Source: Alphaproteobacteria bacterium
Lineage (GTDB): Bacteria; Pseudomonadota; Alphaproteobacteria; RF32; CAG-239
Direction of reading: 5' to 3'
Length of the DNA: 64,000 bases
Assembly: GCA_017465945.1 (NCBI GenBank)
Contig: JAFTVD010000008.1
Coordinates: 14,091-78,090 of the forward strand
In this document: positions 1 through 64,000 of the stretch, piece by piece
How the letters are laid out: each line of letters opens with the position of its first letter
Position numbering within the stretch: position 1 is the stretch's first letter
Made by a program: the position numbers and the translations under genes
Notes under the pieces: model-generated
What the model saw: the letters and a program-made list of their open reading frames with translations, nothing else
Told to the model about the DNA's origin: nothing
Database searches by the model: none

Positions 1-810
1 ATCATCACAAACCACATCATCATGATTGTATTTTGAAACGTGTACTTTTTTAGAAGTGTTACCTGTAAAAAAGTTTTTTACGATTCTATCTTCTAATGAA
101 TGAAAAGTAACAACAACGATTCGCCCTTCCTCTTTAATAATCTTAGTTGCAGCTTCTAAACCATTTTTTAGTTGATTTAATTCATCGTTAACGGCGATTC
201 GGATTGCTTGAAATGTACGAGTAGCTGGATCAATTTGCCCAAACTTTTTAGGTAATACAGAATATATAATTTCTGCGAGCTCTGTTGTTGTTTCTATTTC
301 TTTTGTTTGCCTGTATAAAATAATTTTGTGTGCAATTTGGCGAGATTTTTTTTCTTCACCATAATTATATAATATATCAGCTAATTCTTCTTCAGAAAGA
401 TTGTTTACAATATCTTTTGCACTAATACCATCTAAAGACATTCTCATATCAAGAGGAGCTTCTTTATTAAATGAAAAGCCACGAAATCCATCATCAAGTT
501 GCATGGAGGAAACGCCAATATCAAAAACAACGCCATCTACATCTTCTTTAACAAGACCTGATAACTCACCGAAAGTTCCTGCTCTAAATTCGAATCTGTT
601 GCCATATTTTTCTTTTAGCTCTGTTGCTCTTTGAATAACACTAGGGTCTCTATCAATAGCAATTACTTTACAATCAGCGCTATTTAATATTGCTTCTGTG
701 TATCCACCATTTCCAAATGTTGCATCAACATATGTTTTTTTATTTTGAATACTTAAGTTTTCTAAAACCTCTTTTAACATAACGGGAATATGGCGAACAC
801 TAGAAGTCAT
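1..810 (-). CDS. rsmH: 16S rRNA (cytosine1402-N4)-methyltransferase RsmH/MraW, N-terminal ~270 aa; C-terminus lies beyond the window start
   Basis: Not in the ORF track (no stop inside window). My minus-strand translation from ATG 810..808 reads MTSSVRHIPVMLKEVLENL..DATFGNGGYTEAIL..IAIDRDP..VFDIGVSSMQLDDGFRGFSF..ATRTFQAIRIAVNDEL..VVVTFHSLEDRIVK. Start overlaps the mraZ stop (TAATG). mraZ-rsmH is the canonical head of the dcw cluster. Confidence 0.9.
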   Translation of the reverse strand, partial: MTSSVRHIPVMLKEVLENLSIQNKKTYVDATFGNGGYTEAILNSADCKVIAIDRDPSVIQRATELKEKYGNRFEFRAGTFGELSGLVKEDVDGVVFDIGVSSMQLDDGFRGFSFNKEAPLDMRMSLDGISAKDIVNNLSEEELADILYNYGEEKKSRQIAHKIILYRQTKEIETTTELAEIIYSVLPKKFGQIDPATRTFQAIRIAVNDELNQLKNGLEAATKIIKEEGRIVVVTFHSLEDRIVKNFFTGNTSKKVHVSKYNHDDVVCDD

Positions 811-1274
811 TATTCACCTTCCTTTGTTTTTAGAGTAGGTCTAGATAATTTGATTTTCTCTCTAATGCGAGCTTCTTCTTTTAGCCAGTTTTCTTCACTC
901 CATATCTGAAATTTTCTACCCTTACCAACAAAAACAGCATTTTCTTTTATTTCAGCATGTTTTAATAGTTTTTCGGTTAGAACAATGCGACCAGTACTAT
1001 CAAAAGTAAATCTTTTAGCATCTCCAAAGATTAAGTTGGTTAAGTCATCCTGAGTTTCTGAAAAAAAGTCTGTTGAGTTTTCTATATCTGTTGCAAGTTT
1101 TTCGAGTAACTCTTCTAAACACCCTTCTATACAAGGTGCTGTAAGGCTTCTATAACAAACGATTTCTGTAGATAGTTCTTTAACAATAGCGCGATAATCT
1201 GAAGGAAGAGATACACGACCTTTGGCATCTACTTTATTTGTAATCGTATCTAAAAACAAAAAACTCTTACGCAT
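810..1274 (-). CDS. mraZ: Transcriptional regulator MraZ
   Basis: 154 aa with two MraZ-type half-domains, each carrying D-x-x-GR (DAKGRVSLPSDYR and DSTGRIVLTEKLL). Lies immediately upstream of rsmH. Confidence 0.9.
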   Translation of the reverse strand: MRKSFLFLDTITNKVDAKGRVSLPSDYRAIVKELSTEIVCYRSLTAPCIEGCLEELLEKLATDIENSTDFFSETQDDLTNLIFGDAKRFTFDSTGRIVLTEKLLKHAEIKENAVFVGKGRKFQIWSEENWLKEEARIREKIKLSRPTLKTKEGE

Positions 1275-1304
1275 TGTTACCTTCTAATATGACCATATAT
1301 AATA

Positions 1305-1339
1305 TGGTATAACATGGTATTTTATGGGAATCAATGGAA
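1305..1339. promoter_or_regulatory. Candidate MraZ operator: four TGGNA direct repeats at an exact 10-bp period upstream of mraZ
   Basis: TGGTA(1305) TAACA TGGTA(1315) TTTTA TGGGA(1325) ATCAA TGGAA(1335), lying 31-65 nt upstream of the mraZ ATG (1274). E. coli MraZ is known to bind TGGGN repeats with 5-nt spacers. Here the repeats read on the strand opposite to mraZ. Confidence 0.5.
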
Positions 1340-1480
1340 AAATTAAAAAATTTATCAAAAAATTAACAATTTTATGGTTAGCGCAAGAAAAACACTTTAA
1401 AACAATAAGTTGTTATCATCTAAATTATTAATATTATGTGAATAAATAGATTCGAATTGCTTATAAGCTTATTTTTTTAT

Positions 1481-1514
1481 AAAAAAAAAGACACCGAATC
1501 AGATAATCGGTGTC
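1481..1514 (-). terminator. Rho-independent terminator after fabG
   Basis: Stem GACACCGA (1490..1497) / TCGGTGTC (1507..1514) with a 9-nt loop. On the minus strand it is followed by a 9-nt U-run (A-run 1481..1489 on plus). Confidence 0.75.
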
Positions 1515-1538
1515 AAAATAATCTAAAATTAGATTATA

Positions 1539-2276
1539 CTATATCATAGCCATACCGCCATTTACGTGTAATGTTTGACCTGTGATATATTGTGCTTCAT
1601 CAGAAGCTAAGAAAGCAACAGCATTAGCAATATCTTGAGCTTCACCAAGTTTTCCTTCAGGAATCTTGCTAAGTAGTTGAGCTTTAACATCATCAGGAAG
1701 AACATCTGTCATAGGAGTTCTAATAAATCCTGGTGCGATAGAGTTAACAGTAACACCTCTTGAACCAACTTCTTGAGCCAAACATTTATTCATGGCAATC
1801 ATACCTGCTTTAGATGCAGAGTAGTTTGCTTGACCTGGGTTACCCATTACACCAACAACAGAAGCGATACCGATGATACGGCCATATCTTCTCTTCATCA
1901 TGCCTCTGATAGCAGCTTTAGCAAGTTTGAAGCCAGCTGATAAGTTAACATCTAATACTAATTGCCAATCTTCGTCACTCATACGCATAAATAAGTTATC
2001 ACGAGTTAAACCAGCGTTATTTACTAAAATGTCAATACGCCCCATTTTTTCTTCAACGTTTTTAACAAGATTGTTAACATCTTCAGAGTTTGTGAGGTTT
2101 GCAACAAAGAATTCAACTCTGTCACCAAGTTCAGCTTTTAGCTTTTCCATTGGTTCTGCACGCATATCTGTAAGTGCAAGTGTTGCGCCTTGAGCGTGTA
2201 ATGTGCGAGCGATTTTATCTCCTAGTCCTCCGGCAGCACCGGTAATTAAAGCGATTTTACCATCTAAATTAAACAT
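1539..2276 (-). CDS. fabG: 3-oxoacyl-[ACP] reductase FabG
   Basis: 245 aa SDR: TGAAGGLG dinucleotide motif, NNAG, catalytic YSASKAG. Directly downstream of fabD. Confidence 0.9.
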   Translation of the reverse strand: MFNLDGKIALITGAAGGLGDKIARTLHAQGATLALTDMRAEPMEKLKAELGDRVEFFVANLTNSEDVNNLVKNVEEKMGRIDILVNNAGLTRDNLFMRMSDEDWQLVLDVNLSAGFKLAKAAIRGMMKRRYGRIIGIASVVGVMGNPGQANYSASKAGMIAMNKCLAQEVGSRGVTVNSIAPGFIRTPMTDVLPDDVKAQLLSKIPEGKLGEAQDIANAVAFLASDEAQYITGQTLHVNGGMAMI

Positions 2277-2297
2277 GATAGTTTCCTTCCTAAAAAA

Positions 2298-3242
2298 TTA
2301 CAAATTTTTAGCTAAATTTTCAATATCTTGAGGATTGTATACAGAAATAGAGTTTACATCCTTTAGACTACGTTTAGCCATACCGGAGAGAACTTTCCCA
2401 GCGCCGAGTTCAACAAAGTCTGTAATGCCATTATTAGCAAAAAAGTCCATTGTTTCTCTCCATCTTACGGTACCGGTAACTTGAGTAATTAAGTTTTTAA
2501 TAATGTCTTGCTTATTTGTTTCTGTGTTAGCTAAAACATTGGCTACAATAGGTATTAAAGCATCATTTGCTTCAACTTCCATAAATGCTCTAGCCATAAT
2601 TTCTGCGGCAGGTTGCATTAATGGGCTATGAAAAGGTGCTGAAACAGGAAGTTTTAAACATCTTTTTGCACCAAATTCAGAAGCAATTTCAACAGCTTTT
2701 TCGATTGCTTGAATGTGTCCAGATAATACAACTTGTCCCTCAGAGTTATCATTTGCAGGAACGCAATAATGTTTAGCATCATTACATGCCTCAACAAGAG
2801 CATCGACATCATTAAATGATAAACCCAAAACAGCAGCCATGCCACCAACACCAACAGGAACAGCTTGTTGCATAGCATCGCCACGAATTCTTAAAAGCTT
2901 TGCAGTATCAGACAAAGAAAATACATCAGCAGCACAAGCAGCAGAATACTCACCCAAAGAGTGTCCTGCAACAAAACTTGCTTTATCTTTTAAGCTAATT
3001 CCAAAATCTTTTTCTAAAATCTTAACCACAGCCATAGATACAGCCATTAATGCTGGTTGAGTGTTAGAAGTTAATGTTAACTCAGAATCAGGACCTTCTG
3101 TCATTACTTTATACAAATCTTGCCCTAAAGCTTCGTTAACTTCGTTAAATACATCCTTAGCAGAATTAAAGTTTTCAGCTAATTCTTTTCCCATTCCTAC
3201 AAATTGTGAGCCTTGTCCAGGGAAAACAAATGCGTATTTCAT
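2298..3242 (-). CDS. fabD: Malonyl-CoA:ACP transacylase FabD
   Basis: 314 aa: FPGQGSQ N-terminal motif and active-site GHSLGEYSA. Confidence 0.92.
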   Translation of the reverse strand: MKYAFVFPGQGSQFVGMGKELAENFNSAKDVFNEVNEALGQDLYKVMTEGPDSELTLTSNTQPALMAVSMAVVKILEKDFGISLKDKASFVAGHSLGEYSAACAADVFSLSDTAKLLRIRGDAMQQAVPVGVGGMAAVLGLSFNDVDALVEACNDAKHYCVPANDNSEGQVVLSGHIQAIEKAVEIASEFGAKRCLKLPVSAPFHSPLMQPAAEIMARAFMEVEANDALIPIVANVLANTETNKQDIIKNLITQVTGTVRWRETMDFFANNGITDFVELGAGKVLSGMAKRSLKDVNSISVYNPQDIENLAKNL

Positions 3243-3427
3243 ATACTACTCCAATTAAATTTATGTTGCTATCAAGCTAAATGAGTTCAATCTAAAGTCA
3301 AGATTTAAATAATTTCCGTGTGCATAGCTTAATAAAAATGCGCTTATTTTACTATCTTAATAATTTGTTTAAAATTTTAGCTTAAACTACAAGAAAACAA
3401 ATAAATCTAGCACCAAATGAGGTAAAA

Positions 3428-5761
3428 ATGGCTAAAAAATCAAATAAAAAAACATTAAAGGATAATTCTAAAAGTATATTAGGAAAAATATTAGGAATTT
3501 TTTCTGGCTCTTCTATTTTAATTTTTTCAGTTTGTTTAATATTATCAATGATAGGTTATACACCAACAGACGAATCTTTTAATGTTTCAAATTCGGATAA
3601 AATTAACAATTTTATGGGTAGATTTGGTTCGTATTCATCTGATTTTATTGTTAATAGCTATGGTTTAGCTGTCTTTATCTTTTTAATTCCAGTTATGATT
3701 TGGGGATTCTTATTAATAAAACATCACAAAATTTTAGAATTCAAAATTCGTTTATTTGCGGTATTTCTAGGAATAATTACTTTATCTGGAGTGTTTTATC
3801 AAACATTAGCATCAAGTTTAGAAAAAATAAACTTATTAGGTAAATTTAGCCATATTTTACCCCAAAGTCTTAATAATATCCTTGTTAGTTGGGGGGCTAA
3901 AGGATATGAAAACATTATAACATTATTTATTTTAAGTTTAATATCATTCATGTCTTTTAACCTTGCAACAGGTGTAACATTCAAACATTGGTATAACACA
4001 ATAAAAACAATTAGCGTATTTACTTATAGGGTAATAAAGGCAATTTTAGTCTTTATTAAAAAGCTTATTCATCCTAGTGCATTATTTGAGAAAAATAACG
4101 TAACATCATCTTTATCAAGTAGTAATGAAAATGCTCAAAGAATAGAGCCTGTTTTAGAAACAGCACCAGTAGAAGATAAAAAAATAAAAGAAAAAACACA
4201 AAATAAACCCAAAGCAGATGTTGTTAGTATTTCTAAAGCAAAAATCAAACAAGACAATGGCTATAAATATCCAGATATAAATCTTTTAAGCCGTCCTAAA
4301 GATAAAATGGGGTTAAGTGTAAATGAAAAAGAACTTAATGAAACAGCAAGAGAGCTTGAAGAGGTTTTATCACAATTTAGTATTAATGGTAAAATTGTAA
4401 AAGTTCGTCCAGGTCCGGTTGTAACATTATATGAATTAGACCCTGCATCAGGAACAAGAACATCTCGTATCATATCTCTTGCAGATGATATTGCTCGCTC
4501 AATGGCAGTAAGTTCTGTTCGTATTGCAACAGTAACAGGTTCAACAACTGTTGGTATTGAAGTTCCAAACGCAAAAAGAGAGACAGTTTGGGTAAGAGAT
4601 TTATTAGAAGATATTAATTTCTCTGATAGCAAAAACACTCTAAACATTGTATTAGGTAAAGATATTGGTGGTAAAAATGTATATGCAGATTTAGCAAAAA
4701 TGCCACACTTACTAATAGCTGGTACCACAGGTTCAGGTAAATCTGTTGGTGTTAATGCTATGATTCTATCGCTTCTTTATCGTATGAGACCTGATGAATG
4801 TAAATTTATGTTAATAGACCCTAAGATGTTAGAATTTTCTATGTATAATGGAATTCCTCATCTTTTAACTCCTGTGATTACAGATCCTGCTAAGGCGGTA
4901 ATAGGTCTTAAATGGGCGGTAAGAGAAATGGAAGAACGCTATCGTGCAATGGCTTGTTTATCTGTTAGAAATATTACAGGCTATAACTTAAAGCTAAAAG
5001 AAATGGCGGATAAAGGTGAAACACCAAAACGAACCATCCAAGTAGGGTTTGACCCAGAAACTGGAAAACCAAAATATGAAGAGCAACTTCTTGATACTAA
5101 ACCACTTCCATATATTGTTATCGTTGTAGATGAAGCAGCCGACCTTATGATGGTTGCAGGTAAAGAGGTAGAAGCAGCAATTCAGCGTCTTGCTCAAATG
5201 GCTCGTGCAGCAGGTATTCACCTTATTATGTCAACTCAACGTCCGTCTGCAGATGTTATCACAGGCACAATTAAATCTAACTTCCCAACACGTATTAGTT
5301 ATCAAGTAACATCTAAAATCAACAGCCGTACAATCTTAGATGAACAAGGTGCAGAACAATTACTAGGTAGAGGTGATATGCTTTATATGCCAGCAGGACT
5401 TCGTCCGCAACGTGTTCATGGTGGATTTGTGCCAGATGAAGAAGTAGAAGCAGTAATGAATTTCTTAAAATCTCAAGGTGAACCAATGTATGTTGATGGG
5501 GTAACCGAAGGTGAGTTAGATACAAAAGGTAAAGATAGCGGTCCTTTGTTTGATAAAACATCCATGGGCGGTGGTTCGTCAAAAGAAGATTTGTACGAAC
5601 AAGCTGTATCTATTGTAAGAAATGATAAAAAAGCATCAATTAGCTATATTCAACGAAGGTTAGGAGTTGGTTATAACAAAGCCGCAACTCTAATCGAACG
5701 TATGGAAGAAGAGGGAGTAATAACTCCAGCAGATCATGTAGGCAGAAGAGAGGTTATTTAA
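3428..5761 (+). CDS. ftsK: DNA translocase FtsK
   Basis: 777 aa: N-terminal TM helices, linker, Walker A GTTGSGKS, Walker B VVVDEAADL, C-terminal gamma winged helix SISYIQRRLGVGYNKAATLIERMEEEGV. Confidence 0.93.
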   Translation: MAKKSNKKTLKDNSKSILGKILGIFSGSSILIFSVCLILSMIGYTPTDESFNVSNSDKINNFMGRFGSYSSDFIVNSYGLAVFIFLIPVMIWGFLLIKHHKILEFKIRLFAVFLGIITLSGVFYQTLASSLEKINLLGKFSHILPQSLNNILVSWGAKGYENIITLFILSLISFMSFNLATGVTFKHWYNTIKTISVFTYRVIKAILVFIKKLIHPSALFEKNNVTSSLSSSNENAQRIEPVLETAPVEDKKIKEKTQNKPKADVVSISKAKIKQDNGYKYPDINLLSRPKDKMGLSVNEKELNETARELEEVLSQFSINGKIVKVRPGPVVTLYELDPASGTRTSRIISLADDIARSMAVSSVRIATVTGSTTVGIEVPNAKRETVWVRDLLEDINFSDSKNTLNIVLGKDIGGKNVYADLAKMPHLLIAGTTGSGKSVGVNAMILSLLYRMRPDECKFMLIDPKMLEFSMYNGIPHLLTPVITDPAKAVIGLKWAVREMEERYRAMACLSVRNITGYNLKLKEMADKGETPKRTIQVGFDPETGKPKYEEQLLDTKPLPYIVIVVDEAADLMMVAGKEVEAAIQRLAQMARAAGIHLIMSTQRPSADVITGTIKSNFPTRISYQVTSKINSRTILDEQGAEQLLGRGDMLYMPAGLRPQRVHGGFVPDEEVEAVMNFLKSQGEPMYVDGVTEGELDTKGKDSGPLFDKTSMGGGSSKEDLYEQAVSIVRNDKKASISYIQRRLGVGYNKAATLIERMEEEGVITPADHVGRREVI

Positions 5762-5770
5762 TAATCACAA

Positions 5771-7108
5771 TCAACCTTTAATCGCTTTCAATATTTTATC
5801 CATGCTATTGTTAACAATAGTAACTTCTTGGTGCATTTTCTTGTTTTCATATATTTTAAGTGCGGATTTATAATAATCTATAGCTTCAGCAAAAGATTTT
5901 TTATCATTAGATATTTTTCCCATATTATAATATACATTTGCAATGTTTTCTTGAATTTTTGCCCACATAACAGGATAAAGCTCTTTTCTATACACTGTTT
6001 GCTTATTTTTATAGCTTTTAATTGCAAGTTTTGAAATTTCACTACTTTTAGAAAACAGACCAAGTAGTGATAGGTAAAAGCCTAAATATCCTTCTATTTT
6101 CGACCACAATTCAGGAAATGTAATTTCTGTATATGTTTTTTCTGCTTCTCTTAAGAAAAATACAGCATCACGCAAAGCTTGAATATCATTGGTGAATTTC
6201 CAATATTTGAAATATAGTTGTGATAATTTAAAAGAAATAAGAGCAAAATCGTATGGATAATTATAGTGATCTATATATTTTTGTGCAGTTCTGTAATTTG
6301 TTATAGCATCTCTAAATAATTGCCATTGACCACCAAGTTCTTGTTTTAAAGCTGTTTCATACAACTGCCCAAGGTTTTTATAAATACACCCTAAATGAAC
6401 ATTTTGCATTATCTGTTGCTTATAAGAAAGTGCATTCATAAATAATTCTTTTGAAGTATCAAAAGCTTTTTGTGATAATTCTTTTTGCGATTGTGTAAGA
6501 TATATCAAACCAACAGTATTCATAACATATGGTGAATATAAAAAGTCATTATTTCCTTGCGGGCCAGCGTTTATAAATTTAGTCGTAACATTTTTTAATA
6601 ACTTTTGCTTTAAATGTCTTAAATCAATGCGTTGCTCACTAATTGCCGAGGCAATAACACCCGTTATAAGATTTGTTAGCATTTCAGGAAAGAAGTTTAT
6701 ATGCTCAAAATGTTCAGCGGGAATATACAAACTATCAAGAATAGAACAAGATACATTATCCCAATCTGAATAAGCATTAGCGGTTTGAAAATTTAATCTA
6801 ATATTTGCGTCTTCTTGATATCCCCAAATGACAATATCTGCATTAAGTTTTTGCAATATCTTATTACCAGTATCTGATAAATCAAAAAAATGACGACCTT
6901 GCAAGGATAAAAATGTTTTATCAAAGGGTTCTGTAAAATAATGAACATTAAAGCTTGGATTTCTTTGTAATAATCTAACTAAAGATTGCCCAAAATTATA
7001 GTTGCCATATTCAACAAATTCTGCAACAACAACCTTCAGTGTTTCTACTTTAGGCAAAACACGCTTTGCTTTAGAGGTATTTCCAAATAATACTTTGATA
7101 AAATCCAT
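5771..7108 (-). CDS. Hypothetical protein: N-terminal alpha/beta domain plus C-terminal TPR-like repeats
   Basis: 445 aa, 1 nt after the upstream membrane-protein gene. The C-terminal half has repeated A/Y/L-patterned helical pairs (LGQLYETALKQ, AITNYRTAQKY, IANVYYNMGK, AIDYYKSALKIYE). The N-terminus has alternating beta/alpha segments (LKVVVAEF.., ADIVIWGY). No family recognised. Confidence 0.6.
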   Translation of the reverse strand: MDFIKVLFGNTSKAKRVLPKVETLKVVVAEFVEYGNYNFGQSLVRLLQRNPSFNVHYFTEPFDKTFLSLQGRHFFDLSDTGNKILQKLNADIVIWGYQEDANIRLNFQTANAYSDWDNVSCSILDSLYIPAEHFEHINFFPEMLTNLITGVIASAISEQRIDLRHLKQKLLKNVTTKFINAGPQGNNDFLYSPYVMNTVGLIYLTQSQKELSQKAFDTSKELFMNALSYKQQIMQNVHLGCIYKNLGQLYETALKQELGGQWQLFRDAITNYRTAQKYIDHYNYPYDFALISFKLSQLYFKYWKFTNDIQALRDAVFFLREAEKTYTEITFPELWSKIEGYLGFYLSLLGLFSKSSEISKLAIKSYKNKQTVYRKELYPVMWAKIQENIANVYYNMGKISNDKKSFAEAIDYYKSALKIYENKKMHQEVTIVNNSMDKILKAIKG

Positions 7109-7109
7109 C

Positions 7110-8210
7110 TTAGCTACCCTTTTTTTTCTTCCCTTTTGTTTTGCTTTTTGTTACAGGTTGTTTTTTTTCATCACGACCAAATATTCTTTTTACAGACTTA
7201 AACCCTATTTTGGTTATAGACATAACATCCTCAGGTTTTGTTTCACCAGATATAATTGATAGAAGCCACAGATTAAGCATAACAGAGAAAAAAGGAAGAG
7301 CTAATCTTTCATTTGCTGTTATCTGCAATACGGCTAAGAAAACATCTACAGCAAAAATTTTCAAAGTTCCTTTAACAACATATTCCTCGTAGTTTCCATC
7401 ATTTGAAATGCTGTAATATTTTGTATTCATAAAAGCATATTCCTCTTTTTGGTTTAACAAAAATCTATTATAAATGACAAAGCCAACTTCCGTAAATAAG
7501 TAAGAGCACGCAATAAACATTGAAGCATCTGCATATTCAACGCTCATATTAATAATAAAGCACCCTAAAATAAATCCAATAGCAGTAAACCCACCATTTG
7601 TCATAATTAATTTCTCAGGTGGCCAGCTATAAAAAGTAAAAGCAAGTATTGTTCCTATATAAGCTAAAGCCAAACATGCAAGTATTTGGGGAGCAACTCC
7701 AAAATGTGACAATATAACACTTACAATCATAACTGTTATAAATTGTAAACAAGCAATACCTCCTAAACCATTCATTATACCAAGTCCTTTTGATATAATA
7801 AATAAAATAAGGGCAACAACTAGTCTATCTTGCCAAAAAGATAAATTGCCCGAAAATAGAAGAAAACTATCAGGCTGAATAAAGCTAATCACCAAAGAAA
7901 AAATAAAGATTACAATATTTGTAAGTGCTTCTATACCAATTAAATAACAAAAATAAATAATACCAGCAAAAATAAATGGTAAAATAAAATCAATAATTCC
8001 ATATTCTTTTATTGTATCAAAATGTTGAGGAAAAAAAGTATAAACTCCAAGTGATCCTAAAAACATAACACCTAGAACTGGACACAAAGGATCAAGCTTA
8101 ACATCGTATTCATCAGTGATTATATTAGTTGGAATACGGCTTAAAATAAACGTAGCAATAGTAAAGCAAATCAACATTGAGCTTATACCAAATAATGCAA
8201 ATTCACTCAT
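7110..8210 (-). CDS. Polytopic membrane protein, MraY/WecA (GT4 polyprenyl-phosphate sugar-phosphate transferase)-like, with catalytic Asp positions substituted; Lys-rich C-terminal tail
   Basis: Start trimmed to ATG 8210 (GGAGGAAAT RBS just upstream). By-eye match to GT4 motifs: GIIDF vs DD motif, MNGLGGIA vs DGLDGLA, GTILAFTFYSWPPEKLIMTNGGF vs GALLGFL.YN..PAKIFMGDTGS. About 10 hydrophobic segments. Tail KKQPVTKSKTKGKKKKGS. Confidence 0.45.
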   Translation of the reverse strand: MSEFALFGISSMLICFTIATFILSRIPTNIITDEYDVKLDPLCPVLGVMFLGSLGVYTFFPQHFDTIKEYGIIDFILPFIFAGIIYFCYLIGIEALTNIVIFIFSLVISFIQPDSFLLFSGNLSFWQDRLVVALILFIISKGLGIMNGLGGIACLQFITVMIVSVILSHFGVAPQILACLALAYIGTILAFTFYSWPPEKLIMTNGGFTAIGFILGCFIINMSVEYADASMFIACSYLFTEVGFVIYNRFLLNQKEEYAFMNTKYYSISNDGNYEEYVVKGTLKIFAVDVFLAVLQITANERLALPFFSVMLNLWLLSIISGETKPEDVMSITKIGFKSVKRIFGRDEKKQPVTKSKTKGKKKKGS

Positions 8211-8257
8211 ATTTCCTCCATTGATAATACATCTCATACGATTATAATATCATATTA

Positions 8258-9514
8258 TTAATTTTTTCTTTGCAAACAAGCAACAAAAAAACCATCTGTC
8301 CCCGAAAAATCTTTTAAATGTTGAGGAAGTATTCTTAAAAAACCTTCTTTTGTTTTCATTAAAGATGTTCCAGCTATATTAATTTCTTTAATGTTAAAGT
8401 CTTTATATTTATTCAAAAATTTACGAATTTGAACTTCGCCTTCAGCTTTTGATAGTGAACAAGTGGCATAAATAATTATTCCATTATTCTTTAATAAAGA
8501 TGTCGCCTTATCTAGTATTTTTTCTTGAATTTGTGACATTTTTTTTACATCACCAATAGTTTTTGTATGTAAAATCTCTGGATGACGTCTAAATGTTCCG
8601 GTTGCAGAACACGGAGCATCAACTAAAATTATATCAAATTTATCATTTGCTTCATAGCATAAAGCATCAATGCATTCAATATTTAAGTTTTTTTCTAAGT
8701 TAAGTCTTTTTATATTTTTTTTCAAAATGTCGATTCTATCTTGAGAAATATCAATGGCATTAACTTTTGCTCCTCTGCTTAATAGTTGAGCGGTTTTTCC
8801 ACCAGGAGCAGCACACAAGTCTAATACGTTTTTATTTGTTAAATCATCACTTAAACATTTTACCGCCATTGAAGATGAGGCATCTTGAACCCAAAAATCA
8901 CCATCACCAAATCCATCAAGTTCTGTAACTTTTATATTAGAAGAAAGTCTAATTGTATCAAAATCTAATTTAATATAATCTGTAAATTTTGGTTTTACAC
9001 TTGGCTTAAAAGTTAAATCGAGCATAGGTTCAATATTTACAAATTCTTCCATATCTTTAATTTCTTGAGCGCTATAATCTTGACGCAATATTTTTAAGAA
9101 CTCTTTGCTAAAATATTTTGATTTTCGGTTATTTAAAAGTTTATCTTTTTGTCTTGCAACATTACGCAATACCGCATTTACAAAATTTGCCCCAAATTTA
9201 TCAGTTTTAGTTTTTGCAATTTCAACATACGAATTTATAATCGCATAACTTGGAGTATCTAAAAACAATAATTCAACAATTCCAAGATATAAGACATATT
9301 GTAAAATATCTTGTTTTTTAGAAATTTTCTTTTTTACAAACAAAGGTAAAATTTCTTCTTTTATAAATGTTAGCTGTCTAAATGTTGTCATAAATAACAT
9401 ATTAAAAAAGGCTTTATTTTTATCATCAATATCATTTTTTATTGAGCTAAAAGAAGAAGCTTCTGATAAAATATCTTTTAATAAATCAACATATTTCAAT
9501 CTGTAATCTGTCAT
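8258..9514 (-). CDS. rsmB: 16S rRNA (cytosine967-C5)-methyltransferase RsmB/Sun
   Basis: 418 aa: NusB-like N-terminus, SAM motif DLCAAPGGKT, catalytic-Cys motifs DAPCSATGT and YATCS. Confidence 0.85.
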   Translation of the reverse strand: MTDYRLKYVDLLKDILSEASSFSSIKNDIDDKNKAFFNMLFMTTFRQLTFIKEEILPLFVKKKISKKQDILQYVLYLGIVELLFLDTPSYAIINSYVEIAKTKTDKFGANFVNAVLRNVARQKDKLLNNRKSKYFSKEFLKILRQDYSAQEIKDMEEFVNIEPMLDLTFKPSVKPKFTDYIKLDFDTIRLSSNIKVTELDGFGDGDFWVQDASSSMAVKCLSDDLTNKNVLDLCAAPGGKTAQLLSRGAKVNAIDISQDRIDILKKNIKRLNLEKNLNIECIDALCYEANDKFDIILVDAPCSATGTFRRHPEILHTKTIGDVKKMSQIQEKILDKATSLLKNNGIIIYATCSLSKAEGEVQIRKFLNKYKDFNIKEINIAGTSLMKTKEGFLRILPQHLKDFSGTDGFFVACLQRKN

Positions 9515-9597
9515 AAAAAACCTTTTAAATTTAATTATTTATTAAACTAACTTCTTTAACCTTATTACGAAAATATTTTCATGTAAAGGATAAAAAT

Positions 9598-10950
9598 ATG
9601 CATTTAAGGTCATTATCAAGAATATTATTTATCTGCTCTTTTTTTGTGGCAAATAGCAGTTTTGCAGGAGAAAAGCTCAGAGTATATGAGGCAAATGCTC
9701 CAAAAAATTGTTTAGATAAAAATATTGTCTCAAAACAAAAGGTATCGCTAATAGATTTAATTAAAATAGGAATTTGTAATAATCCAAGCTTAAACGCTGA
9801 TTATATGTCTTATCTTGAAAATAAAGAAAATTTATCTTCTGCAAAATCAGAGTATTTTCCTGATATAAACTTAAATGCAGGATTAAACAAAACTCATTCC
9901 AAAAACCAAGGAAACTATAGTAAAGAAACAGATCCATATAACCTAAATTTAGGTTTATCACTAATGTTATATGATTTTGGAGGACGTAGCGCAAGAATAG
10001 ATGGTTTCAAATCATATTTAGCAAGTTCTGGTTTTAATTACAATAGAGCTCTACAAGATTTAATTTTATCAATACATACTGCATATTTCAAACTATTGGG
10101 TGCAAAAGAAGACTTAACAAGTGCAAAAGCAAATGAAGCAATGTATAAAAAATCTTATGATGAAGCAAAAAGAAAATATGATGTAGGACTAGTTGCTCTT
10201 AATGATAAATTACAAACACAAACTAGCTATGAGCAATCAAAGTTAAAAGTAATAGAAACAGAAAATGCTGTAAAACAATATGAGGGAGATTTAGCAATAA
10301 TATTAAATTTACCTCCGTCAACAACTTTTAAATTAAAAGAACCACCTAAAGATAGAGATTTAACAGCATTAAACAAAAAAGATACTTTAGAAAAAATGAT
10401 AGAGCACGCTTCAAAAGAAAGATTTGAAGTAAAAGCACAAGAAGAAAGCATAAATCAGGCAAATCTTAGTTTACAAGAACTACGTTCATCTCGTTATGGT
10501 ACTATCTCGCTTTCTGCAGAAAGTGGTTATAATAATTCTTGGAATAGCAATTATTCATATAAAAAAGACAGTCAAATAGGTCTAAACTATCGTTTGCCTT
10601 TATTTACAGGATTTGAAACAACCCACAAAATAAAGGCAACTAAATTAAAAAGAGATAAAGAACGTCTAATGTTAGATGATGTAAAAAATAAAATAAAAAA
10701 TGAAGTTTGGAGTGCATATCATGACTACCAAACATCTCTAAAATCATACGAAGTAAGTAAAAAATTGTTAAAAAGTGCTGAAGAAAATGAAAAAGTAGCA
10801 TTTAAATCCTATGAAATAGGCAAAACAGATATTATAAATCTACTAACAGCAGAATCTCAATTAGCAGATGCAAGAGATACATTAGTAAACGCTTTTTATA
10901 CAGTATTAATAAATAAATCAACCTTATATCGTTCAATCGGGAGGTTTTAA
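9598..10950 (+). CDS. TolC-family outer membrane efflux protein
   Basis: 450 aa: signal peptide (FVANSSFAGE) and two OEP repeats with the typical LSLIDLIKIGICNNPSL opening. First gene of a 4-gene efflux operon. Confidence 0.8.
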   Translation: MHLRSLSRILFICSFFVANSSFAGEKLRVYEANAPKNCLDKNIVSKQKVSLIDLIKIGICNNPSLNADYMSYLENKENLSSAKSEYFPDINLNAGLNKTHSKNQGNYSKETDPYNLNLGLSLMLYDFGGRSARIDGFKSYLASSGFNYNRALQDLILSIHTAYFKLLGAKEDLTSAKANEAMYKKSYDEAKRKYDVGLVALNDKLQTQTSYEQSKLKVIETENAVKQYEGDLAIILNLPPSTTFKLKEPPKDRDLTALNKKDTLEKMIEHASKERFEVKAQEESINQANLSLQELRSSRYGTISLSAESGYNNSWNSNYSYKKDSQIGLNYRLPLFTGFETTHKIKATKLKRDKERLMLDDVKNKIKNEVWSAYHDYQTSLKSYEVSKKLLKSAEENEKVAFKSYEIGKTDIINLLTAESQLADARDTLVNAFYTVLINKSTLYRSIGRF

Positions 10951-12065
10951 TGTTAAGAAAAAAATATATAATCATTGCAATAATTATTATTTTATCAGCA
11001 GTAATTGCATATAAAAACTTTAATAAAGCAACATTAAGTGCTAATAATTTTGAATTAAGTAAAGTCAAAAAAGGAAATCTAGCCTATGAGGTTACAGCCA
11101 CAGGTACTATAAATCCAATAAATACAGTAACTGTTGGAACACAAGTTTCAGGTATTGTAGAAACGGTTTTAGCTGATTATAATGATGATGTTAAACAAGG
11201 ACAAGTTTTAGCTTTATTAGATTCATCAACCCTAAAAGAGCACATGGAAAAATCTTACGCAAGTTATGAATTAGCTCTTGCAAAAGAAAGTAAAGCAAAA
11301 TTAAATTATGAGCGTATCAAAAAACTATATACAGACAAATTAACTTCTAAGGCATCATTAGAAGATGCAGAAATTGAATATAAAGAATCTTCTGCAAATG
11401 TATTAAATGCAAAGGCAGACTATAATATTTCAAAGAGAAATTTTGAATATGCCACAATAACATCCCCTGTTTCAGGAACAGTAATATCTAAAGAGATAGA
11501 ACAAGGTCAAACAGTTGCGGCATCTTTTTCAACTCCAACATTATTTACCGTTGCAGAAGATTTATCAAAAATGCAAATAGAAGCAAGCATCTCAGAAGCT
11601 GATATTGGTTATATTAAGCCTGAAATGAAAGCAATATTTACAGTAGACGCATATCCAAATGATAAATTTGATGGAATAATACGTCAGGTTCGCCTTTCTC
11701 CAACAGAAGAATCAAATGTTGTTATGTATACAGTAATCATTGAGATTGATAATTCTTCCCGTAAGCTTCTTCCAGGAATGACTGCATCTGTTGTCATAAA
11801 AGCAATGGAAGCATTAGATGTATTAACAATTCCTGCGATGGCTCTTCAGTATAAACCATCAAAAGCTATAAAAGATACAATGGAAATCAAAAAAATAGAA
11901 GATATAGGTGAAAATCAAGATATTGTTTATTTGTTTGAAAATAAAAAAGTTACTCCTCGTGTTATAACAAAAGGTTTGTCCGATATGACAAATATAGAAA
12001 TAAAAGAAGGATTATCCTTAGACGATAATGTTATAATCGAGGCAATAGAGCCAAGGAAAAGATAA
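10950..12065 (+). CDS. Periplasmic adaptor (HlyD/MacA family)
   Basis: 371 aa: N-terminal TM anchor, lipoyl/coiled-coil/beta-barrel pattern (VTVGTQVSGIVETV.., ITSPVSGTVISKEIEQGQTV). ATGA-type overlap with tolC-like stop at 10950. Confidence 0.8.
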   Translation: MLRKKYIIIAIIIILSAVIAYKNFNKATLSANNFELSKVKKGNLAYEVTATGTINPINTVTVGTQVSGIVETVLADYNDDVKQGQVLALLDSSTLKEHMEKSYASYELALAKESKAKLNYERIKKLYTDKLTSKASLEDAEIEYKESSANVLNAKADYNISKRNFEYATITSPVSGTVISKEIEQGQTVAASFSTPTLFTVAEDLSKMQIEASISEADIGYIKPEMKAIFTVDAYPNDKFDGIIRQVRLSPTEESNVVMYTVIIEIDNSSRKLLPGMTASVVIKAMEALDVLTIPAMALQYKPSKAIKDTMEIKKIEDIGENQDIVYLFENKKVTPRVITKGLSDMTNIEIKEGLSLDDNVIIEAIEPRKR

Positions 12066-12790
12066 TGAGAAAAACTCCAGTCATAGAAGTAAAAAACTTA
12101 TATAAAACCTACTTTATGGAGGGAGGTAATAGCCAGTTAGTCTTAAAAAATATCAATTTTAAGATTAACGAAGGGGAGTTTGTTGCCATAATGGGACCAT
12201 CGGGTTCTGGTAAATCTACCTTAATGAATATTCTTGGATGTTTAGACAAACCAACAAAGGGTTCATATGTACTAGATGGTTATGATATTGAAAATAAAAA
12301 TGATATAGAACTTGCGAAAATTCGAGGTCAAAAGATAGGCTTTGTATTTCAAAATTTTAATTTAATGATGAAACGCACAATAGCAGATAATGTATCGCTT
12401 CCTCTTGTTTACCAAAATATAAAAGAAAAAGAGCGCTATAAACGAGCTCTCCAAATGCTAAAAAAAGTTGGTCTATTAGGATATCAGAAACGTCCACCTT
12501 CACAAATTTCAGGAGGTATGCAACAGCGAGTTGCCATAGCTAGAGCTCTTGTTAATAATCCATCCATAATTTTTGCAGATGAACCAACAGGTAACTTAGA
12601 TAGCAAAACATCAGATGAAATAATGGAATTATTTACCGAGCTAAATAAACAAGGTATAACTATCGTTTTAGTAACACACGAAGATGACGTTGCTAACTAT
12701 GCAACCCGAATGATAAAAATAAGCGATGGTTGCAAAGTTTATGATGGCTTAAGAAAAGATTATAGTAAAGAAAAGGAAACCAAATGTTAA
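12065..12790 (+). CDS. MacB/LolD-type ABC transporter ATP-binding protein
   Basis: Walker [10 protein letters not shown], signature [15 protein letters not shown], Walker [13 protein letters not shown]. Confidence 0.9.
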
Positions 12791-14001
12791 AAGCAATCTT
12801 AAAAGAAGCATGGATTTCTATCACATCATATAAGTTAAGAACTTTTCTTACAATGCTTGGTATATTAATAGGTGTTGCAGCGGTGGTGATGATGGTATCA
12901 GCAGGACAAGCCGTGCAATTACACATAACAAAATCTTTTTCATCAATGGGTAGTAATCGAATATTTATAAGCCCTGCCGAGCTTGTAACAGGTGGTGTAA
13001 GAGGGGCAAGAGGTCTACCCAGTGTTACCGTAGATGATGTAAAAGCCCTAAAAGAATTAAAAGGTGTAAAAGCAGCATCATATGAAGGAAGAACAGCTGT
13101 ACAAGTAGTATATGGTTCAAATAACTACGGAACATCTGTATATGGTACAAATCCAGATATTTTAGAAGTAAATAATTCTGAAATAGAAGATGGCGTTATG
13201 TTTACCCAAAAAGATGTTAAAAGTGCTCGTCCATATGCTGTTATTGGGCAAACAATGGTAAACGAGCTTTTTGGTCTTCAAAATCCAATAGGCAAAACCA
13301 TTCGTCTAAAAGGTCAACCATTCAAAGTAATAGGAACAGTAAAAGAGCAGGGTGATGGTTTATTTGGTAATGATATGGATAATTTTATCTATATTCCCTA
13401 TACCACACTTCGCCAACGTTTAGCAGGTTCAGACAGACCACAATATGTAAATATGGCTTATGTTGTAGCAAAATCAGAACAAGAAATAGATGCTGTTTCT
13501 AAAAGAATAGAATATTTACTTCGAGCTCGTCATCGCTTAAAAGAAGGGGAAAAGAATGACTTTCAAATTCGCCCCATGACAGATTTTATAAATAAGGTAA
13601 GAAATGTTGGTTTTGTTTTATCAATGTTGCTTGCGGTAATTGCTTCAATTTCATTAATTGTCGGAAGTATCGGTATTATGAATATGATGCTAGTGTCCGT
13701 AACAGAACGTACTCGTGAAATAGGTACACGTAAAGCTCTTGGTGCTCCAAATAATTGGATAATGACACAGTTTTTAGCAGAATCTATATTAATCTCTTTT
13801 ATTGGTAGTTTTATCGGTATGATACTTGGAATAATAATATCGCAACTTGCAGGAACTATTTTAGGCTATGAAGTTCCAATTTCAATATGGGCAGTTGTTG
13901 TATCAGTTAGTGTAGCAATAATTGTAGGTATTGTTTCAGGCCTTATGCCAGCCTTAAAAGCAATGCGATTAAATCCAATAGATGCTCTTCGTTATCAATA
14001 A
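12784..14001 (+). CDS. MacB-type ABC permease (MacB periplasmic domain + FtsX domain)
   Basis: 405 aa. The N-terminal TM helix is followed by a large periplasmic domain and three C-terminal TM helices, ending in the typical LMPALKAMRLNPIDALRYQ. 7-nt overlap with the ATPase gene. Confidence 0.85.
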   Translation: MLKAILKEAWISITSYKLRTFLTMLGILIGVAAVVMMVSAGQAVQLHITKSFSSMGSNRIFISPAELVTGGVRGARGLPSVTVDDVKALKELKGVKAASYEGRTAVQVVYGSNNYGTSVYGTNPDILEVNNSEIEDGVMFTQKDVKSARPYAVIGQTMVNELFGLQNPIGKTIRLKGQPFKVIGTVKEQGDGLFGNDMDNFIYIPYTTLRQRLAGSDRPQYVNMAYVVAKSEQEIDAVSKRIEYLLRARHRLKEGEKNDFQIRPMTDFINKVRNVGFVLSMLLAVIASISLIVGSIGIMNMMLVSVTERTREIGTRKALGAPNNWIMTQFLAESILISFIGSFIGMILGIIISQLAGTILGYEVPISIWAVVVSVSVAIIVGIVSGLMPALKAMRLNPIDALRYQ

Positions 14002-14007
14002 TAAAAA

Positions 14008-14028
14008 AAGCCCGAGATTTTCGGGCTT
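14008..14028. terminator. Bidirectional hairpin terminator between the convergent permease gene and gltX
   Basis: AAGCCCGA (14008..14015) / TCGGGCTT (14021..14028), with an A-run upstream and a T-rich tract downstream. Confidence 0.75.
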
Positions 14029-14052
14029 AAATTTTAAGAATAAAAAAAGATT

Positions 14053-15375
14053 TTATGCTTTTTCACCTCTTAATCTTTTATATGCTTTATCATATCCAAT
14101 AAGAGGTAGTAAAGTCTTGAGTTCAGGACCATTAGCCTCTGCAGTTAAAGCCATACGAATAGGGTGGAAAAGCTCTTTTCCTTTTCTTCCTGTTTTTTCT
14201 TTAATCTCATTCATCCAATTACCAAAAGTATTTTCATCAAATGATGCGTTTGGCAACATTTCAGATGCAACAATCGTAAAGTCTTTATCTTCCATAATAG
14301 GTTCAATTTCTTTATTGCAAATATTATTCCAAATAAGTACGTCTTTTGCAATTACAAGATTACCTTTAACTTTTTCCCAAAATTCTTTAGATACCCCAAA
14401 GTTATCTTTTAATGCTTCATAAGGCATTCCATGAATAAGCTTTGCATTAAATTTCTTTAATTCTTCATCATCAAATTTTGGTTGTGAACGACCAATTTTA
14501 TTAAAGTCAAGAGTTTCAGCCAATTCTTCTAAACTATAAAAAGGTCTAATATCTTCAGATGTACCAAGTTTTGCTAAAAATGAAGAAATAGCCATGGCTT
14601 CAACACCATCTTCTCTTAATTCTCTAATACCAAGACTACCCAAACGTTTTGAAAGTTTTCCTTCTTTACCAGTAAGTAGTGGTAGGTGTGCAAATGTAGG
14701 AACTCTGCCCCCTAATGCTTCAAACATTTGAATTTGAGCTGCAGTATTTGTAACATGGTCTTCACCTCTAACAATATGAGTGATTTGAAAATCAACATCA
14801 TCAATGACACTAGGTAAATGATACAAATAACTACCATCTTCTCTAATAATGATAGGATCAGAAAGTTTCGTTGCATCATATTTGCATGTTCCTCTAACTT
14901 CGTCTTCCCATACAATATCAGTATCAATTAATTTGAAACGATAGTGAGGTTTTCTTCCCTCTGTTTCAAATTTTTTAATATCATCTGGAGTATATTTAAG
15001 AGCTTGCCTATCATAAATAGGAGGAAGTCCTTTAGCCATTAAACGTTTGCGCTTAAACTCCAATTCTTCAGGAGTGTCATAACAAGCATAGATTCTACCA
15101 TCTTTTTTAAGCTGTTCAACAACCTCATCATAACGTTTAACTCTTGCTGATTGGCGAGCTTCTTCATCCCAATTAATACCAAGCCATTTAAGTGCATCAT
15201 AAATACCATCTTCATATTCTTTTTTAGAACGAGCTACATCAGTATCGTCGATTCGAAGTAACATAGTTCCTTCCATCTTTTTAGTCCAAAGATAGTTAAA
15301 CAATGCTGTTCTAACATTACCAATATGAATCCATCCTGTAGGACTTGGTGCAAATCTAACTTTTATATTTGTCAT
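14053..15375 (-). CDS. gltX: Glutamyl-tRNA synthetase
   Basis: Start trimmed to MTNIKVRFAPSPTGWIHIGNVRTAL (HIGH-class motif). KLSKR (KMSKS-class) is present. The ORF-track N-terminal extension of 15 aa is rejected. Confidence 0.92.
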   Translation of the reverse strand: MTNIKVRFAPSPTGWIHIGNVRTALFNYLWTKKMEGTMLLRIDDTDVARSKKEYEDGIYDALKWLGINWDEEARQSARVKRYDEVVEQLKKDGRIYACYDTPEELEFKRKRLMAKGLPPIYDRQALKYTPDDIKKFETEGRKPHYRFKLIDTDIVWEDEVRGTCKYDATKLSDPIIIREDGSYLYHLPSVIDDVDFQITHIVRGEDHVTNTAAQIQMFEALGGRVPTFAHLPLLTGKEGKLSKRLGSLGIRELREDGVEAMAISSFLAKLGTSEDIRPFYSLEELAETLDFNKIGRSQPKFDDEELKKFNAKLIHGMPYEALKDNFGVSKEFWEKVKGNLVIAKDVLIWNNICNKEIEPIMEDKDFTIVASEMLPNASFDENTFGNWMNEIKEKTGRKGKELFHPIRMALTAEANGPELKTLLPLIGYDKAYKRLRGEKA

Positions 15376-15584
15376 TATTTTATACCTCAAAATATACCAT
15401 TTATCGCCGATAATACTCATATTTTTTATAATTTCAATAACAAATTAATTTGGTCACTAAAAGAAGTAATTGTTTTAAGATAAATTCAACTTTTTTGTGC
15501 TTTAATTTTTTTTCACTTGCAATTAGGTTTTATTGATATTAAAACAAAACAAGAAAAAGAATTTTTTTATTAGGAGATAATAAG

Positions 15585-15824
15585 ATGCCTTCAGTAGTAA
15601 ATGGCGACTTGTGTATTAAATGTGGAACATGCGCTGGCGTATGCCCAGTGGAAGCATTTCACGTAGCAGATAATCAATATGTTGTTGACCCTGATACTTG
15701 TATTGATTGTGGTGTTTGTATTTCTGAATGTCCACAATCTGCAATTACATCTGATGATGAAGCAGAAGAAAAGTGGGTTACAACTAATGCCGAATTAGCA
15801 AAAACAGCTCCAAGTGCTTACTAA
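15585..15824 (+). CDS. 2x[4Fe-4S] ferredoxin
   Basis: 79 aa with two CxxCxxCxxxCP motifs (CIKCGTCAGVCP, CIDCGVCISECP). AGGAGA RBS upstream. Confidence 0.9.
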   Translation: MPSVVNGDLCIKCGTCAGVCPVEAFHVADNQYVVDPDTCIDCGVCISECPQSAITSDDEAEEKWVTTNAELAKTAPSAY

Positions 15825-15841
15825 TATTAGGTGAAAAATCG

Positions 15842-15886
15842 CTAAAAGGCTTAAAAGGAAGTTTTCCCTTTTAGGTCTTTTTATTT
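15842..15886 (+). terminator. Probable terminator after the ferredoxin gene
   Basis: CTAAAAGG ... CCTTTTAG pairing (an alternative inner AAAAGG/CCTTTT hairpin is possible), followed by TCTTTTTATTT. Confidence 0.45.
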
Positions 15887-15897
15887 AGGAAAAAAAT

Positions 15898-16638
15898 ATG
15901 CAACCATATACAAATGACTATCTATTAGATAAAAAAGTAAAAATATTTCAACCTCAAGACGGGTATAGAGCCTCAACAGATGCAGTTTTTTTATCTTCAT
16001 TGTTAGATGAAAAAAAAGTAAAACAAAATGCGAAAATTCTTGATGTTGGCTCCGGAACAGGTGCTATATCACTTTGCCTTGCATCACGATTGAAAGATAA
16101 AAATGTAGAGATTTTAGGAATAGATATTCAAAATGATTTGGTTGAACTTTCAAATTTTAGCTCTCAAGAAAATGGTTTTGCTTCATTTTTAAAATATCAG
16201 AATATAGATATAAGAGATAAATTGGCAATTAAAGGTGGAAAATTTGACTTTGTGATAACTAATCCCCCATATAGTGATCATGATATGCCATCACCAAATA
16301 AAAGTAAAAAAATAGCCCATAATCATCAAGACTTTGACTTAACCGGTTGGATATCGTTTTGTTTAAGAATGTTAAAGCCTAAAGGCGTTATTTTGCTTAT
16401 AAATAGGGCAGAAGCTATAAATGAAATCATAAATGCTATGCAAAATAAAGCAGGTAATATTCAAATTTTGCCAATATATTCTAAATTAGGGCAAGACGCT
16501 AAACGTGTTGCTGTTATTGCAGAAAAGACATCAAAAGCCATAACAAAAATTTTGCCTCCATTTTATATACATAATGAAGATAGTTCTTATACAGATAAGG
16601 CCAAAGCTATTCTTAGACGGGGAAAGGGATATTTTTAA
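15898..16638 (+). CDS. N6-adenine-type small-domain methyltransferase, tRNA1(Val) m6A37 (YfiC/TrmN6)-like
   Basis: 246 aa: SAM motif ILDVGSGTGAISL and catalytic ITNPPYSD (NPPY). Confidence 0.7.
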   Translation: MQPYTNDYLLDKKVKIFQPQDGYRASTDAVFLSSLLDEKKVKQNAKILDVGSGTGAISLCLASRLKDKNVEILGIDIQNDLVELSNFSSQENGFASFLKYQNIDIRDKLAIKGGKFDFVITNPPYSDHDMPSPNKSKKIAHNHQDFDLTGWISFCLRMLKPKGVILLINRAEAINEIINAMQNKAGNIQILPIYSKLGQDAKRVAVIAEKTSKAITKILPPFYIHNEDSSYTDKAKAILRRGKGYF

Positions 16639-16712
16639 CCAATTAATATAGAACTTTACAATGCTATAATTTTGTGATATAGTGTGTCTAATGTTTTTGA
16701 TAAGGAAATAAA

Positions 16713-17279
16713 ATGAAAAATAAAATATTAGATATTACAACTCCCAAAGGACCAATAAAATGCTATAATATGTTAAGAGAAAAAGGCATTTCACCTGAAC
16801 TTTGCATTGAGATATTATCATCAACAAAAAACACTAAGGTAACAGAAGAATTATTAAAGGCAGTTGATAAAGAGGTTACATCTAATCCTCAAGAATATAC
16901 AAAATATAGAGAGATATTAGTTTTTATCATAAATAGAAAGCATTCTACCAATATTAATGATAAAGTTGCAAATATTGTAATAAACAGTACAAATATTGAT
17001 ACACCTGATAAGTTTGATAAAAAAATTATTACTTATTTAGGGCAAGAAAATTTATCTAAAGATATGAAAAAGAGAATGGATTTATTTGTAGAAGAATTTA
17101 TTAAAAAAAATCCAACACAAGTAGAAGATGTAGCAGAAGATATAGTAGATTATATTGCTGATAAAAAAGGAAGAGCTACAGCACGTGAAATCGTGGAAGA
17201 CTACGTGTTTCCAGAAATATCACCTAAAAATAAAAGAAATATATTTTCAAAATTATTAAATAAAATAAAAGCAAGATAA
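16713..17279 (+). CDS. Hypothetical soluble protein, no recognisable family
   Basis: 188-aa ORF with an RBS-like AAGGAAATAAAATG, its own downstream hairpin terminator, and no TM helix or signal peptide. Confidence 0.55.
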   Translation: MKNKILDITTPKGPIKCYNMLREKGISPELCIEILSSTKNTKVTEELLKAVDKEVTSNPQEYTKYREILVFIINRKHSTNINDKVANIVINSTNIDTPDKFDKKIITYLGQENLSKDMKKRMDLFVEEFIKKNPTQVEDVAEDIVDYIADKKGRATAREIVEDYVFPEISPKNKRNIFSKLLNKIKAR

Positions 17280-17283
17280 CAAT

Positions 17284-17311
17284 AAAAAAACCTCACTTTC
17301 GTGAGGTTTTT
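17284..17311. terminator. Bidirectional hairpin terminator
   Basis: A-run, CCTCAC (17291..17296) TTTC GTGAGG (17301..17306), T-run. Lies between convergent genes. Confidence 0.75.
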
Positions 17312-17328
17312 GCTTAAAGATGTAATTT

Positions 17329-17772
17329 TTAAGAATTAAGAATTGTATAAATTTCATCTACTGAATGAGCTTTACGTAATTTTTCACATACACCTTCTGT
17401 TTTTAATATACGAGAAAGTGAGGCAAGAGCTGTCAAGTGGTCTGCACCACTATTTTCAGGGCTGATTAGTAAAAATACCAAATCAACAGGTTTGCCATCA
17501 AGCGAATCAAAATCTACAGCTTCATCCAAACGTGCAAACATTGCAGAAACTTTTTCTAATCCTTCGATTCTAGCATGAGGAAAAGCAACTCCGTCACCAT
17601 AACCAGTAGAACCAAGATTTTCACGTTCCCAAACTGCGTCAAAAATTACCCTCTCATCCAATTTAGATGTATTTGCAATTTTTTTAGATAAAATTTGAAT
17701 TAATTCACGTTTGTTGCTTGCTTGAACATTATCAAGTACAGCATCTTTAGAAATTATATCTGCAATATTCAT
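17329..17772 (-). CDS. ptsN: Nitrogen-related PTS EIIA (PtsN)
   Basis: 147 aa: EIIA-2 fold with phosphorylation-site motif GDGVAFPHAR. Follows hpf, as in the conserved lptB-(rpoN)-hpf-ptsN cluster. Confidence 0.85.
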   Translation of the reverse strand: MNIADIISKDAVLDNVQASNKRELIQILSKKIANTSKLDERVIFDAVWERENLGSTGYGDGVAFPHARIEGLEKVSAMFARLDEAVDFDSLDGKPVDLVFLLISPENSGADHLTALASLSRILKTEGVCEKLRKAHSVDEIYTILNS

Positions 17773-17788
17773 AAGTTAAATCCTTAAA

Positions 17789-18355
17789 TTAGTTATCAGA
17801 CTTTGGTTCAACCCAACCGATGTTACCATCTTTACGGCGATAAACCATGCTGATATGGTTGTTTGCACTATTTCTAAACATCATAGCACATTCGTTACTT
17901 AAATCCATAAACATAACTGCTTCACTTACTGTGCATACAGGAATATTTGCATCTGTTTCAGCGATAGTCAATGGAGCATTTTCATTAACATCTACTTCTT
18001 CATCTTCTTCAACTAAAGGTAAAACAGCAGCATAAGCAAGTTCAGCTAAACCAACTTTGCTCTTATGAGCGCTAAGTTTTGTTTTGTGACGGCGTAAACG
18101 AGTAGCGATATGCTCGTTAGCATTGTCAAAAGCAGAATATGGATCAGAAGCTGAACCACTACCTTTTAAGACAATGTTTTTAGCAGGATGAACTGTAATT
18201 TCTGCGCCAAAATCTTCACCTTCCTTAGAGAAAGCAACAGAACAGCTAATTGGAGCGCTAAAATACTTCTCAACAGAAGTTGTCACAGCATCTTCTACAT
18301 GTCTACGTAATTTTTCACTAACATCTACTTGTTTTCCAGAAAATGTAACTTTCAT
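17789..18355 (-). CDS. hpf: Ribosome hibernation promoting factor, long form
   Basis: 188 aa: S30AE-type N-terminus (MKVTFSGKQVDVSEKLRRHVE) and a C-terminal dimerisation domain (PVCTVSEAVMFMD..MFRN..ISMVYRRKDGNIGWVEP). Confidence 0.85.
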   Translation of the reverse strand: MKVTFSGKQVDVSEKLRRHVEDAVTTSVEKYFSAPISCSVAFSKEGEDFGAEITVHPAKNIVLKGSGSASDPYSAFDNANEHIATRLRRHKTKLSAHKSKVGLAELAYAAVLPLVEEDEEVDVNENAPLTIAETDANIPVCTVSEAVMFMDLSNECAMMFRNSANNHISMVYRRKDGNIGWVEPKSDN

Positions 18356-18437
18356 CTCTTATCCCTTCATATATTTCTAATTTCTAATTAAATCTTACTC
18401 TAAAAATCTATAAAAAGTCAAATAAAAAAAGCCAACC

Positions 18438-19184
18438 TTATATTGAAAAATTATCTCCAAGATATACTTTTCTAACTTCTTCACTTGCAACAATTTCCTC
18501 AGGAGTTCCTTCCATTAATACAGCTCCACCATGTAATATATATGCTCTATCAATAATATCTAGGGTCTCCCTAACATTATGATCAGTAATTAAAACTCCA
18601 AGTCCTCTATTTTTTAATTGAGATACTAGTTCTCTAATTTCTCCAACAGCAATAGGGTCAATACCTGCTAATGGCTCATCAAGCAATATATAATTAGGTT
18701 GACCTGCTAAGGCTCTTGCTATTTCTAACCTTCTTCTTTCACCGCCAGATAGAGCAATAGATGGAGACTTTCTTAAATGAGCAATCGAAAAATCATTTAA
18801 TAATTCCTCAAGCATTTGCTCTCTTTTTTCTTTATCGTCAACAACTATCTCTAAAACCGCTTTTATGTTATCTTCAACGCTTAAATTTCTAAAAATTGAA
18901 GCCTCTTGTGGTAAATATCCGATTCCAAGTCTTGCTCTTTTATACATAGGCATATATGTTATATCTTGTCCGTCGATATGAACATCACCATAATCAGGGG
19001 TAATAAGACCTGTAACACAATAAAAACAAGTTGTTTTGCCGGCACCATTAGGGCCTAACAAACCAACTGCTTCTCCTCGTTTAACATTCAAAGAAACATT
19101 TCTCAATACACTACGATTTTTATATCTCTTACCAATATTAAAAACTTCTAATACAGAATCTTGAATATTCAAACCTGAAGTCAT
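18438..19184 (-). CDS. lptB: LPS export ABC transporter ATPase LptB
   Basis: Walker [10 protein letters not shown], signature LSGGERRRLEIARAL, Walker B ILLDEPLAGIDP. Locus context kdsD-lptC/A-lptB. Confidence 0.9.
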   Translation of the reverse strand: MTSGLNIQDSVLEVFNIGKRYKNRSVLRNVSLNVKRGEAVGLLGPNGAGKTTCFYCVTGLITPDYGDVHIDGQDITYMPMYKRARLGIGYLPQEASIFRNLSVEDNIKAVLEIVVDDKEKREQMLEELLNDFSIAHLRKSPSIALSGGERRRLEIARALAGQPNYILLDEPLAGIDPIAVGEIRELVSQLKNRGLGVLITDHNVRETLDIIDRAYILHGGAVLMEGTPEEIVASEEVRKVYLGDNFSI

Positions 19185-19199
19185 ATTAATTTGTCCCCA

Positions 19200-20504
19200 C
19201 TAGTCTTTTAATTTATTTTCTATAAGTTTGCCAGAGATTCTACCACCTTTTTTTGCAATCAATTTACTTTTTGATGTATTAAAATCAGATATGGCTTTAT
19301 CTCCTCTAACTATATTTCCATCTTTAGATATGATAACATTTCTTTCTAGTTCGGCAATATTTTTCTTTATATAATATACACCCCTATCTGCACTTGCTGT
19401 ATTATTTTCTTGCATAATATTGATGTTGTCATAAAAATGAAACTCTTCTTTATCTTGAAAGTATACTGCTTTTAATGCTGTTATGGTGTTTTTCTTGTTA
19501 ATGATTTTCACATTCTTTTCTAATGAAAAAGTTCTTTTTGAAATATCATATACCCCAACATCTGCCGTTGCGATGTATCCTTTTTTATCTACGATTTTTA
19601 CATTCTCATAAAGAGTGATAATTCCTTTATTTGCTATATACTCTCCTTTATTAGCATAAGCGGTTTTGTCTTTTGAATTTATTTCAGTATTACCAACACT
19701 ATATGCTTTTTCTATTTCAAATTTTTTAGTATCCTTAAAATATACTGTTACAACATCACCTTTTATCGTGTCTTTGTCTTTTGTTATTGTTGCGTTTGTT
19801 GCAATAAATTTTTTTTCATTATTGAAAAATGTGGCTTTTTGAGGGGTGGTAAGTTTTAAATCATTATTTATGATAGTAACATTTTTTAAAAGATTTATAA
19901 TGCTTTCTTTTTTATCAAAATTAAAACTATCTGCAACAAAACTGCCGGTATCAGTTTTACCAAATATTTTTTCTTTTCCTTCGCCTTTTTCTGTTGTAAA
20001 ATTATATAAAGCACTATTGGTATTTATCTTTAGTTGATTGTTATAATTAGCAACAACATCCTTATTTAGCTGTAGTATTTTTTTTGTTTCATCATAAATA
20101 CCGGTTTTAGCAATTAAAGATATCTTTTTTTCCTTATCTGTTGTATTTGCATCTGGATTAATAAGGCTATAAATCTTTTTACCTGGAGTAGTTTCTTCAA
20201 CCACATCGGCTTTTAACACACTAAATTGATTATCTTTTTCGGTTATTTCAAAAACAGTGTTTTTTATTCTAAATTTTTCAAAATAAATTTTCTCATCTTC
20301 TGCTAAAGAAATTGTATTATCAGGTGTTGTATCAAAATCAAATAAAGCGACCCCAACACCTAATAATAAAGCTGTTAAGCTTGGTAAAAATAATTTAAAG
20401 AAACGAACAACTTTTATTCTTCTAGTAACAAAACTTCTTTCTTCTTCTTCAAAAGGATTCTTTTCACCACTAAAAAAAGTGTCAATTTTTTGAGTTTCAA
20501 ACAA
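19200..20504 (-). CDS. Apparent LptC-LptA fusion (membrane-anchored double OstA/beta-jellyroll protein)
   Basis: 434 aa in the position where separate lptC (~190 aa) and lptA (~180 aa) normally lie. One N-terminal TM helix (LFLPSLTALLLGVGVALF). An LptC-like half runs to about aa 205. The second half is LptA-like, with repeated x-A-D-x-x-x-Y strands (ATADVGVYDISKRTFSLEKNV, ASADRGVYYIKKNIAELERNV). No internal stop and no internal signal peptide. Confidence 0.6.
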   Translation of the reverse strand: MFETQKIDTFFSGEKNPFEEEERSFVTRRIKVVRFFKLFLPSLTALLLGVGVALFDFDTTPDNTISLAEDEKIYFEKFRIKNTVFEITEKDNQFSVLKADVVEETTPGKKIYSLINPDANTTDKEKKISLIAKTGIYDETKKILQLNKDVVANYNNQLKINTNSALYNFTTEKGEGKEKIFGKTDTGSFVADSFNFDKKESIINLLKNVTIINNDLKLTTPQKATFFNNEKKFIATNATITKDKDTIKGDVVTVYFKDTKKFEIEKAYSVGNTEINSKDKTAYANKGEYIANKGIITLYENVKIVDKKGYIATADVGVYDISKRTFSLEKNVKIINKKNTITALKAVYFQDKEEFHFYDNINIMQENNTASADRGVYYIKKNIAELERNVIISKDGNIVRGDKAISDFNTSKSKLIAKKGGRISGKLIENKLKD

Positions 20505-20505
20505 A

Positions 20506-21492
20506 CTAAGCTACTCCAGCCTTTAAACAATCGTGAATATGAATAACTCCAACAGGTTTATTATTTTCAACTACAAATAAATTTGTAATACCTCTTCCTG
20601 TATTATTCATAATATTAACTGCATCAACAATTAAAGCATCAGGAGCAATTACTTTAGGATTTTTAGTCATCACGCTTTTAACAGTTTCTGTTATGAGTTG
20701 AGGAGACATCCAACGTCTTAAGTCACCATCGGTAATAATACCAATAAGTTCCTCATTTTCGTTTATAACGCCAACACAACCAAGCATTTTTTCTGTCATG
20801 ACAAGTAATGCTTCTTGCATGTTTGCATCTTCCTTAAGTAAAGGAATCTCAATTCCTTTATGCATAATATCTGATACTCTGCATAAAATAGCACCAAGTT
20901 TTCCGCCGGGATGGCGTTGTCTAAAGTCAGATGCAGAAAAACCTCTTCTTTTCATTAAGTCAATAGCCAACACATCGCCTAAAACTATTGTAGCAGTTGT
21001 TGATGAAGTTGGAGCTAAACCTAACGGACAAGCTTCACCATTATCTGGTAATTTTAATACTAATGTTGAGTTTTTACCAAGAGTGCTTTCTGGGTTACGT
21101 GTAATAGCAATCAAAGGAACATTGTTTCTTTTAGCATACATTAATACATCTGATAATTCTTTCGATTCTCCACTATATGATATAGCAATAACCACATCAT
21201 CATCGGATATCATTCCCAAATCACCATGGCTTGCCTCTGCAGGATGAACAAAGAAGGATACGGTACCTGTTGAAGAGAAAGTAGCAGCCATTTTACGAGC
21301 AATATGACCAGATTTCCCCATTCCAGTAACAATTACTCTGCCTTTTGCATTTTGCAACAAATCTAGCGCCTTGGTTAAAGTTCCATCTAAACTGTTTCTT
21401 AAAATTTCTAATGTTTCAATTTCTCTATTTATAGTTTGTACGGCCTGTCTTAGATCTTCATAACCCAATACTGACGCAACCTGACTTTGCAT
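20506..21492 (-). CDS. kdsD: Arabinose-5-phosphate isomerase KdsD
   Basis: 328 aa: SIS domain (VTGMGKSGHIARKMAATFSSTG) plus tandem CBS domains. Confidence 0.9.
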   Translation of the reverse strand: MQSQVASVLGYEDLRQAVQTINREIETLEILRNSLDGTLTKALDLLQNAKGRVIVTGMGKSGHIARKMAATFSSTGTVSFFVHPAEASHGDLGMISDDDVVIAISYSGESKELSDVLMYAKRNNVPLIAITRNPESTLGKNSTLVLKLPDNGEACPLGLAPTSSTTATIVLGDVLAIDLMKRRGFSASDFRQRHPGGKLGAILCRVSDIMHKGIEIPLLKEDANMQEALLVMTEKMLGCVGVINENEELIGIITDGDLRRWMSPQLITETVKSVMTKNPKVIAPDALIVDAVNIMNNTGRGITNLFVVENNKPVGVIHIHDCLKAGVA

Positions 21493-21598
21493 AATATTAA
21501 ACTCCTAAATTAAAACCTTACATCGGTAACATCTAGCACGCATTTTAAAAAAAGCAAGTTTTTTTTGTCTTTTTTCTCAAAAAAGAAGAATGTATTTA

Positions 21599-22054
21599 TT
21601 ATGCTTTTTGTTCAAAAACACCATTATCATTTTGTTGCCAATAATGTAATTCATTATCGCTTGTTTTTATTTTTTTCCAGTATTCTCTAGCTCTTTCCAA
21701 TGCTAAATCATTATTACCATCAAAAATGTTTAATACCCTTTCGTATGTATTAAGTAGGGAGATATCTATTTGTGCTCCATCTGCCAAAATCAAAATAGAA
21801 GCTCCATTCTCATTTTCAATGTTTGTAGATATAAATATTGGTTGATCTTCAATAAAGCCATCTTTTTTACTGCCATGTGGTAAAAAAGATTCTTCACTAT
21901 AGGTCCATAATAACGAATTTATAAATTCTATACGTTCTTCGTTATCTAAAAGAATCTTTATTTTTTTACCTGTTGAGTACGCTTTTTCGCAAAGCTTTGG
22001 TAGAACTTGTTCAAGGGGGGCTTTCTGTAAATGGTAAAAATCAACTCTAGTCAT
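21599..22054 (-). CDS. holC: DNA polymerase III chi subunit
   Basis: Start trimmed to MTRVDFYHLQKAPLEQVLPKL (the typical chi N-terminus), about 151 aa. 8-nt overlap with the degP stop. Confidence 0.75.
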   Translation of the reverse strand: MTRVDFYHLQKAPLEQVLPKLCEKAYSTGKKIKILLDNEERIEFINSLLWTYSEESFLPHGSKKDGFIEDQPIFISTNIENENGASILILADGAQIDISLLNTYERVLNIFDGNNDLALERAREYWKKIKTSDNELHYWQQNDNGVFEQKA

Positions 22055-23387
22055 TTTCAGGCTCCAATGTAATAGATGCATAAAATACATTTGTTTGATT
22101 TTGTACTAATAATGATATAGGGCGAAAATCATCAACAATAGCATTTCTTATACCATCAAGTAGGTTGTCAACACTATATATATCACCTCTATCAATTTCA
22201 AGAATTATATCCCCCACTACAATTCCTTTATTTTTTAACGGTGATAATCTGTCCATTTTTATAATCATTATACCACGTGGACTTGCTTCTTTTATGGTTA
22301 TTCCCAACTCTGATACATAAAATACATCATCTCCAGTTTGATTTGATTTTGCGATACTTTCTTGCAATGCTTTATTTGTGATTCCTTTTAATTCCTCTTT
22401 GGGCATCTCTTGAACTCGAACAACATATTTAAATTCTTCACCATAACTAATAGCTTTTAAGCGTATTGCTTGTCCAATATCCATAGTTTCTGTAAGTTGT
22501 ATAAAATCTGATAAATCGCCAGCAGGTTTATCATTGTAATGGGTGATTATGTCTCCTACTCGTAAGCCTTCTTTATATGCGTTAGATTCTTCATTTATTT
22601 CCGTTATTACAAACCCTTCTTTATTGGTGTATTTATCGATCCCATGTGATACAGATAACCCAAGCCATCCTCTTTTAACTTTTCCATTTTTTATTAATTG
22701 TGATGCTACCCAATTTGCCATATTTGATGGAAGTGAAAAGCCAACCCCGTCAGCACCAATAGTGGTAAATATGGCCGAATTAACACCTATTACCTCGCCA
22801 TCTATATTAAACATAGGACCACCAGAGTTTCCTTGGTTTATTGATGCGTCTGTTTGAAGGTATTGTTGCTCACCAAGTCCTATATTTCTTGATTTAGCTG
22901 AAATTATTCCTTGAGAAACGCTAACCCCTAAGCCATAAGGGTTTCCAAAAGTTAAAACAATATCCCCGATTCTAGATTTATCAGCATTGCCAAATTTTAC
23001 ACTGGCAAAAGATTTGGAGCTATCTTCGGGTGTGATTTTTAATACAGCTAAATCACTACTTTTATCTGTGCCGATTACTTTTGATGTATATAGTGAATTA
23101 TCATTCGTAATTACATTTACTTCTTTAGCACCTTTTATCACATGATAGTTTGTAAGTATATATCCATCACTGCTGATAAAAAAACCAGACCCAAGAGATT
23201 CCCTACTATCAAGTTCTTTGTTTAGCATTACATTATCAATACCTTCATTTTCTTCAACCACTTCTTTTTTTGTAGAAATGTTAACAACAGATGGCATTAG
23301 TTCTTCAACAATATCAGCATACGTTGAAAGAGCATTAGCCTCAGCTATGCCAAAAATGAAAATGATTAGAATGTAAAAAAGACGCAT
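22047..23387 (-). CDS. Periplasmic serine endoprotease DegP/HtrA family (two PDZ domains)
   Basis: Signal peptide; catalytic triad contexts TNYHV, SDLAVLK, GNSGGPMF; two PDZ-like C-terminal segments. Confidence 0.9.
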   Translation of the reverse strand: MRLFYILIIFIFGIAEANALSTYADIVEELMPSVVNISTKKEVVEENEGIDNVMLNKELDSRESLGSGFFISSDGYILTNYHVIKGAKEVNVITNDNSLYTSKVIGTDKSSDLAVLKITPEDSSKSFASVKFGNADKSRIGDIVLTFGNPYGLGVSVSQGIISAKSRNIGLGEQQYLQTDASINQGNSGGPMFNIDGEVIGVNSAIFTTIGADGVGFSLPSNMANWVASQLIKNGKVKRGWLGLSVSHGIDKYTNKEGFVITEINEESNAYKEGLRVGDIITHYNDKPAGDLSDFIQLTETMDIGQAIRLKAISYGEEFKYVVRVQEMPKEELKGITNKALQESIAKSNQTGDDVFYVSELGITIKEASPRGIMIIKMDRLSPLKNKGIVVGDIILEIDRGDIYSVDNLLDGIRNAIVDDFRPISLLVQNQTNVFYASITLEPEND

Positions 23388-23396
23388 AATAAAGCC

Positions 23397-24260
23397 TTAT
23401 TTTAGTGATTTGCCAAAGTAATTAAAGAATTCGCCTTCAGGTGCTAAAACAACAGAAGTTTGTTCATCAAACGAATTTCTGTATGCTTCTAGTGTTCTGT
23501 AAAAAGCATAAAACTCAGGATCAACACTTGTTGCATTGTTCCAAATTTCTGTAGCTTTTTTGTCGCCTTCACCTTTAATTTTTTGAGCTTCTTTTTCTGC
23601 GTTTGCAACAGTTATTGTTGCTTGTTTATCAGCGGTGGCTCTTATTTCTTGCGCTCTTTTTTCTCCATCAGCACGATAGCCTTTTGCTTCTCTAATTCTT
23701 TCTGTTTTCATTCTGTCGTTTATTGCTTGAGATACTTGTATTGGTAAATCAGCTCTTCTGATTCTAACGTCAGCAACTTCAACACCTATTTGTGCCGCAT
23801 CCGTTTTAACCGCTTCACTTATTCTTTTCATTATTTCAGTTCTTTTTTCTGATAATAATTCTAATAAGGTAACAGTTGCTAAAACATTTCTTGCAGAGGA
23901 ATTAACAATTTCTTTTAGTCTGTTTTGTGCTTGATATTCTGTTCTAACAGTTTTATAGAATGTCAAAGGTTCTGTTATTTTGTACCTAGAAAACGTATCT
24001 ACATCCAAACGTTTTTTATCTTTTAAAACTACTTCTTGAGCAGGAGGCTCAAGGTTTAGTAATCTCTTGTCATAAAAAACAACATTTTGAATAAATGGTA
24101 CCTTAAATTTTAATCCTGGTGTCTGTATCAATCTAACAGGATTACCAAATTGCAAAACAATAGCTTGCTCGGGTTGCATTACCACGTAAAAAGATTGTGT
24201 TGCGATTAAAAATAAAATAGCACAACCAATTAATATTGTATTTAAATTCTTTTTCATCAT
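23397..24260 (-). CDS. hflC: FtsH modulator HflC
   Basis: 287 aa: N-terminal TM helix plus SPFH/band-7 domain. Downstream partner of hflK. Confidence 0.85.
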   Translation of the reverse strand: MMKKNLNTILIGCAILFLIATQSFYVVMQPEQAIVLQFGNPVRLIQTPGLKFKVPFIQNVVFYDKRLLNLEPPAQEVVLKDKKRLDVDTFSRYKITEPLTFYKTVRTEYQAQNRLKEIVNSSARNVLATVTLLELLSEKRTEIMKRISEAVKTDAAQIGVEVADVRIRRADLPIQVSQAINDRMKTERIREAKGYRADGEKRAQEIRATADKQATITVANAEKEAQKIKGEGDKKATEIWNNATSVDPEFYAFYRTLEAYRNSFDEQTSVVLAPEGEFFNYFGKSLK

Positions 24261-24275
24261 TTACACTCCATCTCG

Positions 24276-25304
24276 TTACTTAAGTGGTAAAATTGGCATC
24301 ATATTATTGCTTTTTTGCCCTGGTTCCATAATAACTTTTTTTGTTTTCTTTAGTACATTTTCCATTGTTTCTAAATATAAACGTTTTGAAGTAACTAATT
24401 TACCAGATTTATAAGCCTCATATATTGAAGAAAAGCGTTTTGCTTCACCTTCCGCTTTACTTATAGCGGCTTCTTTATATGCTTCAGCTTCTTGCTTTCT
24501 TTTTATTGCTTCACCTTGTGCTTTAGGTAATACTTCATTCGCATAAGCTTCTGCTTCATTTTTAAAACGTTCAGCATCAGTTTTAGCGCGTTGAACTTCG
24601 TTAAAAGCATCAACAACTTGTCTAGGAGGGTCAGCCTTTTGTAATTTTACACGAACAATGTTTACCCCTGTTTGGAAGCCATCAAGTAATCCCTGTAATT
24701 CTTTTTTTGTATCGTTTTCGATTTTATCTCTATCACCTGTAATGATATCTTCCATTTTAGATTGACCAATTATTTCTCTTAAAACAGATTGTGCAGCAAC
24801 TTTTACAGTCGATTCTGGCGTTCTTGTTTTAAATAAGAAATCTTTTGCATCTTTAATGTTCCATACAACTGTTAAGTTTATGTCTACAATATTTTCATCA
24901 CCTGTTAACATATGACTTTCAGTAAGTTCATTAATAGAATTTCTTGTTACATATTCCGATTCGTTTGCACCAAGGTTTATACTACGTTCTTTACTTACAT
25001 CAACAATATACACTTCTTCTATTGGATAAGGTAAATGGTAATGAAGACCTGCTAAAGTTGTTTTAGTGTATTTTCCCAATCTTAATACAACACCTTCTTC
25101 ACTAGGTTGTACTTGGTAGAAACCTGATGCTAGCCACAATAACAATAAAACACCCAAGATAATTTTGTAATATCCATTAAAATCATCTTTAGAATTTTGC
25201 ATCTTTGCAATTTTTGTTGTGAAATCGACAACTTTTGGTTTTGAAGGTGTATCGTCGGATACATCCCAAGGGTTAATATTAAAACTAGTAATTTTTTTTA
25301 TCAT
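24276..25304 (-). CDS. hflK: FtsH modulator HflK
   Basis: 342 aa: TM helix, SPFH/band-7 domain, C-terminal coiled coil (EAEAYANEV..EAEAYKEAAISKAEGEAKRF). Confidence 0.85.
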   Translation of the reverse strand: MIKKITSFNINPWDVSDDTPSKPKVVDFTTKIAKMQNSKDDFNGYYKIILGVLLLLWLASGFYQVQPSEEGVVLRLGKYTKTTLAGLHYHLPYPIEEVYIVDVSKERSINLGANESEYVTRNSINELTESHMLTGDENIVDINLTVVWNIKDAKDFLFKTRTPESTVKVAAQSVLREIIGQSKMEDIITGDRDKIENDTKKELQGLLDGFQTGVNIVRVKLQKADPPRQVVDAFNEVQRAKTDAERFKNEAEAYANEVLPKAQGEAIKRKQEAEAYKEAAISKAEGEAKRFSSIYEAYKSGKLVTSKRLYLETMENVLKKTKKVIMEPGQKSNNMMPILPLK

Positions 25305-25425
25305 CTATAAACCTCAAAGTACATAAATAAAAAATAAACATTGCAATTTATTCTAAAAAAAATAATACAAATCTTGTATAAAAACAATATAGAATAAATA
25401 ATATCCACATCAGGGGAATTGTAGT

Positions 25426-26418
25426 ATGAATGTAGATAATATAAAAAAAGTTGTTCAAAAGTATTTTAAATCAGATGAAATTTCTTCAATAAAAGAAATT
25501 GCAAATAGAATAATAATATCAATAAAGTCTGAAACAAACTCAGAAAAAGAGTTAATCTTAAAAGATGAATTATCTAAAATTTTTCAAGATAAAAAAATAA
25601 CAATAGTTTTTGAAAAAGAAAAAAAAGAAGAAGTTACCGATGATAAATGGAATATAAAAGGTGTTAAACATATCATTGCTGTTTCATCTGGTAAAGGTGG
25701 GGTTGGTAAATCAACGACATCTGTCAATATCGCTCTATCTCTTGCTAATTTAGGTCTAAAAGTTGCACTTTTTGATGCAGATATCTATGGTCCGTCCATT
25801 CCAACTATGTTGGGATATAAAAATGTTCCTCCAACATCTATTGATGGAAAAACTTTCGAGCCATTTATGGAATGTGGTATCGCTTCAATGTCAATAGGTA
25901 GTATGGTAAAAGAAGATACAGCTTTGATTTGGCGAGGAGCAAAAGCTTGTGGCGCAATAGAACAGCTTTTAACACAAACTAATTGGGGAAATATTGATGT
26001 TATGGTAATAGATATGCCTCCTGGAACAGGTGATATTCAAATAACACTGTCACAAAAAATTGCATTTAGAGGCGCTGTAATTGTTTCAACTCCGCAAGAT
26101 ATAGCTTTAATAGATGCTATAAAAGGAATAAACTTATATAACAAAATAGGTGTTCCAATTTTGGGTGTTGTCGAAAATATGAGCTATCATATATGCCAAA
26201 AGTGTGGGTATAGAGAAGATATTTTTGGGCATAATGGCGCAAAAGAAACAGCTATCAAATATAATGTCGACTTTTTAGGTGAGATTCCTTTGTGTTATGA
26301 TATTCGTTTAAATTCTGATGAGGGAACCCCTATAGTTATATCTAATCCTAATAGTCCTCATACAAAAGCTTATGAAAATGTTGCAAAAAGAATAAAAGAA
26401 AAACTAGATAATCTGTAG
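25426..26418 (+). CDS. apbC: Fe-S cluster carrier ATPase ApbC/Mrp
   Basis: P-loop SGKGGVGKST, ParA/MinD-like fold, conserved CxxC (CQKC). Confidence 0.9.
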   Translation: MNVDNIKKVVQKYFKSDEISSIKEIANRIIISIKSETNSEKELILKDELSKIFQDKKITIVFEKEKKEEVTDDKWNIKGVKHIIAVSSGKGGVGKSTTSVNIALSLANLGLKVALFDADIYGPSIPTMLGYKNVPPTSIDGKTFEPFMECGIASMSIGSMVKEDTALIWRGAKACGAIEQLLTQTNWGNIDVMVIDMPPGTGDIQITLSQKIAFRGAVIVSTPQDIALIDAIKGINLYNKIGVPILGVVENMSYHICQKCGYREDIFGHNGAKETAIKYNVDFLGEIPLCYDIRLNSDEGTPIVISNPNSPHTKAYENVAKRIKEKLDNL

Positions 26419-27156
26419 TTATTTATTTATCTTAAAAAATTCTTTTCTATGTTTTCGTCCCATGCTCCATAAATTTCCGAGTCCGTTAATGGGTTGTACA
26501 ATGTACTGTGACTTAAAATTAAAATCTCTAGATAAGAATAATGATGTTGTTTTTGTGTAGTTATTCATCGGGCAAAATCCATAAAAGTCAACCTGAATTA
26601 AGTCGCCTTTCTTTAGTTCTTTTACTGCTTCTACATATTCTTTGCTGGTATTGATTCTGTCGCTGTCATCAAGAATTATCATTCCCCCTTTGTTTAAACA
26701 TTTAAGAGCTGTTCTTGCACAATCTGACCTTCTCTTTCCATCAACTATAATTACATCATATTTTTTATTGTCTTCAAAAATGGCATTAAAATATCCGTCC
26801 CCTTCATCTCGCCAACGCATATCAAGTTTTTCATGCTTAAATTCATTTTGCCACTTTTGAAACCAATTAATATTATCTTCAATACTTGTTACTTTTTTGG
26901 CGCGTTCTGCCCAAAACATAGAGGAGTAGCCGCATCCAAATTCAAATATTTCTTTTTCGCTATAATCAAATTGTGAAATATATTCAATAGCAGGATATGT
27001 GTACCAAGGTATAGGGTTGCCATCTTTATCAACACAAAGTTTTTCATCAATAGAGCGTTCTATTGCAAATTCTTTTTGCCACATTTCTATAAATTTTAAA
27101 AATTTTTCACTATACATTTTGGCTCCATAAACAAAAGGTGCGAAGTCGATTCGCAC
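26419..27156 (-). CDS. Class I SAM-dependent methyltransferase (Methyltransf_24-like), substrate unknown
   Basis: 245 aa: motif I EFGCGYSSMFWA, later VIIVDGKRR...GGMIILDDSDR. Its stop abuts the apbC stop with zero spacer. Confidence 0.6.
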   Translation of the reverse strand: MRIDFAPFVYGAKMYSEKFLKFIEMWQKEFAIERSIDEKLCVDKDGNPIPWYTYPAIEYISQFDYSEKEIFEFGCGYSSMFWAERAKKVTSIEDNINWFQKWQNEFKHEKLDMRWRDEGDGYFNAIFEDNKKYDVIIVDGKRRSDCARTALKCLNKGGMIILDDSDRINTSKEYVEAVKELKKGDLIQVDFYGFCPMNNYTKTTSLFLSRDFNFKSQYIVQPINGLGNLWSMGRKHRKEFFKINK

Positions 27157-27178
27157 CTTGTACTAGATGGTTTTATTG

Positions 27179-27655
27179 TTAAATTTTTTTACCAGCTTTA
27201 ACATAAGCAACAGCTGCGTGTTCTTCACAATATGTTTGACCTGTTCTTATGCGTTTTCCACAAAAACAAAAATCCTCATCTTTAGGATCACCCATTGGCC
27301 AACGGCATGTATGATTGTCTAGTTTAACCAAAGGGATATTTGTTTCTTCTACTACAGGAGTTGTGTTTTTTGTGTTTTCAGATATAGGAGAAACTGGTAC
27401 TTCTTTTACAACTTTATTGCTTGTTTTTGTTGCTTTTTCAACTTTTTCAGCTTTTTGAGGTTTGCTTGCTTTCTTTTCAGCAGAATTTCCGCTAGATTTT
27501 TTAATAGGGGAAGGTCTAGCAGTTAGGCATAAACGATGTACCTTACCAATAATAGAGTTTTTGGTAACATTTAACACCTTTGCAATTTGGCCTGTTGTCA
27601 TGCCTTTGTCCCACATTTTTTTTAATTCTTCAACAGCTTCGTCAGTCCATATCAT
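27179..27655 (-). CDS. gcrA: Cell-cycle regulator GcrA
   Basis: MIWTDEAVEELKKMWDKGMTTGQIAKVLNVTKNSIIGKVHRL N-terminal DNA-binding domain, then a basic linker, then C-terminal CRWPMGDP..FCFCG..YCEEHAAVAY. This family is specific to Alphaproteobacteria. Confidence 0.85.
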   Translation of the reverse strand: MIWTDEAVEELKKMWDKGMTTGQIAKVLNVTKNSIIGKVHRLCLTARPSPIKKSSGNSAEKKASKPQKAEKVEKATKTSNKVVKEVPVSPISENTKNTTPVVEETNIPLVKLDNHTCRWPMGDPKDEDFCFCGKRIRTGQTYCEEHAAVAYVKAGKKI

Positions 27656-27790
27656 TTTTTATACTCCAAAAAGAGGGGTGATTATTACAACAAACACAAT
27701 AATCTATTTGGTTTTAAAATGCAAGTATAACGTTTTTTTAATTTTTACTTTTTAGAATGTTGCCAAGATAATAGTTTAGAGAGTGAGTAA

Positions 27791-29044
27791 ATGTTAAAAA
27801 AAGTTTTTTTGATTTTATTTATATTGTTTTGGGCGTCAACTTCATTTGCTGGTGTTTCAGACTATGATAAATATTTCAAAGTTGATATGAATATGGAGAT
27901 TCCCGATATTAAGGAGTTTATAAATAAATATATAAACAATAATTCTTTGTACGATAAGGGATATAAATCTCGTCTAGATATGGGTAATAAATTCAAAAAA
28001 GAATTTAGTAAAACTATTAAATTTTATGGTTTAAGTGAAGGACGACTAAAGAATAACTATGAAGATGATTTGTTAGAAGTTATTAGCTGGCTACCAAAAG
28101 AAACATATCAATATATAGGTCCTATGTTGCACGAAGTTCCTGGTATGTCTGAAAAAATATTAAATTTGCCAGGAATTAAAGAAACTAAAAATAAATTTCC
28201 AGAACGAGTGGCTGATAAAATGAAAGCAATAGAGGGTATAGAGAATATGTCGCCATCGTTATATTTTTTGCTTATGCCTGAAGTTTGGGGAGAAACAGAG
28301 CCTCAAGATAATGATACACCGGTAGAAGTGCCTGTAAAGAAGCCAAGAGTTAAAGTTGATTTACCTGATTTTTTGAAAGAAAAAATAGGCGTACCTGTTG
28401 AAACTCCTCCGCCTCCTAAAGCATCTATTAAGAAGAAAGCTCTAACAGGTATGAATTTTCGTACTATTTCACCAAGTTTAACCACACCTCTAACTACAAA
28501 AGATGCAAAGGCATTTTCTGATACCATAGATGAAATAATGCAATGGGGTACAAAAGATGATATGCGGATTTTTGCGGCTCTAATTACTGGAGAGTATTTA
28601 CTTGATTTGTGGGAAATGGAGCAAGGAACCGCTTTAACACAAAATATGTTGAAAGATATTGTAAACCCATGTCAGCGTTTTGTCTTAAAAACACGTTTTG
28701 CAGGGCTTTATGTAGAATTTAAGAGCCTTCTTGCAAAGCATGGATATACGCCAGAAGAATGGGCTTACGTTGGAGATAAAACAATTAAAGCATTTCGAGT
28801 TGCATCATCGTCGCCATCCATTGCGTATGCGGTACGTTTTCATCGCAAAGGATACTATAATCATTACATAGATAGACTCCCTAAAAAGTGGCGAGATGAG
28901 ATGTATGCCTCAGAAGCAGCGATAATTAAAATGTATGCAGCATTTAAAGAAGATGTAGAGGCTGTGCGCCCTCTACAAGATGAATTAAATAAAAAATTTG
29001 TGAAAATAAAAGGGGTTATGTTAACCGCTCCTGTAATATATTGA
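27791..29044 (+). CDS. Hypothetical secreted protein, no recognisable family
   Basis: 417 aa: signal peptide MLKKVFLILFILFWASTSFAG, Pro/Lys-rich linker (VPVKKPRVKVDLP..ETPPPPKASIKKK), helical C-terminal half. Confidence 0.6.
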   Translation: MLKKVFLILFILFWASTSFAGVSDYDKYFKVDMNMEIPDIKEFINKYINNNSLYDKGYKSRLDMGNKFKKEFSKTIKFYGLSEGRLKNNYEDDLLEVISWLPKETYQYIGPMLHEVPGMSEKILNLPGIKETKNKFPERVADKMKAIEGIENMSPSLYFLLMPEVWGETEPQDNDTPVEVPVKKPRVKVDLPDFLKEKIGVPVETPPPPKASIKKKALTGMNFRTISPSLTTPLTTKDAKAFSDTIDEIMQWGTKDDMRIFAALITGEYLLDLWEMEQGTALTQNMLKDIVNPCQRFVLKTRFAGLYVEFKSLLAKHGYTPEEWAYVGDKTIKAFRVASSSPSIAYAVRFHRKGYYNHYIDRLPKKWRDEMYASEAAIIKMYAAFKEDVEAVRPLQDELNKKFVKIKGVMLTAPVIY

Positions 29045-29135
29045 CGATTTTTTAAAAAAAAGGTTGCAATTCCAATAAGTTTTATGTATAAACTCATTCA
29101 AAGTGTAATTTTATTAAAAAAAAGGTGGATAAATA

Positions 29136-29615
29136 ATGGCTCGCGTAACAGTTGAAGACTGCATTGAAAAAATACCTAACCGCTATGAACTTCTTTTAGT
29201 AGCATCTCAACGTGCAAAAGATATTGCATCAGGTTCTCCTATAAAAGTAGAGCGTGATAACGATAAGAATTCTGTGGTAGCATTAAGAGAAATTGCTGAA
29301 AATAAAGCAGATATCGAAGATTTACAACGTTCACTTGTTATGGGATTACAAAAATACGTAGAAGTAGAAGAGCCTGAAGAAGAAGAATTAGAAATCTTGG
29401 CTGCAGAAAAAGAATTGGCAGAATTAGATGCTCAGTTTGATGGTGATACTATTTTAGATGCAGCTCTAGCAGAAAGTATGCAAATTGAAAATAGCCAAGG
29501 TGAAACTATCGATATTGAAACAGATGGAATGTCATTAGATGATGCTGATCTTGACGAAGATTTACTTGGTGTTGGAGATGATTTCTCTGATGATATGGAT
29601 GATTTTGAAGAATAA
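29136..29615 (+). CDS. rpoZ: RNA polymerase omega subunit with a long acidic C-terminal tail
   Basis: [28 protein letters not shown] core. 159 aa in total, of which the last ~90 aa are D/E-rich. Upstream of spoT, as in many Proteobacteria. Confidence 0.9.
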
Positions 29616-29724
29616 AAGCATTTAATCGTTAAATTTTAATTTTTATAAAGCAAGGTGCTAACAAAGTATCTTGCTTTTTTTATTTTTACATACTATAATT
29701 AGTGGTTGTGTGAAAAGAGGTTAT

Positions 29725-31851
29725 ATGTTAAGACAATACGAATTAGTTGATTTAGTTAAGTCCTATGATCCAAATGCTAACGAAGAGGCATTAAATAGAG
29801 CATATGTTTTTGCAATGAAAAAACACGGTGCTCAATTACGAACATCAGGTGACCCATATTATTCCCATCCAATAGAAGTAGCTGGTATTCTTACAAAATT
29901 TCGCCTAGATTGTAATTCAATTATTGCTGGTTTATTGCACGACACAGTAGAAGATACTGATACAACAGTAGAGGAAATAAAAGAATTATTTGGAGCTCCA
30001 GTTGCAGCAATCGTAGATGGGGTTACCAAATTAGCTATTATCGAACAAAAATCAGGTTCAAGCAAACAAGCTGAAAATTTTAGAAAATTATTATTAGCAA
30101 TGTCTGAAGATATAAGAGTTTTATTGATAAAACTAGCAGACCGTTTGCATAATATAAGAACACTACATTTTTGTTCAGATGAAAAAAGAAAAAGAATTGC
30201 AAAAGAAACATTAGATATATATGCTCCCCTTGCTGAGCGAATTGGTATGCAAGAAATAAAGACAGAGCTAGAAGATATTGCATTTAAAGAATTACATAAA
30301 GAAGCTCACGATTCGATTGTTGCAAGATTAAACTTTTTAAGAGAGCAAGGTAGTAACCTTGTTCCTAAAATTATAAATCAATTACAAAAAGATATGAAAG
30401 AAAATGGAGTTGAAGCTACAATTACAGGTAGAGAAAAAGCTCCATATTCAATTTGGCGTAAAATGCAGTTAAAAAATGCGTCATTTGAACAATTATCTGA
30501 TATTATGGCCTTCCGTATTTGTGTTGATGATATTGGTGCATGCTACCAAGCTTTAGGAGCAATTCATAGCAAATATCATATGATACCTCGTCGTTTTAAA
30601 GATTATATATCAACACCAAAACCAAACGGCTATCAATCTATTCATACAGGTATTATTGGTCCTGAAAATACCCGCATTGAAATACAAATAAGAACTCATG
30701 AAATGCATGAGATAAATGAAAAAGGTGTGGCTGCGCACTGGGCTTATAAACAAGGACAAAAGGTTGCTGGTCGTAGTTTTAGATGGATTCGTGAGCTGCT
30801 AGAGATTTTGGAACAAGCTCAAAATCCAGATGAGTTTTTGGAAAACACAAAACTTGAAATGTATAATGATCAAGTTTTCTGTTTTACACCTAAAGGCGAT
30901 TTAATAGGGCTACCATTTGGTTCGACACCTGTTGATTTTGCCTATGCTGTTCACTCAAGTGTTGGCGATAAGTGTGTTGGTGCTAAAATTAATGGAGAAA
31001 TAAAACCTTTACGTAGTGTTCTGCAAAATGGTGACCAAGTCGAGGTATTAACATCAAAAGCTCAACATCCATCCACAGAGTGGGAACGTTTTGTTGTAAC
31101 AGGTAAAGCAAAGGCAGCAATTAGAAGATATGTTCGTGCATGTAAACGCGAACAATTTTTATCTTTAGGTAAAGATATTCTTGAAAAATTATTTAAACAA
31201 GAAAATTTAGAGTTTAATGAAAAATCTATATATGGAACATTAACTCAATTTGATTGTGAAAGCCTTGATGATTTATATGCAAAAGTAGGAGAAGGTTTAG
31301 TTACAGGTTGGGATGTGTTACGCACCGTATACCCAGCATATAAACAATCCAAAATAACTCAAGTTGTAAACTCTATAAAATTATCTAAACCTCGTAAAAA
31401 GAAAAATACAGCACTAAAAATAGAAGGTTTAATAACTGGCATGGCGGTTCATTTTGCTGGTTGTTGTCATCCTATTCCTGGGGATAGAATTGTTGGTATA
31501 GTTACAACCGGAAAAGGCGTTGCAATTCACTCATTATCGTGTAAAGCGCTAGAAAAATATGCAGATGAGCCTGAGCGTTGGTTAGATATTTCTTGGGGTG
31601 AAGATGCTGAAACTGATAATCATACAGCTCGTATAAAAGTTATGATTAGCAATGAGCCAGGAGCTTTAGGAGAATTGTCAAATTTAATAGCTCGCCATAA
31701 TGCTAACATAACAAACTTGAATATTGTCTATAGAACGATTAGTTATTTTGAGATATTAGTAGATGTTGATGTAAAGAATATGGATCATCTAAACGATATA
31801 ATAGCCGGCTTAAAAGCATCAAAAGTTATTAGTTTTGTATCAAGAATATAG
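29725..31851 (+). CDS. spoT: Bifunctional (p)ppGpp synthetase/hydrolase (SpoT/Rsh)
   Basis: Start trimmed to MLRQYELVDLV (AAAAGAGG RBS). HD hydrolase motif LLHDTVEDT, synthetase segment PYSIWRKM...YQSIHT, TGS domain and C-terminal ACT domain. Confidence 0.92.
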   Translation: MLRQYELVDLVKSYDPNANEEALNRAYVFAMKKHGAQLRTSGDPYYSHPIEVAGILTKFRLDCNSIIAGLLHDTVEDTDTTVEEIKELFGAPVAAIVDGVTKLAIIEQKSGSSKQAENFRKLLLAMSEDIRVLLIKLADRLHNIRTLHFCSDEKRKRIAKETLDIYAPLAERIGMQEIKTELEDIAFKELHKEAHDSIVARLNFLREQGSNLVPKIINQLQKDMKENGVEATITGREKAPYSIWRKMQLKNASFEQLSDIMAFRICVDDIGACYQALGAIHSKYHMIPRRFKDYISTPKPNGYQSIHTGIIGPENTRIEIQIRTHEMHEINEKGVAAHWAYKQGQKVAGRSFRWIRELLEILEQAQNPDEFLENTKLEMYNDQVFCFTPKGDLIGLPFGSTPVDFAYAVHSSVGDKCVGAKINGEIKPLRSVLQNGDQVEVLTSKAQHPSTEWERFVVTGKAKAAIRRYVRACKREQFLSLGKDILEKLFKQENLEFNEKSIYGTLTQFDCESLDDLYAKVGEGLVTGWDVLRTVYPAYKQSKITQVVNSIKLSKPRKKKNTALKIEGLITGMAVHFAGCCHPIPGDRIVGIVTTGKGVAIHSLSCKALEKYADEPERWLDISWGEDAETDNHTARIKVMISNEPGALGELSNLIARHNANITNLNIVYRTISYFEILVDVDVKNMDHLNDIIAGLKASKVISFVSRI

Positions 31852-31859
31852 GAGGTAAA

Positions 31860-32390
31860 ATGTCCCTAATAAAAAAGATGGGACTTGAACTTCAAAAAAT
31901 ATATAAAAAAATATTCTTAAAACTTTATTCTATAAAAGGTTCATCTAAAAGTATAGCAAAAGGATTCGCAACAGGAGTTGCTGTATCTTTTACACCTTTT
32001 GTAGGTTTTCATATATTGCTATCATTAATAATTACAAAACTAACCAAGCAAAATTCAATAGCCGCAACTTTGGGGACAATAGCTGGAAATCCTTGGACGT
32101 TTCCTTTTATATGGTATTTAACATTACATACAGGGCACTTTTTATTATCTTCAGATGCACCGCCACTTCCTATAGATTTTAAAGTGTTTTTCAGGAATTT
32201 ATTTCATGCAGTTATATCTCTTGACTTTAATCTATTTATAAGTGATATTTGGCCTATATTTTTGCCGATGTTGGTTGGGTGCATTCCATACTACATTATA
32301 GTATGGTGGTTAGTATCTAAAATCATTGAAAAGTCACTGCCATCATCACAATATGAAGGAGAAAATAATGATATTAGGTCTAGGGTGTGA
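31860..32390 (+). CDS. DUF2062-family membrane protein
   Basis: 176 aa: SIAKGFATGVAVSFTPFVGFHILLS..GNPWTFPFIW pattern. Lies between spoT and acpS, as is common in Alphaproteobacteria. Confidence 0.65.
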   Translation: MSLIKKMGLELQKIYKKIFLKLYSIKGSSKSIAKGFATGVAVSFTPFVGFHILLSLIITKLTKQNSIAATLGTIAGNPWTFPFIWYLTLHTGHFLLSSDAPPLPIDFKVFFRNLFHAVISLDFNLFISDIWPIFLPMLVGCIPYYIIVWWLVSKIIEKSLPSSQYEGENNDIRSRV

Positions 32391-32772
32391 TATAGTTCAA
32401 GTTTCACGTTTTGCTAAAGGTGAAAAATTTTTGCACCGATTTATTGAAAAATATTTTACAGACATAGAGCAAGATGAATTAAGTCATAAAATAAAATTTG
32501 AAGATATCAGTTCTTTAACCTTAGCTGTTGCAACTCGTTTTGCAGCAAAAGAAGCTGTATCTAAAGCTCTAGGTTCGGGTTTTCAAAAAGGAATAACCCT
32601 AAAAGATGTAGAAATAGTTCATAACAAACTCGGTAAGCCCGAAGTGAATTTGTATAACAATGCTTTAGCGAGAGCTTACTTTGTTTCTGATAATCAAGAA
32701 TTTAAAATGCACTTAACATTATCTAATGAGCGAGAATATGTAAACGCCGTAGCTGTCATAGAGTGTATATAA
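32368..32772 (+). CDS. acpS: Holo-[ACP] synthase
   Basis: Start trimmed to MILGLGCDIVQV. FAAKEAVSKALG motif. About 134 aa. Confidence 0.88.
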   Translation: MILGLGCDIVQVSRFAKGEKFLHRFIEKYFTDIEQDELSHKIKFEDISSLTLAVATRFAAKEAVSKALGSGFQKGITLKDVEIVHNKLGKPEVNLYNNALARAYFVSDNQEFKMHLTLSNEREYVNAVAVIECI

Positions 32773-32800
32773 AAAAATCGGGCTAATTTGCCCGATTTTA
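32771..32800. terminator. Bidirectional hairpin terminator between acpS and rpmJ
   Basis: A-run, ATCGGGC (32777..32783) TAATTT GCCCGAT (32790..32796), T-run. Confidence 0.75.
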
Positions 32801-32816
32801 ATTTTACTAGTCTAAA

Positions 32817-32942
32817 TTAACCTTGACGGCACTTATACTTAGGTTCCTTTTTGTTAATAACATAAAGGCGACCTTTACGGCGAACAAGCTTACAACCTCT
32901 AACACGTGCCTTTTTAGACTTCAAAGAGCTATACAATTTCAT
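32817..32942 (-). CDS. rpmJ: 50S ribosomal protein L36
   Basis: Absent from the ORF track (too short). My translation is [41 protein letters not shown] (41 aa), the alphaproteobacterial-type L36 pattern. Confidence 0.85.
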
Positions 32943-33075
32943 TTTCTTATTCCTTACACAAAAGTTTATGCGAAACATAAGCTAAATGTTTTAATTTGTC
33001 AAATCATTTTTTCACTTGAATTACATTTATTTGACGTTATAATTCAAAAAACTAACAATATGGCAGATTTGAAAT

Positions 33076-33609
33076 ATGATAAAATTCATCAAAACACTAG
33101 TTTTTGTAGTATTTATGACATCATCAGCATTTGCAAATAATAATTATTTGGAAGATGTTAAAAATTTTGGATATGTTGCCGGAGAAGGGCTTGCTTGCGG
33201 AGCATCTCGTTATCCTTCATATGAACTTGTGGCAAGAGCCTTTCTTGTAAGTTCGGCTCGCTCCGATTCTGAGCAAGCAAAGGGTATGTATGAATATAAC
33301 AATGCTAAAGCAACAGCATATATTAACAAAAGAAGTGATGGTTTGTTAAATTGCTCTGAAATAAATAGTCGTTTTGATAATCAAAAAATATTTAATGCCA
33401 AGCTATATAAAAATGGTACATTAAAAATGCCTGATGGAAAGGTTATAAAACCACGTCAAAAATATAATCCTAATTATTTATACAATCGTTCTGAAAACGA
33501 AAGAGAAAAATTAAATGTTTTTTATAATAAAATAATTGCAAAAAGACAAAAACAAGCTCAAAAAGAAGGAATTTATCAAAAAATAAGATATCAAGAAAGC
33601 AGAAGATAA
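33076..33609 (+). CDS. Hypothetical small secreted protein
   Basis: 177 aa: signal peptide MIKFIKTLVFVVFMTSSAFA, basic C-terminus. No family recognised. Confidence 0.55.
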   Translation: MIKFIKTLVFVVFMTSSAFANNNYLEDVKNFGYVAGEGLACGASRYPSYELVARAFLVSSARSDSEQAKGMYEYNNAKATAYINKRSDGLLNCSEINSRFDNQKIFNAKLYKNGTLKMPDGKVIKPRQKYNPNYLYNRSENEREKLNVFYNKIIAKRQKQAQKEGIYQKIRYQESRR

Positions 33610-33645
33610 TATCAAACAATACACATTATAGTAAAGGAAAGAAAT

Positions 33646-35325
33646 ATGGCTTCATATCAATATATCTATGTTATGCAAAATTTAAGTAAAGTTTTTCCAG
33701 GCGGAAAAGAATTATTTAAAAATATCAGCTTATCATTTTTTCCAGGTGCCAAAATTGGTGTTTTGGGTGTAAATGGTGCCGGAAAATCAACATTATTAAA
33801 AATAATGGCAGGAGTTGATAAAGAATTTAATGGTGAAGCATGGGCGCAAGAAGGTGTAAAAATTGGATATTTAGAACAAGAGCCAAAACTAGATGCCTCT
33901 AAAACAGTTATGGAAAATGTTATGGATGGTTTAGGAGATACAGTTGCACTGCTCAAACGTTTTGAAGAAGTTTCTATGAAGTTTGCAGAACCAATGACAG
34001 ATGATGAAATGAACGCATTAATAGAAGAGCAAGCATCTCTTCAAGAAAAAATAGATGCAGTCAATGGTTGGGATATAGAACGTACTGTTCAAATAGCTAT
34101 GGATGCACTTCGTTGCCCTCCATCTGATGCTGATGTTACAAAATTATCAGGTGGTGAAAAAAGACGTGTTGCATTGTGCCGTTTACTTTTATCAAAACCT
34201 GATATGTTATTACTTGATGAGCCAACAAACCATTTAGATGCCGAGTCGGTTGCATGGTTGGAGCATCATTTAAGAGATTACAAAGGTACAATTGTAATGG
34301 TAACACACGACCGTTATTTCTTAGATAATGTTACGGGATGGATTCTAGAATTAGATAGAGGACAAGGTATTCCTTATGAAGGAAACTACACATCATGGCT
34401 TGAGCAAAAACAAAAACGTATAGAACAAGAAGCAAGAGAAGAAAGTGCTCGTCAAAAAACTTTAGCTAATGAGCTAGAGTGGATTAGAAAAAATCCTAAA
34501 GCAAGACAGGCAAAATCAAAAGCTCGTATTAATGCGTACGAAGAGTTGTTAGCTGAAAGCTCAAAAGAACAAATTACTCAAGCATATATTAATATTCCAA
34601 TGACAGAACGTTTAGGTGATATGGTAATTGAAGCTAAAAATATTTCTAAAGCATATGGGGAAAAAGTTTTAATTGATGATTTATCATTTAAGATTCCAAA
34701 GGGAGCGATTGTCGGAATTATTGGTCCAAATGGTGCAGGTAAAACAACCTTATTTAGAATGATAACAGGTCAAGAAAAACCAGATTCTGGCGAGATAATT
34801 ATTGGTCAAACAGTTGATTTAGGTTATGTTGACCAATCAAGAGATGAACTAGATGCTAACAAAAATATATGGGAAGAAATATCAGATGGTCTAGATATCA
34901 TAGAGCTAGGTAAGAAACAAATGCCATCTCGTGCCTATGTTGGACAATTTAATTTCAAAGGAACAGATCAACAAAAGAAAATAGGGCAACTATCAGGCGG
35001 TGAAAGAAATCGTGTTCACCTAGCTAAAATGCTCAAAAAAGGTGCTAATGTTATTTTACTAGACGAGCCAACTAATGACCTTGATGTAGATACACTTCGT
35101 TCTTTAGAAGAGGGTATAATGAACTATCCAGGTTGTGTTTTAGTAACATCTCACGATAGATGGTTTTTAGACCGTTTAGCAACTCACATCCTAGCATATG
35201 AAGATGATGGTCATGTTGAGTGGTTTGAGGGTAATTTTGAGGATTATGAAAAAGATAAGATTCGCCGTCTTGGTGAAGATGCCTGTAATCCTCATCGCAT
35301 AAGATATAAAAAACTTGAGCGTTAA
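33646..35325 (+). CDS. ettA: Energy-dependent translational throttle protein EttA (ABC-F)
   Basis: [22 protein letters not shown]-terminus. Two ABC cassettes ([20 protein letters not shown] and [20 protein letters not shown]) separated by an inter-domain linker. No TM helices. Confidence 0.92.
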
Positions 35326-35355
35326 AAAAAAGCAGGTTTAAAACCTGCTTTTTTA
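35324..35355. terminator. Bidirectional hairpin terminator after ettA
   Basis: A-run, AGCAGGTT (35331..35338) / AACCTGCT (35342..35349), T-run. Confidence 0.75.
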
Positions 35356-36300
35356 TTAAATCGAGAAGTTTGAAATAATATCACCTCTATCAGAAGGTAG
35401 CTTAAAATACCAACCTTTAAATAACATACTATTTTCTTCTAATATGTTGATACCAGCCTCAGACATAAGTTTATTTCTATCAAGTCTAACATTCAACCAA
35501 TATTCATTTTCGTTACTATAAAATGTTAAGTGATATATTATCCCATTAAATAATACGATATCAAAGGTACTTGTTTTTTTGTAATTATCAAATTTAAAAT
35601 TAACAGAATGTTTTACATCAACAGCAGACAAATACCATAATTGATTAATAAAACTATCAATATGAGGTGTATGTTTATTTGTATCTTTTTCTAAAAAGTT
35701 TTCACCATCAAATCTACGATAAACATAGAATTTATCGCTTCTGATTTCTCTTATCTCTTTTTTATTAATTTTTAAAATAGGCATTTGTAGCCAATCTAAA
35801 ACATTAGAAGATATATCAAAATTTCCACTTATTTGATATAAAAAATTATCATTGTTAAGCAAAGCATAATGGTGTTTGTTTTTTTCTTTTTTAGGGGCAA
35901 TAACAGCCTTTTCTACAACTTTTCCTGTGTTGTCAATCGATTCAATAACAATGCAGTCTTTTTCTAAAAATTGTAGAGCATTTTTTTCTAAAGCATCAGC
36001 TCTATAGATAATAGTATTTCTAATCAATGTAACAAGTGTATTTATTTTCTTAAAAGAAACAAAATAATCATCAGCTTCTTTTACAAACCATAAATCTTCT
36101 TTTCTATTAATGCTAATTGTGTTTCCATCTGCAAATTTTAAATTAATAGAAGATATTTGTGGGTGATTACGAGTAATATCAAAAAAATAGTTTCCTCTAG
36201 ATAATGCATGAATCCGTCCATTATTAAGATGGATGCCAAATAACATCAATGGAATAGTAAATAACAAAAGAAATAATCCGATTTTTATATGTTTAATCAT
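35356..36300 (-). CDS. DUF4340-like accessory protein of a GldG-type ABC system
   Basis: 314 aa: N-terminal TM anchor. Last gene of the ATPase / permease-GldG / accessory operon. 8-nt overlap with the upstream gene. Confidence 0.45.
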   Translation of the reverse strand: MIKHIKIGLFLLLFTIPLMLFGIHLNNGRIHALSRGNYFFDITRNHPQISSINLKFADGNTISINRKEDLWFVKEADDYFVSFKKINTLVTLIRNTIIYRADALEKNALQFLEKDCIVIESIDNTGKVVEKAVIAPKKEKNKHHYALLNNDNFLYQISGNFDISSNVLDWLQMPILKINKKEIREIRSDKFYVYRRFDGENFLEKDTNKHTPHIDSFINQLWYLSAVDVKHSVNFKFDNYKKTSTFDIVLFNGIIYHLTFYSNENEYWLNVRLDRNKLMSEAGINILEENSMLFKGWYFKLPSDRGDIISNFSI

Positions 36301-38656
36301 TTTTCATAACCTCCTTAATTTTCTTTTGTTTTACTTTGTTCAAAATCATAAGAATAATGAAGAGTAAAATTATATATATAAAAGGAAAAACTAAAATTAA
36401 AACAAACGTTAGTCCCATAATTATTAATTGATAATCACTTGCAATTAAGGATTTAGTTTTATTAATCTGATCTTCAGTTTCATCGATAATCTGTTCAATT
36501 TCACTTAAATCACCAATATTCTTGACAGAAGCAAAACCTTGAGCATTTAATTTATCATAAAAAGTTTCTTTTTTTTGTTTATGCAATGTTAGTTTCTCTT
36601 TTAATTCATTCATAACAGTATCGTAACGTTGTTTTATTTGAGCTAAAACAGCATTACCTATACTAGAAGAATTTATCATAAAGTGTCTGTATCTTACACC
36701 TGTTTCATTATCACTATCTGTGGCATAATTCATAAGGCGCAAGAAAAATAGCATATTATCGCTAATTGGTACTAATTCATAAAAATAATTATTTTTTGTT
36801 TCTTCGGATATCGAAATATAATCTTTTAATAAATCGGTGTCATAAACAAAAAATACTTTTCCTTTTTTTATAGACAAAGGAGTAATAGATATTTCTTCTT
36901 TGGCTAAATCAATATAATTTGATGGGAAAAATCCTTCTGAAACAACTGCAATATCATTACCTTCAAATGATAAAACACTTGTTACATTATAACCATCAAA
37001 AACTTTAGTTTTAATTTTTCCCACTCCATATACTAAAATAGAGCGAATATCTTGTTTTATATCATCAAAAGAAACAAAACTAGCTCCATGTTTAATTTCA
37101 TTACCATTGATATTGATAGTGATTTCACCGTCTGTAATAGGTTTTATCCCAAAATTATTCAAAAAATTGATAAAATGTTTTCCTGAATATAGGCTAAATC
37201 TCTCATGCTCACCAAATATCAATAAATTTCCGCCATTGAGAACATATTGTTCTAGAGCTAGTAAATTATCTGTAGAAACATGAGGAGGATTTATAATCAA
37301 TACAGCGCTATATGTAGGAGGTAAAAAAATGGGGAGTTTGCTTAAAAAATCAACATCATAAAATTCAGTTAAAATTGTTTGAAAATATTTCATAGAAATC
37401 TTATCATCTTCATTAACAAAAACAGCAATTTTCTTTTTTTCTTTTCCAAAAGTTTTAATTAAACGCATAATATCAGCTTCAAGTAAATTTTGCCTTAAAT
37501 TGCTAAGTCCTTTAATTAAATTATAATTTCCTTCGTTGTCTGATAGTTCTATTCCAATATATTTTTTATAACCAAGTTTATCTTCTTCAAAAGATATACC
37601 GCTTCTGATTAATCTTCTTTCCATTTCACCAAAAGGTTCAACATGAACAGTATTTACTCTAATTGCACCATTTGATTTTTTTTCAAATAATTTTAATATC
37701 TTTTCAGCAAATTCTGCAAAAACAGCATAGCTAGAGTTAGCTTCTTCTCGTGCGTTTTTAGATTCGTACAATGTAATGTCTAATCTTTTATTAATACCTT
37801 CTAATTGTTTTATGGTTTCATCTGTCAATGTAAATCTTTTTTCATCAGTAATATCAAATTGTTTATCCGAACTATAAGAAAAACCAATTACGCTAGAAAC
37901 AAATATCAATATAACGATTCCTAAAAAAGCAACAAAATATACTTTTTCATTTGATGTTACAGATTTTCTGACATAGATACCTAAAAGGTTTATCCATAAA
38001 AATAAGGCTGTTCCTAAAATAAAATAAATTATATTATTTACACTAAGTATACCGCTCAAAAATGCAATGTAGTTGTCTTCAAAATTAAGAACTCTTAAAG
38101 ATAGATTTCCAACAGCTGTAAATTCAGATTGAGTAATTACAAATAAAATAAAAATAGTCATAGCATAGCTTAATATATTGTTTTTATTAAATATAGAAAT
38201 CATACAGCCAACTGCAGTAAATAATGCTCCACAAAAAAACAATCCAACATAGCCAGATATAACAACCCCAATATCTAATACCGAAAGTGTGTTTGAAAAT
38301 AAAAATAAAAACAAAGAAGAGGTGGTAAGCAAAATAAAAAATACAAAGGAAGCAAAAAATTTTGCTAATATTAAGGTAAAATAAGAAATAGGTTGAGTAA
38401 GTAAAATCTCAATAGTTCCCGTTTTGATTTCTTCAGCCCAAGTACGCATAGTAATGCTCGGAATAATAAATGCCAATATTATTGGTTGCATAACAAAATA
38501 AGAGTTCATTATCTCAGATTCTCTTAAAAAGTAATCACCTAAATAAATGGCTGAAAATAAAGACAAAATGTAATATGCTCCAAATATTATATACGCATTA
38601 AGATTGTTAAAATTAGCCTTAAAATCTTTTAGAAATTGTACGAAAAATAATCTCAT
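36293..38656 (-). CDS. Fused ABC-2 type permease + GldG-like (ABC auxiliary) protein
   Basis: 787 aa. About 6 N-terminal TM helices (ABC-2 permease-like) are followed by a large extracytoplasmic domain, a coiled segment and a C-terminal TM helix. 4-nt overlap with the upstream ATPase gene. Confidence 0.55.
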   Translation of the reverse strand: MRLFFVQFLKDFKANFNNLNAYIIFGAYYILSLFSAIYLGDYFLRESEIMNSYFVMQPIILAFIIPSITMRTWAEEIKTGTIEILLTQPISYFTLILAKFFASFVFFILLTTSSLFLFLFSNTLSVLDIGVVISGYVGLFFCGALFTAVGCMISIFNKNNILSYAMTIFILFVITQSEFTAVGNLSLRVLNFEDNYIAFLSGILSVNNIIYFILGTALFLWINLLGIYVRKSVTSNEKVYFVAFLGIVILIFVSSVIGFSYSSDKQFDITDEKRFTLTDETIKQLEGINKRLDITLYESKNAREEANSSYAVFAEFAEKILKLFEKKSNGAIRVNTVHVEPFGEMERRLIRSGISFEEDKLGYKKYIGIELSDNEGNYNLIKGLSNLRQNLLEADIMRLIKTFGKEKKKIAVFVNEDDKISMKYFQTILTEFYDVDFLSKLPIFLPPTYSAVLIINPPHVSTDNLLALEQYVLNGGNLLIFGEHERFSLYSGKHFINFLNNFGIKPITDGEITININGNEIKHGASFVSFDDIKQDIRSILVYGVGKIKTKVFDGYNVTSVLSFEGNDIAVVSEGFFPSNYIDLAKEEISITPLSIKKGKVFFVYDTDLLKDYISISEETKNNYFYELVPISDNMLFFLRLMNYATDSDNETGVRYRHFMINSSSIGNAVLAQIKQRYDTVMNELKEKLTLHKQKKETFYDKLNAQGFASVKNIGDLSEIEQIIDETEDQINKTKSLIASDYQLIIMGLTFVLILVFPFIYIILLFIILMILNKVKQKKIKEVMKND

Positions 38657-39372
38657 TTCTTGTCCTTTGCGTTTGCACTTAAAATACGAAAAGCTTCACT
38701 CAAATTATTTTTACATGATACTTTCTTAAACTCTTTAATACTCGTATCATTAATAACTTTTCCTTGAGAAAGCATAACAACTCTGTTTGCAATATCTGCA
38801 TCTTCTAAAACATGTGTCGAAACCAATACTATGTTTTCTTTAGCATATTTTTTCATAAAAGTTCTAATATCATGTTTTTGATTTGGGTCTAAACCATCCG
38901 TTGGTTCATCTAAAATTAAAAATTTAGGTTTATGCAAAATAGCAGATGCAATTTCAACTCGTTTTTTATAACCTTTTGATAAATTCTCGATTCTCTCACC
39001 TAAAACATCAATAATTTGCATTTGTTTTGCGGCACTTATAATCGCTTCTTTTTTATCATTAATATTCCAAATTCCAGCAATCCATAAAAGAAAGTCATAA
39101 ACATACATTTCACTATAAAGAACAGATAGTTCAGGAACATATCCAATATATGAAAGAGCTTTTATACGGTGGTCATTTATATCATTACCAAAAATACTAA
39201 CTTTACCTATCGTTTGTGGTAAATAACCACACATGATTCGCATTAAAGTAGATTTACCGGCTCCATTTTCACCAATAAGAGCAATTATCTCTCCTTTTTT
39301 AAAACGAAGATTTACATTATTTAATGCAACTTTTTTCCCAAAGTTCTTTGAAATGTTTTCTATTTTAATCAT
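38653..39372 (-). CDS. ABC transporter ATP-binding protein (ABC-2/CcmA-like)
   Basis: Start trimmed to MIKIENISKNF (ATG 39372); the ORF-track start is a TTG. Walker A GENGAGKST, signature LSKGYKKRVEIASAI, Walker B LILDEPTDGLD. Confidence 0.85.
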   Translation of the reverse strand: MIKIENISKNFGKKVALNNVNLRFKKGEIIALIGENGAGKSTLMRIMCGYLPQTIGKVSIFGNDINDHRIKALSYIGYVPELSVLYSEMYVYDFLLWIAGIWNINDKKEAIISAAKQMQIIDVLGERIENLSKGYKKRVEIASAILHKPKFLILDEPTDGLDPNQKHDIRTFMKKYAKENIVLVSTHVLEDADIANRVVMLSQGKVINDTSIKEFKKVSCKNNLSEAFRILSANAKDKK

Positions 39373-39521
39373 TTTTTCTCTCAATAATATCAATACTATG
39401 ATACTCTATAACAAAAAATGTTTAAAATTTTCACAATTTAATGTAAATATACTAAAACAATGATGACAAAAAATTATTTATGCCTTATAAATAAAGAAAA
39501 TATGTAAATTAGGAGAATGAC

Positions 39522-40100
39522 GTGGAAGAAAAATATTCTGCAGATGAAGAAAAGTCGATTCGAATTGGTATAGTAAGCCTTATTGCAATAATTATTATGG
39601 TATTCATGACAATATCGCATAATGCCTCTATCAAAAAAGAAGGTGATGGCAATACGTATAAAGTGTATGCTAGCTTTGGTCGAACAGACGGATTAAATGT
39701 AGGTGATGTCGTTAGAATGTCAGGAGTTTCTATTGGTAGGGTTATAGCATCTGAGTTAGATGCAGATTACAATTCTAAGCTAACATTTGAAATAGGTGAT
39801 GAATATAAAATACCTGATGATAGTAGTGCATCAATAATAAGCTTTGGTTTAATTGGTGGTAAATATGTTGAGATAGATGTTGGTGGTTCTGAGGATTTTT
39901 TAAGGTCCGGAGATAGTATTAGCTATACTCAAGACGCTCTAGTTGTTGAAGAATTACTTGATAGAATAATATCAATGGGAAAATCAAAAAATAAACCAAT
40001 AGATGATGATAGTGTTATAAACGATGACAAAGAAAATGATATTGATAATATAGAATATGAAAATACAAGTTTAGAAGAAAAGGGAGATAGCAATGAATAA
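39522..40100 (+). CDS. MlaD-like MCE-domain protein, paralog 1, with acidic tail
   Basis: GTG start with AGGAGA RBS. TM anchor, then MCE core YKVYASFGRTDGLNVGDVVRMSGVSIGRV..GLIGGKYVEID. D/E/N-rich C-terminus. Confidence 0.75.
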   Translation: MEEKYSADEEKSIRIGIVSLIAIIIMVFMTISHNASIKKEGDGNTYKVYASFGRTDGLNVGDVVRMSGVSIGRVIASELDADYNSKLTFEIGDEYKIPDDSSASIISFGLIGGKYVEIDVGGSEDFLRSGDSISYTQDALVVEELLDRIISMGKSKNKPIDDDSVINDDKENDIDNIEYENTSLEEKGDSNE

Positions 40101-40548
40101 AAAACCTGTTGAAACAATTATGGGATTAGTTGTACTTGCCGTTGCAAGCTTGTTTATGTTGTTTGCATATAAGGTATCAGATTTGCAAGTAGTAAAAGGC
40201 TATGAGATAAATGCTCGTTTTCTAAAAGTTGGAGGGCTAAATACTGGTGCAGATGTTATGGTAAATGGAGTTAAAGTAGGTACGGTCATTGCTCAAAGTT
40301 TAGATAAAGATGATTATATGGTTAATGTTAAAATGAGTATATCTCCAAAAATATCTTTACCTAAAGACAGTACTATTAGTGTTGCAGGTGATGGCCTAAT
40401 GGGTGATAAGTTTATAAAAATAGAACCAGGTAAAGCAAAAGATAAATTATTGCCAGGTGATATGGCTAGTAATGTTAAAGATGCCAAATCTTTAGAGGAT
40501 ATGGTTGGTGAAATAATATTTATGGTGACTGATAATGAAGATAAGTAA
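40093..40548 (+). CDS. MlaD-like MCE-domain protein, paralog 2
   Basis: 151 aa: TM anchor, MCE core YEINARFLKVGGLNTGADVMVNGVKVGTV..GLMGDKFIKIEPG. 8-nt overlap with paralog 1. Confidence 0.75.
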   Translation: MNKKPVETIMGLVVLAVASLFMLFAYKVSDLQVVKGYEINARFLKVGGLNTGADVMVNGVKVGTVIAQSLDKDDYMVNVKMSISPKISLPKDSTISVAGDGLMGDKFIKIEPGKAKDKLLPGDMASNVKDAKSLEDMVGEIIFMVTDNEDK

Positions 40549-41266
40549 TAGCTTAAAATTAGGAATATCTGGTTTGATCTTAAGCTCAAGTCTTTCTATG
40601 GCTACAGAAATAGATACAAATTCTGCTCTTATGCAGGCGATGGATAAAGTTACAGGAAGGGTAAATAAAATTACTGTTCCTGTTAACTCAAAAGTATCAT
40701 ACGGTGATTTTTCATTTGTATTACGTTCTTGTAAAAAACGTCCTGCAGAAGAAACTCCAGAAAACTTTGCTTTTGTAGATGTTGCAGATAAAAGTTTTGG
40801 AGAGGAAGAATATAATATTTTTAGAGGTTGGATGTTATCTTCAGCTCCTGGTGTTAACGCAATAGAACATCCGATATATGATGTTTGGTTGTTAGAATGT
40901 GTGGATTCTGATATATCAAATGCTGTATTTCTAACAAAAGAAGAGTTAAATGTTAGAGATAATTTACCAAGTAAAGATATTATTCAGGCTCAAAAAGATG
41001 ATATAAATATTCATGAAAGTGGTGAAAATATTCAAGAGTTAAAAGCAAAAGAGCCAAAAGCTATTCATATTGAAAATTTTATTCAAAAAGATAGGGATAT
41101 TGAAAAAAATATAAAAATACCAACAGATGAGGTGAATATTTCTAAAGAAGAAATGCCTGAGAATTTATTAGCCCAAACAATAGGCGAAAATAAAGAAGAT
41201 ACAGAAACAAATGATGAATTATCTAAGGCTATAGATGAAGAAATCAAAAAAATAAACGAAGATTAA
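40535..41266 (+). CDS. DUF2155-domain protein with a ~110-aa charged C-terminal extension
   Basis: Signal peptide, then ALMQAMDKVTGRVNKITVPVNSKVSYGDFSFVLRSCKKRPAEETPENFAFVDV (DUF2155-like pattern). The mlaD-DUF2155 neighbourhood is typical of Alphaproteobacteria. Confidence 0.6.
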   Translation: MKISNSLKLGISGLILSSSLSMATEIDTNSALMQAMDKVTGRVNKITVPVNSKVSYGDFSFVLRSCKKRPAEETPENFAFVDVADKSFGEEEYNIFRGWMLSSAPGVNAIEHPIYDVWLLECVDSDISNAVFLTKEELNVRDNLPSKDIIQAQKDDINIHESGENIQELKAKEPKAIHIENFIQKDRDIEKNIKIPTDEVNISKEEMPENLLAQTIGENKEDTETNDELSKAIDEEIKKINED

Positions 41267-42816
41267 AAGCTAAAAATATAAATACATACAGATAATATTG
41301 CATATATAATAGATATAGAAAACAATATATTTTGTTTTGGTTTATTTGAAGCAAACAATTTTCCAATAAATAAAGCTTCAGGTAATAATAATAGGATAAA
41401 TAATCTATAGTCAGATGAGCATATATAAGGATAATCTAAAGCATATTTTATTGCATAAATCCATGAGCATAAATATGTTATTGCAAAAAATATCCATAAT
41501 GCCTTACAGGCTATATTCTTTCTCATAAATATATAAACCATACCAATAAATGCACAAACTTTTAATGATAAACTTAAAATATAAAGAATAAATGATGGGA
41601 TATATATTGATTTATTTAATATACTAAAATTCCATTCCCCAAAAAGCTCTGTTTTAATGATTGCTAAAATCATATTTGCATCAACATCATATGGCGCATT
41701 CATAAAAGGAGAAAATAGTTTAGAAAAATCACCGATTCTATCTGTAAGCGATAGATATTTAAAATTTTGCCCCATAGGAGATGTGTCAGGAACATTATAG
41801 AACTGCATATCAAATAGAATGTGGTTTCGCATAATCCATAATAAGGCAACAGGAACAGCAATAATTACAAACAAAGCTATCCCTCTAAGTACTAATTCTT
41901 TGTTTTTTTCTGTTGTTAATTTATATAAAAATACCCATGAAATAGCAGGAGCTAGCAGTAAAATAGACAATTTTGTTAATGTTCCAAGTCCAAGCCCTAG
42001 TGCAACCAGTATAATATAAATTAGTTTGTTTGTATAATACCATTTAATCAAGAAATAAGTTGTAAACACACTCCAAAATAATACTGGAACATCATCAGAA
42101 ATATACCCCGTAAATAAGATAAATGTTGGGTTAAATATAAGTAGTATAAAAATAGCTTTATATGTAACGCCTCTAAACTTTAATAGATATAAAATTTTAG
42201 CAATTAAAACAGAAGTGATAGTAACATAAAATAACGAGAAGTATTGTAAGCTCTCAATGGATATTGTTTGAGATTTCCATAATAAGGTGCTAAACCTTAA
42301 AAAGTACTCCATAAGAATAAAGTGTAGTGGTTGATGAAAGAAATAGTACATATACCACGGATCAAAATTTTTCCAGTTGATGCCGTTCTCTGCAATTTTT
42401 TTCATATAATAAAGCGTTCCGCTTAGGTCATGTTGTCTAAAGTCTATATCTGTATGCACAATGTAAAACAAGTGCACCAAAAAAGATATAAATATAGCAT
42501 AAAAAGTAAAGTGATGAACATTTTTATTATCATTAAATGCGGTATATATAATTTGCAAAATTTGAATAATTAATAAGAATTGATTACTAACAGAAAAATA
42601 AGCATTTAATACCAAAAAAATAATTGATATTAAAAATATAAAAAATCTATCAATATATTTTTTTTGCAAAAGTATAATAAATAAAGATATTGCAATATAA
42701 TTTATTTGATAGTTGTTTATATTAAAATTATAAAAAAACATGCCTGCCGTTATAAAAAACAGCAGACATGTTCCTAAAACAAATAATATTGGGTGTTTCA
42801 ATAATAAATTAAACAC
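41263..42816 (-). CDS. Polytopic membrane protein, GT-C (ArnT/PMT-like) glycosyltransferase fold suspected
   Basis: 517 aa with more than 12 hydrophobic segments. Loop DFRQHDLSGTLYYMKKIAENG...FFHQPLHFIL and later GYISDDVPVLFWSVF resemble GT-C family 39/83 loops. 13-nt gap to the upstream lipoprotein gene. Confidence 0.45.
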   Translation of the reverse strand: MFNLLLKHPILFVLGTCLLFFITAGMFFYNFNINNYQINYIAISLFIILLQKKYIDRFFIFLISIIFLVLNAYFSVSNQFLLIIQILQIIYTAFNDNKNVHHFTFYAIFISFLVHLFYIVHTDIDFRQHDLSGTLYYMKKIAENGINWKNFDPWYMYYFFHQPLHFILMEYFLRFSTLLWKSQTISIESLQYFSLFYVTITSVLIAKILYLLKFRGVTYKAIFILLIFNPTFILFTGYISDDVPVLFWSVFTTYFLIKWYYTNKLIYIILVALGLGLGTLTKLSILLLAPAISWVFLYKLTTEKNKELVLRGIALFVIIAVPVALLWIMRNHILFDMQFYNVPDTSPMGQNFKYLSLTDRIGDFSKLFSPFMNAPYDVDANMILAIIKTELFGEWNFSILNKSIYIPSFILYILSLSLKVCAFIGMVYIFMRKNIACKALWIFFAITYLCSWIYAIKYALDYPYICSSDYRLFILLLLPEALFIGKLFASNKPKQNILFSISIIYAILSVCIYIFSF

Positions 42817-42829
42817 AAATCAAATCCTA

Positions 42830-44677
42830 TTAAATGTCATCAGTAGAGCAAGCTGTACCGATTCTGCATTTGTGATATACTTTTGCTCTTCTATAGCCTG
42901 TTAAACCTTTATATTCCATTGTTTGAATATATATATTATTAACAGTAATAGTAAATCCAAGTACAGCAACATTTCCAGAGTTATCTAAAGCATACACTTT
43001 TATACGGTGGCTACCTGCATCATCAAGAGTTGGATGACCTGTAAATGTATGAGTTTTTTCATCATACTTTAACCATGTTGGAAGTCCAGCATCATCAAGA
43101 GAGCCTGCAACAGTCTTGTATTCGCCATCCCAATTTACTTGTTCAAATACTTCATCTGGAATTTTAATACTAACATCAGTGCCAACACCTGTAACAACAT
43201 CAGGTACTAAAACTTGTGATGAAATATCAACAGGAGGCTTTTTATTAGACAATGGTGCATTTTCTTTTGGTGATGCTACAAAAATACCTTCTTTCCAATT
43301 ATCTAAAGTTTCTCTAATTTTGATTGCAATTTTAGAAGGATTCTCAGAAAGCAATTCCATTGGAATAGTGTCCATGCCTACACTAGCATACAATCTACCA
43401 ATAGATTCTTGAACATCAATATAAGATAAGAAAGCATTAGCTTCATCAATTATTGCTCTAGCCGATTCTAGGTGGCTAATAGCTTTATCAGCACCTTCTT
43501 TATCTGTGATATCTTCTGCAATATCTTCAGATGTTGTAGCAACACCTAAATCTAGGTAATAATCTTCAACAGAAGCTTGGTATAAAGCCCATGCTAAATA
43601 TACTTGGTTAAGTACAATATTAGTCATACGTTGACGAGCAAGGGAATTATATGTAGCTTCATTTTGATAACGTATATCCTCAAAAACATTCATAGATAAA
43701 TCATTCGATTCCTTTGACCATTTACGATTATAGTAATTAGGGTCTTGGCGATAATCGCTATTATCAATTTCTTCCATGTCTTTTATAACTAATTCTAATT
43801 CTTCTTTTGTCGTAATAGTGTCAAAAGAACGCAATTCTGGACGATTCGTCAAAGCTAGCCATTCAAGTTGCTGTAATTTTGCTCTCATAGAAGGAACAGG
43901 GAAATTTCCATATTCAGCACCTGCTAATTTTATTTCAGTAGATGGATACATTCCAAGCAAGCCTGCAAATTCAGCTTGAGCTGTGTCAAATTTTTTCCTC
44001 AAATCAGCAAGCTCTCTAATGCTTTCTAAATATTTACGTTTTTTAAGCAATAAACTTGTAGAAGGAGTCTTGCCTGCTTTAATTAACTCGTTAGAACGAG
44101 AACTTAATTCATCAACCACTCTAACAAGGTATTCGTTCATATCATCTATAACAGGGATAATACGTTGAGCACTTAATGCTTTCCAATACAAAGTGCGAGC
44201 CTCTAACATAATGTTGTTTATAACTTTTCTGCTTTGTTCTTCAGCAACAATATCTTGAGCAACGGCATTTTGATAATAAAGAGAAGATAAGTCTAGTAAG
44301 TTCCAAGACACTTTCAAATCAGCTGGTACAGCATCTGAATAAGAAGCATTTTCATAACCTAGATTTTCTGCCATTGTTGGTAAAACAGAAGGAGATATAT
44401 TTGTTTTTATAAGGTTTTCCTGATAGCTGGCCAATCTTCTAGTGTAATTGTATTTGAGAGCTAAAGCCATAGCCATATACATATCAACAGGTTTAGTAAT
44501 TTTTGATGGAGTACCTATATACATATTTTGCATGTCTACATCAGCCCTAACAGCTCTATCCCAGTCTGAGTAATATGCAGACATAACAGGAGCTTCTGTA
44601 GATTGTTCATAAGTCGTAGTAGAGCAAGCTGTAATAATACTAACTAATCCACTAATAAAATAAATATACCTTTTCAT
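42830..44677 (-). CDS. Outer-membrane-factor (TolC/NodT)-like lipoprotein with a C-terminal cadherin-like/Ig (He_PIG-type) domain
   Basis: 615 aa. Lipobox SIITAC (Cys18). OEP-like helices (VDMYMAMALALKYNYTRRL, EEQSRKVINNIMLEARTLYWKALSAQ, LEWLALTNRPELRS). Residues ~488-581 match the dystroglycan-type cadherin-like pattern (GLPTWLKYDEKTHTFTGHPTLDDAGSHRIKVYALDNSGNVAVLGFTITV). Confidence 0.6.
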   Translation of the reverse strand: MKRYIYFISGLVSIITACSTTTYEQSTEAPVMSAYYSDWDRAVRADVDMQNMYIGTPSKITKPVDMYMAMALALKYNYTRRLASYQENLIKTNISPSVLPTMAENLGYENASYSDAVPADLKVSWNLLDLSSLYYQNAVAQDIVAEEQSRKVINNIMLEARTLYWKALSAQRIIPVIDDMNEYLVRVVDELSSRSNELIKAGKTPSTSLLLKKRKYLESIRELADLRKKFDTAQAEFAGLLGMYPSTEIKLAGAEYGNFPVPSMRAKLQQLEWLALTNRPELRSFDTITTKEELELVIKDMEEIDNSDYRQDPNYYNRKWSKESNDLSMNVFEDIRYQNEATYNSLARQRMTNIVLNQVYLAWALYQASVEDYYLDLGVATTSEDIAEDITDKEGADKAISHLESARAIIDEANAFLSYIDVQESIGRLYASVGMDTIPMELLSENPSKIAIKIRETLDNWKEGIFVASPKENAPLSNKKPPVDISSQVLVPDVVTGVGTDVSIKIPDEVFEQVNWDGEYKTVAGSLDDAGLPTWLKYDEKTHTFTGHPTLDDAGSHRIKVYALDNSGNVAVLGFTITVNNIYIQTMEYKGLTGYRRAKVYHKCRIGTACSTDDI

Positions 44678-44809
44678 AAAAGTTTCCCTCTAATATTATC
44701 CTTTAACTAAATGTCTACACTATTTTTTTTTTAATTGATAGTATTTTATTTGATTTTATACAACTTTAATGTAAAATAACATATAATGAAATAAAATTTT
44801 GGTGGGAAT

Positions 44810-45547
44810 GTGATGTTTGATATATTTTATACACTATTTAGATATAAGGATAAAGCACAAAACGAAGAGTTAGGTTATTATCCAGAAAAGGTTGATGTAA
44901 AAGCTTTTCCAGAAAGAAGATATTTGTGGACATCACGTTTTTTTGTTGTGATATCCTGTCTTAGTTTGTGTGTTAGTATGATTCTCGCAAGTGTGTTATG
45001 TATAATGATACCTAAGAAGAAATCTTATATTATGCCTCTGCAAATAGATTACAAACGTTATCAAGTAACAAGAATGGAGTATTCAGAATACGAAGCATAT
45101 GCAGGTAATCTTGTGACAGAAAGTGTTTTAAATGATTATATTATAAAAAGATATACAATAGGCGATTCGTTTGAGGAACTTACACATAGGTATAGTGATA
45201 ATGAATTTCTTAAATTAGCAACAAGTGACGACGTGTGGGGAGAGTTTGAGCAAACCGAACGACCATACTTTGAGGCAATGCAAAGACAAGGTGTTCGTCG
45301 TAAAGTAGAGGTAGAAAATAGTTACCCTGTATCATTTAATTTTTGGCAAGTGCGATTTAATACAATAGATACAATACCAGGAAAAGAAAAACCATTAATA
45401 AGTAAATGGCTAGCATCCATAAGAATGACTTTTAATTTTTCAAGATATGAGGATAAAGATTTAGGATTAAAAAATCCATATGGTACTAATATTGTTACAT
45501 ATAATTTGTCATATCTCGGAAATAACATCAAAAGTGTAAGAAAATAA
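44810..45547 (+). CDS. VirB8/DotI-like type IV secretion inner-membrane component, orphan copy
   Basis: 245 aa bitopic protein (TM helix FFVVISCLSLCVSMILASVLCIMI). By-eye alignment to A. tumefaciens VirB8: MPLQID vs EPFVVRVD, FWQVRF vs LIQVRY, KWLASIRMTFNFS vs HWVSILNFSY, KNPYGTNIVTYNLSY vs INPLGFQVSEYRSD. Confidence 0.6.
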   Translation: MMFDIFYTLFRYKDKAQNEELGYYPEKVDVKAFPERRYLWTSRFFVVISCLSLCVSMILASVLCIMIPKKKSYIMPLQIDYKRYQVTRMEYSEYEAYAGNLVTESVLNDYIIKRYTIGDSFEELTHRYSDNEFLKLATSDDVWGEFEQTERPYFEAMQRQGVRRKVEVENSYPVSFNFWQVRFNTIDTIPGKEKPLISKWLASIRMTFNFSRYEDKDLGLKNPYGTNIVTYNLSYLGNNIKSVRK

Positions 45548-45646
45548 AGTAAATGCTAAAAAAATAATAAATTATTTACCATTTATTGAGTAAATAGTAT
45601 ATAGTTTAATATTGATTAAATAATTTAAATTTAAGGGTTTAGAGAT

Positions 45647-46273
45647 ATGAATAAAAGTGCTTTAGAAGTTTTTGACAACACATTAGTGCCGATGGTTGTT
45701 GAACAAACATCAAGAGGAGAACGTTCTTTTGATATTTTTTCAAGATTATTAAAAGAGCGTATAATATTTTTAACAGGCGAAGTAAATGATGCCGTTTCAG
45801 CACTGGTGTGTGCACAACTTTTATTTTTAGAATCAGAAAATCCTAAAAAAGATATTTATCTATACATCAATTCACCTGGAGGCGTTGTAACCTCTGGGCT
45901 TGCTATGTATGATACAATGAAATATATTTCATGTGATGTCTCAACATTGTGTATTGGTCAAGCTTGTTCTATGGGGTCATTCTTATTAGCAGGCGGTACA
46001 AAAGGCAAACGTTATTCTCTGCCAAATTCACGCATCATGATACATCAACCATCGGGTGGAGCAAGAGGCATGGCATCAGATATTGAAATTCAAGCAAGAG
46101 AGATTCTTGAGTTGAAAAAAAGATTAAATAAAATTTATGCTGAAAATACAGGAAATAAACTATCTGTTATAGAAAAGGCAATGGATAGAGATAACTTTAT
46201 GAATCCAGAAGAAGCTAAAGAATTTGGATTAATAGATCATATTGTAAAAAATCGTTTAGAAATAATTAAGTAG
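45647..46273 (+). CDS. clpP: ATP-dependent Clp protease proteolytic subunit
   Basis: 208 aa: active-site contexts [11 protein letters not shown] and IMIHQPSGG. Confidence 0.95.
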
Positions 46274-46282
46274 GAATAAAAT

Positions 46283-47536
46283 ATGAGTGATACAGAAGAT
46301 AAAGTTTTGCATTGTTCTTTCTGTGGAAAGAGTCAAAATGAAGTAAAAAAATTAATCGCAGGTCGTGGAGTTTACATCTGTGATGAGTGTATAGATGTAT
46401 GTATAAATATTGTTTCACAAGAAATAAAAGAAGAGCGCAAAAATGAAGAAAAAAACATTCAAGAGCACCTTCCTACACCATCAAAAATTAAAGAATTTTT
46501 AGACCAATACGTAATAGGTCAAGAACATGCTAAGCGAGTTTTATCGGTAGCTGTTTATAACCACTATAAGCGTTTAAATAATAAATTAAAAAATCCAGAT
46601 GTTGAAATATCAAAATCAAATGTAATTTTAATTGGTTCAACAGGGTCAGGAAAAACATTATTGGCACAAACATTGGCTAAAGTTCTAGATGTTCCATTTG
46701 CAATCGCAGATGCGACAACTTTAACAGAAGCTGGATATGTGGGTGAAGATGTTGAAAATATTGTATTAAAATTAGTACAAGCTGCTAACTATGATATAGA
46801 AAAAGCAGAGCGTGGTATTGTTTATATTGATGAAATCGATAAAATTACTCGTAAAACAGATGGTCCATCAATTACTCGTGATGTATCAGGTGAGGGGGTT
46901 CAACAAGCTCTATTAAAAATTATAGAAGGAACAGTTGCCAATATCCCTCCTCAAGGGGGACGTAAACATCCTCAACAAGAATTTTTACATGTTGATACAA
47001 CTAATATTTTATTTATTTGCGGTGGTGCATTCGCTGGAATTGAAAAAATTATAGGACGTCGTGGTCAAGAAGCTTCAATCGGATTCGGTGCTCAAATTAA
47101 AGATACTGAAGAAAAAACTTTAGGAGAAATCTATAAACAAGTTCAACCAGAAGATTTATTAAAATATGGTCTAATACCTGAATTTGTTGGTCGTCTTCCA
47201 GTTATTACCGCTCTTGATGACCTAAATGAAGAGGCTTTAGTTAAAGTTTTAACTGAACCTAAAAATGCCTTAATTAAGCAATATGAAATATTATTTGGTA
47301 TGGAAGACGTTAAATTGTCAATCACTAATGATGCTCTTATTGCAATCGCTAAAAAGGCAATTGAAAGAAAAACAGGTGCTCGTGGACTTAGAGCTATTAT
47401 GGAAGAAAATTTACTAGATTTAATGTATGATATTCCAGATAAAAAAGATATTACAGAAATCGTGGTAGATGCAAAAGTTATAAATGAAGGCAAGGCGCCA
47501 ACGTTTATTCGTAAACGTCATAAGAAAAGCGCTTAA
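46283..47536 (+). CDS. clpX: ATP-dependent Clp protease ATP-binding subunit ClpX
   Basis: Zinc-binding N-terminus CSFCGK..CDEC, Walker [16 protein letters not shown], Walker [13 protein letters not shown]-type loop (SIGFGA). Confidence 0.95.
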
Positions 47537-47548
47537 AAGAAAATAAAA

Positions 47549-47577
47549 AGGTAGCAACTAGCTACCTTTTATTTTTT
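47549..47577 (+). terminator. Rho-independent terminator after clpX
   Basis: AGGTAGC (47549..47555) AACTA GCTACCT (47561..47567), followed by TTTTATTTTTTT. Confidence 0.8.
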
Positions 47578-47682
47578 TATAATAACATAAAATATCTCAT
47601 TATTCCAAAACTAAGCTCTTTAAGTATAACCTCACAATACTTCGGAACTTGCTTTATTTGATTAACAAGAAGCTCAAAATTA

Positions 47683-48708
47683 TCATCTAAATCGTTTGAC
47701 GCCATTTGCTATCCTTAATATTGTAAAACTAGCAACTTGCTCGGAAGGTAAATCCGTCGTTTTGCATTCTCTTTCCGTTTGGTATAATAAAGAAAGTGCG
47801 TTTAATATTCTACTCTTATTCCATATTTTTAGTTGAGAAATGAAGGCATTTTTTCTAAAAAACATTAAAGGGGGCTTTAATGAAAAAACAACTTTATCGG
47901 CGCTTTCTCCTTTTTCCATTTTAACAACACAATCAAGCAGTTTCAAAAAATGATAACTAATAGACCTTACAATACTAACAGGATTTTCTCCTTCAAAAAT
48001 TAATCTATTATATGACGCTATAGCTTTATCAACCATTCCTTGTGCAATAAAATAATTCAAATCTTCTTGAGAAGATGCAGATGTATCGCTTATAACAGTT
48101 AAAACATCTTCCACTCTAATTGTTTTATTACTTCCCATATAAGTTATTAGTTTATCAAGTTCATTATTGCTAATTTTTCTATCGTTAGATAGTCGAGAAC
48201 ATAAAATCTGAAAAGCTGTATTATCTATACTAAAACCATTTTGCGATATAAATTTATTTGCAACTTGAGAGATGTCTTCGTCTCTATCATCATAACAGCC
48301 TATACCATATAAACAATCTTCATCTTTTGCCATAATGGCTAAAGAATCTTTTGTTTTTAAGCTAGATGATGTAATAACTAGCAAACTATCAGAAGAAGAA
48401 TTATCAAGTAATTCTTTTAGTTGTTTGGTAAGCAAATTGGTAGCATCTTTTATAACAACAACTCTTCTTCCACCCATTAAAGATTGTGCATTAAATTCGG
48501 CATATAAACAGCCAATATCAGAAGTAATATCACCCATTTCTAAATAACTAACATGAAACGCATCATATATATCAGGAGATATTGACTTGATAAATTGTTG
48601 CGAAAGTGTAGAAACCATTCCTTCGTTGCTACCATATACAACAACACCTCTAATTTTTTGAGGTAAAGATTTTAATATTCCATCTACTTGTTCCGGTTTA
48701 ATATTCAT
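47683..48708 (-). CDS. holA: DNA polymerase III delta subunit
   Basis: Start trimmed to MNIKPEQVDGILK (11-nt overlap with the lptE stop), ~341 aa. The call rests mostly on length and on the conserved leuS-lptE-holA position. Confidence 0.7.
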   Translation of the reverse strand: MNIKPEQVDGILKSLPQKIRGVVVYGSNEGMVSTLSQQFIKSISPDIYDAFHVSYLEMGDITSDIGCLYAEFNAQSLMGGRRVVVIKDATNLLTKQLKELLDNSSSDSLLVITSSSLKTKDSLAIMAKDEDCLYGIGCYDDRDEDISQVANKFISQNGFSIDNTAFQILCSRLSNDRKISNNELDKLITYMGSNKTIRVEDVLTVISDTSASSQEDLNYFIAQGMVDKAIASYNRLIFEGENPVSIVRSISYHFLKLLDCVVKMEKGESADKVVFSLKPPLMFFRKNAFISQLKIWNKSRILNALSLLYQTERECKTTDLPSEQVASFTILRIANGVKRFR

Positions 48709-49261
48709 CCGGATTTCCTCGTTTTGTTTGTAATGAGTGGAAATATGCACCCAATCTTAATGAGATGTCATTTGCAATAATTTTAGCTGCATTTTTTTCA
48801 TTTTTCTTTTGAGCAAACGTTGTTGAATATGGGTCTCTTAAAATGTCATAACCTAAATAAGCAACACTATTTCCATTAATCAAAGTTTTGTGCTCATTGT
48901 TTTTTAGAACATACGTTACTTTATAAATAACTTTTTTACGAGTTGCTGTAATATCATTTCTTAGGGCTTGGTCAATCTCTTCTTTATTAATTTGAGTAAC
49001 ACTTAAAATATATTTAGGGGATTTGGGTTCACCTTTGGGGGTGAGTTTATCAAGCAAATCGTTACGAATTAATTGTCCAATTCTGTCTTGAATAAGATCA
49101 ATTTTAACACTTGCCATTTCTTCTTTAATTCCAGTATCAAACTCACTATCATAATACCATTCACTACTAGATTTTTTTTCAACATAAAGTGGTTCAAATC
49201 CACATCCAGAAATGAACACACAAAGCACTAAAAGTGCAATATTTTTTCTACTATACAACAA
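48698..49261 (-). CDS. lptE: LPS-assembly lipoprotein LptE
   Basis: 187 aa: lipobox FISGCGFEPLY. Lies between the leuS relic and holA. Confidence 0.7.
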   Translation of the reverse strand: MLYSRKNIALLVLCVFISGCGFEPLYVEKKSSSEWYYDSEFDTGIKEEMASVKIDLIQDRIGQLIRNDLLDKLTPKGEPKSPKYILSVTQINKEEIDQALRNDITATRKKVIYKVTYVLKNNEHKTLINGNSVAYLGYDILRDPYSTTFAQKKNEKNAAKIIANDISLRLGAYFHSLQTKRGNPDEY

Positions 49262-50234
49262 TGTTTACAATCCTATTTGGTATAACAATTACTTTTTTAG
49301 GTTTAATTTTGGTAAGTTTTTCTGCGATATTATCTAAAGATTTAGCAATTTTAACCACCTCATCATTATCTAAATCACGTTCAACTTCAATTACCCCACG
49401 CACTTTGCCATTAATTTGAATAGCAATCGTTGCAGAATTTTCTTTAGCAAGTTCTATATCACCACTAGGCCAATTCTCGTTCATAATAAGAGTATTATAA
49501 CCTAACCTTGCCCACATTTCATCTGCTAAATGTGGTGCAAAAGGTGACATCAGTTTTAAAAGTACCTCATAACATATTTGAGGGATTTCTTTTAATTTCG
49601 CTAAATAATTTACATAAGTCATTAATAAAGAAATAGCCACATTAAACTTCAACTGTTCGATTCCTTTACTAATACTTATAATAGTCTTATGCATAATTTG
49701 CAAATCTTTTCTGCTAGGAGTAACAGGAGTAATTTTGTTAAATAATCCAAAAACTTTACCAACAAATTTATGTGCTCCATTTAGACTATCTTCAGACCAT
49801 TTTACATTTTGATTAAATGGCCCAATAAACATCATATATATCCTAAAAGCATCTATTCCATATGCGTCAATCATTTCATTAATATTAATTATATCATCTG
49901 AATATATTGATGTTTTTCTATTATTTACATCTAGCGTATCGCTTCCATTCATTTTCTTATGGCGAGTAATTACATCCAAACCAATATAAAAACGTACATC
50001 ATTTATATTCAATTTAACATCATTGTACAAAAAGTTTGCTAGTGTATAATTCCTCTTTTTCTCAATAGCCGTTTCTGTTTTATATACCCCCTCATCAAAC
50101 CATATTTTATGCCACTTATTTTCAACAGTTTTGAAGTTGTATCTATCTTCTAAATCCCAATCTTTTTTCCATTCTTCAAAACTTTCTTTTCCATTATATC
50201 TGGCACTAACTACCATTTTGGAAATCCCCATCAC
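49251..50234 (-). CDS. LeuRS-derived ORF lacking the catalytic core and editing domain (in-frame relic or repurposed tRNA-binding protein)
   Basis: 327 aa versus ~850 aa for LeuRS. The N-terminal ~70 LeuRS residues are present but the HIGH motif reads NIND. The match then resumes just after the KMSKS position (MIDAYGIDAFRIYMMFIGP). The anticodon-binding and C-terminal domains are intact (IQINGKVRGVIEV..VIPNRIVNIVV). See finding. Confidence 0.7.
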   Translation of the reverse strand: MMGISKMVVSARYNGKESFEEWKKDWDLEDRYNFKTVENKWHKIWFDEGVYKTETAIEKKRNYTLANFLYNDVKLNINDVRFYIGLDVITRHKKMNGSDTLDVNNRKTSIYSDDIININEMIDAYGIDAFRIYMMFIGPFNQNVKWSEDSLNGAHKFVGKVFGLFNKITPVTPSRKDLQIMHKTIISISKGIEQLKFNVAISLLMTYVNYLAKLKEIPQICYEVLLKLMSPFAPHLADEMWARLGYNTLIMNENWPSGDIELAKENSATIAIQINGKVRGVIEVERDLDNDEVVKIAKSLDNIAEKLTKIKPKKVIVIPNRIVNIVV

Positions 50235-50319
50235 TTAATTTTAATCAAATGTTTGCCAATAACTTATCATATCGAAAAAAAAATACAATGATTTTAAATG
50301 TTTTATTTATTTTACTGAT

Positions 50320-51861
50320 TTAATTTTTGGGAACAGCCACAATGTATCTTCCAAATTCTTCAATGTTAAAGTTGTAAAGGAAATATCTATTATTTTTTGT
50401 GGTGATATAAATACAATCATTTGAAATTTTTTCTGTGTTAAGGCCATCCTCAAAACGATAATGCAAAAAACCAGCTGATTCTAGATATGCTTGCGGATAG
50501 TTTCTCCATACACTATGGCGAATATAATCATTCACAGGAATTTTTTGATGCCACAAAACTCTCGGGTAAATAGTATGGCCATCTGTTATTATAATATTAT
50601 ATTTTTTTACTTCTCTTTTACTATTGGCAAATACTAAAGCCTCTTCTAAACCAATAGAAAATTCTTGTTCAGCAAGTTTGTTATAATTGTTAAAATATTC
50701 ATAGCAAAAAAGTATAAAACTACAAAGATATATAGCTATAATAGAGGTAATTATTATCTTTTTCTTGAAAAAAGTAATCCCTAAAACAATTAACCAAACT
50801 AGAGGGAAATATAAAAAATTAAGTCTTGTTGGTGATGGATATATTCCTATTCCATAAATTATTCCAATAATAAGCCATAATACCATCGGTAAATTATAAG
50901 CAATTTTTTTATTTTTTAATTCATAATATAATTTTTGTATCAAAGATATTACCCCTAATATCATAAATAATAAGGAAAACGGATAGAATAGACCAAATTT
51001 AGTGATATAACTATAAATAAAAAAATCTGTTTGCTCTATATATATACTATAAAGGGCTGCCAATTTAATTGGTAAATTATCATATCCCCATTCACTACTG
51101 CGCCAATATAAAAGTTTGGGTACGGATATATATGTACCTCTAATTTCATCAATGTAGCCATAATTAACCAGTAAAAGCAACAAAAGAGGTATATTCAAAA
51201 TGATAAATAAACATCCACTTCCTAAAATATGTAAAAAATTACTTTTATTGATATACCACAAATATCCCATAGAAAATAATGCGATAAAAAAAATAGGAAC
51301 CCATGTTATAGCATAAGAGTATAAAGCAATACTATAAAACAAAACACTTAAATATAAATACTTTATCTTTTTTAATGCTTTTAAATAAAAGTAAAAACCT
51401 GTTAACATACCAAAGGTACAAGCAGAACTTTCTAATCCCCAACGAGATTGAACAATATGCCAAGGAATAATGGCTATAATAAGAAAACCAATAAGAGCAG
51501 TTTTTTTATTATAGCATATCTTAAGTGAACGATAAAAAATATAACAACTTAACACTCCAAGTATAGCTTGAGGTAGTCTTAATACCCATGTTTTAGCATC
51601 TAAAAAATAAAAAAATACTCTCAAAAGATATGAATAAAAGACATTCATTCCACTTCCCCAAGAAATGAAATAAATCGGATTAGTATACCCCCAACTATCT
51701 ATTCCATATTTTGACATTGACCAAGCTTCATAACCAGCAAATGCTTCGTCTTGATTTATTCCACCTGGTATAGAGCCTAAATAAACAAAGCGAGAAATAA
51801 AAACGGTAATCAAAATTACCCAAAATAAAATATCTGCGACATTAAACTTTTTACTCATCAT
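50320..51861 (-). CDS. GT-C fold glycosyltransferase, family 39/83 (ArnT/PMT_2)-like
   Basis: 513 aa polytopic protein: first-loop GGINQDEAFAGYEAWS (DE motif) and VLRLPQAILGVLSCYIFYRSL..IIPWHIVQSR. ATGA overlap with the mlaC-like stop. Confidence 0.65.
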   Translation of the reverse strand: MMSKKFNVADILFWVILITVFISRFVYLGSIPGGINQDEAFAGYEAWSMSKYGIDSWGYTNPIYFISWGSGMNVFYSYLLRVFFYFLDAKTWVLRLPQAILGVLSCYIFYRSLKICYNKKTALIGFLIIAIIPWHIVQSRWGLESSACTFGMLTGFYFYLKALKKIKYLYLSVLFYSIALYSYAITWVPIFFIALFSMGYLWYINKSNFLHILGSGCLFIILNIPLLLLLLVNYGYIDEIRGTYISVPKLLYWRSSEWGYDNLPIKLAALYSIYIEQTDFFIYSYITKFGLFYPFSLLFMILGVISLIQKLYYELKNKKIAYNLPMVLWLIIGIIYGIGIYPSPTRLNFLYFPLVWLIVLGITFFKKKIIITSIIAIYLCSFILFCYEYFNNYNKLAEQEFSIGLEEALVFANSKREVKKYNIIITDGHTIYPRVLWHQKIPVNDYIRHSVWRNYPQAYLESAGFLHYRFEDGLNTEKISNDCIYITTKNNRYFLYNFNIEEFGRYIVAVPKN

Positions 51862-52514
51862 AGCCCCATCATACGTTCTATAGCGTCTTCATTAGCAATA
51901 ATTTTATCATAAAATTTTTCTAAAAACCAATCAATATCTTCACCTTCATCCACAATCATTTGATAAAATCTTTTTCTATATTCGATAACCATACTAACAT
52001 TTGATATTTCAACATCAACAGCTTGAATTTTATCTCTATTGTTTCTAATTAATTTAAATTTAACAGGTATTCTATCAACTTCTAAACCTTCAACAAGTTC
52101 GCCAACATCAACAGAGCATGTAACTGTTGTATAGCGTTCAAACTCGGAAACATTATCTATTGTAAAATCAACATTATCAGTATTAAATTTAAGATTAATT
52201 TGTTTGTAAAGACTTAAAACATATCTCGTAAATAAAGAACTATATCTTCTTTTTTGTTCTTTATTCATTTTTCTAAAATATTTTCCAATAACAAATTTAG
52301 AAATATAATCAAGGTTAACATCCTCTAACATCATTTTATCTAATTTGGCATGCTTCTCAACAATATTGCTCATTCCTAAAATGTTGATTAATTCTTGCCC
52401 TTTGTCATTCGCCCAAATTTTCGCTTCTTGACGAGTTATAGATACATTTTGAGCATTTGTAATTCCAGAAAAAAGTAACAATACCAAAAGTAAAATATTA
52501 AAAAGTTTATTCAT
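51858..52514 (-). CDS. MlaC/Ttg2D-family periplasmic lipid-binding protein
   Basis: Start trimmed to MNKLFNILLLVLLLFSGITNAQ (signal peptide). Core VNLDYISKFVIGKYFRKMNKEQKRRYSSLFTRYVLSLY matches the MlaC-family pattern. Confidence 0.65.
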   Translation of the reverse strand: MNKLFNILLLVLLLFSGITNAQNVSITRQEAKIWANDKGQELINILGMSNIVEKHAKLDKMMLEDVNLDYISKFVIGKYFRKMNKEQKRRYSSLFTRYVLSLYKQINLKFNTDNVDFTIDNVSEFERYTTVTCSVDVGELVEGLEVDRIPVKFKLIRNNRDKIQAVDVEISNVSMVIEYRKRFYQMIVDEGEDIDWFLEKFYDKIIANEDAIERMMGL

Positions 52515-52576
52515 TTTGTCCTCAACAATAAGTTCCATGCAGTAATTATACATAGCACAAATAAAAAAATAATTAA

Positions 52577-54031
52577 TTATTTTAATTCAACCAAATATTC
52601 AAATGAAGTTTTTTTATAAAGAGTGTTGATTATACTAGGAATAAAAACTTGAGAATATTTTGTCTCTCCATAAGTTCTCAAAGCTTTTAAGTCTACATAG
52701 TTTTTCATATAAACAAATTTGGGTTTTTGAGTTAATATCAAATTATTTACATCAACAAGATTTTTTATACTAAATTCTTGTTCCATAACAGGGATAAGCA
52801 TATCAAGACCAAACCAGTAATAACTAGCATCTTTTCTGTATATATTAAAATTTTTATCATATCCGTTCATTAATAAATCATTAGGTGATGAGTTTTCGTG
52901 AACATATTTTGCTAATTGATAGTGCTTAAAACTATCGTGTTTTTCCGATGTTCTTGAAATAGTGTTAAAAATTAAACCTAAATTTAAAAATAAACCAATA
53001 ACCAACAAAATGCTTATAATTTTATATTTTCCTACAATATCCGAAACAGCTCCCGAAACAACAAGCCCTAACAAAATAGCAAGTAAGGTGTAATAGTTAG
53101 GGTGTGGTGCAAAATAAAATCCACGCATTAAAAATTCTGCTACATATAAGATAGATACAATTTTAAAGTAAATATTTTTCTTTTTATAAAAATATAACAC
53201 AACAAATATCCCAAACAAATAAATTGTTGAAAATATATTTTGATACCAAAAAGCGCCTCTTTCAAAATAATATACAAGAGCTTGGTTAAATCTAAAATTA
53301 AGCGAAAAGTATTCAATTCCGGCACCATTTAAGATTATATATGTGAAAAAAAGACAAACTAAAGCAATAGGTGGTATTGCAGAAACTATAACATTTTTTA
53401 ACTTTATTTTTTTTGTAATAATTTGCCAAAGTATAATTAATTCAATAACAATTAAAATTAGGCCAATTTTTTGCAAAAATAAAAGAGATACCGCGAAAGA
53501 TGTAAAGCTTATCACTAAATTTAAAAGTTTTTTATTTTCAATATAACTAAACCAATAGTATATTCCTAATAAAAAGAATAAATTCATATAATTGTCAGGT
53601 CTAAATTGATAAAAATTATAAGCAGTTATAATGTTGCAAAGATAAAAGGAAATTCCAACCAAACCACCACTTTTACTAGTAAAGAACAAAGATATTTTAT
53701 ACATGTATAATAATGTTACGATTGATACTAAAAAACTAATACCTCTTACAACATAAAATACAATAACATCATTATAAAAAAACTTTACAATAGGTGCAAA
53801 AATATACCAAATCAATGGGTGGTGATGCTCAAAAAAATCTCTATATGGAAATAATCCTTCACTAACAAGCCAAGAGGCATGCAAATGTTCAAACTCATCT
53901 ACGATTTGAAATCCAGAAAATATAAGGCCATACAATATAACTAGTAATGCCACAACAATAAAAAGCTTTAACGCATGAATAAAAGCGTTTTCATCAAAAT
54001 CAATTAATTGTTTTTTTATAAAATTCTTCAT
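52577..54031 (-). CDS. GT-C fold glycosyltransferase-like polytopic membrane protein
   Basis: 484 aa: first-loop VDEFEHLHASWLVSEGLFPYRDFFEHHHPLIWY and FRPDNYMNLFFLLGIY, resembling ArnT/PMT_2-type loops. Confidence 0.55.
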   Translation of the reverse strand: MKNFIKKQLIDFDENAFIHALKLFIVVALLVILYGLIFSGFQIVDEFEHLHASWLVSEGLFPYRDFFEHHHPLIWYIFAPIVKFFYNDVIVFYVVRGISFLVSIVTLLYMYKISLFFTSKSGGLVGISFYLCNIITAYNFYQFRPDNYMNLFFLLGIYYWFSYIENKKLLNLVISFTSFAVSLLFLQKIGLILIVIELIILWQIITKKIKLKNVIVSAIPPIALVCLFFTYIILNGAGIEYFSLNFRFNQALVYYFERGAFWYQNIFSTIYLFGIFVVLYFYKKKNIYFKIVSILYVAEFLMRGFYFAPHPNYYTLLAILLGLVVSGAVSDIVGKYKIISILLVIGLFLNLGLIFNTISRTSEKHDSFKHYQLAKYVHENSSPNDLLMNGYDKNFNIYRKDASYYWFGLDMLIPVMEQEFSIKNLVDVNNLILTQKPKFVYMKNYVDLKALRTYGETKYSQVFIPSIINTLYKKTSFEYLVELK

Positions 54032-54069
54032 AAATATGCCAAATCAAATAAATAGAGATAAAGCGGTTT

Positions 54070-55635
54070 TTAAGCCGCTTTTTTCTCTTCATGATAGTCA
54101 GATTCTGTGTTTACAGACCAAACCTCTTCTCTGTTACTTATTTTTCCTAAAATCAAGTCGACAGTTTTCATCGCAGCAAGTGTTGAGTGGTCCATATTAT
54201 TATATCTATGCATACCATTTCTACCTACTAAATACAAATTCTCAATTTCATTAACATAGTTTTTAACTTCATCAAATTTGTCATAAGTGCCAAAATATGC
54301 CGGATATGCTTTTTTTACCTTATGAGTATATGCGTCAACAACGTCATTTTTATCAAAAATTCCAATTTTGTCTGCTTCATCAACGGCAAATTGAATGAAT
54401 TCATCATCCTTATCAGTCCAAATTTTATCATTTTCATTACAGAAATATTCTAGACCAATCCATACCTTATTTTCAAAATCATCAACTAAATAAGGGCTCC
54501 AGTTATTAAATACTTGAACTCTTCCAAGTTTTACTTCTCTTTCTTGTACATAAATCCATGTATCAGGAACAATATTATTTATAGTTTTTATAGGTGTTGT
54601 ATTTTTTAGTTTTAACTTATCTAATAAAACTCCAACAACTCTAAAATCACGATACATTAATCCACTAGCTACTTCTGTGATATTACTTGGAACATCATTC
54701 ATTGCTTCAACCAAGTCTTTAACAGGCATGGTAGAAACAAAAATATCACCTTCGTAAACTTTTTTATTTCCCTTACTATCTGTTGTTTCAATAGCTACAA
54801 TTCTGTTATCTTTTTTAATTACACGTGTAACTTTTTCATTAAATATAATTTCTCCACCTTTTTTTACAACAAGATCAGCCACACTTTGCCACATATGACC
54901 AGGGCCAAATTTAGGATAAAAGAAACTTTCAATAAAACTAGTCTCCACAGCGCCACCTTTTTTACCTGTTAGGCTCTTAAACATTTGCTTTATAACTTTT
55001 AAAATTGAGATTCCTTTAATTCTTTGCGCACCCCATTCTGCAGATATTTTATTACAATCTATACCCCATAATTTTTCAGTATAATCCTTAAAGAATGTAA
55101 GATATAATTCTCTACCAAACCTATTAATCATAAAATCTTCTAACGATTTTTCATCTTTTATAGGGAATACAAGGGCTTTCATATAAGAACACCCAATTTT
55201 AAACATTCTCCATAGGCCTAGCCCCTTTATTGTGTCCATGTTTAGGCTTACAGGATAATTAAAGAAAGTCTTTAAATAATAGATTCTAGATAGCCTATTT
55301 CTTTTAAGCATAACTTTATCTGTTTTTTCAGGGTCGGGAGCTTTACTTTTTTTAGATAACTCAACAACTCTATCAAGTATTATATCATCTTTTGATGGTT
55401 TGCCCTGTAAAGGTAAAATATCTAACCACCAATTCATAACTCTTTCAGATTTAGAAAAGAAACGATGTCCACCCATATCTATTTTATTGTTCTTATAATC
55501 AAGGGTGGCACTAATTCCACCAACAAAATCATTTTCTTCTATGATAATAGGTTTAATATCTGATTGTTCCAATAATTCGTAAGCAGTTGTCAATCCCGCA
55601 GGGCCGGCACCAATAATAATCGCTTTCTTGTTCAT
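54070..55635 (-). CDS. FAD/NAD(P)-binding oxidoreductase (amine-oxidase / UDP-galactopyranose-mutase-like superfamily)
   Basis: 521 aa: N-terminal [19 protein letters not shown] dinucleotide-binding motif, GGISAT..GGHRFF, C-terminal [16 protein letters not shown]. Confidence 0.75.
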
Positions 55636-55737
55636 AAAATCCTCTCTTCCTAATAAAGTTATGCAAACAAATTAACAGATAATATATTTTTTTCAATATT
55701 GATATTTTAGGGTGTTAATACTTGAGAGTATAAAAAA

Positions 55738-55756
55738 AGAGTGGCTAGGCCACTCT
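55738..55756. terminator. Palindromic terminator after pgk
   Basis: Perfect 18-nt palindrome GAGTGGCCTAGGCCACTC within AGAGTGGC/GCCACTCT, flanked by an A-run (plus strand upstream) and a T-run. 17 nt past the pgk stop on the minus strand. Confidence 0.8.
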
Positions 55757-55773
55757 TTTTTTAGATTGCAAGT

Positions 55774-56985
55774 TTATTTTTTCATAACTTGAACACCTGG
55801 AAGTTCTTTTCCTTCCATCCATTCTAAGAAAGCCCCACCTGCTGTTGAGATGTATGTAAACTTAGAAGCAACACCAGCGTTCTCTAAAGCTGAAACAGTA
55901 TCACCGCCACCTGCAACAGATGTTAATTTTCCTTCTTGAGTTAATTTTGCAGCATATTGAGCAACAGCATTTGTCGCAGTATCAAAAGGCTTCATTTCAA
56001 ATACGCCCAAAGGTCCATTCCAAACCAATGTTTTGCATTCATCAAGTTTGGCATTGATTACTTCAATAGTTTTTGCGCCAACATCAAGTAAGCTCCAACC
56101 TTCTGCAGGTATATCGCTAAGTTCAACTGTTTTGTGTTCAGCCATTGGTTTGAATTCTTTAGATACAACAACATCTTTAGGTAATACAATTTCGCATCCA
56201 TTAGCTTTAGCTGTAGCCATAATTTCTTTTGCAGTATCTAACATGTCCATTTGAACCAAAGAATTTGCTTCATTAACAGTATCAATGCCACTTGCTTTCA
56301 TAAAGGTGTGAGCCATACCGCCAGAAATAACCAATTTATCAACTTTTTTAACTAAATTGTTCAATAAATCCAACTTTGTTGAAACTTTTGAACCACCAAC
56401 AATAGCAATAAGTGGACGAACAGGGTTGTTTAATCCTGTTGATAATGCGTTAACTTCTTCAGCCATTAATAGTCCCATAGAAGATGGACGTTCTTTAACA
56501 GCGGCAACCATTGAGGCATGTGCTCTATGAGCTGTAGAAAAAGCGTCAGATACATAAACATCGCAAACTTTAACTAATTCTTTTGCAAAAGCTTCGTCAC
56601 CTTTCTTTTCTTCGTTATAGAAACGTAAGTTTTCTAAAAGTAAAACTTCGTCATTTGCCATGTTTTTAACAGCAACTTCTACTTTTTCTCCGATGCAATC
56701 ATCAACGAAAACAACTTTGTTACCTAAAGCTTTCTCTAAATCTTTTACAATATGTGATAAAGAGTTTTTCATATCGCCTTTACCTTCAGGTCTTCCAAAG
56801 TGAGATATAACTACAACTTTTGCTCCTTTTGCCATTAAAGCTTTAATTGTAGGAATAGTTCTATCGATTCTAGCTGTATTTGTTACGTTGAAATTTTCAT
56901 CCATTGGAACATTAAGGTCAGCACGTAACATTGCAACTTTACCATTTAAGTTGCCCAAATCTTCTATTGTTCTATATTCTGTCAT
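55774..56985 (-). CDS. pgk: Phosphoglycerate kinase
   Basis: Start trimmed to MTEYRTIEDL (GAGGGAAA RBS). RADLNVP, SHFGRP and GGGDT motifs. Confidence 0.93.
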   Translation of the reverse strand: MTEYRTIEDLGNLNGKVAMLRADLNVPMDENFNVTNTARIDRTIPTIKALMAKGAKVVVISHFGRPEGKGDMKNSLSHIVKDLEKALGNKVVFVDDCIGEKVEVAVKNMANDEVLLLENLRFYNEEKKGDEAFAKELVKVCDVYVSDAFSTAHRAHASMVAAVKERPSSMGLLMAEEVNALSTGLNNPVRPLIAIVGGSKVSTKLDLLNNLVKKVDKLVISGGMAHTFMKASGIDTVNEANSLVQMDMLDTAKEIMATAKANGCEIVLPKDVVVSKEFKPMAEHKTVELSDIPAEGWSLLDVGAKTIEVINAKLDECKTLVWNGPLGVFEMKPFDTATNAVAQYAAKLTQEGKLTSVAGGGDTVSALENAGVASKFTYISTAGGAFLEWMEGKELPGVQVMKK

Positions 56986-57066
56986 TAAATTTTCCCTCAA
57001 ATAAAAAAATCCCTGCGTCAAGTTTGGCACAATAATTTGTGTTAAACCATAACGCAGGGTAAAAGA

Positions 57067-58146
<1,080 letters not shown>

Positions 58147-58241
58147 TCACTTTTTCATCAATTTTCAAGTTAAATTTAAAAACAATGGTTTGCTTGGGGA
58201 AAGTTATCCACATTTTTAAAGTAAAAATAGAAAATTATTAT

Positions 58242-58270
58242 AAAAAAAAGTACCGATTTTATTCGGTACT
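58242..58270 (-). terminator. Rho-independent terminator after the 1138-aa gene
   Basis: AGTACCGA (58249..58256) / TCGGTACT (58263..58270). The minus-strand transcript ends in a U-run (A-run 58242..58248 on plus). Confidence 0.8.
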
Positions 58271-58294
58271 TTAAGGATAATATGTGAAAAAAAG

Positions 58295-61200
58295 TTATCT
58301 ACCTTCTACTTTTCTTCTTACAACCATATCAACATCTTTGACGTTGAGATTTTTTTCTAATTCTCTAGTTGGTATATTATCTGCAACTTTTTCTGTAGAC
58401 ACAATTTCTTTTCCATCATATTCGTAACCTTTATGTAGGCTAAATGTGTCATCAGTTTTCTCTTCAGCATATGTTATAGTTCCTTCTCTTTCTTCAAAGA
58501 TTGGTTCTGGTGAAACATTTTGGGTAGGGCGCATATAGTATCTATCAAAGCCATCACTACCTGGGTTTGTAACTCCGCTAGAAGCTTGTTCTGTTGTATA
58601 ACTTCCAGCTTCTTCGCAGGCTCCCGCTGTAAAGTAGCGAACCATTACAGGGCTTGTTCCTGTTACACCATCAATAGTACCATTTTCATTTACGCTATCA
58701 ATAACTTCTTTGATTTTTGTTGCATTTTCCACAGAAATGCTATCATCGCACTCTTTTAGATAATCTACTACATTTGTAATTTCTTTGGCAAATTTACCAT
58801 GCTCGTCATTTGACCAAGCAATCATTTGCTTAATAGAAAACATAGATTGTTCAACACTTAAACCTTCGAAAATACCACCTTTAGCACGCATTTCATCTGT
58901 TATTCTTGCTGCATAATCATCATATGCATCTTCGCCAAAATTATCTTTAAAGAATGTTTGCATTAAGTTATATTGCTTTTCTGTAATACCAGTATTTTCA
59001 AAACCTCCACGTTCTGGAACATTTCCAGCAGCCGGTGTTCCAACTTCTACTTCATCAGAATCAGCAATAACCTCTGTTGCGGTTTCATCAAAAATAATTT
59101 CAGCTTCAACTCCGGTATAAATACCACCTGTTGCAATAACTTCAGTATTGGTAACCTCTATTGCAGCTTCATCAGTAACAATTTCAGCTTCAACTCCTGT
59201 ATTAACACCACCTGTTGCAATAACTTCAGTATTGGTAACCTCTATTGCAGCTTCATCAGCAACAATTTCTGCTTCAACTCCAGTATTAATACCACCTGTC
59301 GCAACAACTTCTTCTACAGCTGCGCCTTCAACAACTTCAGTTGAAATATTTTTACGAACAACCATTTCTTGATCTGTTACATTTAAATTTTCTTCTAATT
59401 TATCTGTTGGAATTTCACTTCCAATTAATTCCTCATTACCAATATTATCGGCTTTATATAAATCAAAAGAATTGTCATTTGTATATACGGTAGTTGAAGA
59501 GCCTTCTCTTTCTTCGAAAATAATCTCTTCTGTTTCAATAGTTGGAGTTTCTTCTATAACTTCAACTATTTCTTCATCGCAACCACAATCGTATGTTTGT
59601 GAATGAAGTACCGCTTTTTCTCCACAATTAACATCACGTCCGGTAACCACAACACAATCTTTACCTTCTACATCTTTGATTGCACCATTATCTAAAACAT
59701 CACTAAGTTTAGTTACATCATCATTAGTGATTTGTTCATCACAACCAAAGAAAGCGTCTAACTTTGCAATAGTTTCACGGTGTTGAGGTAAATTCCAAGA
59801 AGACATTCTTTCATACTTAAATAGTACTTCATCTCTAGTCATACCTTCAAATTGACCACCCGCTTGAAGCATGCTATCATCAATTTTGCAATAAAATTCT
59901 TGATATTTGTCAGAATTTCCCCAAAATGATTGTAATCTTTTCCATTGAGCTTTAGTAATACCTGTTTCTTCACTCCATTCAGTTGGGGGTGTAATTTCAA
60001 CATTTGATACTTCCATATCATTACTAAGGTTATTAGCTTCAACCTCTTGCTCTACAACAGCACTTTGTAAAGATACACTATCTGCTTGATTTGTTAAGCT
60101 ATCATTAGCTTCAAAGCTTTTAGCAAACAAAGTATCAACTTTAGCTGTATCAACTTCAACAGAAGCTGTATCAGCAGCTAAACCTGTTTGCTCATTAACA
60201 TTATTAAGTAAGCTATTAGCCGCTTTATTTGCAGCTGCATCTCCTAAATCAGCTGTGCTTCTTATATCAGGATTTTCGCCGTCGCAACAATTAACCATAA
60301 TGGCACTAACACCAATAAATCCTGCAACTGTAAATGCTTTATCCCAAAAATCTTTCTTCTTATTTTTTAAAGTGTGAACAGTGTTTATTGTATTATTAAC
60401 AGAAGATACAGCCAAACTTGATAATCTTTGTGCGCTTCTTGCAGCAATAGCTCCAACGCCACTACCTAAACTTCCTAAAGCACCACTTGCAACAGCTCCA
60501 GCAGCACCAAGTCCAACTAAACCAGCAGCACTACCCCAGCCAGCTTCTTTATAGTATGCTTTACGTTTTTCTTTGTTGCTAAATATGTTATTAGAAGCAT
60601 TTTTAAGTCTATCTAAAAATCTTACTTTAGGTGCTGTATTACCTTCTTTTTTAGCAACTTCTTTCTCTAAACGCTTTGTTCTTCTTGCTTCTGTAATAAT
60701 TGGCCATACCCAAGAAGATGCAGCCTTATATGCGCCATATGCTACAACAGCAGTTCCAAGCCAAGGAGCACTTGTAGCAGTACCAACAATTAAACCTGCT
60801 GTAGCTGCAACATCTGTAATTACCTTTGGAGATCTGTCTTTCAAGTTTTTAGCAAACTCATATCTTTGTCCCCAAACTTGTTTTGCTTTTTCACTAAATG
60901 AAGTTTTAGCCTTGTTTACAAAAATGCTTGCCTTAGAGAAGCATTCTTGAGCCTTACCTTTTGCTGATAAAGCTTTGTCAGCTAGCTTCTTTCTATAGCT
61001 TTCAGCTTTTACTTCGCTTTCTGCGCATGCTGTAATCACTAAATCAGAAGATACTTCAATTTTTTCTTCCATATCAATAGCTTTATCTTGTAAAGCCATA
61101 TTTCCAAGAGCTTCTTGTTGTTTTACAAAAAATTCTTTATCATCATTAACAACAGCATCAGCTGCATTTGGGATATTATTTTGTATTTGAGCAGCAGTAC

Positions 61201-61711
61201 GTAATTGAACTAAAGTCCCTAAAAATGAATCTTTAACTTCATCAAATAATGTTTCTCTTTTTTCTTCAATAGATTGGCTAGCAAAATCATGACTTCTAGA
61301 TTGTTCAAGCATAACATCAAGTTTTGCTTTCTCAATCAACATATCAATATGTTTATTTCTTTCTTCTAAAGATACCCCTGCACCATCTTTTCCATCAACA
61401 ATAGGAGTATTGTTAATTGCTGTTTTAACATCACCATCGCTTAACAATGAGTTCTTGATATCATCATTGTCTAATTCATTATATAAGAATTCTGTATTGT
61501 CAGCAAGTTCTTTTGGACTTGCTGTAATAACTTCAGCTTCTTCTTGTTTTTTCTTAAACGCTAATTCATATTTGTGAGCTTCTTCTAATGATTTAGCAAA
61601 TTCTTCATCATTTTTTCTAACTATTTCTAATGCTTGAGCAAAAGTTTTTTCATCAGCTTCAATGTATCCGCCGGCAATCTCATAAGCTGTGTCCAAATCC
61701 ATGTTACTCAT
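58295..61711 (-). CDS. Giant orphan protein (1138 aa): helical N-terminus, glycine-zipper TM cluster, duplicated ~220-aa module, 28-aa tandem repeats
   Basis: Single uninterrupted ORF with its own 228-bp upstream region and its own terminator. TM/Gly-Ala-rich segments at aa ~297-340, 391-427 and 455-475. Module A aa ~578-787 and module B aa ~900-1134 share GIT.xQ[WY], GGxFEG[ML][ST], IFEEREG and NLNV.D..MVVR[KR]. No family recognised. Confidence 0.8.
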   Translation of the reverse strand: MSNMDLDTAYEIAGGYIEADEKTFAQALEIVRKNDEEFAKSLEEAHKYELAFKKKQEEAEVITASPKELADNTEFLYNELDNDDIKNSLLSDGDVKTAINNTPIVDGKDGAGVSLEERNKHIDMLIEKAKLDVMLEQSRSHDFASQSIEEKRETLFDEVKDSFLGTLVQLRTAAQIQNNIPNAADAVVNDDKEFFVKQQEALGNMALQDKAIDMEEKIEVSSDLVITACAESEVKAESYRKKLADKALSAKGKAQECFSKASIFVNKAKTSFSEKAKQVWGQRYEFAKNLKDRSPKVITDVAATAGLIVGTATSAPWLGTAVVAYGAYKAASSWVWPIITEARRTKRLEKEVAKKEGNTAPKVRFLDRLKNASNNIFSNKEKRKAYYKEAGWGSAAGLVGLGAAGAVASGALGSLGSGVGAIAARSAQRLSSLAVSSVNNTINTVHTLKNKKKDFWDKAFTVAGFIGVSAIMVNCCDGENPDIRSTADLGDAAANKAANSLLNNVNEQTGLAADTASVEVDTAKVDTLFAKSFEANDSLTNQADSVSLQSAVVEQEVEANNLSNDMEVSNVEITPPTEWSEETGITKAQWKRLQSFWGNSDKYQEFYCKIDDSMLQAGGQFEGMTRDEVLFKYERMSSWNLPQHRETIAKLDAFFGCDEQITNDDVTKLSDVLDNGAIKDVEGKDCVVVTGRDVNCGEKAVLHSQTYDCGCDEEIVEVIEETPTIETEEIIFEEREGSSTTVYTNDNSFDLYKADNIGNEELIGSEIPTDKLEENLNVTDQEMVVRKNISTEVVEGAAVEEVVATGGINTGVEAEIVADEAAIEVTNTEVIATGGVNTGVEAEIVTDEAAIEVTNTEVIATGGIYTGVEAEIIFDETATEVIADSDEVEVGTPAAGNVPERGGFENTGITEKQYNLMQTFFKDNFGEDAYDDYAARITDEMRAKGGIFEGLSVEQSMFSIKQMIAWSNDEHGKFAKEITNVVDYLKECDDSISVENATKIKEVIDSVNENGTIDGVTGTSPVMVRYFTAGACEEAGSYTTEQASSGVTNPGSDGFDRYYMRPTQNVSPEPIFEEREGTITYAEEKTDDTFSLHKGYEYDGKEIVSTEKVADNIPTRELEKNLNVKDVDMVVRRKVEGR
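59060..59311. repeat. Three tandem 84-bp (28-codon) repeats inside the giant gene
   Basis: Exact 84-bp period (the same 14-mer, apart from one mismatch, starts at 59097, 59181 and 59265). Encodes EV[VI]ATGG[IV]NTGVEAEIV.DEAAIEVTNT three times. Copies 1 and 2 differ at only a few bases; copy 3 is more diverged. Confidence 0.9.
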
Positions 61712-61939
61712 ATTTTTTGTACTCCTAAAATGTAAATGTTTGCGGGCATATTACCCTATTTTTTAGATAAAATCAACTACTTTTTTGTCAATTTTAAATA
61801 ATTTTTAAAAAATTGTCAATATTATTTTTACAAATAATGTAATATCAAGTGGTTAGATTATATTTTTGTGTAATAAAAAATAGATTGCTAAATATAATCA
61901 AAGATATTATAAGAGTTAAAAACAAGAAAAGGGGATAAA

Positions 61940-63022
61940 ATGCTTGTAGATATATTTGATTTTGATTTAGATAAAGAACTTATTGCTAAAACACCAGCAA
62001 GTCCAAGAGATACATCAAGGTTATTAGACTTAACAGATGATGTTAATATCAATGATAGGCATTTTTATGATTTGCCAGATATTTTAGAAAAAGGTGATGT
62101 TCTTGTTTTTAATAATACCAAGGTTATTCCTGCAAGATTGTATGGAAAAAGAGGAGAGGCAGAAGTCGAAGTTACTTTGTATCATCCAGAAAATGGTTTA
62201 ACATGGTGGTCTTTTATAAAAAATTCTAAACGATTACGCCCAAATGATGTTGTAGTATTTTATACTTCAGATATATCTCCTGAAAAATCTACATTTAAGG
62301 CAAAAGTACTTGAAAAGCATGGTGAAGATGGTGTTTTGATAGAATTTTTATGTTCAGCTGATGATTTATCAAAAATGCTAGAGGCTTATGGACTTATGCC
62401 ACTTCCTCCATATATAAAAAGAGAAAAACCTCTTCCAGGGCTTTGGAATAAATATAACGATAAAGAAAATTATCAAACGATTTATGCTAAACATGAAGGT
62501 GCAGTTGCTGCGCCAACTGCGGGTTTGCACTTTACTGATAACGTATTAAAAAAATTAGAAGAAAAGGGAATTGAAAAGGTGTTTTTAACTCTGCATGTTG
62601 GAGCTGGTACTTTTTTGCCTGTAAAAACAGATAATACAGATGATCATAAAATGCACGCCGAATATGGTGTTATAACAAAAGAAGCTTGTGATGCTATAAA
62701 TAAAGCTAAAAAAGAAAATAGAAGAGTTATAGCTGTTGGAACAACATCTGTACGTTTACTAGAAACAGCAACAGATGATAATGGTATCTTGCACCCATTT
62801 AATGGTGAGACCTCAATATTTATAACTCCTGGCTATAAATTTAAGATGATTGATTATATTATAACGAACTTTCACCTACCAAAATCAACATTGTTTATGT
62901 TAATTTGTGCAATAGCAGGAACAGAGCGTATGAAACAAGCTTATGCTCATGCAATTAAAAATAAGTATCGTTTTTATTCATATGGCGATAGCTCAATCTT
63001 GAAATGTGTAAACAAAATTTAA
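61940..63022 (+). CDS. queA: S-adenosylmethionine:tRNA ribosyltransferase-isomerase QueA
   Basis: 360 aa: LDKELIAKTPASPRD, MPLPPYIKR, AAPTAGLHFT and GTTSVRLLE motifs. Confidence 0.93.
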   Translation: MLVDIFDFDLDKELIAKTPASPRDTSRLLDLTDDVNINDRHFYDLPDILEKGDVLVFNNTKVIPARLYGKRGEAEVEVTLYHPENGLTWWSFIKNSKRLRPNDVVVFYTSDISPEKSTFKAKVLEKHGEDGVLIEFLCSADDLSKMLEAYGLMPLPPYIKREKPLPGLWNKYNDKENYQTIYAKHEGAVAAPTAGLHFTDNVLKKLEEKGIEKVFLTLHVGAGTFLPVKTDNTDDHKMHAEYGVITKEACDAINKAKKENRRVIAVGTTSVRLLETATDDNGILHPFNGETSIFITPGYKFKMIDYIITNFHLPKSTLFMLICAIAGTERMKQAYAHAIKNKYRFYSYGDSSILKCVNKI

Positions 63023-63067
63023 CTATTCTATATTATAATACATCGAAAATCTATAATGGAGAGCGAT

Positions 63068-64000
63068 GTGATAAAAATTGGGTTTGAGCCACACAAGGTT
63101 ATTTCTCATAGTAAAAGTGCTTTGTTTTCAGCATTGATATTATGTGCAACGTTAGTGTATTTTTTTTCTGTAACAGAAACATCTGATGAAATATATCAAA
63201 AAATACACACATTTTTTATTGTCACTGTTGTGCTTGGTGTTGCCTTAATGACATATTTGAAGATGTTTAGCTCTTTTATTAGTATATCTATTATATATAT
63301 AAGCTACATTATTATAAATAATATGCGCTATGCGTATGGAGAAGATTATATTTTTTCTGCAGGATATAATATCTGGATAATGTTAATTATTCCAAATTTA
63401 CTGCTAACTAATTGTTTTGTATCTTCTAAAATAATAAAAAAATATTGGAGTTTGTTTTTTATCTTTATATTTCTTGAAACATCAATAATGGAGAAGTTAC
63501 AAAATCAAAGTATAGATGCAGATTCTCTTTATTTCTATAAACATATCGGTGGGACTAATTATCCTTTTTTATGTATTTCAGTAATTTCTATTTTATATTT
63601 GCTTATTTCCTATATTTCAAAAGGAAAGATTTTACTTGCTAAAACTTTATTCTCATCAATATCCATTGCATTGGCTGTTTATTTTTCAGATAAACTATTA
63701 GCATATAGTTTATTTTTTTGGGGATCGGTGTTAATAGAATGTGCAATATCGCTTTATTATATTTTTTATGTTAAATATAAAGATGAGGAATTAGATATAG
63801 CCAACTGTAACCAATATATTTATGATGCAAAAAAGAAATATCCATTAAAATATTGTCTTGTTTTAATGAAGATAGATGAATATGAGCGTTTGCTAAAAAG
63901 ATTTGGCCATCATAAAACAATATTACTCAAAAAAATGTTTGTTAATCGTATAATTAAAAATAATCCAGATGTTAAAATATATAATTATCAAAAGGATTCT
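63068..64000 (+). CDS. Polytopic membrane protein with the beginning of a possible GGDEF-type (diguanylate cyclase-like) domain; 3' end outside the window
   Basis: Not in the ORF track (no stop). GTG 63068 opens a frame that stays open for 311 codons to the window end. About 7 hydrophobic segments, then CLVLMKIDEYERLLKRFGHHKTILLKKMFVNRI, which resembles the start of a GGDEF domain (l.D.D.FK..ND..GH..GD..L). The GG[DE]EF motif itself would lie beyond the window. Confidence 0.4.
   Translation, partial: MIKIGFEPHKVISHSKSALFSALILCATLVYFFSVTETSDEIYQKIHTFFIVTVVLGVALMTYLKMFSSFISISIIYISYIIINNMRYAYGEDYIFSAGYNIWIMLIIPNLLLTNCFVSSKIIKKYWSLFFIFIFLETSIMEKLQNQSIDADSLYFYKHIGGTNYPFLCISVISILYLLISYISKGKILLAKTLFSSISIALAVYFSDKLLAYSLFFWGSVLIECAISLYYIFYVKYKDEELDIANCNQYIYDAKKKYPLKYCLVLMKIDEYERLLKRFGHHKTILLKKMFVNRIIKNNPDVKIYNYQKDS

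Follow-up and report, generated by a model that had tools for sequence, protein, structure and literature searches.

The locus lies within a window of 64,000 nt (the whole stretch of DNA analysed) and comprises a gene for a two-module lipoprotein, a downstream gene for a polytopic membrane protein, and a divergently oriented gene of the VirB8 family. Its features are as follows.

41263..42816, minus strand: 517-aa polytopic GT-C (PMT-like) protein, a genus-specific neighbour (Pfam PMT)
42734..42775, minus strand: terminator-like hairpin (15–18 bp stem followed by a U-run), just within the GT-C ORF at its 5′ end (scan)
42830..44677, minus strand: lipoprotein gene, 615 aa, with an OMF-like module and an Ig domain at the C-terminus (ORF; Pfam OEP and He_PIG)
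42833..42868, minus strand: C-terminal tail, in which the cysteines C604 and C610 are nearly invariant (alignments A1 and A2)
42869..43204, minus strand: He_PIG/dystroglycan-type cadherin-like β-sandwich, residues 492–603 (Pfam, PDB profile search, Foldseek)
43205..43282, minus strand: Pro/Lys-rich linker, residues 466–491 (low pLDDT at 469–476 in two AlphaFold runs)
43283..44581, minus strand: divergent TolC/OMF module, residues ~33–465 (hhalign, AlphaFold, Foldseek)
44624..44677, minus strand: lipoprotein signal peptide with lipobox IITAC, residues 1–18, with Cys18 and Ser at +2 (sequence reading)
44734..44767, no strand assigned: central part of a conserved ~60-nt block in the spacer between the lipoprotein gene and the divergent VirB8 gene (20 intergenic sequences; alignment A4)
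44810..45547, plus strand: 245-aa bitopic VirB8 paralog (Pfam VirB8)

The two minus-strand ORFs (615 aa and 517 aa, 13 nt apart) lie where a sequence-only reading of this DNA had placed them, and all of the motifs that it quoted, the VSIITAC lipobox, VDMYMAMALALKYNYTRRL and LEWLALTNRPELRS, are present. Its proposal that the lipoprotein belongs to the TolC/OMF superfamily and is fused to a dystroglycan-type cadherin-like domain was borne out: Pfam, hhalign, a PDB profile search and Foldseek concur on the two modules. The lipobox Cys18, a hallmark of NodT-type lipoprotein OMFs, is invariant among the 22 sequences of alignment A1.

The OMF module consists of a conserved N-terminal motif, four long helices, and two shortened and charged hairpins. 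The match to Pfam OEP (PF02321) exceeds the cut-off, though for one repeat only (residues 70–242, 23.1 bits versus 22). Both repeats were aligned when the family profile was compared by hhalign with the window's own canonical TolC (86.7%, E 4e-6). Two AlphaFold runs on the monomer predicted helices at residues 141–200, 207–240, 340–394 and 399–433 with pLDDT values of 85–94, giving the long antiparallel helices of the periplasmic α-barrel type, and the top Foldseek matches of this helical part were TolC, OprM, OprN and CusC. With low TM-scores to TolC (0.3–0.48) and large rmsd values, the model captures the overall packing of the helices poorly.

Beyond the Pro/Lys linker, which shows 30% identity between genera, He_PIG (PF05345) matched residues 492–580 at 36.5 bits against a cut-off of 24, over profile positions 9–96 of 96. 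The Ig-like domain proposed from the sequence is thus real, and its extent, about nt 42869..43204, is slightly wider than the 42935..43216 originally suggested. The PDB profile search returned dystroglycan (E 1e-12) and SraP, and both AlphaFold runs placed strands at 494–603. The predicted fold is an Ig-like β-sandwich: Foldseek matched the C-terminal part to dystroglycan cadherin-like domains (8uf4, 9c3c; rmsd 3.2–3.5 Å), and the Ig domain itself to 8uf4, 9c3c, 5llk and 4m03 with an rmsd of 1.8–3.9 Å over 90–106 columns.

The position of this domain bears on its role. The sequence-only reading envisaged an outer-membrane channel or scaffold that displays an adhesion or recognition domain on the cell surface and is possibly glycosylated or serviced by the co-transcribed GT-C protein. 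The Ig domain comes after the last equatorial helix of the OMF module, and the C-termini of OMFs are periplasmic. Because relatives carry SPOR or OmpA peptidoglycan-binding domains at the equivalent position, the Ig domain is most probably periplasmic as well, and an exposed adhesion domain is unlikely.

Several observations bear on the GT-C half of that proposal. As well as about 12 hydrophobic segments, the 517-aa protein has a match to Pfam PMT (PF02366), the protein O-mannosyltransferase family, of 28.8 bits (cut-off 22.7) restricted to profile positions 75–233; PMT_2 scored 20 bits, below its cut-off of 26.1. A D-I-D at 123–125, a candidate for the acidic catalytic motif expected in the first extracytoplasmic loop, falls in a loop after the third hydrophobic segment, as placed by a simple hydropathy scan. 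Throughout the genus, the GT-C ORF has its own Shine–Dalgarno sequence and a GTG start 13–25 nt past the lipoprotein stop codon, which leaves no room for a promoter, so it can be read only from the transcript of the lipoprotein gene, and the predicted co-transcription is upheld within the genus. The residues that follow the lipidated cysteine are Ser/Thr-rich (typically STT) in this genus only, and Ser/Thr-rich linkers of this kind are substrates of PMT enzymes in actinobacterial lipoproteins. In a sister family, a different putative GT-C gene lies beside the lipoprotein gene. Against a functional partnership, the GT-C family was present in all three genomes of the window's genus (with three paralogs per genome) and in none of 38 genomes from 22 other genera, all of which keep the lipoprotein; the gene pair is therefore conserved in the window's genus and not across the related genera. 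The Ser/Thr-rich linker and the GT-C gene represent a single phylogenetic event, so their correlation is weak. Lastly, the terminator-like hairpin was found at 10/10 loci of the genus, 40–80 nt into the GT-C ORF, where it separates the lipoprotein gene from most of that ORF; RNAalifold recovered 15 pairs, of which three show compensatory changes. The GT-C gene is an addition peculiar to this genus, placed downstream of the lipoprotein gene, and it can be expressed only as far as transcription reads through this internal hairpin; we regard the picture of a surface-displayed, glycosylated Ig domain as improbable.

A search for the same fusion in related genomes gave a clear result. Full-length, stop-free and single-copy genes were found in 149/150 high-quality genomes (1.3–2 Mb) of an uncultured gut alphaproteobacterial order, spanning 20 genera, and the fusion is consequently not a product of chance. 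In the sole high-quality genome without the gene, the flanking genes PepF and NrdD are missing too, and so the missing copy is probably an assembly gap. Between genera, identity amounts to 76% in the N-terminal motif and 61% in the equatorial region. Such conservation, together with the two nearly invariant cysteines and the promoter-like region upstream, argues strongly against the idea that the gene is merely left over from a lost secretion operon, decaying and without a function. That idea would account for the disappearance of operon partners, the degenerate barrel hairpins and an OEP score barely over the cut-off, but intact single copies in genomes of 1.3–2 Mb make it very improbable.

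The lipoprotein departs from canonical OMFs in the part that should build the β-barrel. Compared with relatives, hairpin 1 has a deletion of ~23 aa and the surroundings of hairpin 2 have deletions of 6 and 7 aa, so that the hairpins are 13–23 aa shorter, and hairpin 2 is the least conserved stretch of the OMF module. Strand S4 carries 4.9 charged residues per 12, as against 1.6 in canonical relatives, with a best-face hydropathy of −0.46 rather than +1.37; S5 (3.5 charged residues per 12) and S1 resemble it, and neither S4 nor S5 has a hydrophobic face. Neither AlphaFold run on the monomer, the second of which included canonical OMFs in the alignment, produced strands at 91–140 or 289–339, where pLDDT was 40–80. 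Thus, the four amphipathic β-strands per protomer that make up a 12-stranded barrel were found neither in the sequence nor in the monomer models. The OEP score runs along the lineage from 139 bits through 77 and no match to 23. The degenerate hairpins and the absence of strands in both AlphaFold runs make the proposed role as an outer-membrane channel doubtful, and we infer that the lipoprotein has lost its pore function; a trimer might nevertheless build a short barrel of an unusual kind.

These data have to be weighed against a more conventional interpretation, in which the lipoprotein is a working trimeric outer-membrane exit duct for pumps encoded elsewhere in the genome, and the periplasmic Ig domain is only an anchor or docking module like SPOR or OmpA. 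The orphan TolC of E. coli serves pumps encoded elsewhere, and lipoprotein OMFs of the NodT/OprM group are the usual partners of RND pumps. The homology to TolC over both repeats, the OMFs that head the Foldseek matches, and relatives that are OMFs of real secretion operons all fit such a duct. Two pumps of the genome have an OMF of their own, and a TetR-MFP-RND operon without one (C25:7097-12004) could in principle use the lipoprotein. However, the same operon can be served by an orphan canonical TolC (C16:46305-47675), strands S1, S4 and S5 lack the amphipathic pattern of a barrel, and the score against the NCBIfam outer membrane factor model TIGR01844 is only 23.3 bits against a cut-off of 225. 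As the sequence-only reading had noted, no adaptor or pump gene is adjacent; across the 30 loci that were read, the lipoprotein gene never had an adaptor or inner-membrane transporter gene as its neighbour. On balance, we consider a working exit duct somewhat unlikely.

The origin of the subfamily can be traced through its closest relatives outside the orphan group, which are uncharacterized OMFs with 25–35% identity and a C-terminal SPOR, OmpA or He_PIG domain (L129, L130, L144, L145). Like the window protein, they combine an OMF module with an extra C-terminal domain, which is He_PIG in two of them. They lie in operons with the order giant DUF4347/cadherin protein, OMF, MFP, ~440-aa protein and M50-HlyD fusion, and they keep canonical hairpins (OEP 96–139 bits, two repeats) beside transporter and substrate genes. 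In contrast, the window protein has no such partners, and has gained a DWDRAVR-type N-terminal motif and a CxxGxxC tail; the partner genes of the giant-adhesin operon were not found in the window's genome, a further point against a duct. The arrangement recalls the Lap system (LapE–LapA), a type I secretion system in which a giant adhesin is retained in a TolC-like OMF: the window protein is of the TolC family, and the genes of its relatives adjoin those of giant repeat adhesins. As no adhesin, ABC transporter or MFP of this kind was found in the window's genome, the comparison concerns ancestry and not present function.

The only neighbour conserved across the order is the VirB8 paralog; every other neighbour varies among the loci read. 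This gene played no part in the sequence-only interpretation. The protein matches PF04335 at 42.8 bits (cut-off 23.2) over profile positions 19–210 of 213, and one N-terminal hydrophobic segment makes it bitopic. It is divergent from and adjacent to the lipoprotein gene in 29/29 loci of the family that were read, and in the sister family it is one gene off, 1.9 kb from the lipoprotein gene; no VirB8 appeared in the roughly 1–10 kb of flanking sequence that was read around orthologs of the lipoprotein from three other lineages. Between the two genes, the ~60-nt block is kept across genera whose proteins are only 36–49% identical, and is unique in the genome. It may represent back-to-back promoter-like hexamers. 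The window's VirB8 paralog lies outside the main gene cluster of the type IV secretion system (T4SS). The family's T4SS cluster is full and located elsewhere in the genome, and has its own VirB8 next to VirB9; the paralog is 26–27% identical to the main-cluster VirB8s, and 26% to that of a same-genus relative. T4SS genes were detected in nearly all of the family's high-quality genomes (VirB4 in 35/36, VirB9 in 34/36, VirB10 in 36/36). Adjacency and a shared conserved intergenic block, within this order, suggest that the lipoprotein may act with the VirB8 paralog or the T4SS.

Our tentative preference, which we hold at slightly less than even confidence, is a model where the lipoprotein forms a lipid-anchored, TolC-derived periplasmic helical assembly that is co-regulated with the VirB8 paralog. 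The lipoprotein descends from the TolC/OMF branch whose members carry an extra C-terminal periplasmic domain (SPOR, OmpA, He_PIG) in export operons for giant cadherin-repeat adhesins. In the gut order, where its transporter partners were not found, it has become a stand-alone core gene, and in the window's family both barrel-building hairpins are shortened and rich in charged residues. We therefore picture the lipoprotein as a helical assembly tethered by its lipid and probably trimeric, which would hang from the outer membrane into the periplasm with its cadherin-like domain and disulfide-capable tail beside the equatorial region. On this view it is no adhesin of the cell surface, and an open exit duct is improbable. 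The VirB8 paralog, an inner-membrane protein with a periplasmic domain, appears to share a conserved divergent regulatory region with it, and the two would most likely act as a joint envelope-spanning accessory, plausibly for the family's unusual T4SS.

Taken further, a former TolC-family channel that serves as a lipid-anchored, Ig-bearing periplasmic strut would make up, with the VirB8 paralog, a module of two parts that spans the envelope and has not been described before. In this widespread family of gut Alphaproteobacteria, it might be an accessory of an unusual T4SS whose VirB9 and VirB10 are giant proteins. This proposal is speculative, and we rate it as unlikely. The VirB7/VirB9/VirB10 outer-membrane core of T4SSs offers a partial parallel, as the window protein is a lipoprotein with a β-sandwich and its gene adjoins one of the VirB8 family in a lineage where a T4SS is conserved; however, it is related to neither VirB7 nor VirB9 in sequence or fold, and it does not stand in for VirB9 or VirB10, as the family encodes both in its main cluster. 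NodT/OprM-type lipoprotein OMFs share with it the lipobox cysteine, a probable two-repeat architecture and the long helical hairpins. The window protein differs from them in its shortened, charged barrel hairpins and weak family scores, and in its additional Ig domain, Cys tail and lack of an adjacent pump partner.

To the best of our knowledge, TolC-family proteins are regarded as obligate trimeric exit ducts. If our interpretation is correct, a conserved member with a degenerate barrel and a periplasmic Ig domain would mean that the fold can be re-used beyond the pore. The analysis also brings out an uncharacterized TolC/OMF branch with C-terminal SPOR, OmpA or He_PIG domains, whose members belong to an operon for giant-adhesin export that has not been described and that encodes an M50-protease/HlyD fusion. 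The organisms that carry the lipoprotein have 1.5-Mb genomes and, though uncultured, are common in the guts of humans and animals; a core envelope gene tied to T4SS genes could bear on how they interact with their host or neighbours. Current records annotate the protein either as ‘TolC family protein’ or as ‘putative Ig domain-containing protein’, each of which is too simple.

The 615-aa lipoprotein does join an outer membrane factor (OMF; TolC superfamily, Pfam OEP) module to a cadherin-like Ig domain. The fusion proposed in the sequence-only reading is real by Pfam, profile alignment, Foldseek and conservation, and all the motifs cited for it were found in the protein. The window has a G+C content of approximately 30%, and its source genome amounts to 1.55 Mb in 27 contigs. 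The two adjacent genes, with 13 nt between their ORFs, are as follows.

42830..44677, minus strand: lipoprotein gene, ORF of 615 aa
41263..42816, minus strand: gene for a PMT-like polytopic protein (GT-C), ORF of 517 aa

Pfam He_PIG matches residues 492–580 of the lipoprotein (36.5 bits against a cut-off of 24), and OEP matches a single repeat, residues 70–242, at 23.1 bits (cut-off 22); the NCBIfam TolC model scores 23 bits against a cut-off of 225. A profile of the lipoprotein family aligned with the canonical TolC of the window (9598..10950) over residues 94–384, covering both repeats, at 86.7% probability. Two single-chain AlphaFold predictions, the first from an alignment of 22 sequences and the second from 40 including canonical OMFs, gave the same picture (mean pLDDT 76 in both), with long helices at residues 141–200, 207–240, 340–394 and 399–433 (pLDDT 85–94) and a beta-sandwich at 494–603. 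Searched against the PDB with Foldseek, the helical part of the model retrieved TolC, OprM, OprN and CusC at E values of about 1e-5, at TM-scores of only 0.3–0.48 and large rmsd. The C-terminal domain retrieved dystroglycan, SraP and Rib domains (rmsd 1.8–3.9 Å), and a profile search of PDB sequences agreed on the Ig domain (dystroglycan, E 1e-12). We found no account of a TolC plus He_PIG architecture in the literature, including that on DUF4347, on this bacterial order and on type IV secretion systems (T4SSs).

Whether such a protein still spans the outer membrane can be judged from the hairpins that form the barrel in canonical OMFs. Aligned against relatives with canonical hairpins, the lipoprotein family lacks approximately 23 aa of hairpin 1 and, around hairpin 2, two further stretches of 6 and 7 aa, and strand S4 starts with 'VIKDMEEIDNSDY' or similar instead of the usual 'LPxLxL'. 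Strand S2 is retained; the other strands are compared below.

Strand composition in 31 family sequences and nine relatives (charged residues per 12; best-face hydropathy)
S1: charged, family 1.5, relatives 2.2; hydropathy, family -0.14, relatives 0.87
S4: charged, family 4.9, relatives 1.6; hydropathy, family -0.46, relatives +1.37
S5: charged, family 3.5, relatives 1.0; hydropathy, family 0.02, relatives 1.64

The OEP score drops from 139 and 132 bits in relatives that carry a SPOR domain to 77 in an orphan ortholog, none in the sister family and 23 in the window protein. Between genera, hairpin 2 is also the most variable segment of the OMF module (38%), and conservation is highest in the N-terminal motif (76%), followed by the equatorial region (61%). 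Neither AlphaFold monomer model has beta-strands at the expected barrel hairpins, residues 91–140 being modelled as short helices and 289–339 at low confidence. Together, the sequence evidence (the deletions, the charge and hydropathy of the strands, the drop in OEP score and the divergence of hairpin 2) and the monomer models suggest that the membrane pore has likely been lost or strongly altered. A role as an efflux duct is possible, though not needed, as the genome already encodes TolC-MacAB within the window, a complete MFP-RND-NodT operon (contig C16:86049-91727; MFP, adaptor) and an orphan canonical TolC (C16:46305-47675). The last of these could serve a TetR-MFP-RND operon that has no OMF of its own (C25:7097-12004), so that the pumps of this genome are served already, the lipoprotein aside.

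The position of the Ig domain is best understood through more distant relatives. A wider search seeded with a distant ortholog returned approximately 20 clusters of ~680-aa OEP and He_PIG proteins from other uncultured Alphaproteobacteria and, further out, hundreds of OMFs of ~500 aa, of which some carry a different domain at the C-terminus.

C-terminal domains in OMF relatives (Pfam; residues of protein length)
SPOR: 565-633 of 640; 588-663 of 668; 666-745 of 799
OmpA: 627-725 of 734
He_PIG: 571-660 of 731

SPOR and OmpA domains are periplasmic peptidoglycan binders, and the termini of OMFs are periplasmic. As these domains occupy the same position in the relatives, the He_PIG domain of the lipoprotein is, by analogy, most likely periplasmic, and the surface exposure first suggested for it is unsupported. 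On four metagenome contigs (L129, L130, L144 and L145), OMFs ending in SPOR, OmpA or He_PIG belong to one type of operon, which comprises genes for a giant DUF4347/cadherin-repeat protein (1636 aa, or >3500 aa), the OMF, an adaptor of ~250 aa, a protein of ~440-455 aa and a fusion protein of ~705 aa that joins an M50 peptidase to a HlyD-like domain. This export operon is apparently undescribed, and none of its partner genes were found in the window's genome.

The lipoprotein itself is a core gene of the order: of 150 high-quality genomes, which covered 20 genera, 149 contained a full-length, stop-free match, nearly always a single one, at 43–83% identity. Named relatives are uncultured gut or rumen Alphaproteobacteria, such as 'Proteobacteria bacterium CAG:495' and 'Candidatus Scatocola faecigallinarum'. 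In the sole exception, G116, the flanking PepF-like and NrdD genes are missing as well, and the absence is therefore probably an assembly gap; for the same reason, the joint loss of the lipoprotein and the neighbouring VirB8 gene in G116 was dropped as evidence of linkage. The OMF module was absent from all 14 genomes that represented other families in the class, one of which gave only He_PIG-repeat matches in giant proteins. A library clustered at 50% identity held only about 10 full-length lipoprotein clusters, and its remaining strong matches were giant He_PIG-repeat proteins aligned to the Ig domain alone.

The constant neighbour of the lipoprotein gene is divergently transcribed from the opposite side.

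44810..45547, plus strand: VirB8-like gene (Pfam VirB8, 42.8 bits)
44734..44767: core of a ~60-nt intergenic block between the lipoprotein and VirB8-like genes

We read 30 gene neighbourhoods, 29 in the family plus the sister family. The VirB8-like gene adjoins the lipoprotein gene in 29/29 family loci; in the sister family it lies 1.9 kb off, with a different putative GT-C-like membrane protein between. Near orphan orthologs in three other lineages, no VirB8 gene was found within flanks of ~1 to 10 kb. The VirB8-like protein of the window is a paralog of the VirB8 proteins of the T4SS cluster, at 26–27% identity to these. The intergenic block is kept across genera in which the proteins are only 36–49% identical, is harder to recognise in one genus (loci L014 and L016), and matches no Rfam family. 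We infer that it contains back-to-back promoters. It occurs once in the genome, which ruled out a regulon motif common to the T4SS genes.

The main T4SS of these bacteria is encoded elsewhere. In a relative of the same genus, the full cluster runs from three small VirB2-like genes through VirB4 (819 aa) and several unknown genes to two VirB8-like genes, VirB9 (633 aa), a 2093-aa repeat protein, VirB10 (1415 aa) and VirB11. High-quality genomes of the family carry VirB4 (35/36), VirB9 (34/36) and VirB10 (36/36), with sizes far above the usual (VirB10 1400–2300 aa, VirB9 515–640 aa). The assembly of the window's genome yielded neither VirB4 nor VirB9. Its contig C9 begins inside the counterpart of the 2093-aa gene, the one after VirB9, and therefore includes no more of the cluster than the genes for the giant proteins, VirB10 and VirB11; it also carries five or six VirB6-like genes. 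The idea that the lipoprotein replaces VirB9 or VirB7 in a reduced T4SS was rejected, since the main cluster of the relatives has both VirB4 and VirB9.

The proposed partnership with the GT-C protein fared less well than the fusion. The protein does score above the cut-off for PMT (28.8 bits against 22.7, Pfam), yet its gene follows that of the lipoprotein in the window's genus alone, at 44–52% identity; in other genera NrdD/NrdG or other unrelated housekeeping genes take this place. A genome search found its family in 3/3 genomes of the genus, each of which has three paralogs, and in 0/38 genomes of 22 other genera. Such confinement leaves the GT-C protein unsupported as the lipoprotein's partner. 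Within the genus, a Shine-Dalgarno sequence and GTG start lie 13–25 nt past the stop codon of the lipoprotein gene, and GT-C is conserved in its first residues; by these signals GT-C must be translated from the lipoprotein transcript. A further element lies inside its ORF.

42734..42775, minus strand: terminator-like hairpin and U-run, 15–18-bp stem, 40–80 nt into the GT-C ORF

The hairpin is present in 10/10 loci of the genus, with compensatory changes in three pairs, and its sequence doubles as coding sequence for a portion of the first membrane helix. It resembles an internal attenuator, which would hold the level of GT-C low. In the same genus the lipidated Cys is typically followed by 'STT', which is not so in other genera. 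This linker would fit O-glycosylation by a PMT-like enzyme, and is only a lead because the correlation represents one evolutionary event. A GT-C paralog at C14:19796-21262 (25% identity) has one in-frame TAG and is possibly a pseudogene.

Our tentative reading, possible though a little short of probable, is that the lipoprotein derives from TolC and forms a helical assembly in the periplasm, held by its lipid anchor, with the Ig domain on the periplasmic side as well, and that it is co-regulated with the VirB8 paralog; its function is inferred. Of the earlier interpretation this keeps the fusion, but neither the exposed Ig domain nor the GT-C partnership.

Other lineages show different neighbours. 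In two alphaproteobacterial lineages, an acidic secreted protein of ~300 aa that matches no family is encoded directly upstream of the ortholog, at L141:7099-8004, where it overlaps the start codon, and at L143:7100-7999, where it abuts it, which suggests a different, lineage-specific partner there. Secreted Cys-rich proteins are encoded beside or near the orphan ortholog in two further lineages (L127:13091-14626 and L045:3280-4044), one of them consisting of 511 aa of 'CPSGQY...C.S.K..YQ.C' repeats. None of these genes has a counterpart in the window's genome.

The giant proteins of contig C9 are built from repeats. At C9:856-11648, dozens of short repeats of the 'G-x-V/I-x-D-x-x-G-x-x-I-G' type make up a 1770-aa protein, truncated by the start of the contig, and one of 1473 aa; the latter has a TrbI/VirB10 domain at its end, and the next gene encodes a VirB11-like ATPase. 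The five or six VirB6/TrbL-like polytopic genes of this contig form a tandem array (C9:60499-68191; 444, 449, 434, 187, 315 and 734 aa), an arrangement reminiscent of the multiplied VirB6 genes of Rickettsiales. Beside them are encoded an acidic repeat protein of 888 aa and a lipoprotein of 449 aa without a family match.

Follow-up and report, generated by a model that had tools for sequence, protein, structure and literature searches.

The leuS-lptE-holA locus of a 64,000-nucleotide stretch of DNA from an alphaproteobacterial metagenome-assembled genome (hereafter, the window) raises the question of what is encoded in the place of leucyl-tRNA synthetase (LeuRS), an enzyme that ranks among the most stable and universally single-copy in translation (PMC5388404), when the open frame in that place lacks a catalytic core. 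The original prediction had reported a 327-aa open reading frame in the leuS slot (49251..50234, minus strand) beginning at a GTG codon, and this frame is present; it reaches an ATG at 50231 and the GTG at 50234 (minus strand), corresponding to products of 326 and 327 aa, respectively. We consider the ATG at 50216 to be the likely true start. It is preceded 8 nt upstream by the Shine-Dalgarno sequence GGGGA, a layout shared with the full-length relative L167, and the resulting 321-aa form is that of gene callers and of NCBI (MBQ8750383.1). Exact look-ups returned a record for the 321-aa form and none for the 327-aa and 326-aa forms. Below, W denotes the window-type mini-LeuRS lineage and L1 a second mini-LeuRS lineage.

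The neighboring genes are as had been described, comprising an lptE homolog with the lipobox ISGCG followed by holA, with 11-nt overlaps and an 85-nt gap upstream of mini-leuS (Table 1). The motif AGGA is positioned 9 nt upstream of the lptE TTG start, within the last leuS codons, and the 11-nt leuS/lptE overlap is likewise found in full-length loci (L167 and L003). An element upstream of leuS, TTTTAAAATCATTGTATTTTTTTTTC, is kept in W-type loci, in the full-length L167 locus, and in the second mini lineage (L165). A scan for promoter and terminator consensus sequences around mini-leuS performed no better than chance in this AT-rich DNA. The locus also has a VirB8 type IV secretion gene, and tRNA and Rfam searches of the window returned no matches.

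Table 1. Positions of the mini-leuS gene, its segments, and its neighbors in the window.
Feature	Position	Strand	Description
mini-LeuRS CDS	49251..50216	-	321 aa from ATG 50216; stop codon 49251-49253; from the ORF list
N-terminal extension (clade-specific) and first LeuRS helix	50100..50216	-	aa 1-39, ARYNGKESFEEWKKDW...RYNFKTVENKW; conserved
Decayed first Rossmann strand, HIGH, and next helix	49932..50099	-	aa 40-95; NIND at 49998-50009
Deletion junction and degenerate KMSKS loop	49887..49931	-	aa 96-110, DVNNRKTSIYSDDII
Post-KMSKS stem-contact-fold segment	49770..49886	-	aa 111-149, EMIDAYGIDAFRIYMMFIGPFNQ...
Helical anticodon-binding domain	49452..49769	-	aa 150-255; Pfam Anticodon_1, pLDDT >90
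C-terminal tRNA-elbow-binding domain	49254..49451	-	aa 256-321, AIQINGKVRG...PNRIVNIVV; pLDDT ~90
Upstream intergenic region	50217..50319	-	conserved element TTTTAAAATCATTGTATTTTTTTTTC and Shine-Dalgarno
leuS/lptE overlap	49251..49261	-	11 nt, mini-leuS end and lptE TTG start
lptE	48698..49261	-	187 aa, lipobox ISGCG; Pfam LptE
holA	47683..48708	-	341 aa as called; TIGR01128, 1.8e-52; 11-nt overlap with lptE

Of LeuRS, the mini-LeuRS retains ~95 residues at the N-terminus and ~210 at the C-terminus (SC-fold, anticodon-binding domain, and C-terminal domain); it lacks ~500 residues, which encompass the Rossmann core and the CP1 and Leu-specific domains. When aligned to the clade's own 825-aa LeuRS, orthologue residues ~102-602 are without counterpart, and alignments to 825-aa orthologues place the ~500 missing codons at about 49917-49931. 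The only Pfam domain detected was Anticodon_1 (PF08264; aa 179-291, 3e-19), with no PF00133 (tRNA-synt_1), no editing domain PF13603, and a sub-threshold match to PF09334 (0.0074, aa 91-151). The in-frame loss of the core and CP1 that had been proposed is thus borne out by both the domain searches and the alignment, with the estimate of ~540 missing residues lowered to ~500 relative to the clade's own enzyme. Against TIGR00396 (leuS_bact) the mini-LeuRS scored 184 bits, compared to a cut-off of 548.4, and matched only model positions 604-842.

Searches of the PDB with phmmer (in the numbering of the 327-aa form) placed aa 31-101 on the LeuRS N-terminus, in agreement with the N-terminal match of residues ~31-100 claimed at the outset, and aligned aa 103-327 to E. 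coli LeuRS 635-879 (tagged-chain numbering). The latter alignment and the Pfam match support the claim that the anticodon-binding and C-terminal domains are complete. The best PDB sequence match was the Mycoplasma mobile LeuRS (3ZIU, 4.2e-34). The HIGH signature, which is HVGH in orthologues, aligns to NIND, a reading first made by eye and upheld by alignment to the clade's 825-aa LeuRS, and the class I catalytic signature is absent. The original prediction had the match resuming after KMSKS; the C-terminal segment does follow, but a degenerate KMSKS loop (KTSIY) is still there in the window protein. In L1, KMSKS is deleted.

Catalytic remnants are 29-39% identical to full-length enzymes, and the N-terminal helix, anticodon-binding, and C-terminal domains are 69-75% identical, which is the level found among full-length enzymes. 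Specifically, aa 1-39 share 71-73% identity with the full-length P0130 (median among full-length enzymes, 68%), aa 111-149 share 67% with P0130 and L167 (85% among full-length enzymes), and aa 150-255 share 75% with L167 at an omega of 0.14. Residues 40-95 share 34.5% identity with L167 (dN 0.68), compared to 91-95% for full-length enzymes among themselves. In the C-terminal domain, five residues (Q267, G270, K271, R273, and G274) do not vary among minis or full-length enzymes; the elbow contacts Q267 and R273 are among them, and the equivalent positions in M. tuberculosis LeuRS, Q915 and R921, have been studied (PMC3561953). The N-terminal, remnant, and C-terminal segments were aligned separately, since whole-length pairwise alignments misplace the N-terminus of the mini-LeuRS, and the multiple alignment was built without LeuRS fragments, since with them this N-terminus is misaligned to their pre-KMSKS region. 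A frameshift as the cause of the decayed HIGH region was unsupported at the nucleotide level, and microhomology at the deletion end-points could not be established at present divergence.

The AF2 model of the window mini-LeuRS has a pLDDT of 80.8 and a pTM of 0.75, with helices at aa 13-20 and 28-42 (pLDDT ~80). The HIGH remnant (aa 46-71) and the KMSKS remnant (aa 94-110) have pLDDT <50 and are modelled as disordered. The model of the second-lineage protein (pLDDT 85.0) has the same fold and the same disordered remnants. The top Foldseek matches of the model were tRNA-bound E. coli LeuRS structures (3ZJT, E = 1.6e-15).

The original prediction had called for comparison of the orthologous locus in relatives, and in each of the 27 relatives examined the same MlaC-leuS-lptE-holA locus encodes an ordinary leuS of ~825 aa. 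Among these is the sister species L167, which has a full-length leuS and the window's local gene order, including a PMT_2 insertion, and which shares with the window 98% identity in ClpX, 93.6% in LptE (omega 0.04), and 91% in HolA. The second mini-LeuRS (318 aa) belongs to another subclade and has other deletion end-points: W retains orthologue residues 1-101 and ~604-825, and L1 retains 1-115 and ~622-825. The quartet ((W,L003/4),(L001,L088/89/91)) was recovered with bootstraps of 96-100% from flanking genes and the LeuRS C-terminus alike. Judged by these end-points and this branching, the loci show two independent in-frame core deletions in separate rumen/gut alphaproteobacterial lineages. 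W and L1 also share convergent replacements at aa 121, 135, 138, and 139, which cluster at the former core interface. Neither the recurrence of the deletion nor the presence of full-length orthologues in close relatives had been part of the original prediction, nor had the alternative of translational coupling considered below.

An exhaustive search of representative proteins identified no additional mini-type proteins. Five candidates with 80-88% query coverage (P0082, P0091, P0094, P0108, and P0120) and L094 proved to be ordinary LeuRS or C-terminal fragments, and the short matches P0372, P0381, P0400, and P0366 were fragments that contain KMSKS.

Substitution patterns were used to evaluate the constraint on the mini-LeuRS. 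The comparison of W to L002 yielded an omega of 0.24 (p = 1e-4; p = 8e-4 in a spectrum-aware simulation), and the three W-type sequences yielded an omega of 0.30 overall (p = 6.5e-6) and 0.21 in the tRNA-binding C-module (p = 3.5e-5). For comparison, omega is 0.08-0.12 in neighboring genes and 0.05 in full-length LeuRS. Only the HIGH and KMSKS remnants are near neutrality, and the W branch exceeds the sister full-length branch in C-module dN by a factor of 6.6-8.7. In L1, the 2 synonymous and 6 non-synonymous differences are too few to show selection. These codon-level estimates show that the mini-LeuRS is under relaxed but real purifying selection after truncation. An omega below 1 may in part stem from avoidance of misfolding in an obligatorily translated peptide.

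That last possibility belongs to a reading that we regard as possible but rather unlikely, in which the mini-LeuRS is a functionless relic held open only for lptE and holA. These genes would depend on the leuS promoter and on coupling to the leuS stop, which would make nonsense and frameshift mutations in leuS polar, and the residual constraint would reflect selection against misfolding or toxicity. The overlaps of leuS with lptE and of lptE with holA, the lptE Shine-Dalgarno sequence in the last leuS codons (all of which are the same in full-length loci), and an upstream element conserved with and without the deletion are consistent with such a dependence, as are the elevated dN on the W branch and the near-neutral remnants. 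A relic of this kind would also account for both deletions being in frame with both gene ends kept. However, an arbitrary open frame that includes the last ~10 codons would suffice for coupling, which does not call for a ~210-residue module together with N-terminal helices on two occasions and leaves unexplained both the omega of the module and the invariant tRNA-elbow residues. Such a relic would further be predicted to undergo more in-frame shrinkage, yet 0 of 11 known variants show any; all 11 (9 W-type and 2 L1-type) are intact at 318-326 aa, with no frameshift and no premature stop. The original prediction had taken neutral evolution of the retained part as the mark of a purely decaying relic, and since that part is not neutral, this option is disfavored.

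Another option raised at the outset, a retained tRNA(Leu)-binding mini-protein, is favored by omega values of 0.21-0.30, by domain-specific constraint, and by convergent retention in the second deletion. We therefore consider it probable, with moderate assurance, that the mini-LeuRS has lost catalysis but has been retained as a binder of tRNA(Leu), with leucylation supplied by an unseen LeuRS. Under this explanation, the native leuS of a rumen/gut alphaproteobacterium would have lost residues ~102-602 by in-frame deletion, and the product would still be made and folded, with N-terminal helices and a complete LeuRS tRNA-binding module comprising a stem-contact fold, an anticodon-binding helical bundle, and an elbow-binding C-terminal domain. 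HIGH and KMSKS, left without the core, would have decayed into disordered linkers. By its sequence, the protein cannot activate leucine or charge tRNA. It falls outside the bacterial LeuRS (EC 6.1.1.4), as it scores below the model cut-off and has no Rossmann core with HIGH, no KMSKS, and no CP1, although the tRNA-binding domains are present; it falls instead among free-standing proteins derived from aminoacyl-tRNA synthetases (aaRS), given its aaRS homology, the absence of aminoacylation machinery, and its maintenance by selection.

For the β subunit of Aquifex aeolicus LeuRS, tRNA(Leu) binding through the C-terminal domain has been shown both in vivo and in vitro (PMC3561953). By analogy with that subunit in isolation, the activity of the mini-LeuRS would most likely be tRNA(Leu) binding at the elbow and anticodon stem, a putative function deduced from conserved C-terminal-domain residues and the predicted fold. 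The protein could function independently or assist another LeuRS. Since LeuRS is essential and the native copy is dead, the real leucine-charging enzyme is therefore expected to be encoded somewhere unseen, and leucylation would fall to another LeuRS gene, probably foreign, at a different place in the genome. The premise of a replacement derives from this essentiality; the ~81 kb examined contain no second leuS. We propose that the native core became dispensable because a second LeuRS gene was present, and that in-frame survival with both gene ends was enforced because the essential lptE-holA pair is translationally coupled to the leuS 3' end.

The missing core could in principle be encoded separately, such that the mini-LeuRS would be the tRNA-binding half of a re-split LeuRS comparable to the α/β enzyme of Aquifex. 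The retained part does approximate the β subunit, a tRNA(Leu) binder; the N-terminal helices, which are normally packed in the enzyme body, are conserved, and the convergent replacements at the former core interface are also consistent with a split. Like the β subunit, the mini-LeuRS is a separate polypeptide that contains the C-terminal part of LeuRS (~290 aa in Aquifex). However, the β subunit has a functional KMSKS and works with an α subunit, whereas the mini-LeuRS has a degenerate KMSKS (W) or a deleted one (L1), a decayed first Rossmann strand and HIGH, a fused N-terminal piece of ~95 residues, and no α-like partner or core gene within ~81 kb. When the sister species' core (aa 102-602) was used as the query, only full-length enzymes were found among the 120 closest matches, with no core-only LeuRS protein of ~500 aa and none more than 94% identical. 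Collectively, these observations make a re-split LeuRS improbable.

Still less credible, and in our view highly improbable, is that two lineages gutted their only leuS, kept the mini-LeuRS, and depend on a host or partner for leucyl-tRNA or for LeuRS activity; an organism lacking its own LeuRS had been the third option of the original prediction. The sole leuS-derived gene seen is catalytically dead, and neither a clade-type second copy nor a split-off core is on record among the closest database proteins despite several W-type assemblies. The VirB8 gene at the locus would fit a host-associated lifestyle. No other leuS fragments were detected by tblastn in the 64-kb window, and ~17 kb of extra flank contained no other leuS; scans of GTDB representatives and metagenomes with the mini-LeuRS recovered full-length relatives only, and the window's own genome was not among the matches. 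However, few aaRS match LeuRS in stability and universality across more than 2500 prokaryotic genomes (PMC5388404), the ~81 kb examined are a part of the genome, and the searches run would miss a LeuRS of foreign type. Nor does the genome fragment exhibit reductive decay: GluRS, RelA/SpoT, FtsK, ClpXP, and others in the rest of the window are intact, as are genes for LPS transport, cell division, and glycolysis. If true, this reading would imply that a bacterium with no other sign of genome reduction has lost an aaRS.

Finally, an error of assembly or sequencing, or chimerism of the contig, which might be suspected in a metagenome-assembled genome, is effectively refuted by the identical 321-aa protein on 7 contigs with matching flanks from independent assemblies (NCBI MAG, ENA, and Logan) that used different assemblers and samples, by the nucleotide identity of L163 and L164 over mini-leuS, by 8 further natural variants with 5-10% divergence and the same junction, and by an independent second lineage assembled in two samples. 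Besides the MAG with MBQ8750383.1, W-type sequences come from ERZ28654190, SRR12529335, SRR12529362, SRR24653677, and SRR32918214, and L1-type sequences from SRR33718303 and SRR14597538.

The retained tRNA(Leu)-binding protein that we favor can be compared to several known systems. Canonical LeuRS (TIGR00396; E. coli 4AQ7/4ARC; 825-aa L003/L167) is its direct evolutionary parent in the same leuS-lptE-holA locus. With the clade's 825-aa LeuRS it shares the N-terminal extension and helix, the anticodon-binding and C-terminal domains (69-75%), and the elbow residues; unlike canonical LeuRS, its Rossmann core, CP1 editing, Zn, and Leu-specific modules are gone, and HIGH and KMSKS are destroyed. 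The Mycoplasma mobile LeuRS (3ZIU) is likewise a natural domain deletion, with CP1 absent, but only its editing and Leu-specific modules have been lost, and it is active with HIGH and KMSKS present.

Pieces of aaRS and their tRNA-binding appendages occur as independent proteins, including GluQRS/YadB, HisZ, AlaX, YbaK/ProX, and those of the Trbp111/Arc1p type. The mini-LeuRS shares with these the retention of an aaRS piece in a putatively non-aminoacylating role; known cases are mostly derivatives of the catalytic core or editing domain, or unrelated OB-fold tRNA binders. To our knowledge, and within a limited literature search, no stand-alone protein comprising the LeuRS anticodon-binding and C-terminal domains has been described, and nothing was found in the literature on leuS, lptE, and holA together.

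It is unusual for a native leuS in a deeply conserved operon slot to be hollowed out twice with its tRNA-binding half apparently kept under selection. Should tRNA(Leu) binding hold, the mini-LeuRS would represent a tRNA-recognition module of LeuRS that evolved naturally to stand alone, and as such a new kind of aaRS-derived protein. It would then also reveal, as an experiment of nature, which parts of a class Ia synthetase can fold and work once the Rossmann core is gone. The prediction of a displaced, probably foreign LeuRS in these genomes amounts to non-orthologous or xenologous replacement of an essential gene, and possible drivers in the rumen are a toxin aimed at LeuRS or an inhibitor of its editing site. 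Translational coupling to lptE-holA can, in turn, steer gene loss toward in-frame deletions that preserve both ends. The locus also presents an annotation trap, in that the product is labelled 'class I tRNA ligase family protein' or 'leucyl-tRNA synthetase' and a MAG could seem LeuRS-positive although the gene is catalytically dead.

Non-canonical LeuRS duplicates have been described as LeuRS-I in Sulfolobaceae, LeuRS2 in Halobacteria, and AgnB2 in Agrobacterium K84 (PMC9437257, PMC4005665). These either keep tRNA(Leu) affinity with aminoacylation lost or reduced, or are present as a second LeuRS in addition to the housekeeping enzyme. Each is a paralogue of full size, catalytic core included, and coexists with the native gene, whereas here the native orthologue was gutted in place. 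A structure tied to this group of duplicates, 5AH5, was also among the Foldseek matches.

The open reading frame predicted in the leuS slot is real: it encodes 327 aa from a GTG, and the start chosen by gene callers and NCBI, an ATG with a GGGGA Shine-Dalgarno 8 nt upstream (an arrangement repeated in a full-length relative), gives 321 aa. The predicted order, with lptE (lipobox ISGCG) and holA following at 11-nt overlaps and a gap of 85 nt upstream, was also borne out. The sole Pfam domain detected in the product, hereafter the stub, was Anticodon_1 (aa 179–291, 3e-19), with a sub-threshold match to tRNA-synt_1g in the post-KMSKS segment; for NCBIfam leuS_bact, whose cut-off is 548 bits, the score was 184 bits, and only model positions 604–842 were covered. 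In phmmer searches of the PDB, aa 31–101 matched the LeuRS N-terminus and aa 103–327 the C-terminal ~245 residues of the E. coli enzyme. Alignment to full-length relatives revealed that orthologue residues ~102–602 are absent, that the orthologue's HVGH aligns to NIND, as originally claimed for the HIGH motif, and that KMSKS aligns to KTSIY. The stub cannot be a synthetase. Neither another leuS-like sequence (tblastn) nor tRNA genes or Rfam matches were detected in the 64-kb window.

The 321-aa product corresponds to NCBI MBQ8750383.1, 'MAG: class I tRNA ligase family protein [Alphaproteobacteria bacterium]'. An identical stub is encoded on seven independently assembled contigs of up to 159 kb, among them ENA ERZ28654190 (ruminant gastrointestinal sample) and Logan SRR12529335, and on two of the seven the gene is nucleotide-identical. 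Its 90%-identity cluster comprises nine variants, all intact (321 or 326 aa). Recurrence of the product on independent contigs, together with these variants, excludes an assembly artefact as the cause of the deletion.

Scans of GTDB representative genomes and metagenome contigs yielded 26 related loci from gut and rumen Alphaproteobacteria, several of them MAGs labelled 'Acetobacter sp.' A leuS of ~825 aa, flanked by a MlaC-like gene and lptE-holA, was present in all 26, at 83–95% identity to each other. The closest full-length relative of the window is a sister species (L167; GCA_052845035.1) in which leuS is likewise preceded by an additional PMT_2 glycosyltransferase gene and followed by the same gene order; flanking proteins of the two are 91–99.5% identical, at dS of about 0.5–0.9. 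Because L167 encodes a full-length leuS in this shared gene order, the stub is considered the orthologue of a normal leuS that was gutted after the two species split.

Two further observations concern LeuRS in this clade. A clade-wide N-terminal extension of ~24 residues, which by eye appears to duplicate the first helix motif of LeuRS in tandem (RYNGKETFEEWKKDW / RYNFKKVESKWQNIW), is as conserved in stubs as in full-length enzymes. Some full-length LeuRS of the clade (P0160, P0161, and P0164) are mosaic relative to full-length P0130, with 92–94% identity in the catalytic core, 80% in the N-terminal 100 residues, and only 66% in the C-terminal module, a pattern suggestive of recombination or of a tRNA-binding module that evolves much faster in the clade generally.

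A second stub of 318 aa (P0002/P0129; loci L001 and L165), from other samples, has the same overall architecture and occupies the same locus without the PMT_2 insertion. It retains orthologue residues 1–~115, including YPTEFDAFALPKE, and resumes at ~622, such that KMSKS is wholly lost. Neighbor-joining trees, built from flanking genes and from the C-terminal module of LeuRS, separate the two stubs, grouping the window with full-length loci L003, L004, and L167, and L001 with the full-length rumen set L088, L089, and L091 (quartet bootstraps of 96–100% of 1000 replicates for all quartets and data sets). N-terminal signatures agree, with KSS common to the L001 stub and L088 versus KES/KET. Because each stub nests within a group of full-length relatives, parsimony favors two independent in-frame deletions. 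Among the 150 best matches from an exhaustive search of 1.84 billion representatives, no additional proteins of the stub type appeared. One ENA contig (3920 bp) encodes a predicted 490-aa protein (P0031) that joins DnaJ domains (PF00226, PF00684) to a LeuRS C-terminal part with 51% identity to the stub; it represents either a chimera produced by gene calling or assembly, or a further case of leuS rearrangement.

The option of a purely decaying relic, raised in the original prediction, is not consistent with the substitution patterns. Among three sequences of the window's stub lineage, omega was 0.30 for the whole stub (p = 6.5e-6), 0.21 for the C-terminal module (p = 3.5e-5), and 0.42 for the catalytic remnant (p = 0.04). 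The window and L002 alone gave a whole-stub omega of 0.24 (17 synonymous and 18 non-synonymous differences; binomial p = 1e-4, spectrum-aware simulation p = 8e-4), with 0.08–0.12 for neighboring genes of the same genome pair and 0.05 for full-length LeuRS (L003 vs. L004). Branch dN of the C-module was 0.15 in the window versus 0.02 in L167 (6.6–8.7x) and 1.5–2.5x for L001 versus L088; differences within the second lineage were too few for a selection test.

Constraint on the stub differs by domain. Identity to full-length enzymes is 34–39% in the β1-HIGH segment (91–95% among full-length enzymes themselves) and ~29% in the KMSKS loop, and reaches 71–73% in the N-terminal extension and helix, 75% in the anticodon-binding domain, and 69% in the C-terminal domain, equaling the conservation of these three parts among full-length enzymes. 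C-terminal residues Q267, G270, K271, R273, and G274 are invariant and match the elbow-facing Gln and variable-arm Arg studied in Mycobacterium tuberculosis LeuRS (PMC3561953). At six columns with ≥90% conservation among full-length enzymes, the two stubs carry the same replacement; two of these (aa 121 and 135) lie in a segment that formerly faced the core, where aa 138–139 also changed in both stubs, to different residues.

AlphaFold2 models of the window stub (pLDDT 80.8, pTM 0.75) and the second stub (pLDDT 85.0, pTM 0.80) are overall confident, and both predict two N-terminal helices, one leftover helix of the Rossmann fold, a helical bundle, and an α/β C-terminal domain. pLDDT falls below 50 in the decayed HIGH and junction/KMSKS stretches of the former and only in the HIGH stretch (aa 61–68) of the latter. 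Foldseek matched the stub model to bacterial LeuRS, with tRNA-bound E. coli complexes at the top (E = 1.6e-15, TM 0.56 over 241 columns). On balance, the stub is best read as a folded derivative of LeuRS that has been retained as a putative tRNA(Leu)-binding protein. Its content compares with that of the β subunit of the split Aquifex LeuRS, which binds tRNA.

The leading alternative holds that coupling with the essential lptE-holA keeps the frame open. The leuS/lptE and lptE/holA junctions both overlap, the terminal codons of leuS contain the lptE Shine-Dalgarno, and full-length loci show an identical arrangement; this constraint probably accounts for the in-frame nature of the two deletions and for the survival of both ends of the gene. 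However, coupling requires just a few terminal codons, and it leaves unexplained the low omega across a 210-residue module, the invariant tRNA-contact residues, and the convergent retention of an identical domain set. A two-piece LeuRS with the stub as one part is a weakened alternative, given that the dead motifs argue against a functioning split active site and that a search with the sister-species core recovered full-length enzymes only, with no core-only protein and none closer than 94%.

Proteins encoded in the window use leucine normally, which means that leucylation must take place. No other LeuRS was found in ~81 kb of the genome (window plus ~17 kb of flank), nor was a clade-type second copy from genomes of the window's stub lineage found among the closest full-length LeuRS. 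From essentiality, we infer that a replacement LeuRS, probably foreign, exists; an organism without any LeuRS is highly improbable. Housekeeping genes surrounding the stub, including those for GluRS, RelA/SpoT, FtsK, ClpXP, Lpt and Mla components, and GAPDH/PGK as well as the dcw cluster, are intact, indicating that the genome is not in general decay.

Known LeuRS oddities, unlike the stub, are full-size or still active (PMC4005665 among sources), including Mycoplasma mobile LeuRS without CP1, Aquifex α/β LeuRS, Sulfolobaceae LeuRS-I, haloarchaeal LeuRS2, and Agrobacterium AgnB2. Free-standing aaRS pieces are an already known kind (PMC5388404, PMC9437257). In the literature examined, we found no description of a protein comprising LeuRS N-terminus, anticodon-binding domain, and C-terminal domain, of a native leuS orthologue hollowed out at its own locus, or of convergent hollowing-out.

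Coordinates of the stub gene and of other features in the window and related loci
Feature	Window (strand)	Other loci
leuS stub, from GTG	49251–50234 (-)	
leuS stub, from ATG	49251–50216 (-)	
LeuRS N-terminal extension	50100–50216 (-)	L003 8234–8370
Element upstream of leuS	50235–50300 (-)	L167 ~2880–2930; L165 ~4975–5010
PMT_2-family glycosyltransferase, 512/513 aa	50320–51861 (-)	L167 1294–2832
Stem-loop between convergent holA/clpX	47546–47570	
VirB8-family gene adjoining clpP	44810–45547 (+)	kept in L165, L167
434-aa ORF	19200–20504 (-)	
1138-aa ORF	58295–61711 (-)	L170 11612–13793
FabG-like protein, 245 aa	1539–2276 (-)	L169

The PMT_2 gene, an insertion that separates leuS from the MlaC-like gene, is exclusive to the window's lineage and L167 (absent in L003 and L165) and evolves fast, with 69% amino acid identity between the two versus 91–99% for neighboring genes. 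The element TTTTAAAAT[C/A]CATTGTATTTTTTTTTC is kept across lineages whether leuS is full-length or truncated and could be a promoter or regulatory site, with sigma-70 spacing not matched. The stem-loop, a perfect 10-bp stem with flanking T-runs on both strands, is likely a bidirectional terminator. The 434-aa ORF, with LptC (aa 45–211) and LptA/LptD_N (OstA; aa 313–410) domains, appears to be an LptC-LptA fusion. No other vir genes were detected in the vicinity of the lone VirB8-family gene (a type IV secretion component). The 1138-aa ORF had no Pfam match at 1e-5, and directly past the window's right end lies a further gene, about 1780 aa long, for which no Pfam match is on record. The FabG-like protein is identical in the window's lineage and the L167 genome, in contrast to synonymous divergence of 0.5–0.9 elsewhere between them, and the exact protein occurs on 24+ contigs, which points to very strong conservation or recent exchange.

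Follow-up and report, generated by a model that had tools for sequence, protein, structure and literature searches.

Bacterial systems of the GtrABC and ArnC-ArnT type share a logic of cytoplasmic activation, carriage on a lipid, and transfer in the periplasm, the last step being carried out by a GT-C glycosyltransferase whose first periplasmic loop is acidic and catalytic. In the pentofuranose systems, which consist of a PPPRS, a MATE flippase, and a GT136 GT-C enzyme (Kelly et al. 2024, PMC11127046), and in the mycobacterial DPA/Emb/Aft route, the GT-C enzyme adds a furanose; the donor is derived from PRPP via a phosphoribosyltransferase, and the sugar is diversified by auxiliary epimerases or oxidoreductases. 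Here we compare with these systems a cluster of four genes found in a 64-kb stretch of DNA, the whole of which was analyzed and is referred to below as the window.

The four genes are co-directional on the minus strand: g1 (54070-55635, 521 aa), g2 (52577-54031, 484 aa), g3 (51858-52514, 218 aa), and g4 (50320-51861, 513 aa). The limits of g1, g2, and g4 are those of the ORF list; the longest ORF of g3 spans 51858-52553, but the gene callers and all the relatives start at the ATG at 52514. The sequence itself gives a spacer of 38 nt between g1 and g2, one of 62 nt between g2 and g3 (counted from the 52514 start), and a 4-nt overlap of g3 and g4 in the ATGA at 51858-51861, exactly as a first-pass annotation of this DNA had described. 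Downstream of pgk, a hairpin followed by a T-run (AGAGTGGC-CTA-GCCACTCT, 55732..55756, minus strand) can be read off the sequence and is missing from the output of the consensus terminator scan. It is a probable terminator splitting pgk off from the cluster, so the four genes probably have a transcription start of their own. A small GC-containing hairpin on the same strand (54060..54081) spans the g1 stop codon and appears terminator-like in the scan; with its weak T-run (ATCTCTATTT), it is possibly an attenuator between g1 and g2.

The first-pass annotation had suggested that the four genes may form a periplasmic module that glycosylates and shuttles a lipid or glycolipid. The evidence presented below lends little support to that view, since beyond one clade the only genes that stay together are g1 and g2. 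We favor, with a probability of about 0.5, a reading in which the functional unit is the g1-g2 pair, acting in periplasmic glycosylation of the Gtr/ArnT type, rather than a four-gene machine.

The flavoenzyme g1

The designation of g1 as an FAD oxidoreductase, made earlier together with the motifs GAGPAGL and GGHRFF, was correct as to the fold: both motifs were found, and the protein matched the Pfam profiles Amino_oxidase (47 bits) and NAD_binding_8 (41 bits). It is not a generic oxidoreductase, though, as its relatives and active-site residues are those of UDP-galactopyranose mutases (UGMs). At the family level, g1 belongs to NCBIfam NF005546 (PRK07208.1-2; 804 bits versus a cut-off of 418), an uncharacterized family entitled "hypothetical protein." Its scores were below the cut-offs of the curated Glf model TIGR00031 (41.5 versus 303.75 bits), of Pfam GLF (14.4 versus 26.3 bits), and of the HpnE model (22.7 versus 283 bits). 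UGMs were nonetheless the sole full-length relatives of g1 in the PDB, the best matches being the Aspergillus fumigatus and Trypanosoma cruzi enzymes, which aligned over residues 4-386 with E-values of 2e-16 for the single sequence and 6e-30 for the family profile.

In alignment A3, the equivalents of GGH63, F66, F158, Y162, W167, R182, W315, Y317, R327, Y419, R447, Y453, and N457 (A. fumigatus UGM numbering) are invariant. The g1 family has thus kept the His of the UGM flavin loop, the Tyr/Trp set, and the three Arg that bind the diphosphate, and the sequence features by which a UGM can be recognized, i.e., the FAD Rossmann motif, the GGH flavin loop, and the diphosphate-binding Arg and Tyr residues, are all found in g1. 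Across the clade described below, g1 is 77-90% identical, which is near the level of pgk. On these grounds g1 is better described as a cytoplasmic relative of the eukaryote-type UGM, and is probably a nucleotide-sugar pyranose/furanose mutase. The earlier suggestion that the flavoenzyme supplies the sugar donor agrees with the evidence.

An alternative is that g1 feeds g2 by redox chemistry, oxidizing or epimerizing a nucleotide- or polyprenyl-phosphate-linked sugar in a manner analogous to DprE1, so that the donor would be a modified pyranose. Such an activity would agree with the placement of g1 by Pfam and NCBIfam in the amine-oxidase/phytoene-desaturase superfamily, with its failure to reach the canonical Glf thresholds, with the change of two UGM positions (N163 to T and Y334 to W), and with two insertions in the clade proteins that are missing from the solved UGMs; moreover, some g1-family proteins carry a fused methyltransferase (L090) or polytopic membrane domain (L115), which could mean that the enzyme acts on lipid-linked substrates at the membrane. 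We consider it unlikely, because the residues through which UGM binds the diphosphate and uracil of UDP (R182, R327, R447, Y419, Y453, F158, Y162, and W167) are all invariant, the profile search revealed no similarity of g1 to DprE1-type FAD_binding_4 enzymes, non-UGM flavoenzymes align to g1 in the N-terminal Rossmann motif only, and UDP-sugar epimerase genes adjoin g1 homologs at four loci (L047, L060, L088, and L121).

The glycosyltransferase g2 and its linkage to g1

As had been proposed, g2 and g4 both scored above the cut-off (26.1 bits) of the Pfam PMT_2 profile (PF13231), with 30.7 and 36.1 bits, respectively. By its predicted structure (AF2 model, pLDDT 89.8, pTM 0.91), g2 is a GT-C fold glycosyltransferase: the significant Foldseek matches in the PDB were GT-C proteins without exception (ALG12, STT3/PglB, ALG9, ArnT, Pmt4, AftA, and Emb), with a likeness to ArnT at the level of the fold only (TMq 0.57, 11% identity). 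The motif DEFEH..PYRDFFEHHHPL named earlier is present, and alignment A2 shows that D45, E48, H49, D65, H69, and H70 of loop 1 are invariant, as is a second pair, P145-D146; the acidic residues D45, E48, and D65 are invariant in 41 sequences. The K-rich N termini of g2 and g4 suggest that loop 1 is periplasmic in both. Neither protein matched PF02366 (PMT, GT39) or any NCBIfam family, the curated ArnT models included, and no arnA, arnB, or arnC was found at the locus. A third GT-C gene of the window (41263-42816) does match PF02366.

The order and strand of g1, g2, and g3 are the same in 35 of the 36 loci of a clade of gut alphaproteobacterial metagenome-assembled genomes, g2 following g1 and g3 following g2, and also in L050. 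The distance between g1 and g2 is reduced to 2 nt in L004, and in the sister lineage L047 the two genes overlap by 4 nt next to a GtrA gene and an NAD-dependent epimerase gene. The linkage also crosses phyla, and GtrA or a GtrB-like GT2 is often included: a Methylomagnum plasmid carries a g1 homolog with GT39 and GT2 genes, and a Novosphingobium plasmid one with GtrA, polytopic proteins, and a glycosyltransferase. Among 70 environmental g1 loci, 31 have a direct neighbor of at least 400 aa with at least six transmembrane segments; such proteins, called by a crude hydrophobicity count and only in part confirmed as PMT_2 or g2-like, occupy 24-27% of the ±1 positions versus 0-11% of positions ±3 to 6. 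GtrA-like proteins lie at most two genes from g1 in 14 of these loci, and g2-family matches do so in six, with none farther out. A further scaffold of the assembly, equal in GC content (0.314), was found to carry a GtrB-like GT2 with two C-terminal transmembrane helices, flanked by two polytopic proteins; a GtrB-like GT2 is thus probably encoded in the same genome.

This distribution bears on the possibility that g1 and g2 have no functional link, g1 giving UDP-galactofuranose to the cytoplasmic Leloir transferases of LPS or capsule synthesis and g2 and g4 being unrelated PMT-like protein O-glycosyltransferases. All the known uses of UDP-galactofuranose are indeed by cytoplasmic or Golgi Leloir transferases, such as the lactococcal WpsF (PMC10821137), loop 1 of g2 and g4 bears a PMT-type DE motif, and the variable positions around the cluster are filled in relatives by a pilin-like gene and OMP-like genes. 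Chance proximity, though, would hardly enrich polytopic proteins right beside g1 homologs on unrelated environmental contigs, confine the g2-family matches to within two genes of g1, bring the two genes to overlap in L047 or within 2 nt in L004, or join a g1 domain and a polytopic membrane domain in a single protein, as in L115. We therefore regard an absence of any link as very unlikely, and retain the g1-g2 pair as the unit.

The neighbors g3 and g4

The description of g3 as a signal-peptide-bearing MlaC-like protein was borne out. Its N terminus is signal-peptide-like (MNKLFNILLLVLLLFSGITNA before Q), it matched Pfam MlaC (PF05494) with 70.6 bits (cut-off, 26), and its AF2 model (pLDDT 86.7) retrieved Ttg2D/MlaC structures in Foldseek (5uwb, E-value 8.5e-9; 8dte, target-normalized TM-score 0.79). 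It fell far below the cut-offs of the E. coli-type MlaC equivalog NF011697 (26.7 versus 195 bits) and of the hopanoid-associated MlaC-like HpnM (TIGR03481, 15.9 versus 160 bits), and its family profile shades into that of MlaC proteins at large. Two MlaD genes were located, as stated before, about 11 kb away (39522-40548); both encode single-MCE proteins, and neither mlaE nor mlaF was found in the 64-kb window. The detachment of g3 from mlaE/F is thus real in the window, but it is not unusual, as the closest MlaC beyond the clade is likewise a lone gene among tRNA-synthetase genes, beside gltX and cysS.

The place of g4 is more recent. In relatives without g4, homology to the window ends at 51871 and restarts at 50295, which defines a clean insertion or deletion of ~1.58 kb between g3 and leuS; the window's species and L040 have g4, whereas L011 does not, although L011 and L040 are 91% identical in DNA. 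The protein has the motifs reported for it (NQDEAF, RLPQA, and PWHIVQSR) and retains the family-invariant N36, Q37, D38, E39, A40, D55, R95, P97, P133, and W134, the acidic D38, E39, and D55 of the first loop being invariant in 120 sequences. Those motifs had been considered typical of GT-C families 39/83; as stated above, g4 matched neither PF02366 nor the ArnT models. BLASTP detected no similarity between g4 and either g2 or the third GT-C. The gene encodes an accessory GT-C of a PMT_2 subfamily different from that of g2. The overlap of g3 and g4, from which translational coupling of an MlaC to a GT-C gene had been deduced, exists, but it stems from the insertion of g4 and does not speak for an ancient functional link. 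In this compact genome, genes often overlap, as leuS/lptE and lptE/holA do.

These observations allow the original four-gene proposal to be weighed, i.e., that the GT-C enzymes glycosylate a lipid, the MlaC protein carries the glycolipid or the polyprenyl-linked donor over the periplasm, and the flavoenzyme makes the donor sugar. It draws on the constant order and strand of g1, g2, and g3 in the clade and in L050, the short g2-g3 gap, the overlap of g3 and g4 in the window and their shared boundary base in L040, the remoteness of g3 from the E. coli MlaC equivalog, and the equal rates at which g3 and g2 evolve within the clade (53-67% and 51-65% identity, respectively). We nevertheless judge it quite improbable. 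L047 and plasmids have the g1-g2 pair but no MlaC, MlaC is missing from all 70 environmental loci, L018 has kept g1 and g3 in the absence of g2, and g4 was recently inserted or deleted between near-identical genomes. Outside the clade, the nearest MlaC is a lone gene in a housekeeping context, the best 150 of 1,719 MlaC relatives (E ≤ 0.001) are all single-domain proteins of at most 279 aa, too short for a fusion with a GT-C enzyme, and none of these 150 is such a fusion; overlaps, as noted, are frequent here. Thus, g3 lies outside the conserved core and is a neighbor of g2 solely in one gut alphaproteobacterial clade. It is probably the ordinary housekeeping MlaC of the organism; still, its stable, co-directional adjacency to g2 in ~35 species-level genomes, with gaps of roughly 60 nt, would fit a real functional link too. 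Recruitment of g3 to the g1-g2 pathway as an intermembrane carrier of a furanosylated lipid or lipid-linked donor strikes us as a slim prospect; a g3 so recruited may represent a glycolipid-specific MlaC partnering a GT-C enzyme.

The proposed pathway and comparison with known systems

In the route that we propose for the g1-g2 pair, g1 would most likely convert a UDP-hexopyranose into its furanose form, the conversion of UDP-galactose to UDP-galactofuranose being assumed by default. A GtrB-like GT2 with its gene elsewhere in the genome would place the sugar on undecaprenyl phosphate, a GtrA-type flippase would carry it in this lipid-linked form over the inner membrane, and g2 would transfer it in the periplasm to an envelope acceptor, for which LPS, another glycan, and protein are candidates. 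The sugar delivered would thus probably be a hexofuranose. Most likely, g3, fixed beside g2 within the clade, would serve as the periplasmic phospholipid carrier for the two single-MCE MlaD proteins, and g4, the unrelated GT-C inserted after g3 in a few lineages, would probably add a separate decoration.

No description of polyprenyl-phosphate-linked galactofuranose or another lipid-linked hexofuranose donor was found in the literature searched, and we tentatively raise the possibility that g1 and g2 alone represent the first periplasmic glycosylation route of this (Und-P-Galf) type. If g1-family mutases do feed GT-C enzymes, bacteria would possess a hexofuranose counterpart to the pentofuranose three-component systems, and a function could be assigned to a large family whose annotation is now just "NAD(P)/FAD-dependent oxidoreductase." Mammals, to our knowledge, have no furanose sugars, so such decorations on gut alphaproteobacteria, which are abundant yet uncultured, could then matter in immune recognition and as phage receptors. 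Independently of this, a striking four-gene "operon" has resolved into an old pair, a clade-specific neighbor, and a recent insertion, which calls for caution in neighborhood-based function prediction.

Among the known systems, the Mla pathway offers the closest counterpart of g3, which has the fold, size, and signal peptide of MlaC/Ttg2D and single-MCE MlaD genes nearby, but is very divergent from the E. coli protein, lies outside any mlaFEDCB operon, and in the clade stands directly downstream of a GT-C gene. The eukaryote-type UGMs (A. fumigatus 3UKA/3UTE and T. cruzi 4DSG) are similar to g1 in length (~510-520 aa), align colinearly with it, and share its GGH flavin loop and substrate-binding Arg, Tyr, and Trp residues; they differ in that the similarity is weak and below the curated Glf cut-offs, that the g1 family has extra insertions, and that its genomic ties are to membrane GT-C proteins and GtrA, not to Leloir galactofuranosyltransferases. 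With GtrABC and ArnC-ArnT, g2 shares the GT-C architecture and the acidic first loop, and g1-family loci elsewhere contain GtrA-like flippases and GtrB-like GT2 genes, but the 64-kb window holds no GtrA, GT2, or epimerase gene, so that the three components are not assembled there, g2 and g4 match no ArnT model, and the Gtr and Arn systems have no counterpart of a UGM-like flavoenzyme. Finally, this locus differs from the pentofuranose (PMC11127046) and DPA/Emb/Aft systems in having no PPPRS, MATE, or DprE1/2 homolog and in implying a donor made from a UDP-hexose by a UGM-like enzyme rather than from PRPP; what the proposed route would have in common with them is the addition of a furanose in the periplasm by a GT-C enzyme from a polyprenyl-phosphate donor.

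The flavoenzyme gene and its surroundings

Four co-directional ORFs were found on the minus strand of the contig, a low-GC (31%) sequence from the metagenome assembly of an uncultured alphaproteobacterium: g1 (54070-55635, 521 aa), coding for an FAD-fold enzyme; g2 (52577-54031, 484 aa) and g4 (50320-51861, 513 aa), each coding for a GT-C protein; and g3 (51858-52553), coding for an MlaC-fold protein. The likeliest start of g3, the ATG at 52514, gives 218 aa with a signal-peptide-like N terminus and is the one chosen by gene callers and in all relatives. The strand, the spacing (gaps of 38 and about 62 nt, then an ATGA overlap), and the domains reported in the first-pass annotation were all borne out, Pfam assigning g1 to Amino_oxidase and NAD_binding_8, g2 and g4 to PMT_2 above threshold (30.7 and 36.1 bits, respectively), and g3 to MlaC (70.6 bits). 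Its interpretation of the four genes as one module that glycosylates and shuttles a glycolipid was supported only in part. A hairpin with a T-run lies 3' of pgk (55756-55732) and a second, weaker one includes the g1 stop codon; a promoter scan of this AT-rich DNA returned 41 sites versus 38 expected.

The g1 product scored 804 bits against NCBIfam NF005546 (PRK07208.1-2), an equivalog still named "hypothetical protein." Among proteins of solved structure, only the eukaryote-type UDP-galactopyranose mutases (UGMs) of Aspergillus fumigatus and Trypanosoma cruzi were related to it over the full length, with matches spanning residues 4-386 (E value of 2e-16 for the single sequence and 6e-30 for the family profile), and the remaining flavoenzymes aligned with it solely at the N-terminal Rossmann motif. 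In the printed alignment, g1 had equivalents of A. fumigatus UGM G62/H63, F66, F158, Y162, W167, R182, W315, Y317, R327, Y419, R447, Y453, and N457, and departed from that enzyme at two positions, with T for N163 and W for Y334; the former is the residue of bacterial Glf. The UGM-equivalent positions were invariant in g1 homologs down to 39% identity (Methylomagnum, Novosphingobium, and Gloeothece), and by the curated Glf thresholds g1 fell below the cutoff. We treated g1 as UGM-like in mechanism and as lying outside the Glf family. That it serves the pathway with flavin chemistry of another kind is unlikely: the two departures and the low Glf score leave room for this, and the retained UGM positions speak against it. 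A DprE1-like chemistry was rejected, as there was no FAD_binding_4 signal, and a hopanoid link (HpnM/HpnE) was ruled out on scores.

Fusions of the g1-family domain were seen on two environmental contigs. On L115 (4148-7270), it is followed by a C-terminal membrane domain, polytopic and about 520 aa long, which could not be called GT-C because it had neither a Pfam match nor an hhalign match to g2; on L090 (3463-5901), the fusion partner is a class I methyltransferase domain.

Elsewhere, the window encodes GcrA and the LPS genes kdsD, lptC/A, lptB, and lptE. A 434-aa ORF between kdsD and lptB (19200-20504, minus strand) has an LptC domain at residues 45-211 and LptA/LptD_N (OstA) at residues 313-410, and by this domain content looks like an LptC-LptA fusion. 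The gene for an acidic 1138-aa protein without a Pfam match (58295-61711, minus strand) has an 84-nt (28-aa) unit repeated in tandem, 2.9 times, at 59068-59311, and relatives encode proteins of 1020-1140 aa at this site upstream of gap-pgk. At 42830-45547, a 615-aa protein with a weak OEP (TolC-like) match and a He_PIG Ig-like domain adjoins a lone VirB8-like gene, a pair conserved beside clpP-clpX in relatives.

Linkage of the flavoenzyme and GT-C genes

Since PDB sequence searches with g2 and g4 gave no match, a fold search was used. The AF2 model of g2 was confident (pLDDT 89.8), and its significant PDB neighbors were GT-C enzymes exclusively. Residues D45, E48, H49, D65, H69, and H70 of loop 1 were kept in 41 homologs, as was a second invariant pair, P145-D146.

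By synteny, the cluster fell into three layers: g1 with g2, then g3, then g4. The g1-g2-g3 block lies between pgk and leuS in 35 of the 36 loci found in MAGs of related Alphaproteobacteria (gut, rumen, or animal associated), with identities of 77-90% for g1, near the 85-93% of pgk, and 51-65% for g2. In a sister lineage (L047), where g1 and g2 are 69% and 36% identical, respectively, the two genes overlap by 4 nt and are flanked by a divergent GtrA gene and by a gene for an NAD-dependent sugar epimerase, and MlaC is absent. Distant g1 homologs occur beside GT39 and GT2 genes on a Methylomagnum plasmid and with genes for GtrA, polytopic proteins, a methyltransferase, and a GT on a Novosphingobium plasmid. 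Among 70 environmental contigs with g1 homologs at 48-59% identity, 31 had an immediate neighbor of at least 400 aa with at least 6 TM segments; such proteins made up 24-27% at positions +/-1 versus 0-11% at positions +/-3 to 6. A GtrA-like protein lay at most 2 genes from g1 in 14 of the 70, and a g2-family match was found in 6, on the same strand every time and at most 2 genes away. MlaC was found in none of them (0/70). That g1 and g2 are unrelated neighbors we consider highly improbable: the enrichment at +/-1, the confinement of g2-family matches to the nearest 2 genes, and the overlap in the sister lineage argue against it.

A further locus of the window's own assembly (L048, scaffold_817; GC 0.314), likely of the same genome, links a PMT_2 GT-C gene (33% identical to g2) with genes for a methyltransferase, a polytopic protein of 555 aa, and a GtrB-like GT2 that ends in two TM helices, a content resembling that of the Novosphingobium cluster with its g1 homolog. 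In relatives, variable gene slots occur on both sides of g1-g2-g3 (L004 4054-4698, L005 3922-4704, L007 2656-4819, L018 832-1644, L031 10724-11485, and L008 10848-11780). A type IVb pilin-like gene (PilS/Bundlin) is immediately upstream of g1 in L004, and the other loci carry outer-membrane-like signal-peptide proteins without a Pfam match or a 310-aa protein between g3 and leuS. The slots may point to proteins as acceptors, or they may be no more than a hotspot of recombination.

The MlaC-fold gene, the second GT-C gene, and the leuS remnant

The g3 model matched the Ttg2D and MlaC structures. Its adjacency to g2 was restricted to the clade of gut alphaproteobacterial MAGs, and in L018 g3 directly follows g1, without g2. 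In an exhaustive profile search, g3 graded smoothly into the general MlaC family (1719 representatives at an E value of ≤0.001), the best 150 of which were single-domain proteins of at most 279 aa without fusions. The closest inspectable relative outside the clade stood alone, upstream of gltX and cysS; the genome-collection scan with the MlaC profile reached the clade only, the peptide patterns being too specific. Mla gene organization is variable in Alphaproteobacteria, since MlaC is wholly absent from Brucella, also an alphaproteobacterium (PMC12436622).

The g4 product belongs to a PMT_2 subfamily other than that of g2 and retains every family-invariant residue. Its position after g3 is shared by the window's species and L040 alone, the L040 protein being 70% identical. 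The DNA of L040 and that of the g4-less locus L011 are 91% identical over pgk-g1-g2-g3 and 97.7% identical at the leuS start, the difference being a clean g4-bearing segment of about 1.58 kb in place of a spacer of about 80 bp; likewise, homology of the window to g4-less relatives stops at 51871 and restarts at 50295. The coupling of MlaC and GT-C genes, put forward earlier as an unusual feature, most likely reflects a gene order particular to the lineage, to which a recent insertion was added. The single integrated glycolipid-shuttle module, which the conserved g1-g2-g3 order would suit and the restricted occurrence of g3 and g4 would not, is very unlikely.

Recent duplication of g2 or of a third GT-C gene (41263-42816) as the source of g4 was rejected for lack of BLASTP similarity. 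Transfer of g4 from Clostridia was not adopted either: named relatives of g4 at 35-39% identity were clostridial, and a 43% homolog was found at an unrelated locus in the clade MAG that also provided L008, so that any transfer may have run in either direction. The third GT-C gene, which matches both PMT and PMT_2, is convergent to a DUF2155 gene and two short MlaD genes in tandem, each with a single MCE domain (192 and 151 aa; 39522-42816 for the whole group). Many relatives have a homolog of it at the equivalent place downstream of clpX, and the GT-C repertoire of the clade appears to be large (g2, g4-like, the third GT-C, and the P0335 and P0342 types).

Downstream of g4, where LeuS is complete in relatives (825 aa), a 327-aa remnant still in frame (49251-50234, minus strand) keeps LeuS residues ~5-96 and ~590-809, retains neither the catalytic core nor the editing domain, and has decayed motifs (LNIND for HIGH and RKTSIYS for KMSKS). 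Its structure is repeated in three independent assemblies, and the C-terminal part shares only 54-62% identity with that of relatives, compared with 80-90% for the neighboring lptE. No second leuS was found in the window; therefore, a functional copy must be elsewhere. Insertion of g4 did not cause the deletion, as L040 has g4 yet a normal leuS 5' end.

Proposed route and known systems

Taking the observed folds, residue conservation, and synteny as a whole, we give roughly a one-in-two chance to a picture in which g1 and g2 serve a lipid-linked furanose route, g4 is separate, and g3 is the MlaC of the MlaD pair. The g1 enzyme would convert a UDP-hexopyranose to its furanose form, with UDP-Galf as the default guess, in keeping with the 4-epimerase-like genes that adjoin g1 homologs in four loci (L047, L060, L088, and L121). 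A GtrB-like GT2 encoded elsewhere would couple the sugar to undecaprenyl phosphate; the one at L048, on a different scaffold with the GC content of the window and beside two further polytopic proteins, is a candidate. A GtrA-type flippase would then export the lipid-linked sugar, and g2 would hand it to some envelope acceptor in the periplasm. The g4 protein would be a separate decorating enzyme, and the simplest role for g3 would be that of the MlaC serving the single-MCE MlaD pair (39522-40548).

What makes the locus worth following is the cross-phylum link of an uncharacterized UGM-like flavoenzyme family with GT-C/GtrA genes. We found no paper on the NF005546 family (PRK07208) or on a lipid-linked galactofuranose donor, which, the coverage being incomplete, is absence of evidence only. 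The logic of the proposed route resembles that of Gtr/Arn-type multicomponent periplasmic glycosylation, of PRPP-derived pentofuranose systems (PMC11127046), and of mycobacterial DPA/Emb. No PPPRS, MATE, or DprE homolog is present at the locus, and the route differs in the implied origin of the donor, which here would come from a UGM-like enzyme acting on a nucleotide hexose.

Follow-up and report, generated by a model that had tools for sequence, protein, structure and literature searches.

A putative internal lipoprotein-type signal in a predicted N-in/C-out envelope protein of uncultured gut Alphaproteobacteria

Results

ORF X, the largest ORF in the 64-kb stretch of DNA analysed here (the window), encodes a protein that we read as a lineage-specific envelope protein in N-in/C-out orientation. 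A signal deep inside the chain would export the linker and modules that follow it, and members with a canonical lipobox would be processed by Lgt and LspA. From the sequence and predicted-structure comparisons below, we put the probability of this reading at roughly one half. X belongs to an undescribed, fast-evolving family from uncultured gut Alphaproteobacteria; within one clade it is a core gene, inherited vertically and kept in synteny.

Table 1. Features of ORF X and its surroundings; coordinates are positions in the window, residue numbers refer to the X protein.
Feature	Residues	Coordinates	Strand	Remarks
ORF X	1-1138	58295..61711	(-)	1138 aa, ATG start, complete with stop codon; appears monocistronic
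gap		57067..58140	same as X	downstream of X
pgk		55774..57030	same as X	downstream of X
queA		61940..63022	divergent from X	
X upstream region		61712..61939		228 bp
Putative sigma-70-like promoter		61791..61819	(-)	TTGACA-17-TAAAAT, 11/12 by consensus match
Putative Shine-Dalgarno sequence		61722..61726	(-)	AGGAG, 10 nt before the X ATG, read from the sequence
Intrinsic-terminator-like hairpin		58247..58272	(-)	10-bp stem, then T-run
N1 domain	1-290	60842..61711	(-)	acidic (net -19), all-helical (AF2)
Conserved N-terminal motif of N1	4-48	61568..61702	(-)	
Hydrophobic segment 1	297-331	60719..60823	(-)	Gly/Ala-rich helix-break-helix, turn at SAPW
Hydrophobic segment 2	390-424	60440..60544	(-)	glycine-zipper stretch GWGSAAGLVGLGAAGAVASGALGSLGSGVGAIAA; KD-19 peak 1.54
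Segment 3, internal signal-peptide-like element	448-476	60284..60370	(-)	n-region LKNKKKDFWDK; h-region AFTVAGFIGVSAIMVN, 16 residues; Cys475-Cys476
Cys475-Cys476	475-476	60284..60289	(-)	
Linker	477-575	59987..60283	(-)	acidic (net -15), low-complexity, unconserved; column identity 14-15%
Module A core	576-720	59552..59986	(-)	six helices and a beta-hairpin; Cys657/Cys696 pair
Module A tail	721-790	59342..59551	(-)	IFEEREG ... NLNVTDQEMVVRK; AF2 beta strands, low confidence
Tandem repeat		59068..59311	(-)	84 nt (28 aa) x 2.9, 90% matches (TRF); acidic spacer
Module B core	881-1050	58562..59071	(-)	conserved lead-in GTPAAGNVPERGG; Cys988/Cys1032 pair
Module B tail	1051-1138	58298..58561	(-)	IFEEREG ... 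NLNVKDVDMVVRR

The surroundings of X (Table 1) are much as a sequence-only reading of this DNA had described them. X is the largest gene (the runner-up has 787 aa), it lies between gap-pgk and queA, and it has an upstream region of its own and a terminator-like hairpin behind it. A protein identical to X (P0001), from an Alphaproteobacteria MAG, is annotated as "hypothetical". The description of X as an orphan did not survive the homology searches: X homologs form 48 clusters at 90% identity, full-length homologs among them, and the family as a whole comprises 143 clusters at 50% identity. The 23 species-representative genomes with a match are all gut Alphaproteobacteria MAGs. The earlier proposal of a membrane-inserting protein from a host-associated bacterium is supported.

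X is single-copy, and housekeeping genes flank it at almost every locus examined, distant ones included; the order queA / X / gap-pgk is kept in nearly all loci with flanking sequence. No phage or plasmid relatives were found, and tblastn against 50,697 phage records gave no match. N1 and the modules were never found as separate genes. Two syntenic orthologs, L024 and L025 (1008 and 1000 aa; GapA 96% and QueA 80-81% identical to those of the window), carry the N-terminal domain, a lipoprotein-type signal and the modules in one continuous ORF.

As had been anticipated, no known domain was found in X. Neither half matched a family at threshold in Pfam-A 2025, NCBIfam 20.0, PHROGs or PADLOC, no Pfam domain was found in 40 X members, and a profile search of PDB sequences returned 0 matches. 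The best recurrent family match was DUF2895, in 6 of the 40 members (at most 19.5 bits in the re-scanned members, against a cutoff of 22.6), spanning a 40-residue stretch of module B. A phage tape-measure or tail protein was considered and rejected, given PHROGs best E values of 0.0065-0.08, the empty tblastn and BFVD Foldseek searches and the housekeeping context. Foldseek found no fold match for N1 or the modules in the PDB, nor for the modules in BFVD; the AlphaFold and Foldseek comparison that the sequence-only reading had suggested for the modules and hydrophobic cluster thus yielded no significant fold. The AF2 models agree with the domain plan: N1 and the module cores are globular and confidently predicted, and the linkers are disordered.

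N1 has no signal peptide and is predicted to be cytoplasmic; it is net negative in 40 of 40 sequences. On residues 1-480, AF2 gave a pTM of 0.78, with pLDDT mostly above 90 at residues 60-290 and dips to 69-85 at residues 100-120 and 170-210. The conserved N-terminal motif occurs twice in 11 relatives. Three hydrophobic Gly/Ala-rich stretches follow, in which [GAS]xxx[GAS]xxx[GAS] motifs are frequent. These bear out the earlier description of glycine-zipper stretches, but by hydropathy (KD-19 peaks 1.39-1.59) clear transmembrane hairpins are borderline. Segment 1 has the lowest peak, 1.39, and a helix break in the AF2 model at residues 312-316; we infer that it forms a hairpin or a re-entrant element at the cytoplasmic face. 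Both flanks of segments 1 and 2 are basic, those of segment 1 being net positive in all 40 sequences. The two segments are conserved within the clade; L024 and L025 lack the Gly-zipper cluster and retain just the lipoprotein-type signal, so the cluster is dispensable and not central to X function.

This absence bears on the earlier proposal that X is a secreted effector, pore-forming toxin or translocator whose glycine-zipper hairpins enter a target membrane, possibly after type IV export connected with a VirB8-like gene 13 kb away. Gly-zipper motifs are present, the organism is host-associated, and ClyA-family toxins (HblL1, Cry6Aa, MakE, SmhB) appeared in the top Foldseek rows. However, the N-terminal half retrieved only helical-bundle rows from the PDB, none significant (E at least 0.43, TM at most 0.18), and the ClyA-family rows had E values of 0.43-0.86, probabilities of at most 0.1, TM of about 0.1-0.14 and rmsd above 19 A. 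No other T4SS component accompanies the VirB8-like gene, which lies alone among mlaD, an ABC transporter gene, PMT-like and TolC-like genes, clpPX, holA and lptE; T4SS genes are likewise missing from the X homolog loci. With the hydrophobic cluster missing from syntenic orthologs, and X a single-copy core gene between housekeeping genes that has no phage or plasmid relatives, we regard such a role as highly improbable.

The third hydrophobic stretch (KD-19 peak 1.59) is a signal-like element with a conserved Cys, a feature missed in the sequence-only reading. Cys475 was present in 34 of 40 sequences (lost in 6 of the 39 relatives aligned to the window protein), and in at least 66 of 101 module-bearing members a Cys marks the exact boundary between hydrophobic segment and linker. 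Of 149 full-length relatives, 53 have a lipobox of the strict PROSITE type, preceded by an h-region and by K/R further upstream, at residues 138-516. Relaxing position -1 raised this to 65 of 149, the window protein included; its own lipobox is degenerate (I-M-V-N-C475-C476-D), N (or C) at -1 failing the PROSITE-type pattern [LVI][ASTVI][GAS]C. Across 46 distinct junctions, the profile was L at -3 (27), A/V/T/S at -2, S (29), A, G or N at -1, and G, S, C, N or T at +2. A more permissive scan, with Pro also allowed at -4 to -2, gave 54 distinct junctions, with a net positive n-region in 53 and a median uncharged run before the Cys of 16 residues (IQR 15-17); this is the length of a signal peptide and shorter than a typical transmembrane anchor. 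The 16 uncharged residues of the window protein, too, fall within the range of about 7-22 usual ahead of a lipoprotein Cys.

For background, the other window ORFs (20,033 aa) contain only three internal matches to the strict pattern, all in hydrophobic stretches, and the pattern correctly found both genuine N-terminal lipoproteins of the window, LptE and a TolC-like lipoprotein, each with a canonical lipobox. The X junction Cys lies far from the N-terminus, at residue 475 in the window protein, whereas that of lipoproteins falls roughly within the first 15-35 residues. There is no ATG or GTG ahead of segment 3 in the window gene, hence no internal start codon, and most relatives have no Met ahead of the internal signal. 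Architectures with N1 and the hydrophobic cluster and without full modules have no lipobox, so lipidation would not be essential to the family as a whole. We found no precedent for an internal lipobox in the searchable literature. An lgt gene (PF01790) lies on the same contig, 2.5 kb from X, which together with the two N-terminal lipoproteins is in line with a lipoprotein pathway in this organism; no LspA-motif ORF was found in the 64-kb window.

Beyond the junction, the acidic low-complexity linker, the paralogy of modules A and B and the 28-aa repeats between them were all confirmed. The modules share 32% identity (BLASTP, E=2e-29), the sub-HMM of each matches the other copy, and the tail HMM matches both tails. 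The module A core was modelled with pLDDT of about 90 at residues 576-675 and 76-79 at 676-705; the repeat spacer was disordered (pLDDT below 30). Repeats in other lineages are unrelated, with periods of 13-38 aa. The Cys pairs 657/696 and 988/1032 were present in 40 of 40 sequences and formed the most conserved columns among 43 diverse module copies. Module A has three extra Cys, giving an odd total, and its cluster reads C-x9-C-x12-C-x-C.

Charge was distributed with equal consistency: the region before segment 1, loop 1 and loop 2 were net positive in all 40 sequences, while the region after segment 3, the linker and both modules were net negative in all 40. This unanimous bias, together with the near-invariant Cys pair in each module, points to an N-in/C-out topology in which the Cys pairs would fit disulfides and the modules probably lie beyond the inner membrane. 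Segment 3, closing with a conserved Cys, is built like a lipoprotein-type signal; this implies export of the modules to the periplasm by Sec, and argues against a secreted effector.

Alternatively, X could be cytoplasmic throughout, its hydrophobic stretches associating with the membrane as monotopic or amphipathic elements and its conserved Cys binding metal. Hydropathy is borderline, the protein has no N-terminal signal peptide and is acidic throughout, and the Cys cluster of module A could bind metal. Such an arrangement leaves the charge polarity across segment 3 and the conserved lipobox-type residue pattern to be explained; module B and most of the diverse modules have one Cys pair only, too few ligands for a Zn site; and repeat spacers that are long, disordered, acidic and rich in Ser/Thr typically belong to extracytoplasmic stalks. 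We consider it improbable.

Discussion

In the favoured reading, N1 would remain in the cytoplasm, segments 1 and 2 would form Gly-zipper hairpins or re-entrant elements returning to the cytoplasmic side, and segment 3 would act as an internal Sec signal sending the C-terminal 660 residues to the periplasm. These residues span the disordered acidic linker and both modules with the repeat spacer between them; once exported, module A and module B would each be stabilised by a disulfide. Because the internal signal is built like that of a lipoprotein (basic n-region, h-region of about 16 residues, L-[ASTV]-[SAG]-C), in canonical members Lgt would most likely attach diacylglyceryl to the exported half, and signal peptidase II would sever that half from the rest. 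Two products would result: a fragment anchored in the membrane at the cytoplasmic face, and a lipoprotein with a flexible stalk located in the periplasm, in the outer membrane or at the surface. Given its degenerate lipobox (M-V-N-C-C-D), the window protein may be processed inefficiently, or stay bitopic and uncleaved, tethered by segment 3.

Several observations count against the favoured reading: the non-canonical window lipobox, the loss of the Cys in 6 relatives, the lack of a lipobox in architectures without full modules, hydropathy peaks of just 1.4-1.6, the want of a precedent in the searchable literature, the failure to locate lspA in the window, the odd number of Cys in module A, and an evolutionary rate of N1 as fast as that of the modules, unlike the diversification expected if exposure drove change in the outer part alone. 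The same degenerate lipobox, missing Cys (6 of 40 close relatives) and similar rates would suit a protein in which segment 3 is a permanent signal-anchor, leaving an intact bitopic or polytopic inner-membrane scaffold of the PodJ, RodZ or TolA kind whose junction Cys is unlipidated, or lipidated and uncleaved. That N1 and the modules are never separate genes is expected if their covalent link matters, and the anchor of E. coli PBP3 carries a lipobox-like motif that is only marginally lipid-modified and uncleaved. However, a lipobox profile and 16-residue h-region kept in at least 46 distinct junctions would be difficult to account for if the junction never met Lgt and LspA, 16 uncharged residues are short for a stable anchor, and every ortholog seen without the extra hydrophobic cluster retains a canonical lipobox. 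We consider a permanent anchor rather unlikely.

More speculatively, and with our doubts about it a shade stronger, one ORF might give rise to two proteins, one on each side of the inner membrane, with signal peptidase II serving as the site-1 protease that splits the precursor. N1 would be translated first, the internal lipoprotein signal would export the rest, and the C-terminal half would become a lipoprotein; the N-terminal half would sit on the remnant signal peptide, from which a signal-peptide peptidase or an RseP-type enzyme could release it. If true, lipoprotein export would be stoichiometrically coupled to a cytoplasmic event, in a circuit resembling regulated intramembrane proteolysis built on the lipoprotein pathway. 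We found no description of such an arrangement in the searchable literature. As to function, the rapid evolution of X and the variability of its spacers speak more for a structural or interaction role in the envelope than for an enzyme.

Comparison with known systems

Like the lipoprotein precursors handled by Lgt, LspA and Lnt (PROSITE PS51257-type), the X-family junction runs from a basic n-region through an h-region of about 16 residues to L-[ASTV]-[SAG]-C, after which come small or polar residues. Unlike them, it places this signal 138-516 residues into the chain, behind a folded domain of cytoplasmic type, and not in the first 35 or so; in the window lipobox, N occupies -1 and the Cys is doubled, and X shares no sequence homology with any known lipoprotein family.

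Caulobacter PodJ, RodZ and TolA combine a large cytoplasmic N-terminal domain, one transmembrane segment and a periplasmic C-terminal domain, and PodJ is also proteolytically processed. X would resemble them in its orientation (N-in/C-out), in its helical cytoplasmic domain, in the flexibility of its periplasmic region and, possibly, in being cut into fragments. It differs in having no sequence or fold similarity to them and no TPR, peptidoglycan-binding, HTH or TolA-III domains, and its proposed processing enzyme is LspA, not PerP/MmpA. A PodJ-like polarity scaffold, which would call for periplasmic TPR/Sel1 and peptidoglycan-binding domains and a cytoplasmic coiled coil, was rejected as an identity for X, the 40 members having no Pfam domain and sharing with PodJ just a general, predicted bitopic layout.

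LpoA and LpoB are periplasm-spanning lipoproteins with long disordered linkers. X likewise has a Cys, a disordered linker of about 100 residues and then globular modules, but the module fold is unmatched, there are two modules with a hypervariable repeat spacer, and a giant N-terminal domain precedes them. Like the glycine-zipper segments (GxxxGxxxG) of channels and toxins, segments 1 and 2 contain [GAS]xxx[GAS]xxx[GAS] in abundance; unlike in those, the segment flanks are cytoplasmic by charge, the cluster is dispensable in syntenic orthologs and there is no sign of pore formation. With ClyA-family alpha-pore-forming toxins and T3SS translocators, X shares hydrophobic helices that come after a long helical bundle; it differs in its non-significant Foldseek matches, the lack of a secretion-system context and its place as a core gene flanked by housekeeping genes.

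Gene structure and context

The largest ORF of the window (runner-up 787 aa) encodes protein X and lies with gap-pgk downstream on the same strand and queA divergent. Given the promoter-like match, the AGGAG and the 3' hairpin with its T-run (Table), the gene looks monocistronic, as the sequence-only reading had proposed. The anatomy given in that reading also stands. Three Gly/Ala-rich hydrophobic stretches (segments 1-3; KD-19 peaks 1.39, 1.54 and 1.59) contain many [GAS]xxx[GAS]xxx[GAS] motifs, and an acidic linker (aa 477-575) is present and unconserved. The C-terminal modules A (aa 576-790) and B (aa 881-1138) are paralogs (32% identity, E=2e-29), the sub-HMM of each also matching the other copy, and they are separated by the 28-aa repeat.

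The neighbouring gap ORF is longer at its N-terminus than its homologs. BLAST alignments begin at residue 23, and gap as called in three loci (L001, L024 and L029) is 335 aa; translation probably starts instead at the Met of MTIRVGING, close to nt 58074.

Coordinates of features of gene X, its neighbours and two variant relatives
Feature	Position	Strand	Remark
ORF of X, ATG-started	58295..61711	-	1138 aa
Promoter-like match TTGACA-17-TAAAAT (11/12)	61819..61791	-	within 228-bp upstream region
AGGAG	10 nt upstream of ATG of X		sequence reading
10-bp hairpin, then T-run	58272..58247		3' of X
84-nt x 2.9 tandem repeat	59068..59311		encodes 28-aa repeat
Motif D-S-D-x-[IV]-x-x-G-T-P-[AS]-A-G-x-V-x-E-R-G-G	58980..59030		aa ~894-910, just before helical core of module B
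gap ORF	57067..58140	-	22-residue N-terminal extension versus homologs
PMT/PMT_2 gene	41263..42816	-
PMT/PMT_2 gene	50320..51861	-
PMT/PMT_2 gene	52577..54031	-
MlaC gene	51858..52553
VirB8-domain ORF	44810..45547	+	Pfam E=6.9e-11
tRNA-ligase-domain ORF	49251..50234	-	327 aa
MlaD/DUF2155/ABC gene set	39522..41266 and 36293..39393	+ and -
Variant without Gly-zipper cluster, L024	5668..8694
Variant without Gly-zipper cluster, L025	5731..8733

Distribution and divergence of the family

X had been called an orphan, a description that no longer applies: the database holds an identical entry, a hypothetical protein of an Alphaproteobacteria MAG, and many homologs. A large protein database yielded 47 further clusters, mostly full-length homologs of 38-76% identity, and an exhaustive profile search recovered 143 clusters at the 50% level, of which 67 had E<=1e-30. 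Scanning species-representative genomes gave 23 loci, all in gut MAGs, whose named sources include water-buffalo colon and water-deer rectum. These MAGs are labelled uncultured Alphaproteobacteria or Rickettsiales, or are mislabelled "Acetobacter" or "Azospirillum", labels that we take to be typical of the GTDB order RF32. No second copy of X was found in the window. A phage or plasmid origin was considered and rejected, no phage or plasmid relatives having been found.

The order queA / X / gap-pgk is conserved among relatives and is the same on the window's own contig. In distant relatives the gene is surrounded by housekeeping genes only (ileS, alr, tgt), and no partner is conserved. Across about 25 loci, identity to the window proteins was 93-97% for GapA, 82-93% for Pgk and 80-87% for QueA (74% in one locus with a split gene), as against 23-58% for the N-terminal domain of X (N1, aa 1-290), 33-69% for its hydrophobic cluster (43-69% in syntenic full-length loci) and 25-76% for its modules. 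Thus, X is a vertically inherited yet unusually fast-evolving core gene.

Sub-HMM mapping on 143 representatives distinguished several architectures: N1, hydrophobic cluster and two modules (the form of the window protein); N1 and two modules with no hydrophobic cluster; and N1 and hydrophobic cluster with other C-terminal regions. Neither a stand-alone module lipoprotein nor a separate N1 gene was seen among family members, and the short members, considered as stand-alone genes, were contig-end or frameshift fragments instead. The family has a conserved N-terminal motif of ~45 aa, [ST]L[ED]xAYEI[AV]GGY...ALExV[RK]xDDPxFA. In variants lacking the Gly-zipper cluster formed by segments 1 and 2 (L024, L025 and homologs P0051-P0076), this motif is tandem-duplicated (11 representatives).

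Structure prediction and remote homology

AlphaFold2 was run with family alignments to give two models. The N-terminal model (aa 1-480) is all-helical and confident (pTM 0.78), with pLDDT mostly >90 over aa 60-290 and low to moderate in the hydrophobic helices. The C-terminal model (aa 576-1138) contains two similar module cores, each of six helices and a beta-hairpin, with pLDDT about 90 over most of the cores and low confidence in their beta-rich tails. Linkers and repeats are predicted to be disordered (pLDDT <30).

The earlier statement that X contains no known domain was borne out, since single-sequence searches of Pfam, NCBIfam and PDB returned nothing significant. Pfam searches of 40 aligned members gave sub-threshold noise only (DUF2895 over a 40-aa piece of module B, ApoC-I and GTA_TIM), PHROGs and PADLOC searches gave nothing significant, and the whole-family profile had 0 hits among PDB sequences. 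A profile built from 43 aligned module copies matched a phage P68 tail fibre in PDB, but in two fragments whose independent E-values were 33 and 3.2, and this was rejected as a chance match; in the large database the same profile found only three fragments, of the same family as X. Distant relatives of X carry no Pfam domains and no source names. Against PDB, neither model had a Foldseek match at E<=0.001, nor did the modules have one in BFVD. X belongs to no curated family, and because structure, profile and family searches all came back empty, N1 and the module are both undescribed domains at the sensitivity of the searches used.

ClyA-type toxins stood near the top of the N-terminal Foldseek list and carry no weight, because their TM-scores were about 0.1 and rmsd >19 A. 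These matches bear on the suggestion in the sequence-only reading that X is a pore-former or effector linked to the VirB8-like gene, which is unsupported and which we regard as very improbable: the fold matches are noise, syntenic orthologs dispense with the Gly-zipper cluster, and the VirB8-domain ORF is solitary.

Topology, cysteines and spacer

An alignment of 40 sequences shows a uniform charge pattern: every sequence is net positive ahead of segment 1 and in loops 1 (aa 332-389) and 2 (aa 425-457), and net negative in the stretch that follows segment 3, in the linker and in both modules. By the positive-inside rule, this pattern suggests that segments 1 and 2 both come back to the cytoplasmic face, forming hairpins or re-entrant elements, and that segment 3 (aa ~448-476) crosses the membrane. 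The helices of segments 1 and 2 are both broken mid-way in the AlphaFold2 model.

One Cys pair per module, C657/C696 and C988/C1032, is invariant in 40 homologs. Among 43 diverse module copies, too, no columns are better conserved than these pairs, which is consistent with structural disulfides formed in an oxidising compartment. Between the modules, the spacer consists of acidic Ser/Thr-rich tandem repeats that are unrelated between lineages (periods 13, 15, 19, 20, 28 and 38 aa). It has been re-invented repeatedly, and the 28-aa repeat of the window represents the local form of a stalk that tolerates changes in length. The best-conserved motif in module B (Table) is kept in all copies of that module, even in the most distant architectures, and might serve for binding, as a loop, or for processing.

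A putative internal lipoprotein-type signal

X has no N-terminal signal peptide, and N1 is acidic. In the architecture lacking the hydrophobic cluster, N1 is followed by just one hydrophobic segment, which terminates with ...L-S-S-C, ...L-P-S-C or ...V-V-A-C. We scanned the family with a PROSITE-PS51257-style pattern, also requiring a hydrophobic h-region and an upstream K/R. Of 149 full-length members, 53 showed a strict internal match, between residues 138 and 516 (65 with a relaxed -1 position). Among the 101 module-bearing members, at least 66 place a Cys precisely where the hydrophobic segment meets the linker. As a control, the other ORFs of the window (20,033 aa) contained the same strict pattern internally only 3 times, always in a hydrophobic stretch, and the pattern also correctly flagged the window's two genuine N-terminal lipoproteins, LptE and the TolC-like protein.

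The residues at the junction (46 distinct) read as a classical lipobox: L at -3 (27/46), A/V/T/S at -2, S (29/46), A, G or N at -1, and G/S/C/N/T at +2. A more permissive scan gave 54 distinct junctions, with a median of 16 uncharged residues before the Cys (IQR 15-17), which is the length of a signal-peptide h-region and shorter than a typical TM anchor. The n-region was net positive in 53 of these 54, and the 30 residues after the Cys were net negative or neutral in 44. A wholly cytoplasmic, peripherally attached X would leave both the charge polarity and the lipobox profile unexplained, and we consider it improbable.

An internal translation start for the C-terminal half was rejected because the window gene has no ATG or GTG with an SD before segment 3, and most relatives lack a Met there. 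In L024 and L025, at the syntenic position, N-domain, signal (...KLTSTVLATIMIASS-CGPINNN) and modules form one continuous ORF. The lipoprotein-type signal of the family is thus truly internal.

A large sister clade carries a canonical lipobox as YVL[ATV]S-CGE, and essentially every member that lacks the Gly-zipper cluster also has a canonical one. The clade to which the window protein belongs shows a degenerated motif, I-[IM]-[AV]-N-C-C-D, and the lipobox residues of the window protein are not those of a lipoprotein precursor. A lost or decayed lipobox was observed exclusively in members with the extra hydrophobic cluster, and orthologs lacking the cluster keep the canonical form; the two features may be alternative means by which the parts are held at the membrane. 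On the window's contig, lgt lies 2.5 kb beyond queA; lspA was not found within the 64-kb window.

Neighbouring genes

Three paralogous PMT/PMT_2 (ArnT/GT39/GT83-like) membrane glycosyltransferases are encoded in the window. Two of them, 4-8 kb downstream of X, flank the MlaC gene, and relatives share the gene order X-gap-pgk-amine oxidase-PMT_2-MlaC. That these enzymes glycosylate Ser/Thr-rich periplasmic linkers such as that of X is pure speculation. Two tandem MlaD-domain genes, then a DUF2155 gene, lie beside an ABC ATPase and a 787-aa ABC-2/ABC_transp_aux fusion; with MlaC, the MlaD and ABC genes are an expanded lipid-trafficking gene set.

No further type IV secretion genes lie near the VirB8-domain ORF. 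It has a TolC-like/He_PIG lipoprotein gene and clpP-clpX as neighbours, with mla, ABC-transporter, lptE and holA genes in the wider set, and it is probably a VirB8-fold protein with another role. A further ORF (321 aa as called on the source contig) contains only the anticodon-binding domain of a class I tRNA ligase and lies directly upstream of lptE-holA, the usual leuS position. It may represent a split LeuRS, or a frameshifted or truncated leuS.

Proposed processing and comparison with known systems

On the anatomy and family statistics, which come directly from the data, we propose that X is made as a single polypeptide whose N1 would fold in the cytoplasm. Segment 3, which is signal-peptide-like and ends in Cys475-Cys476, would serve as an internal Sec signal of type-II orientation, exporting the C-terminal ~660 residues. 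In members with a canonical lipobox, the exported half would most likely be lipidated by Lgt and cut by LspA, yielding a lipoprotein with two disulfide-bonded modules on flexible stalks and leaving the N-terminal part at the cytoplasmic face. The main alternative is an uncleaved bitopic scaffold, for which the topology would be the same and which we consider rather unlikely. Processing of the window protein itself is uncertain, because the motif is degenerate in its clade and the Cys is absent in 6 of 40 sequences; this protein may remain intact.

If the internal signal is used, Lgt and LspA could process a signal peptide that lies hundreds of residues from the N-terminus, and one translation product would give both a cytoplasmic-face protein and a lipoprotein. 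The question is directly testable, since the same locus offers natural comparison sets in which the lipobox is canonical, degenerate or absent and the Gly-zipper cluster is present or absent. Whatever its processing, X is a conserved, single-copy, rapidly diverging envelope protein of ~1100 residues in widespread uncultured gut Alphaproteobacteria, neither of its two domains having detectable relatives, and a good candidate marker, or surface/envelope determinant, for this lineage.

A family-wide internal lipoprotein signal would surprise specialists. The searchable literature yielded no description of an internal lipobox or an N-terminally extended lipoprotein precursor; one possible precedent is the anchor of E. 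coli PBP3, which is reported to be partially lipid-modified. Standard lipoprotein and signal-peptide predictors scan N-termini only and would therefore miss signals of this type. Among known systems, the closest parallel to X would be a lipoprotein precursor fused with a bitopic envelope scaffold; however, lipoprotein precursors are defined by an N-terminal signal, and that of X is internal.
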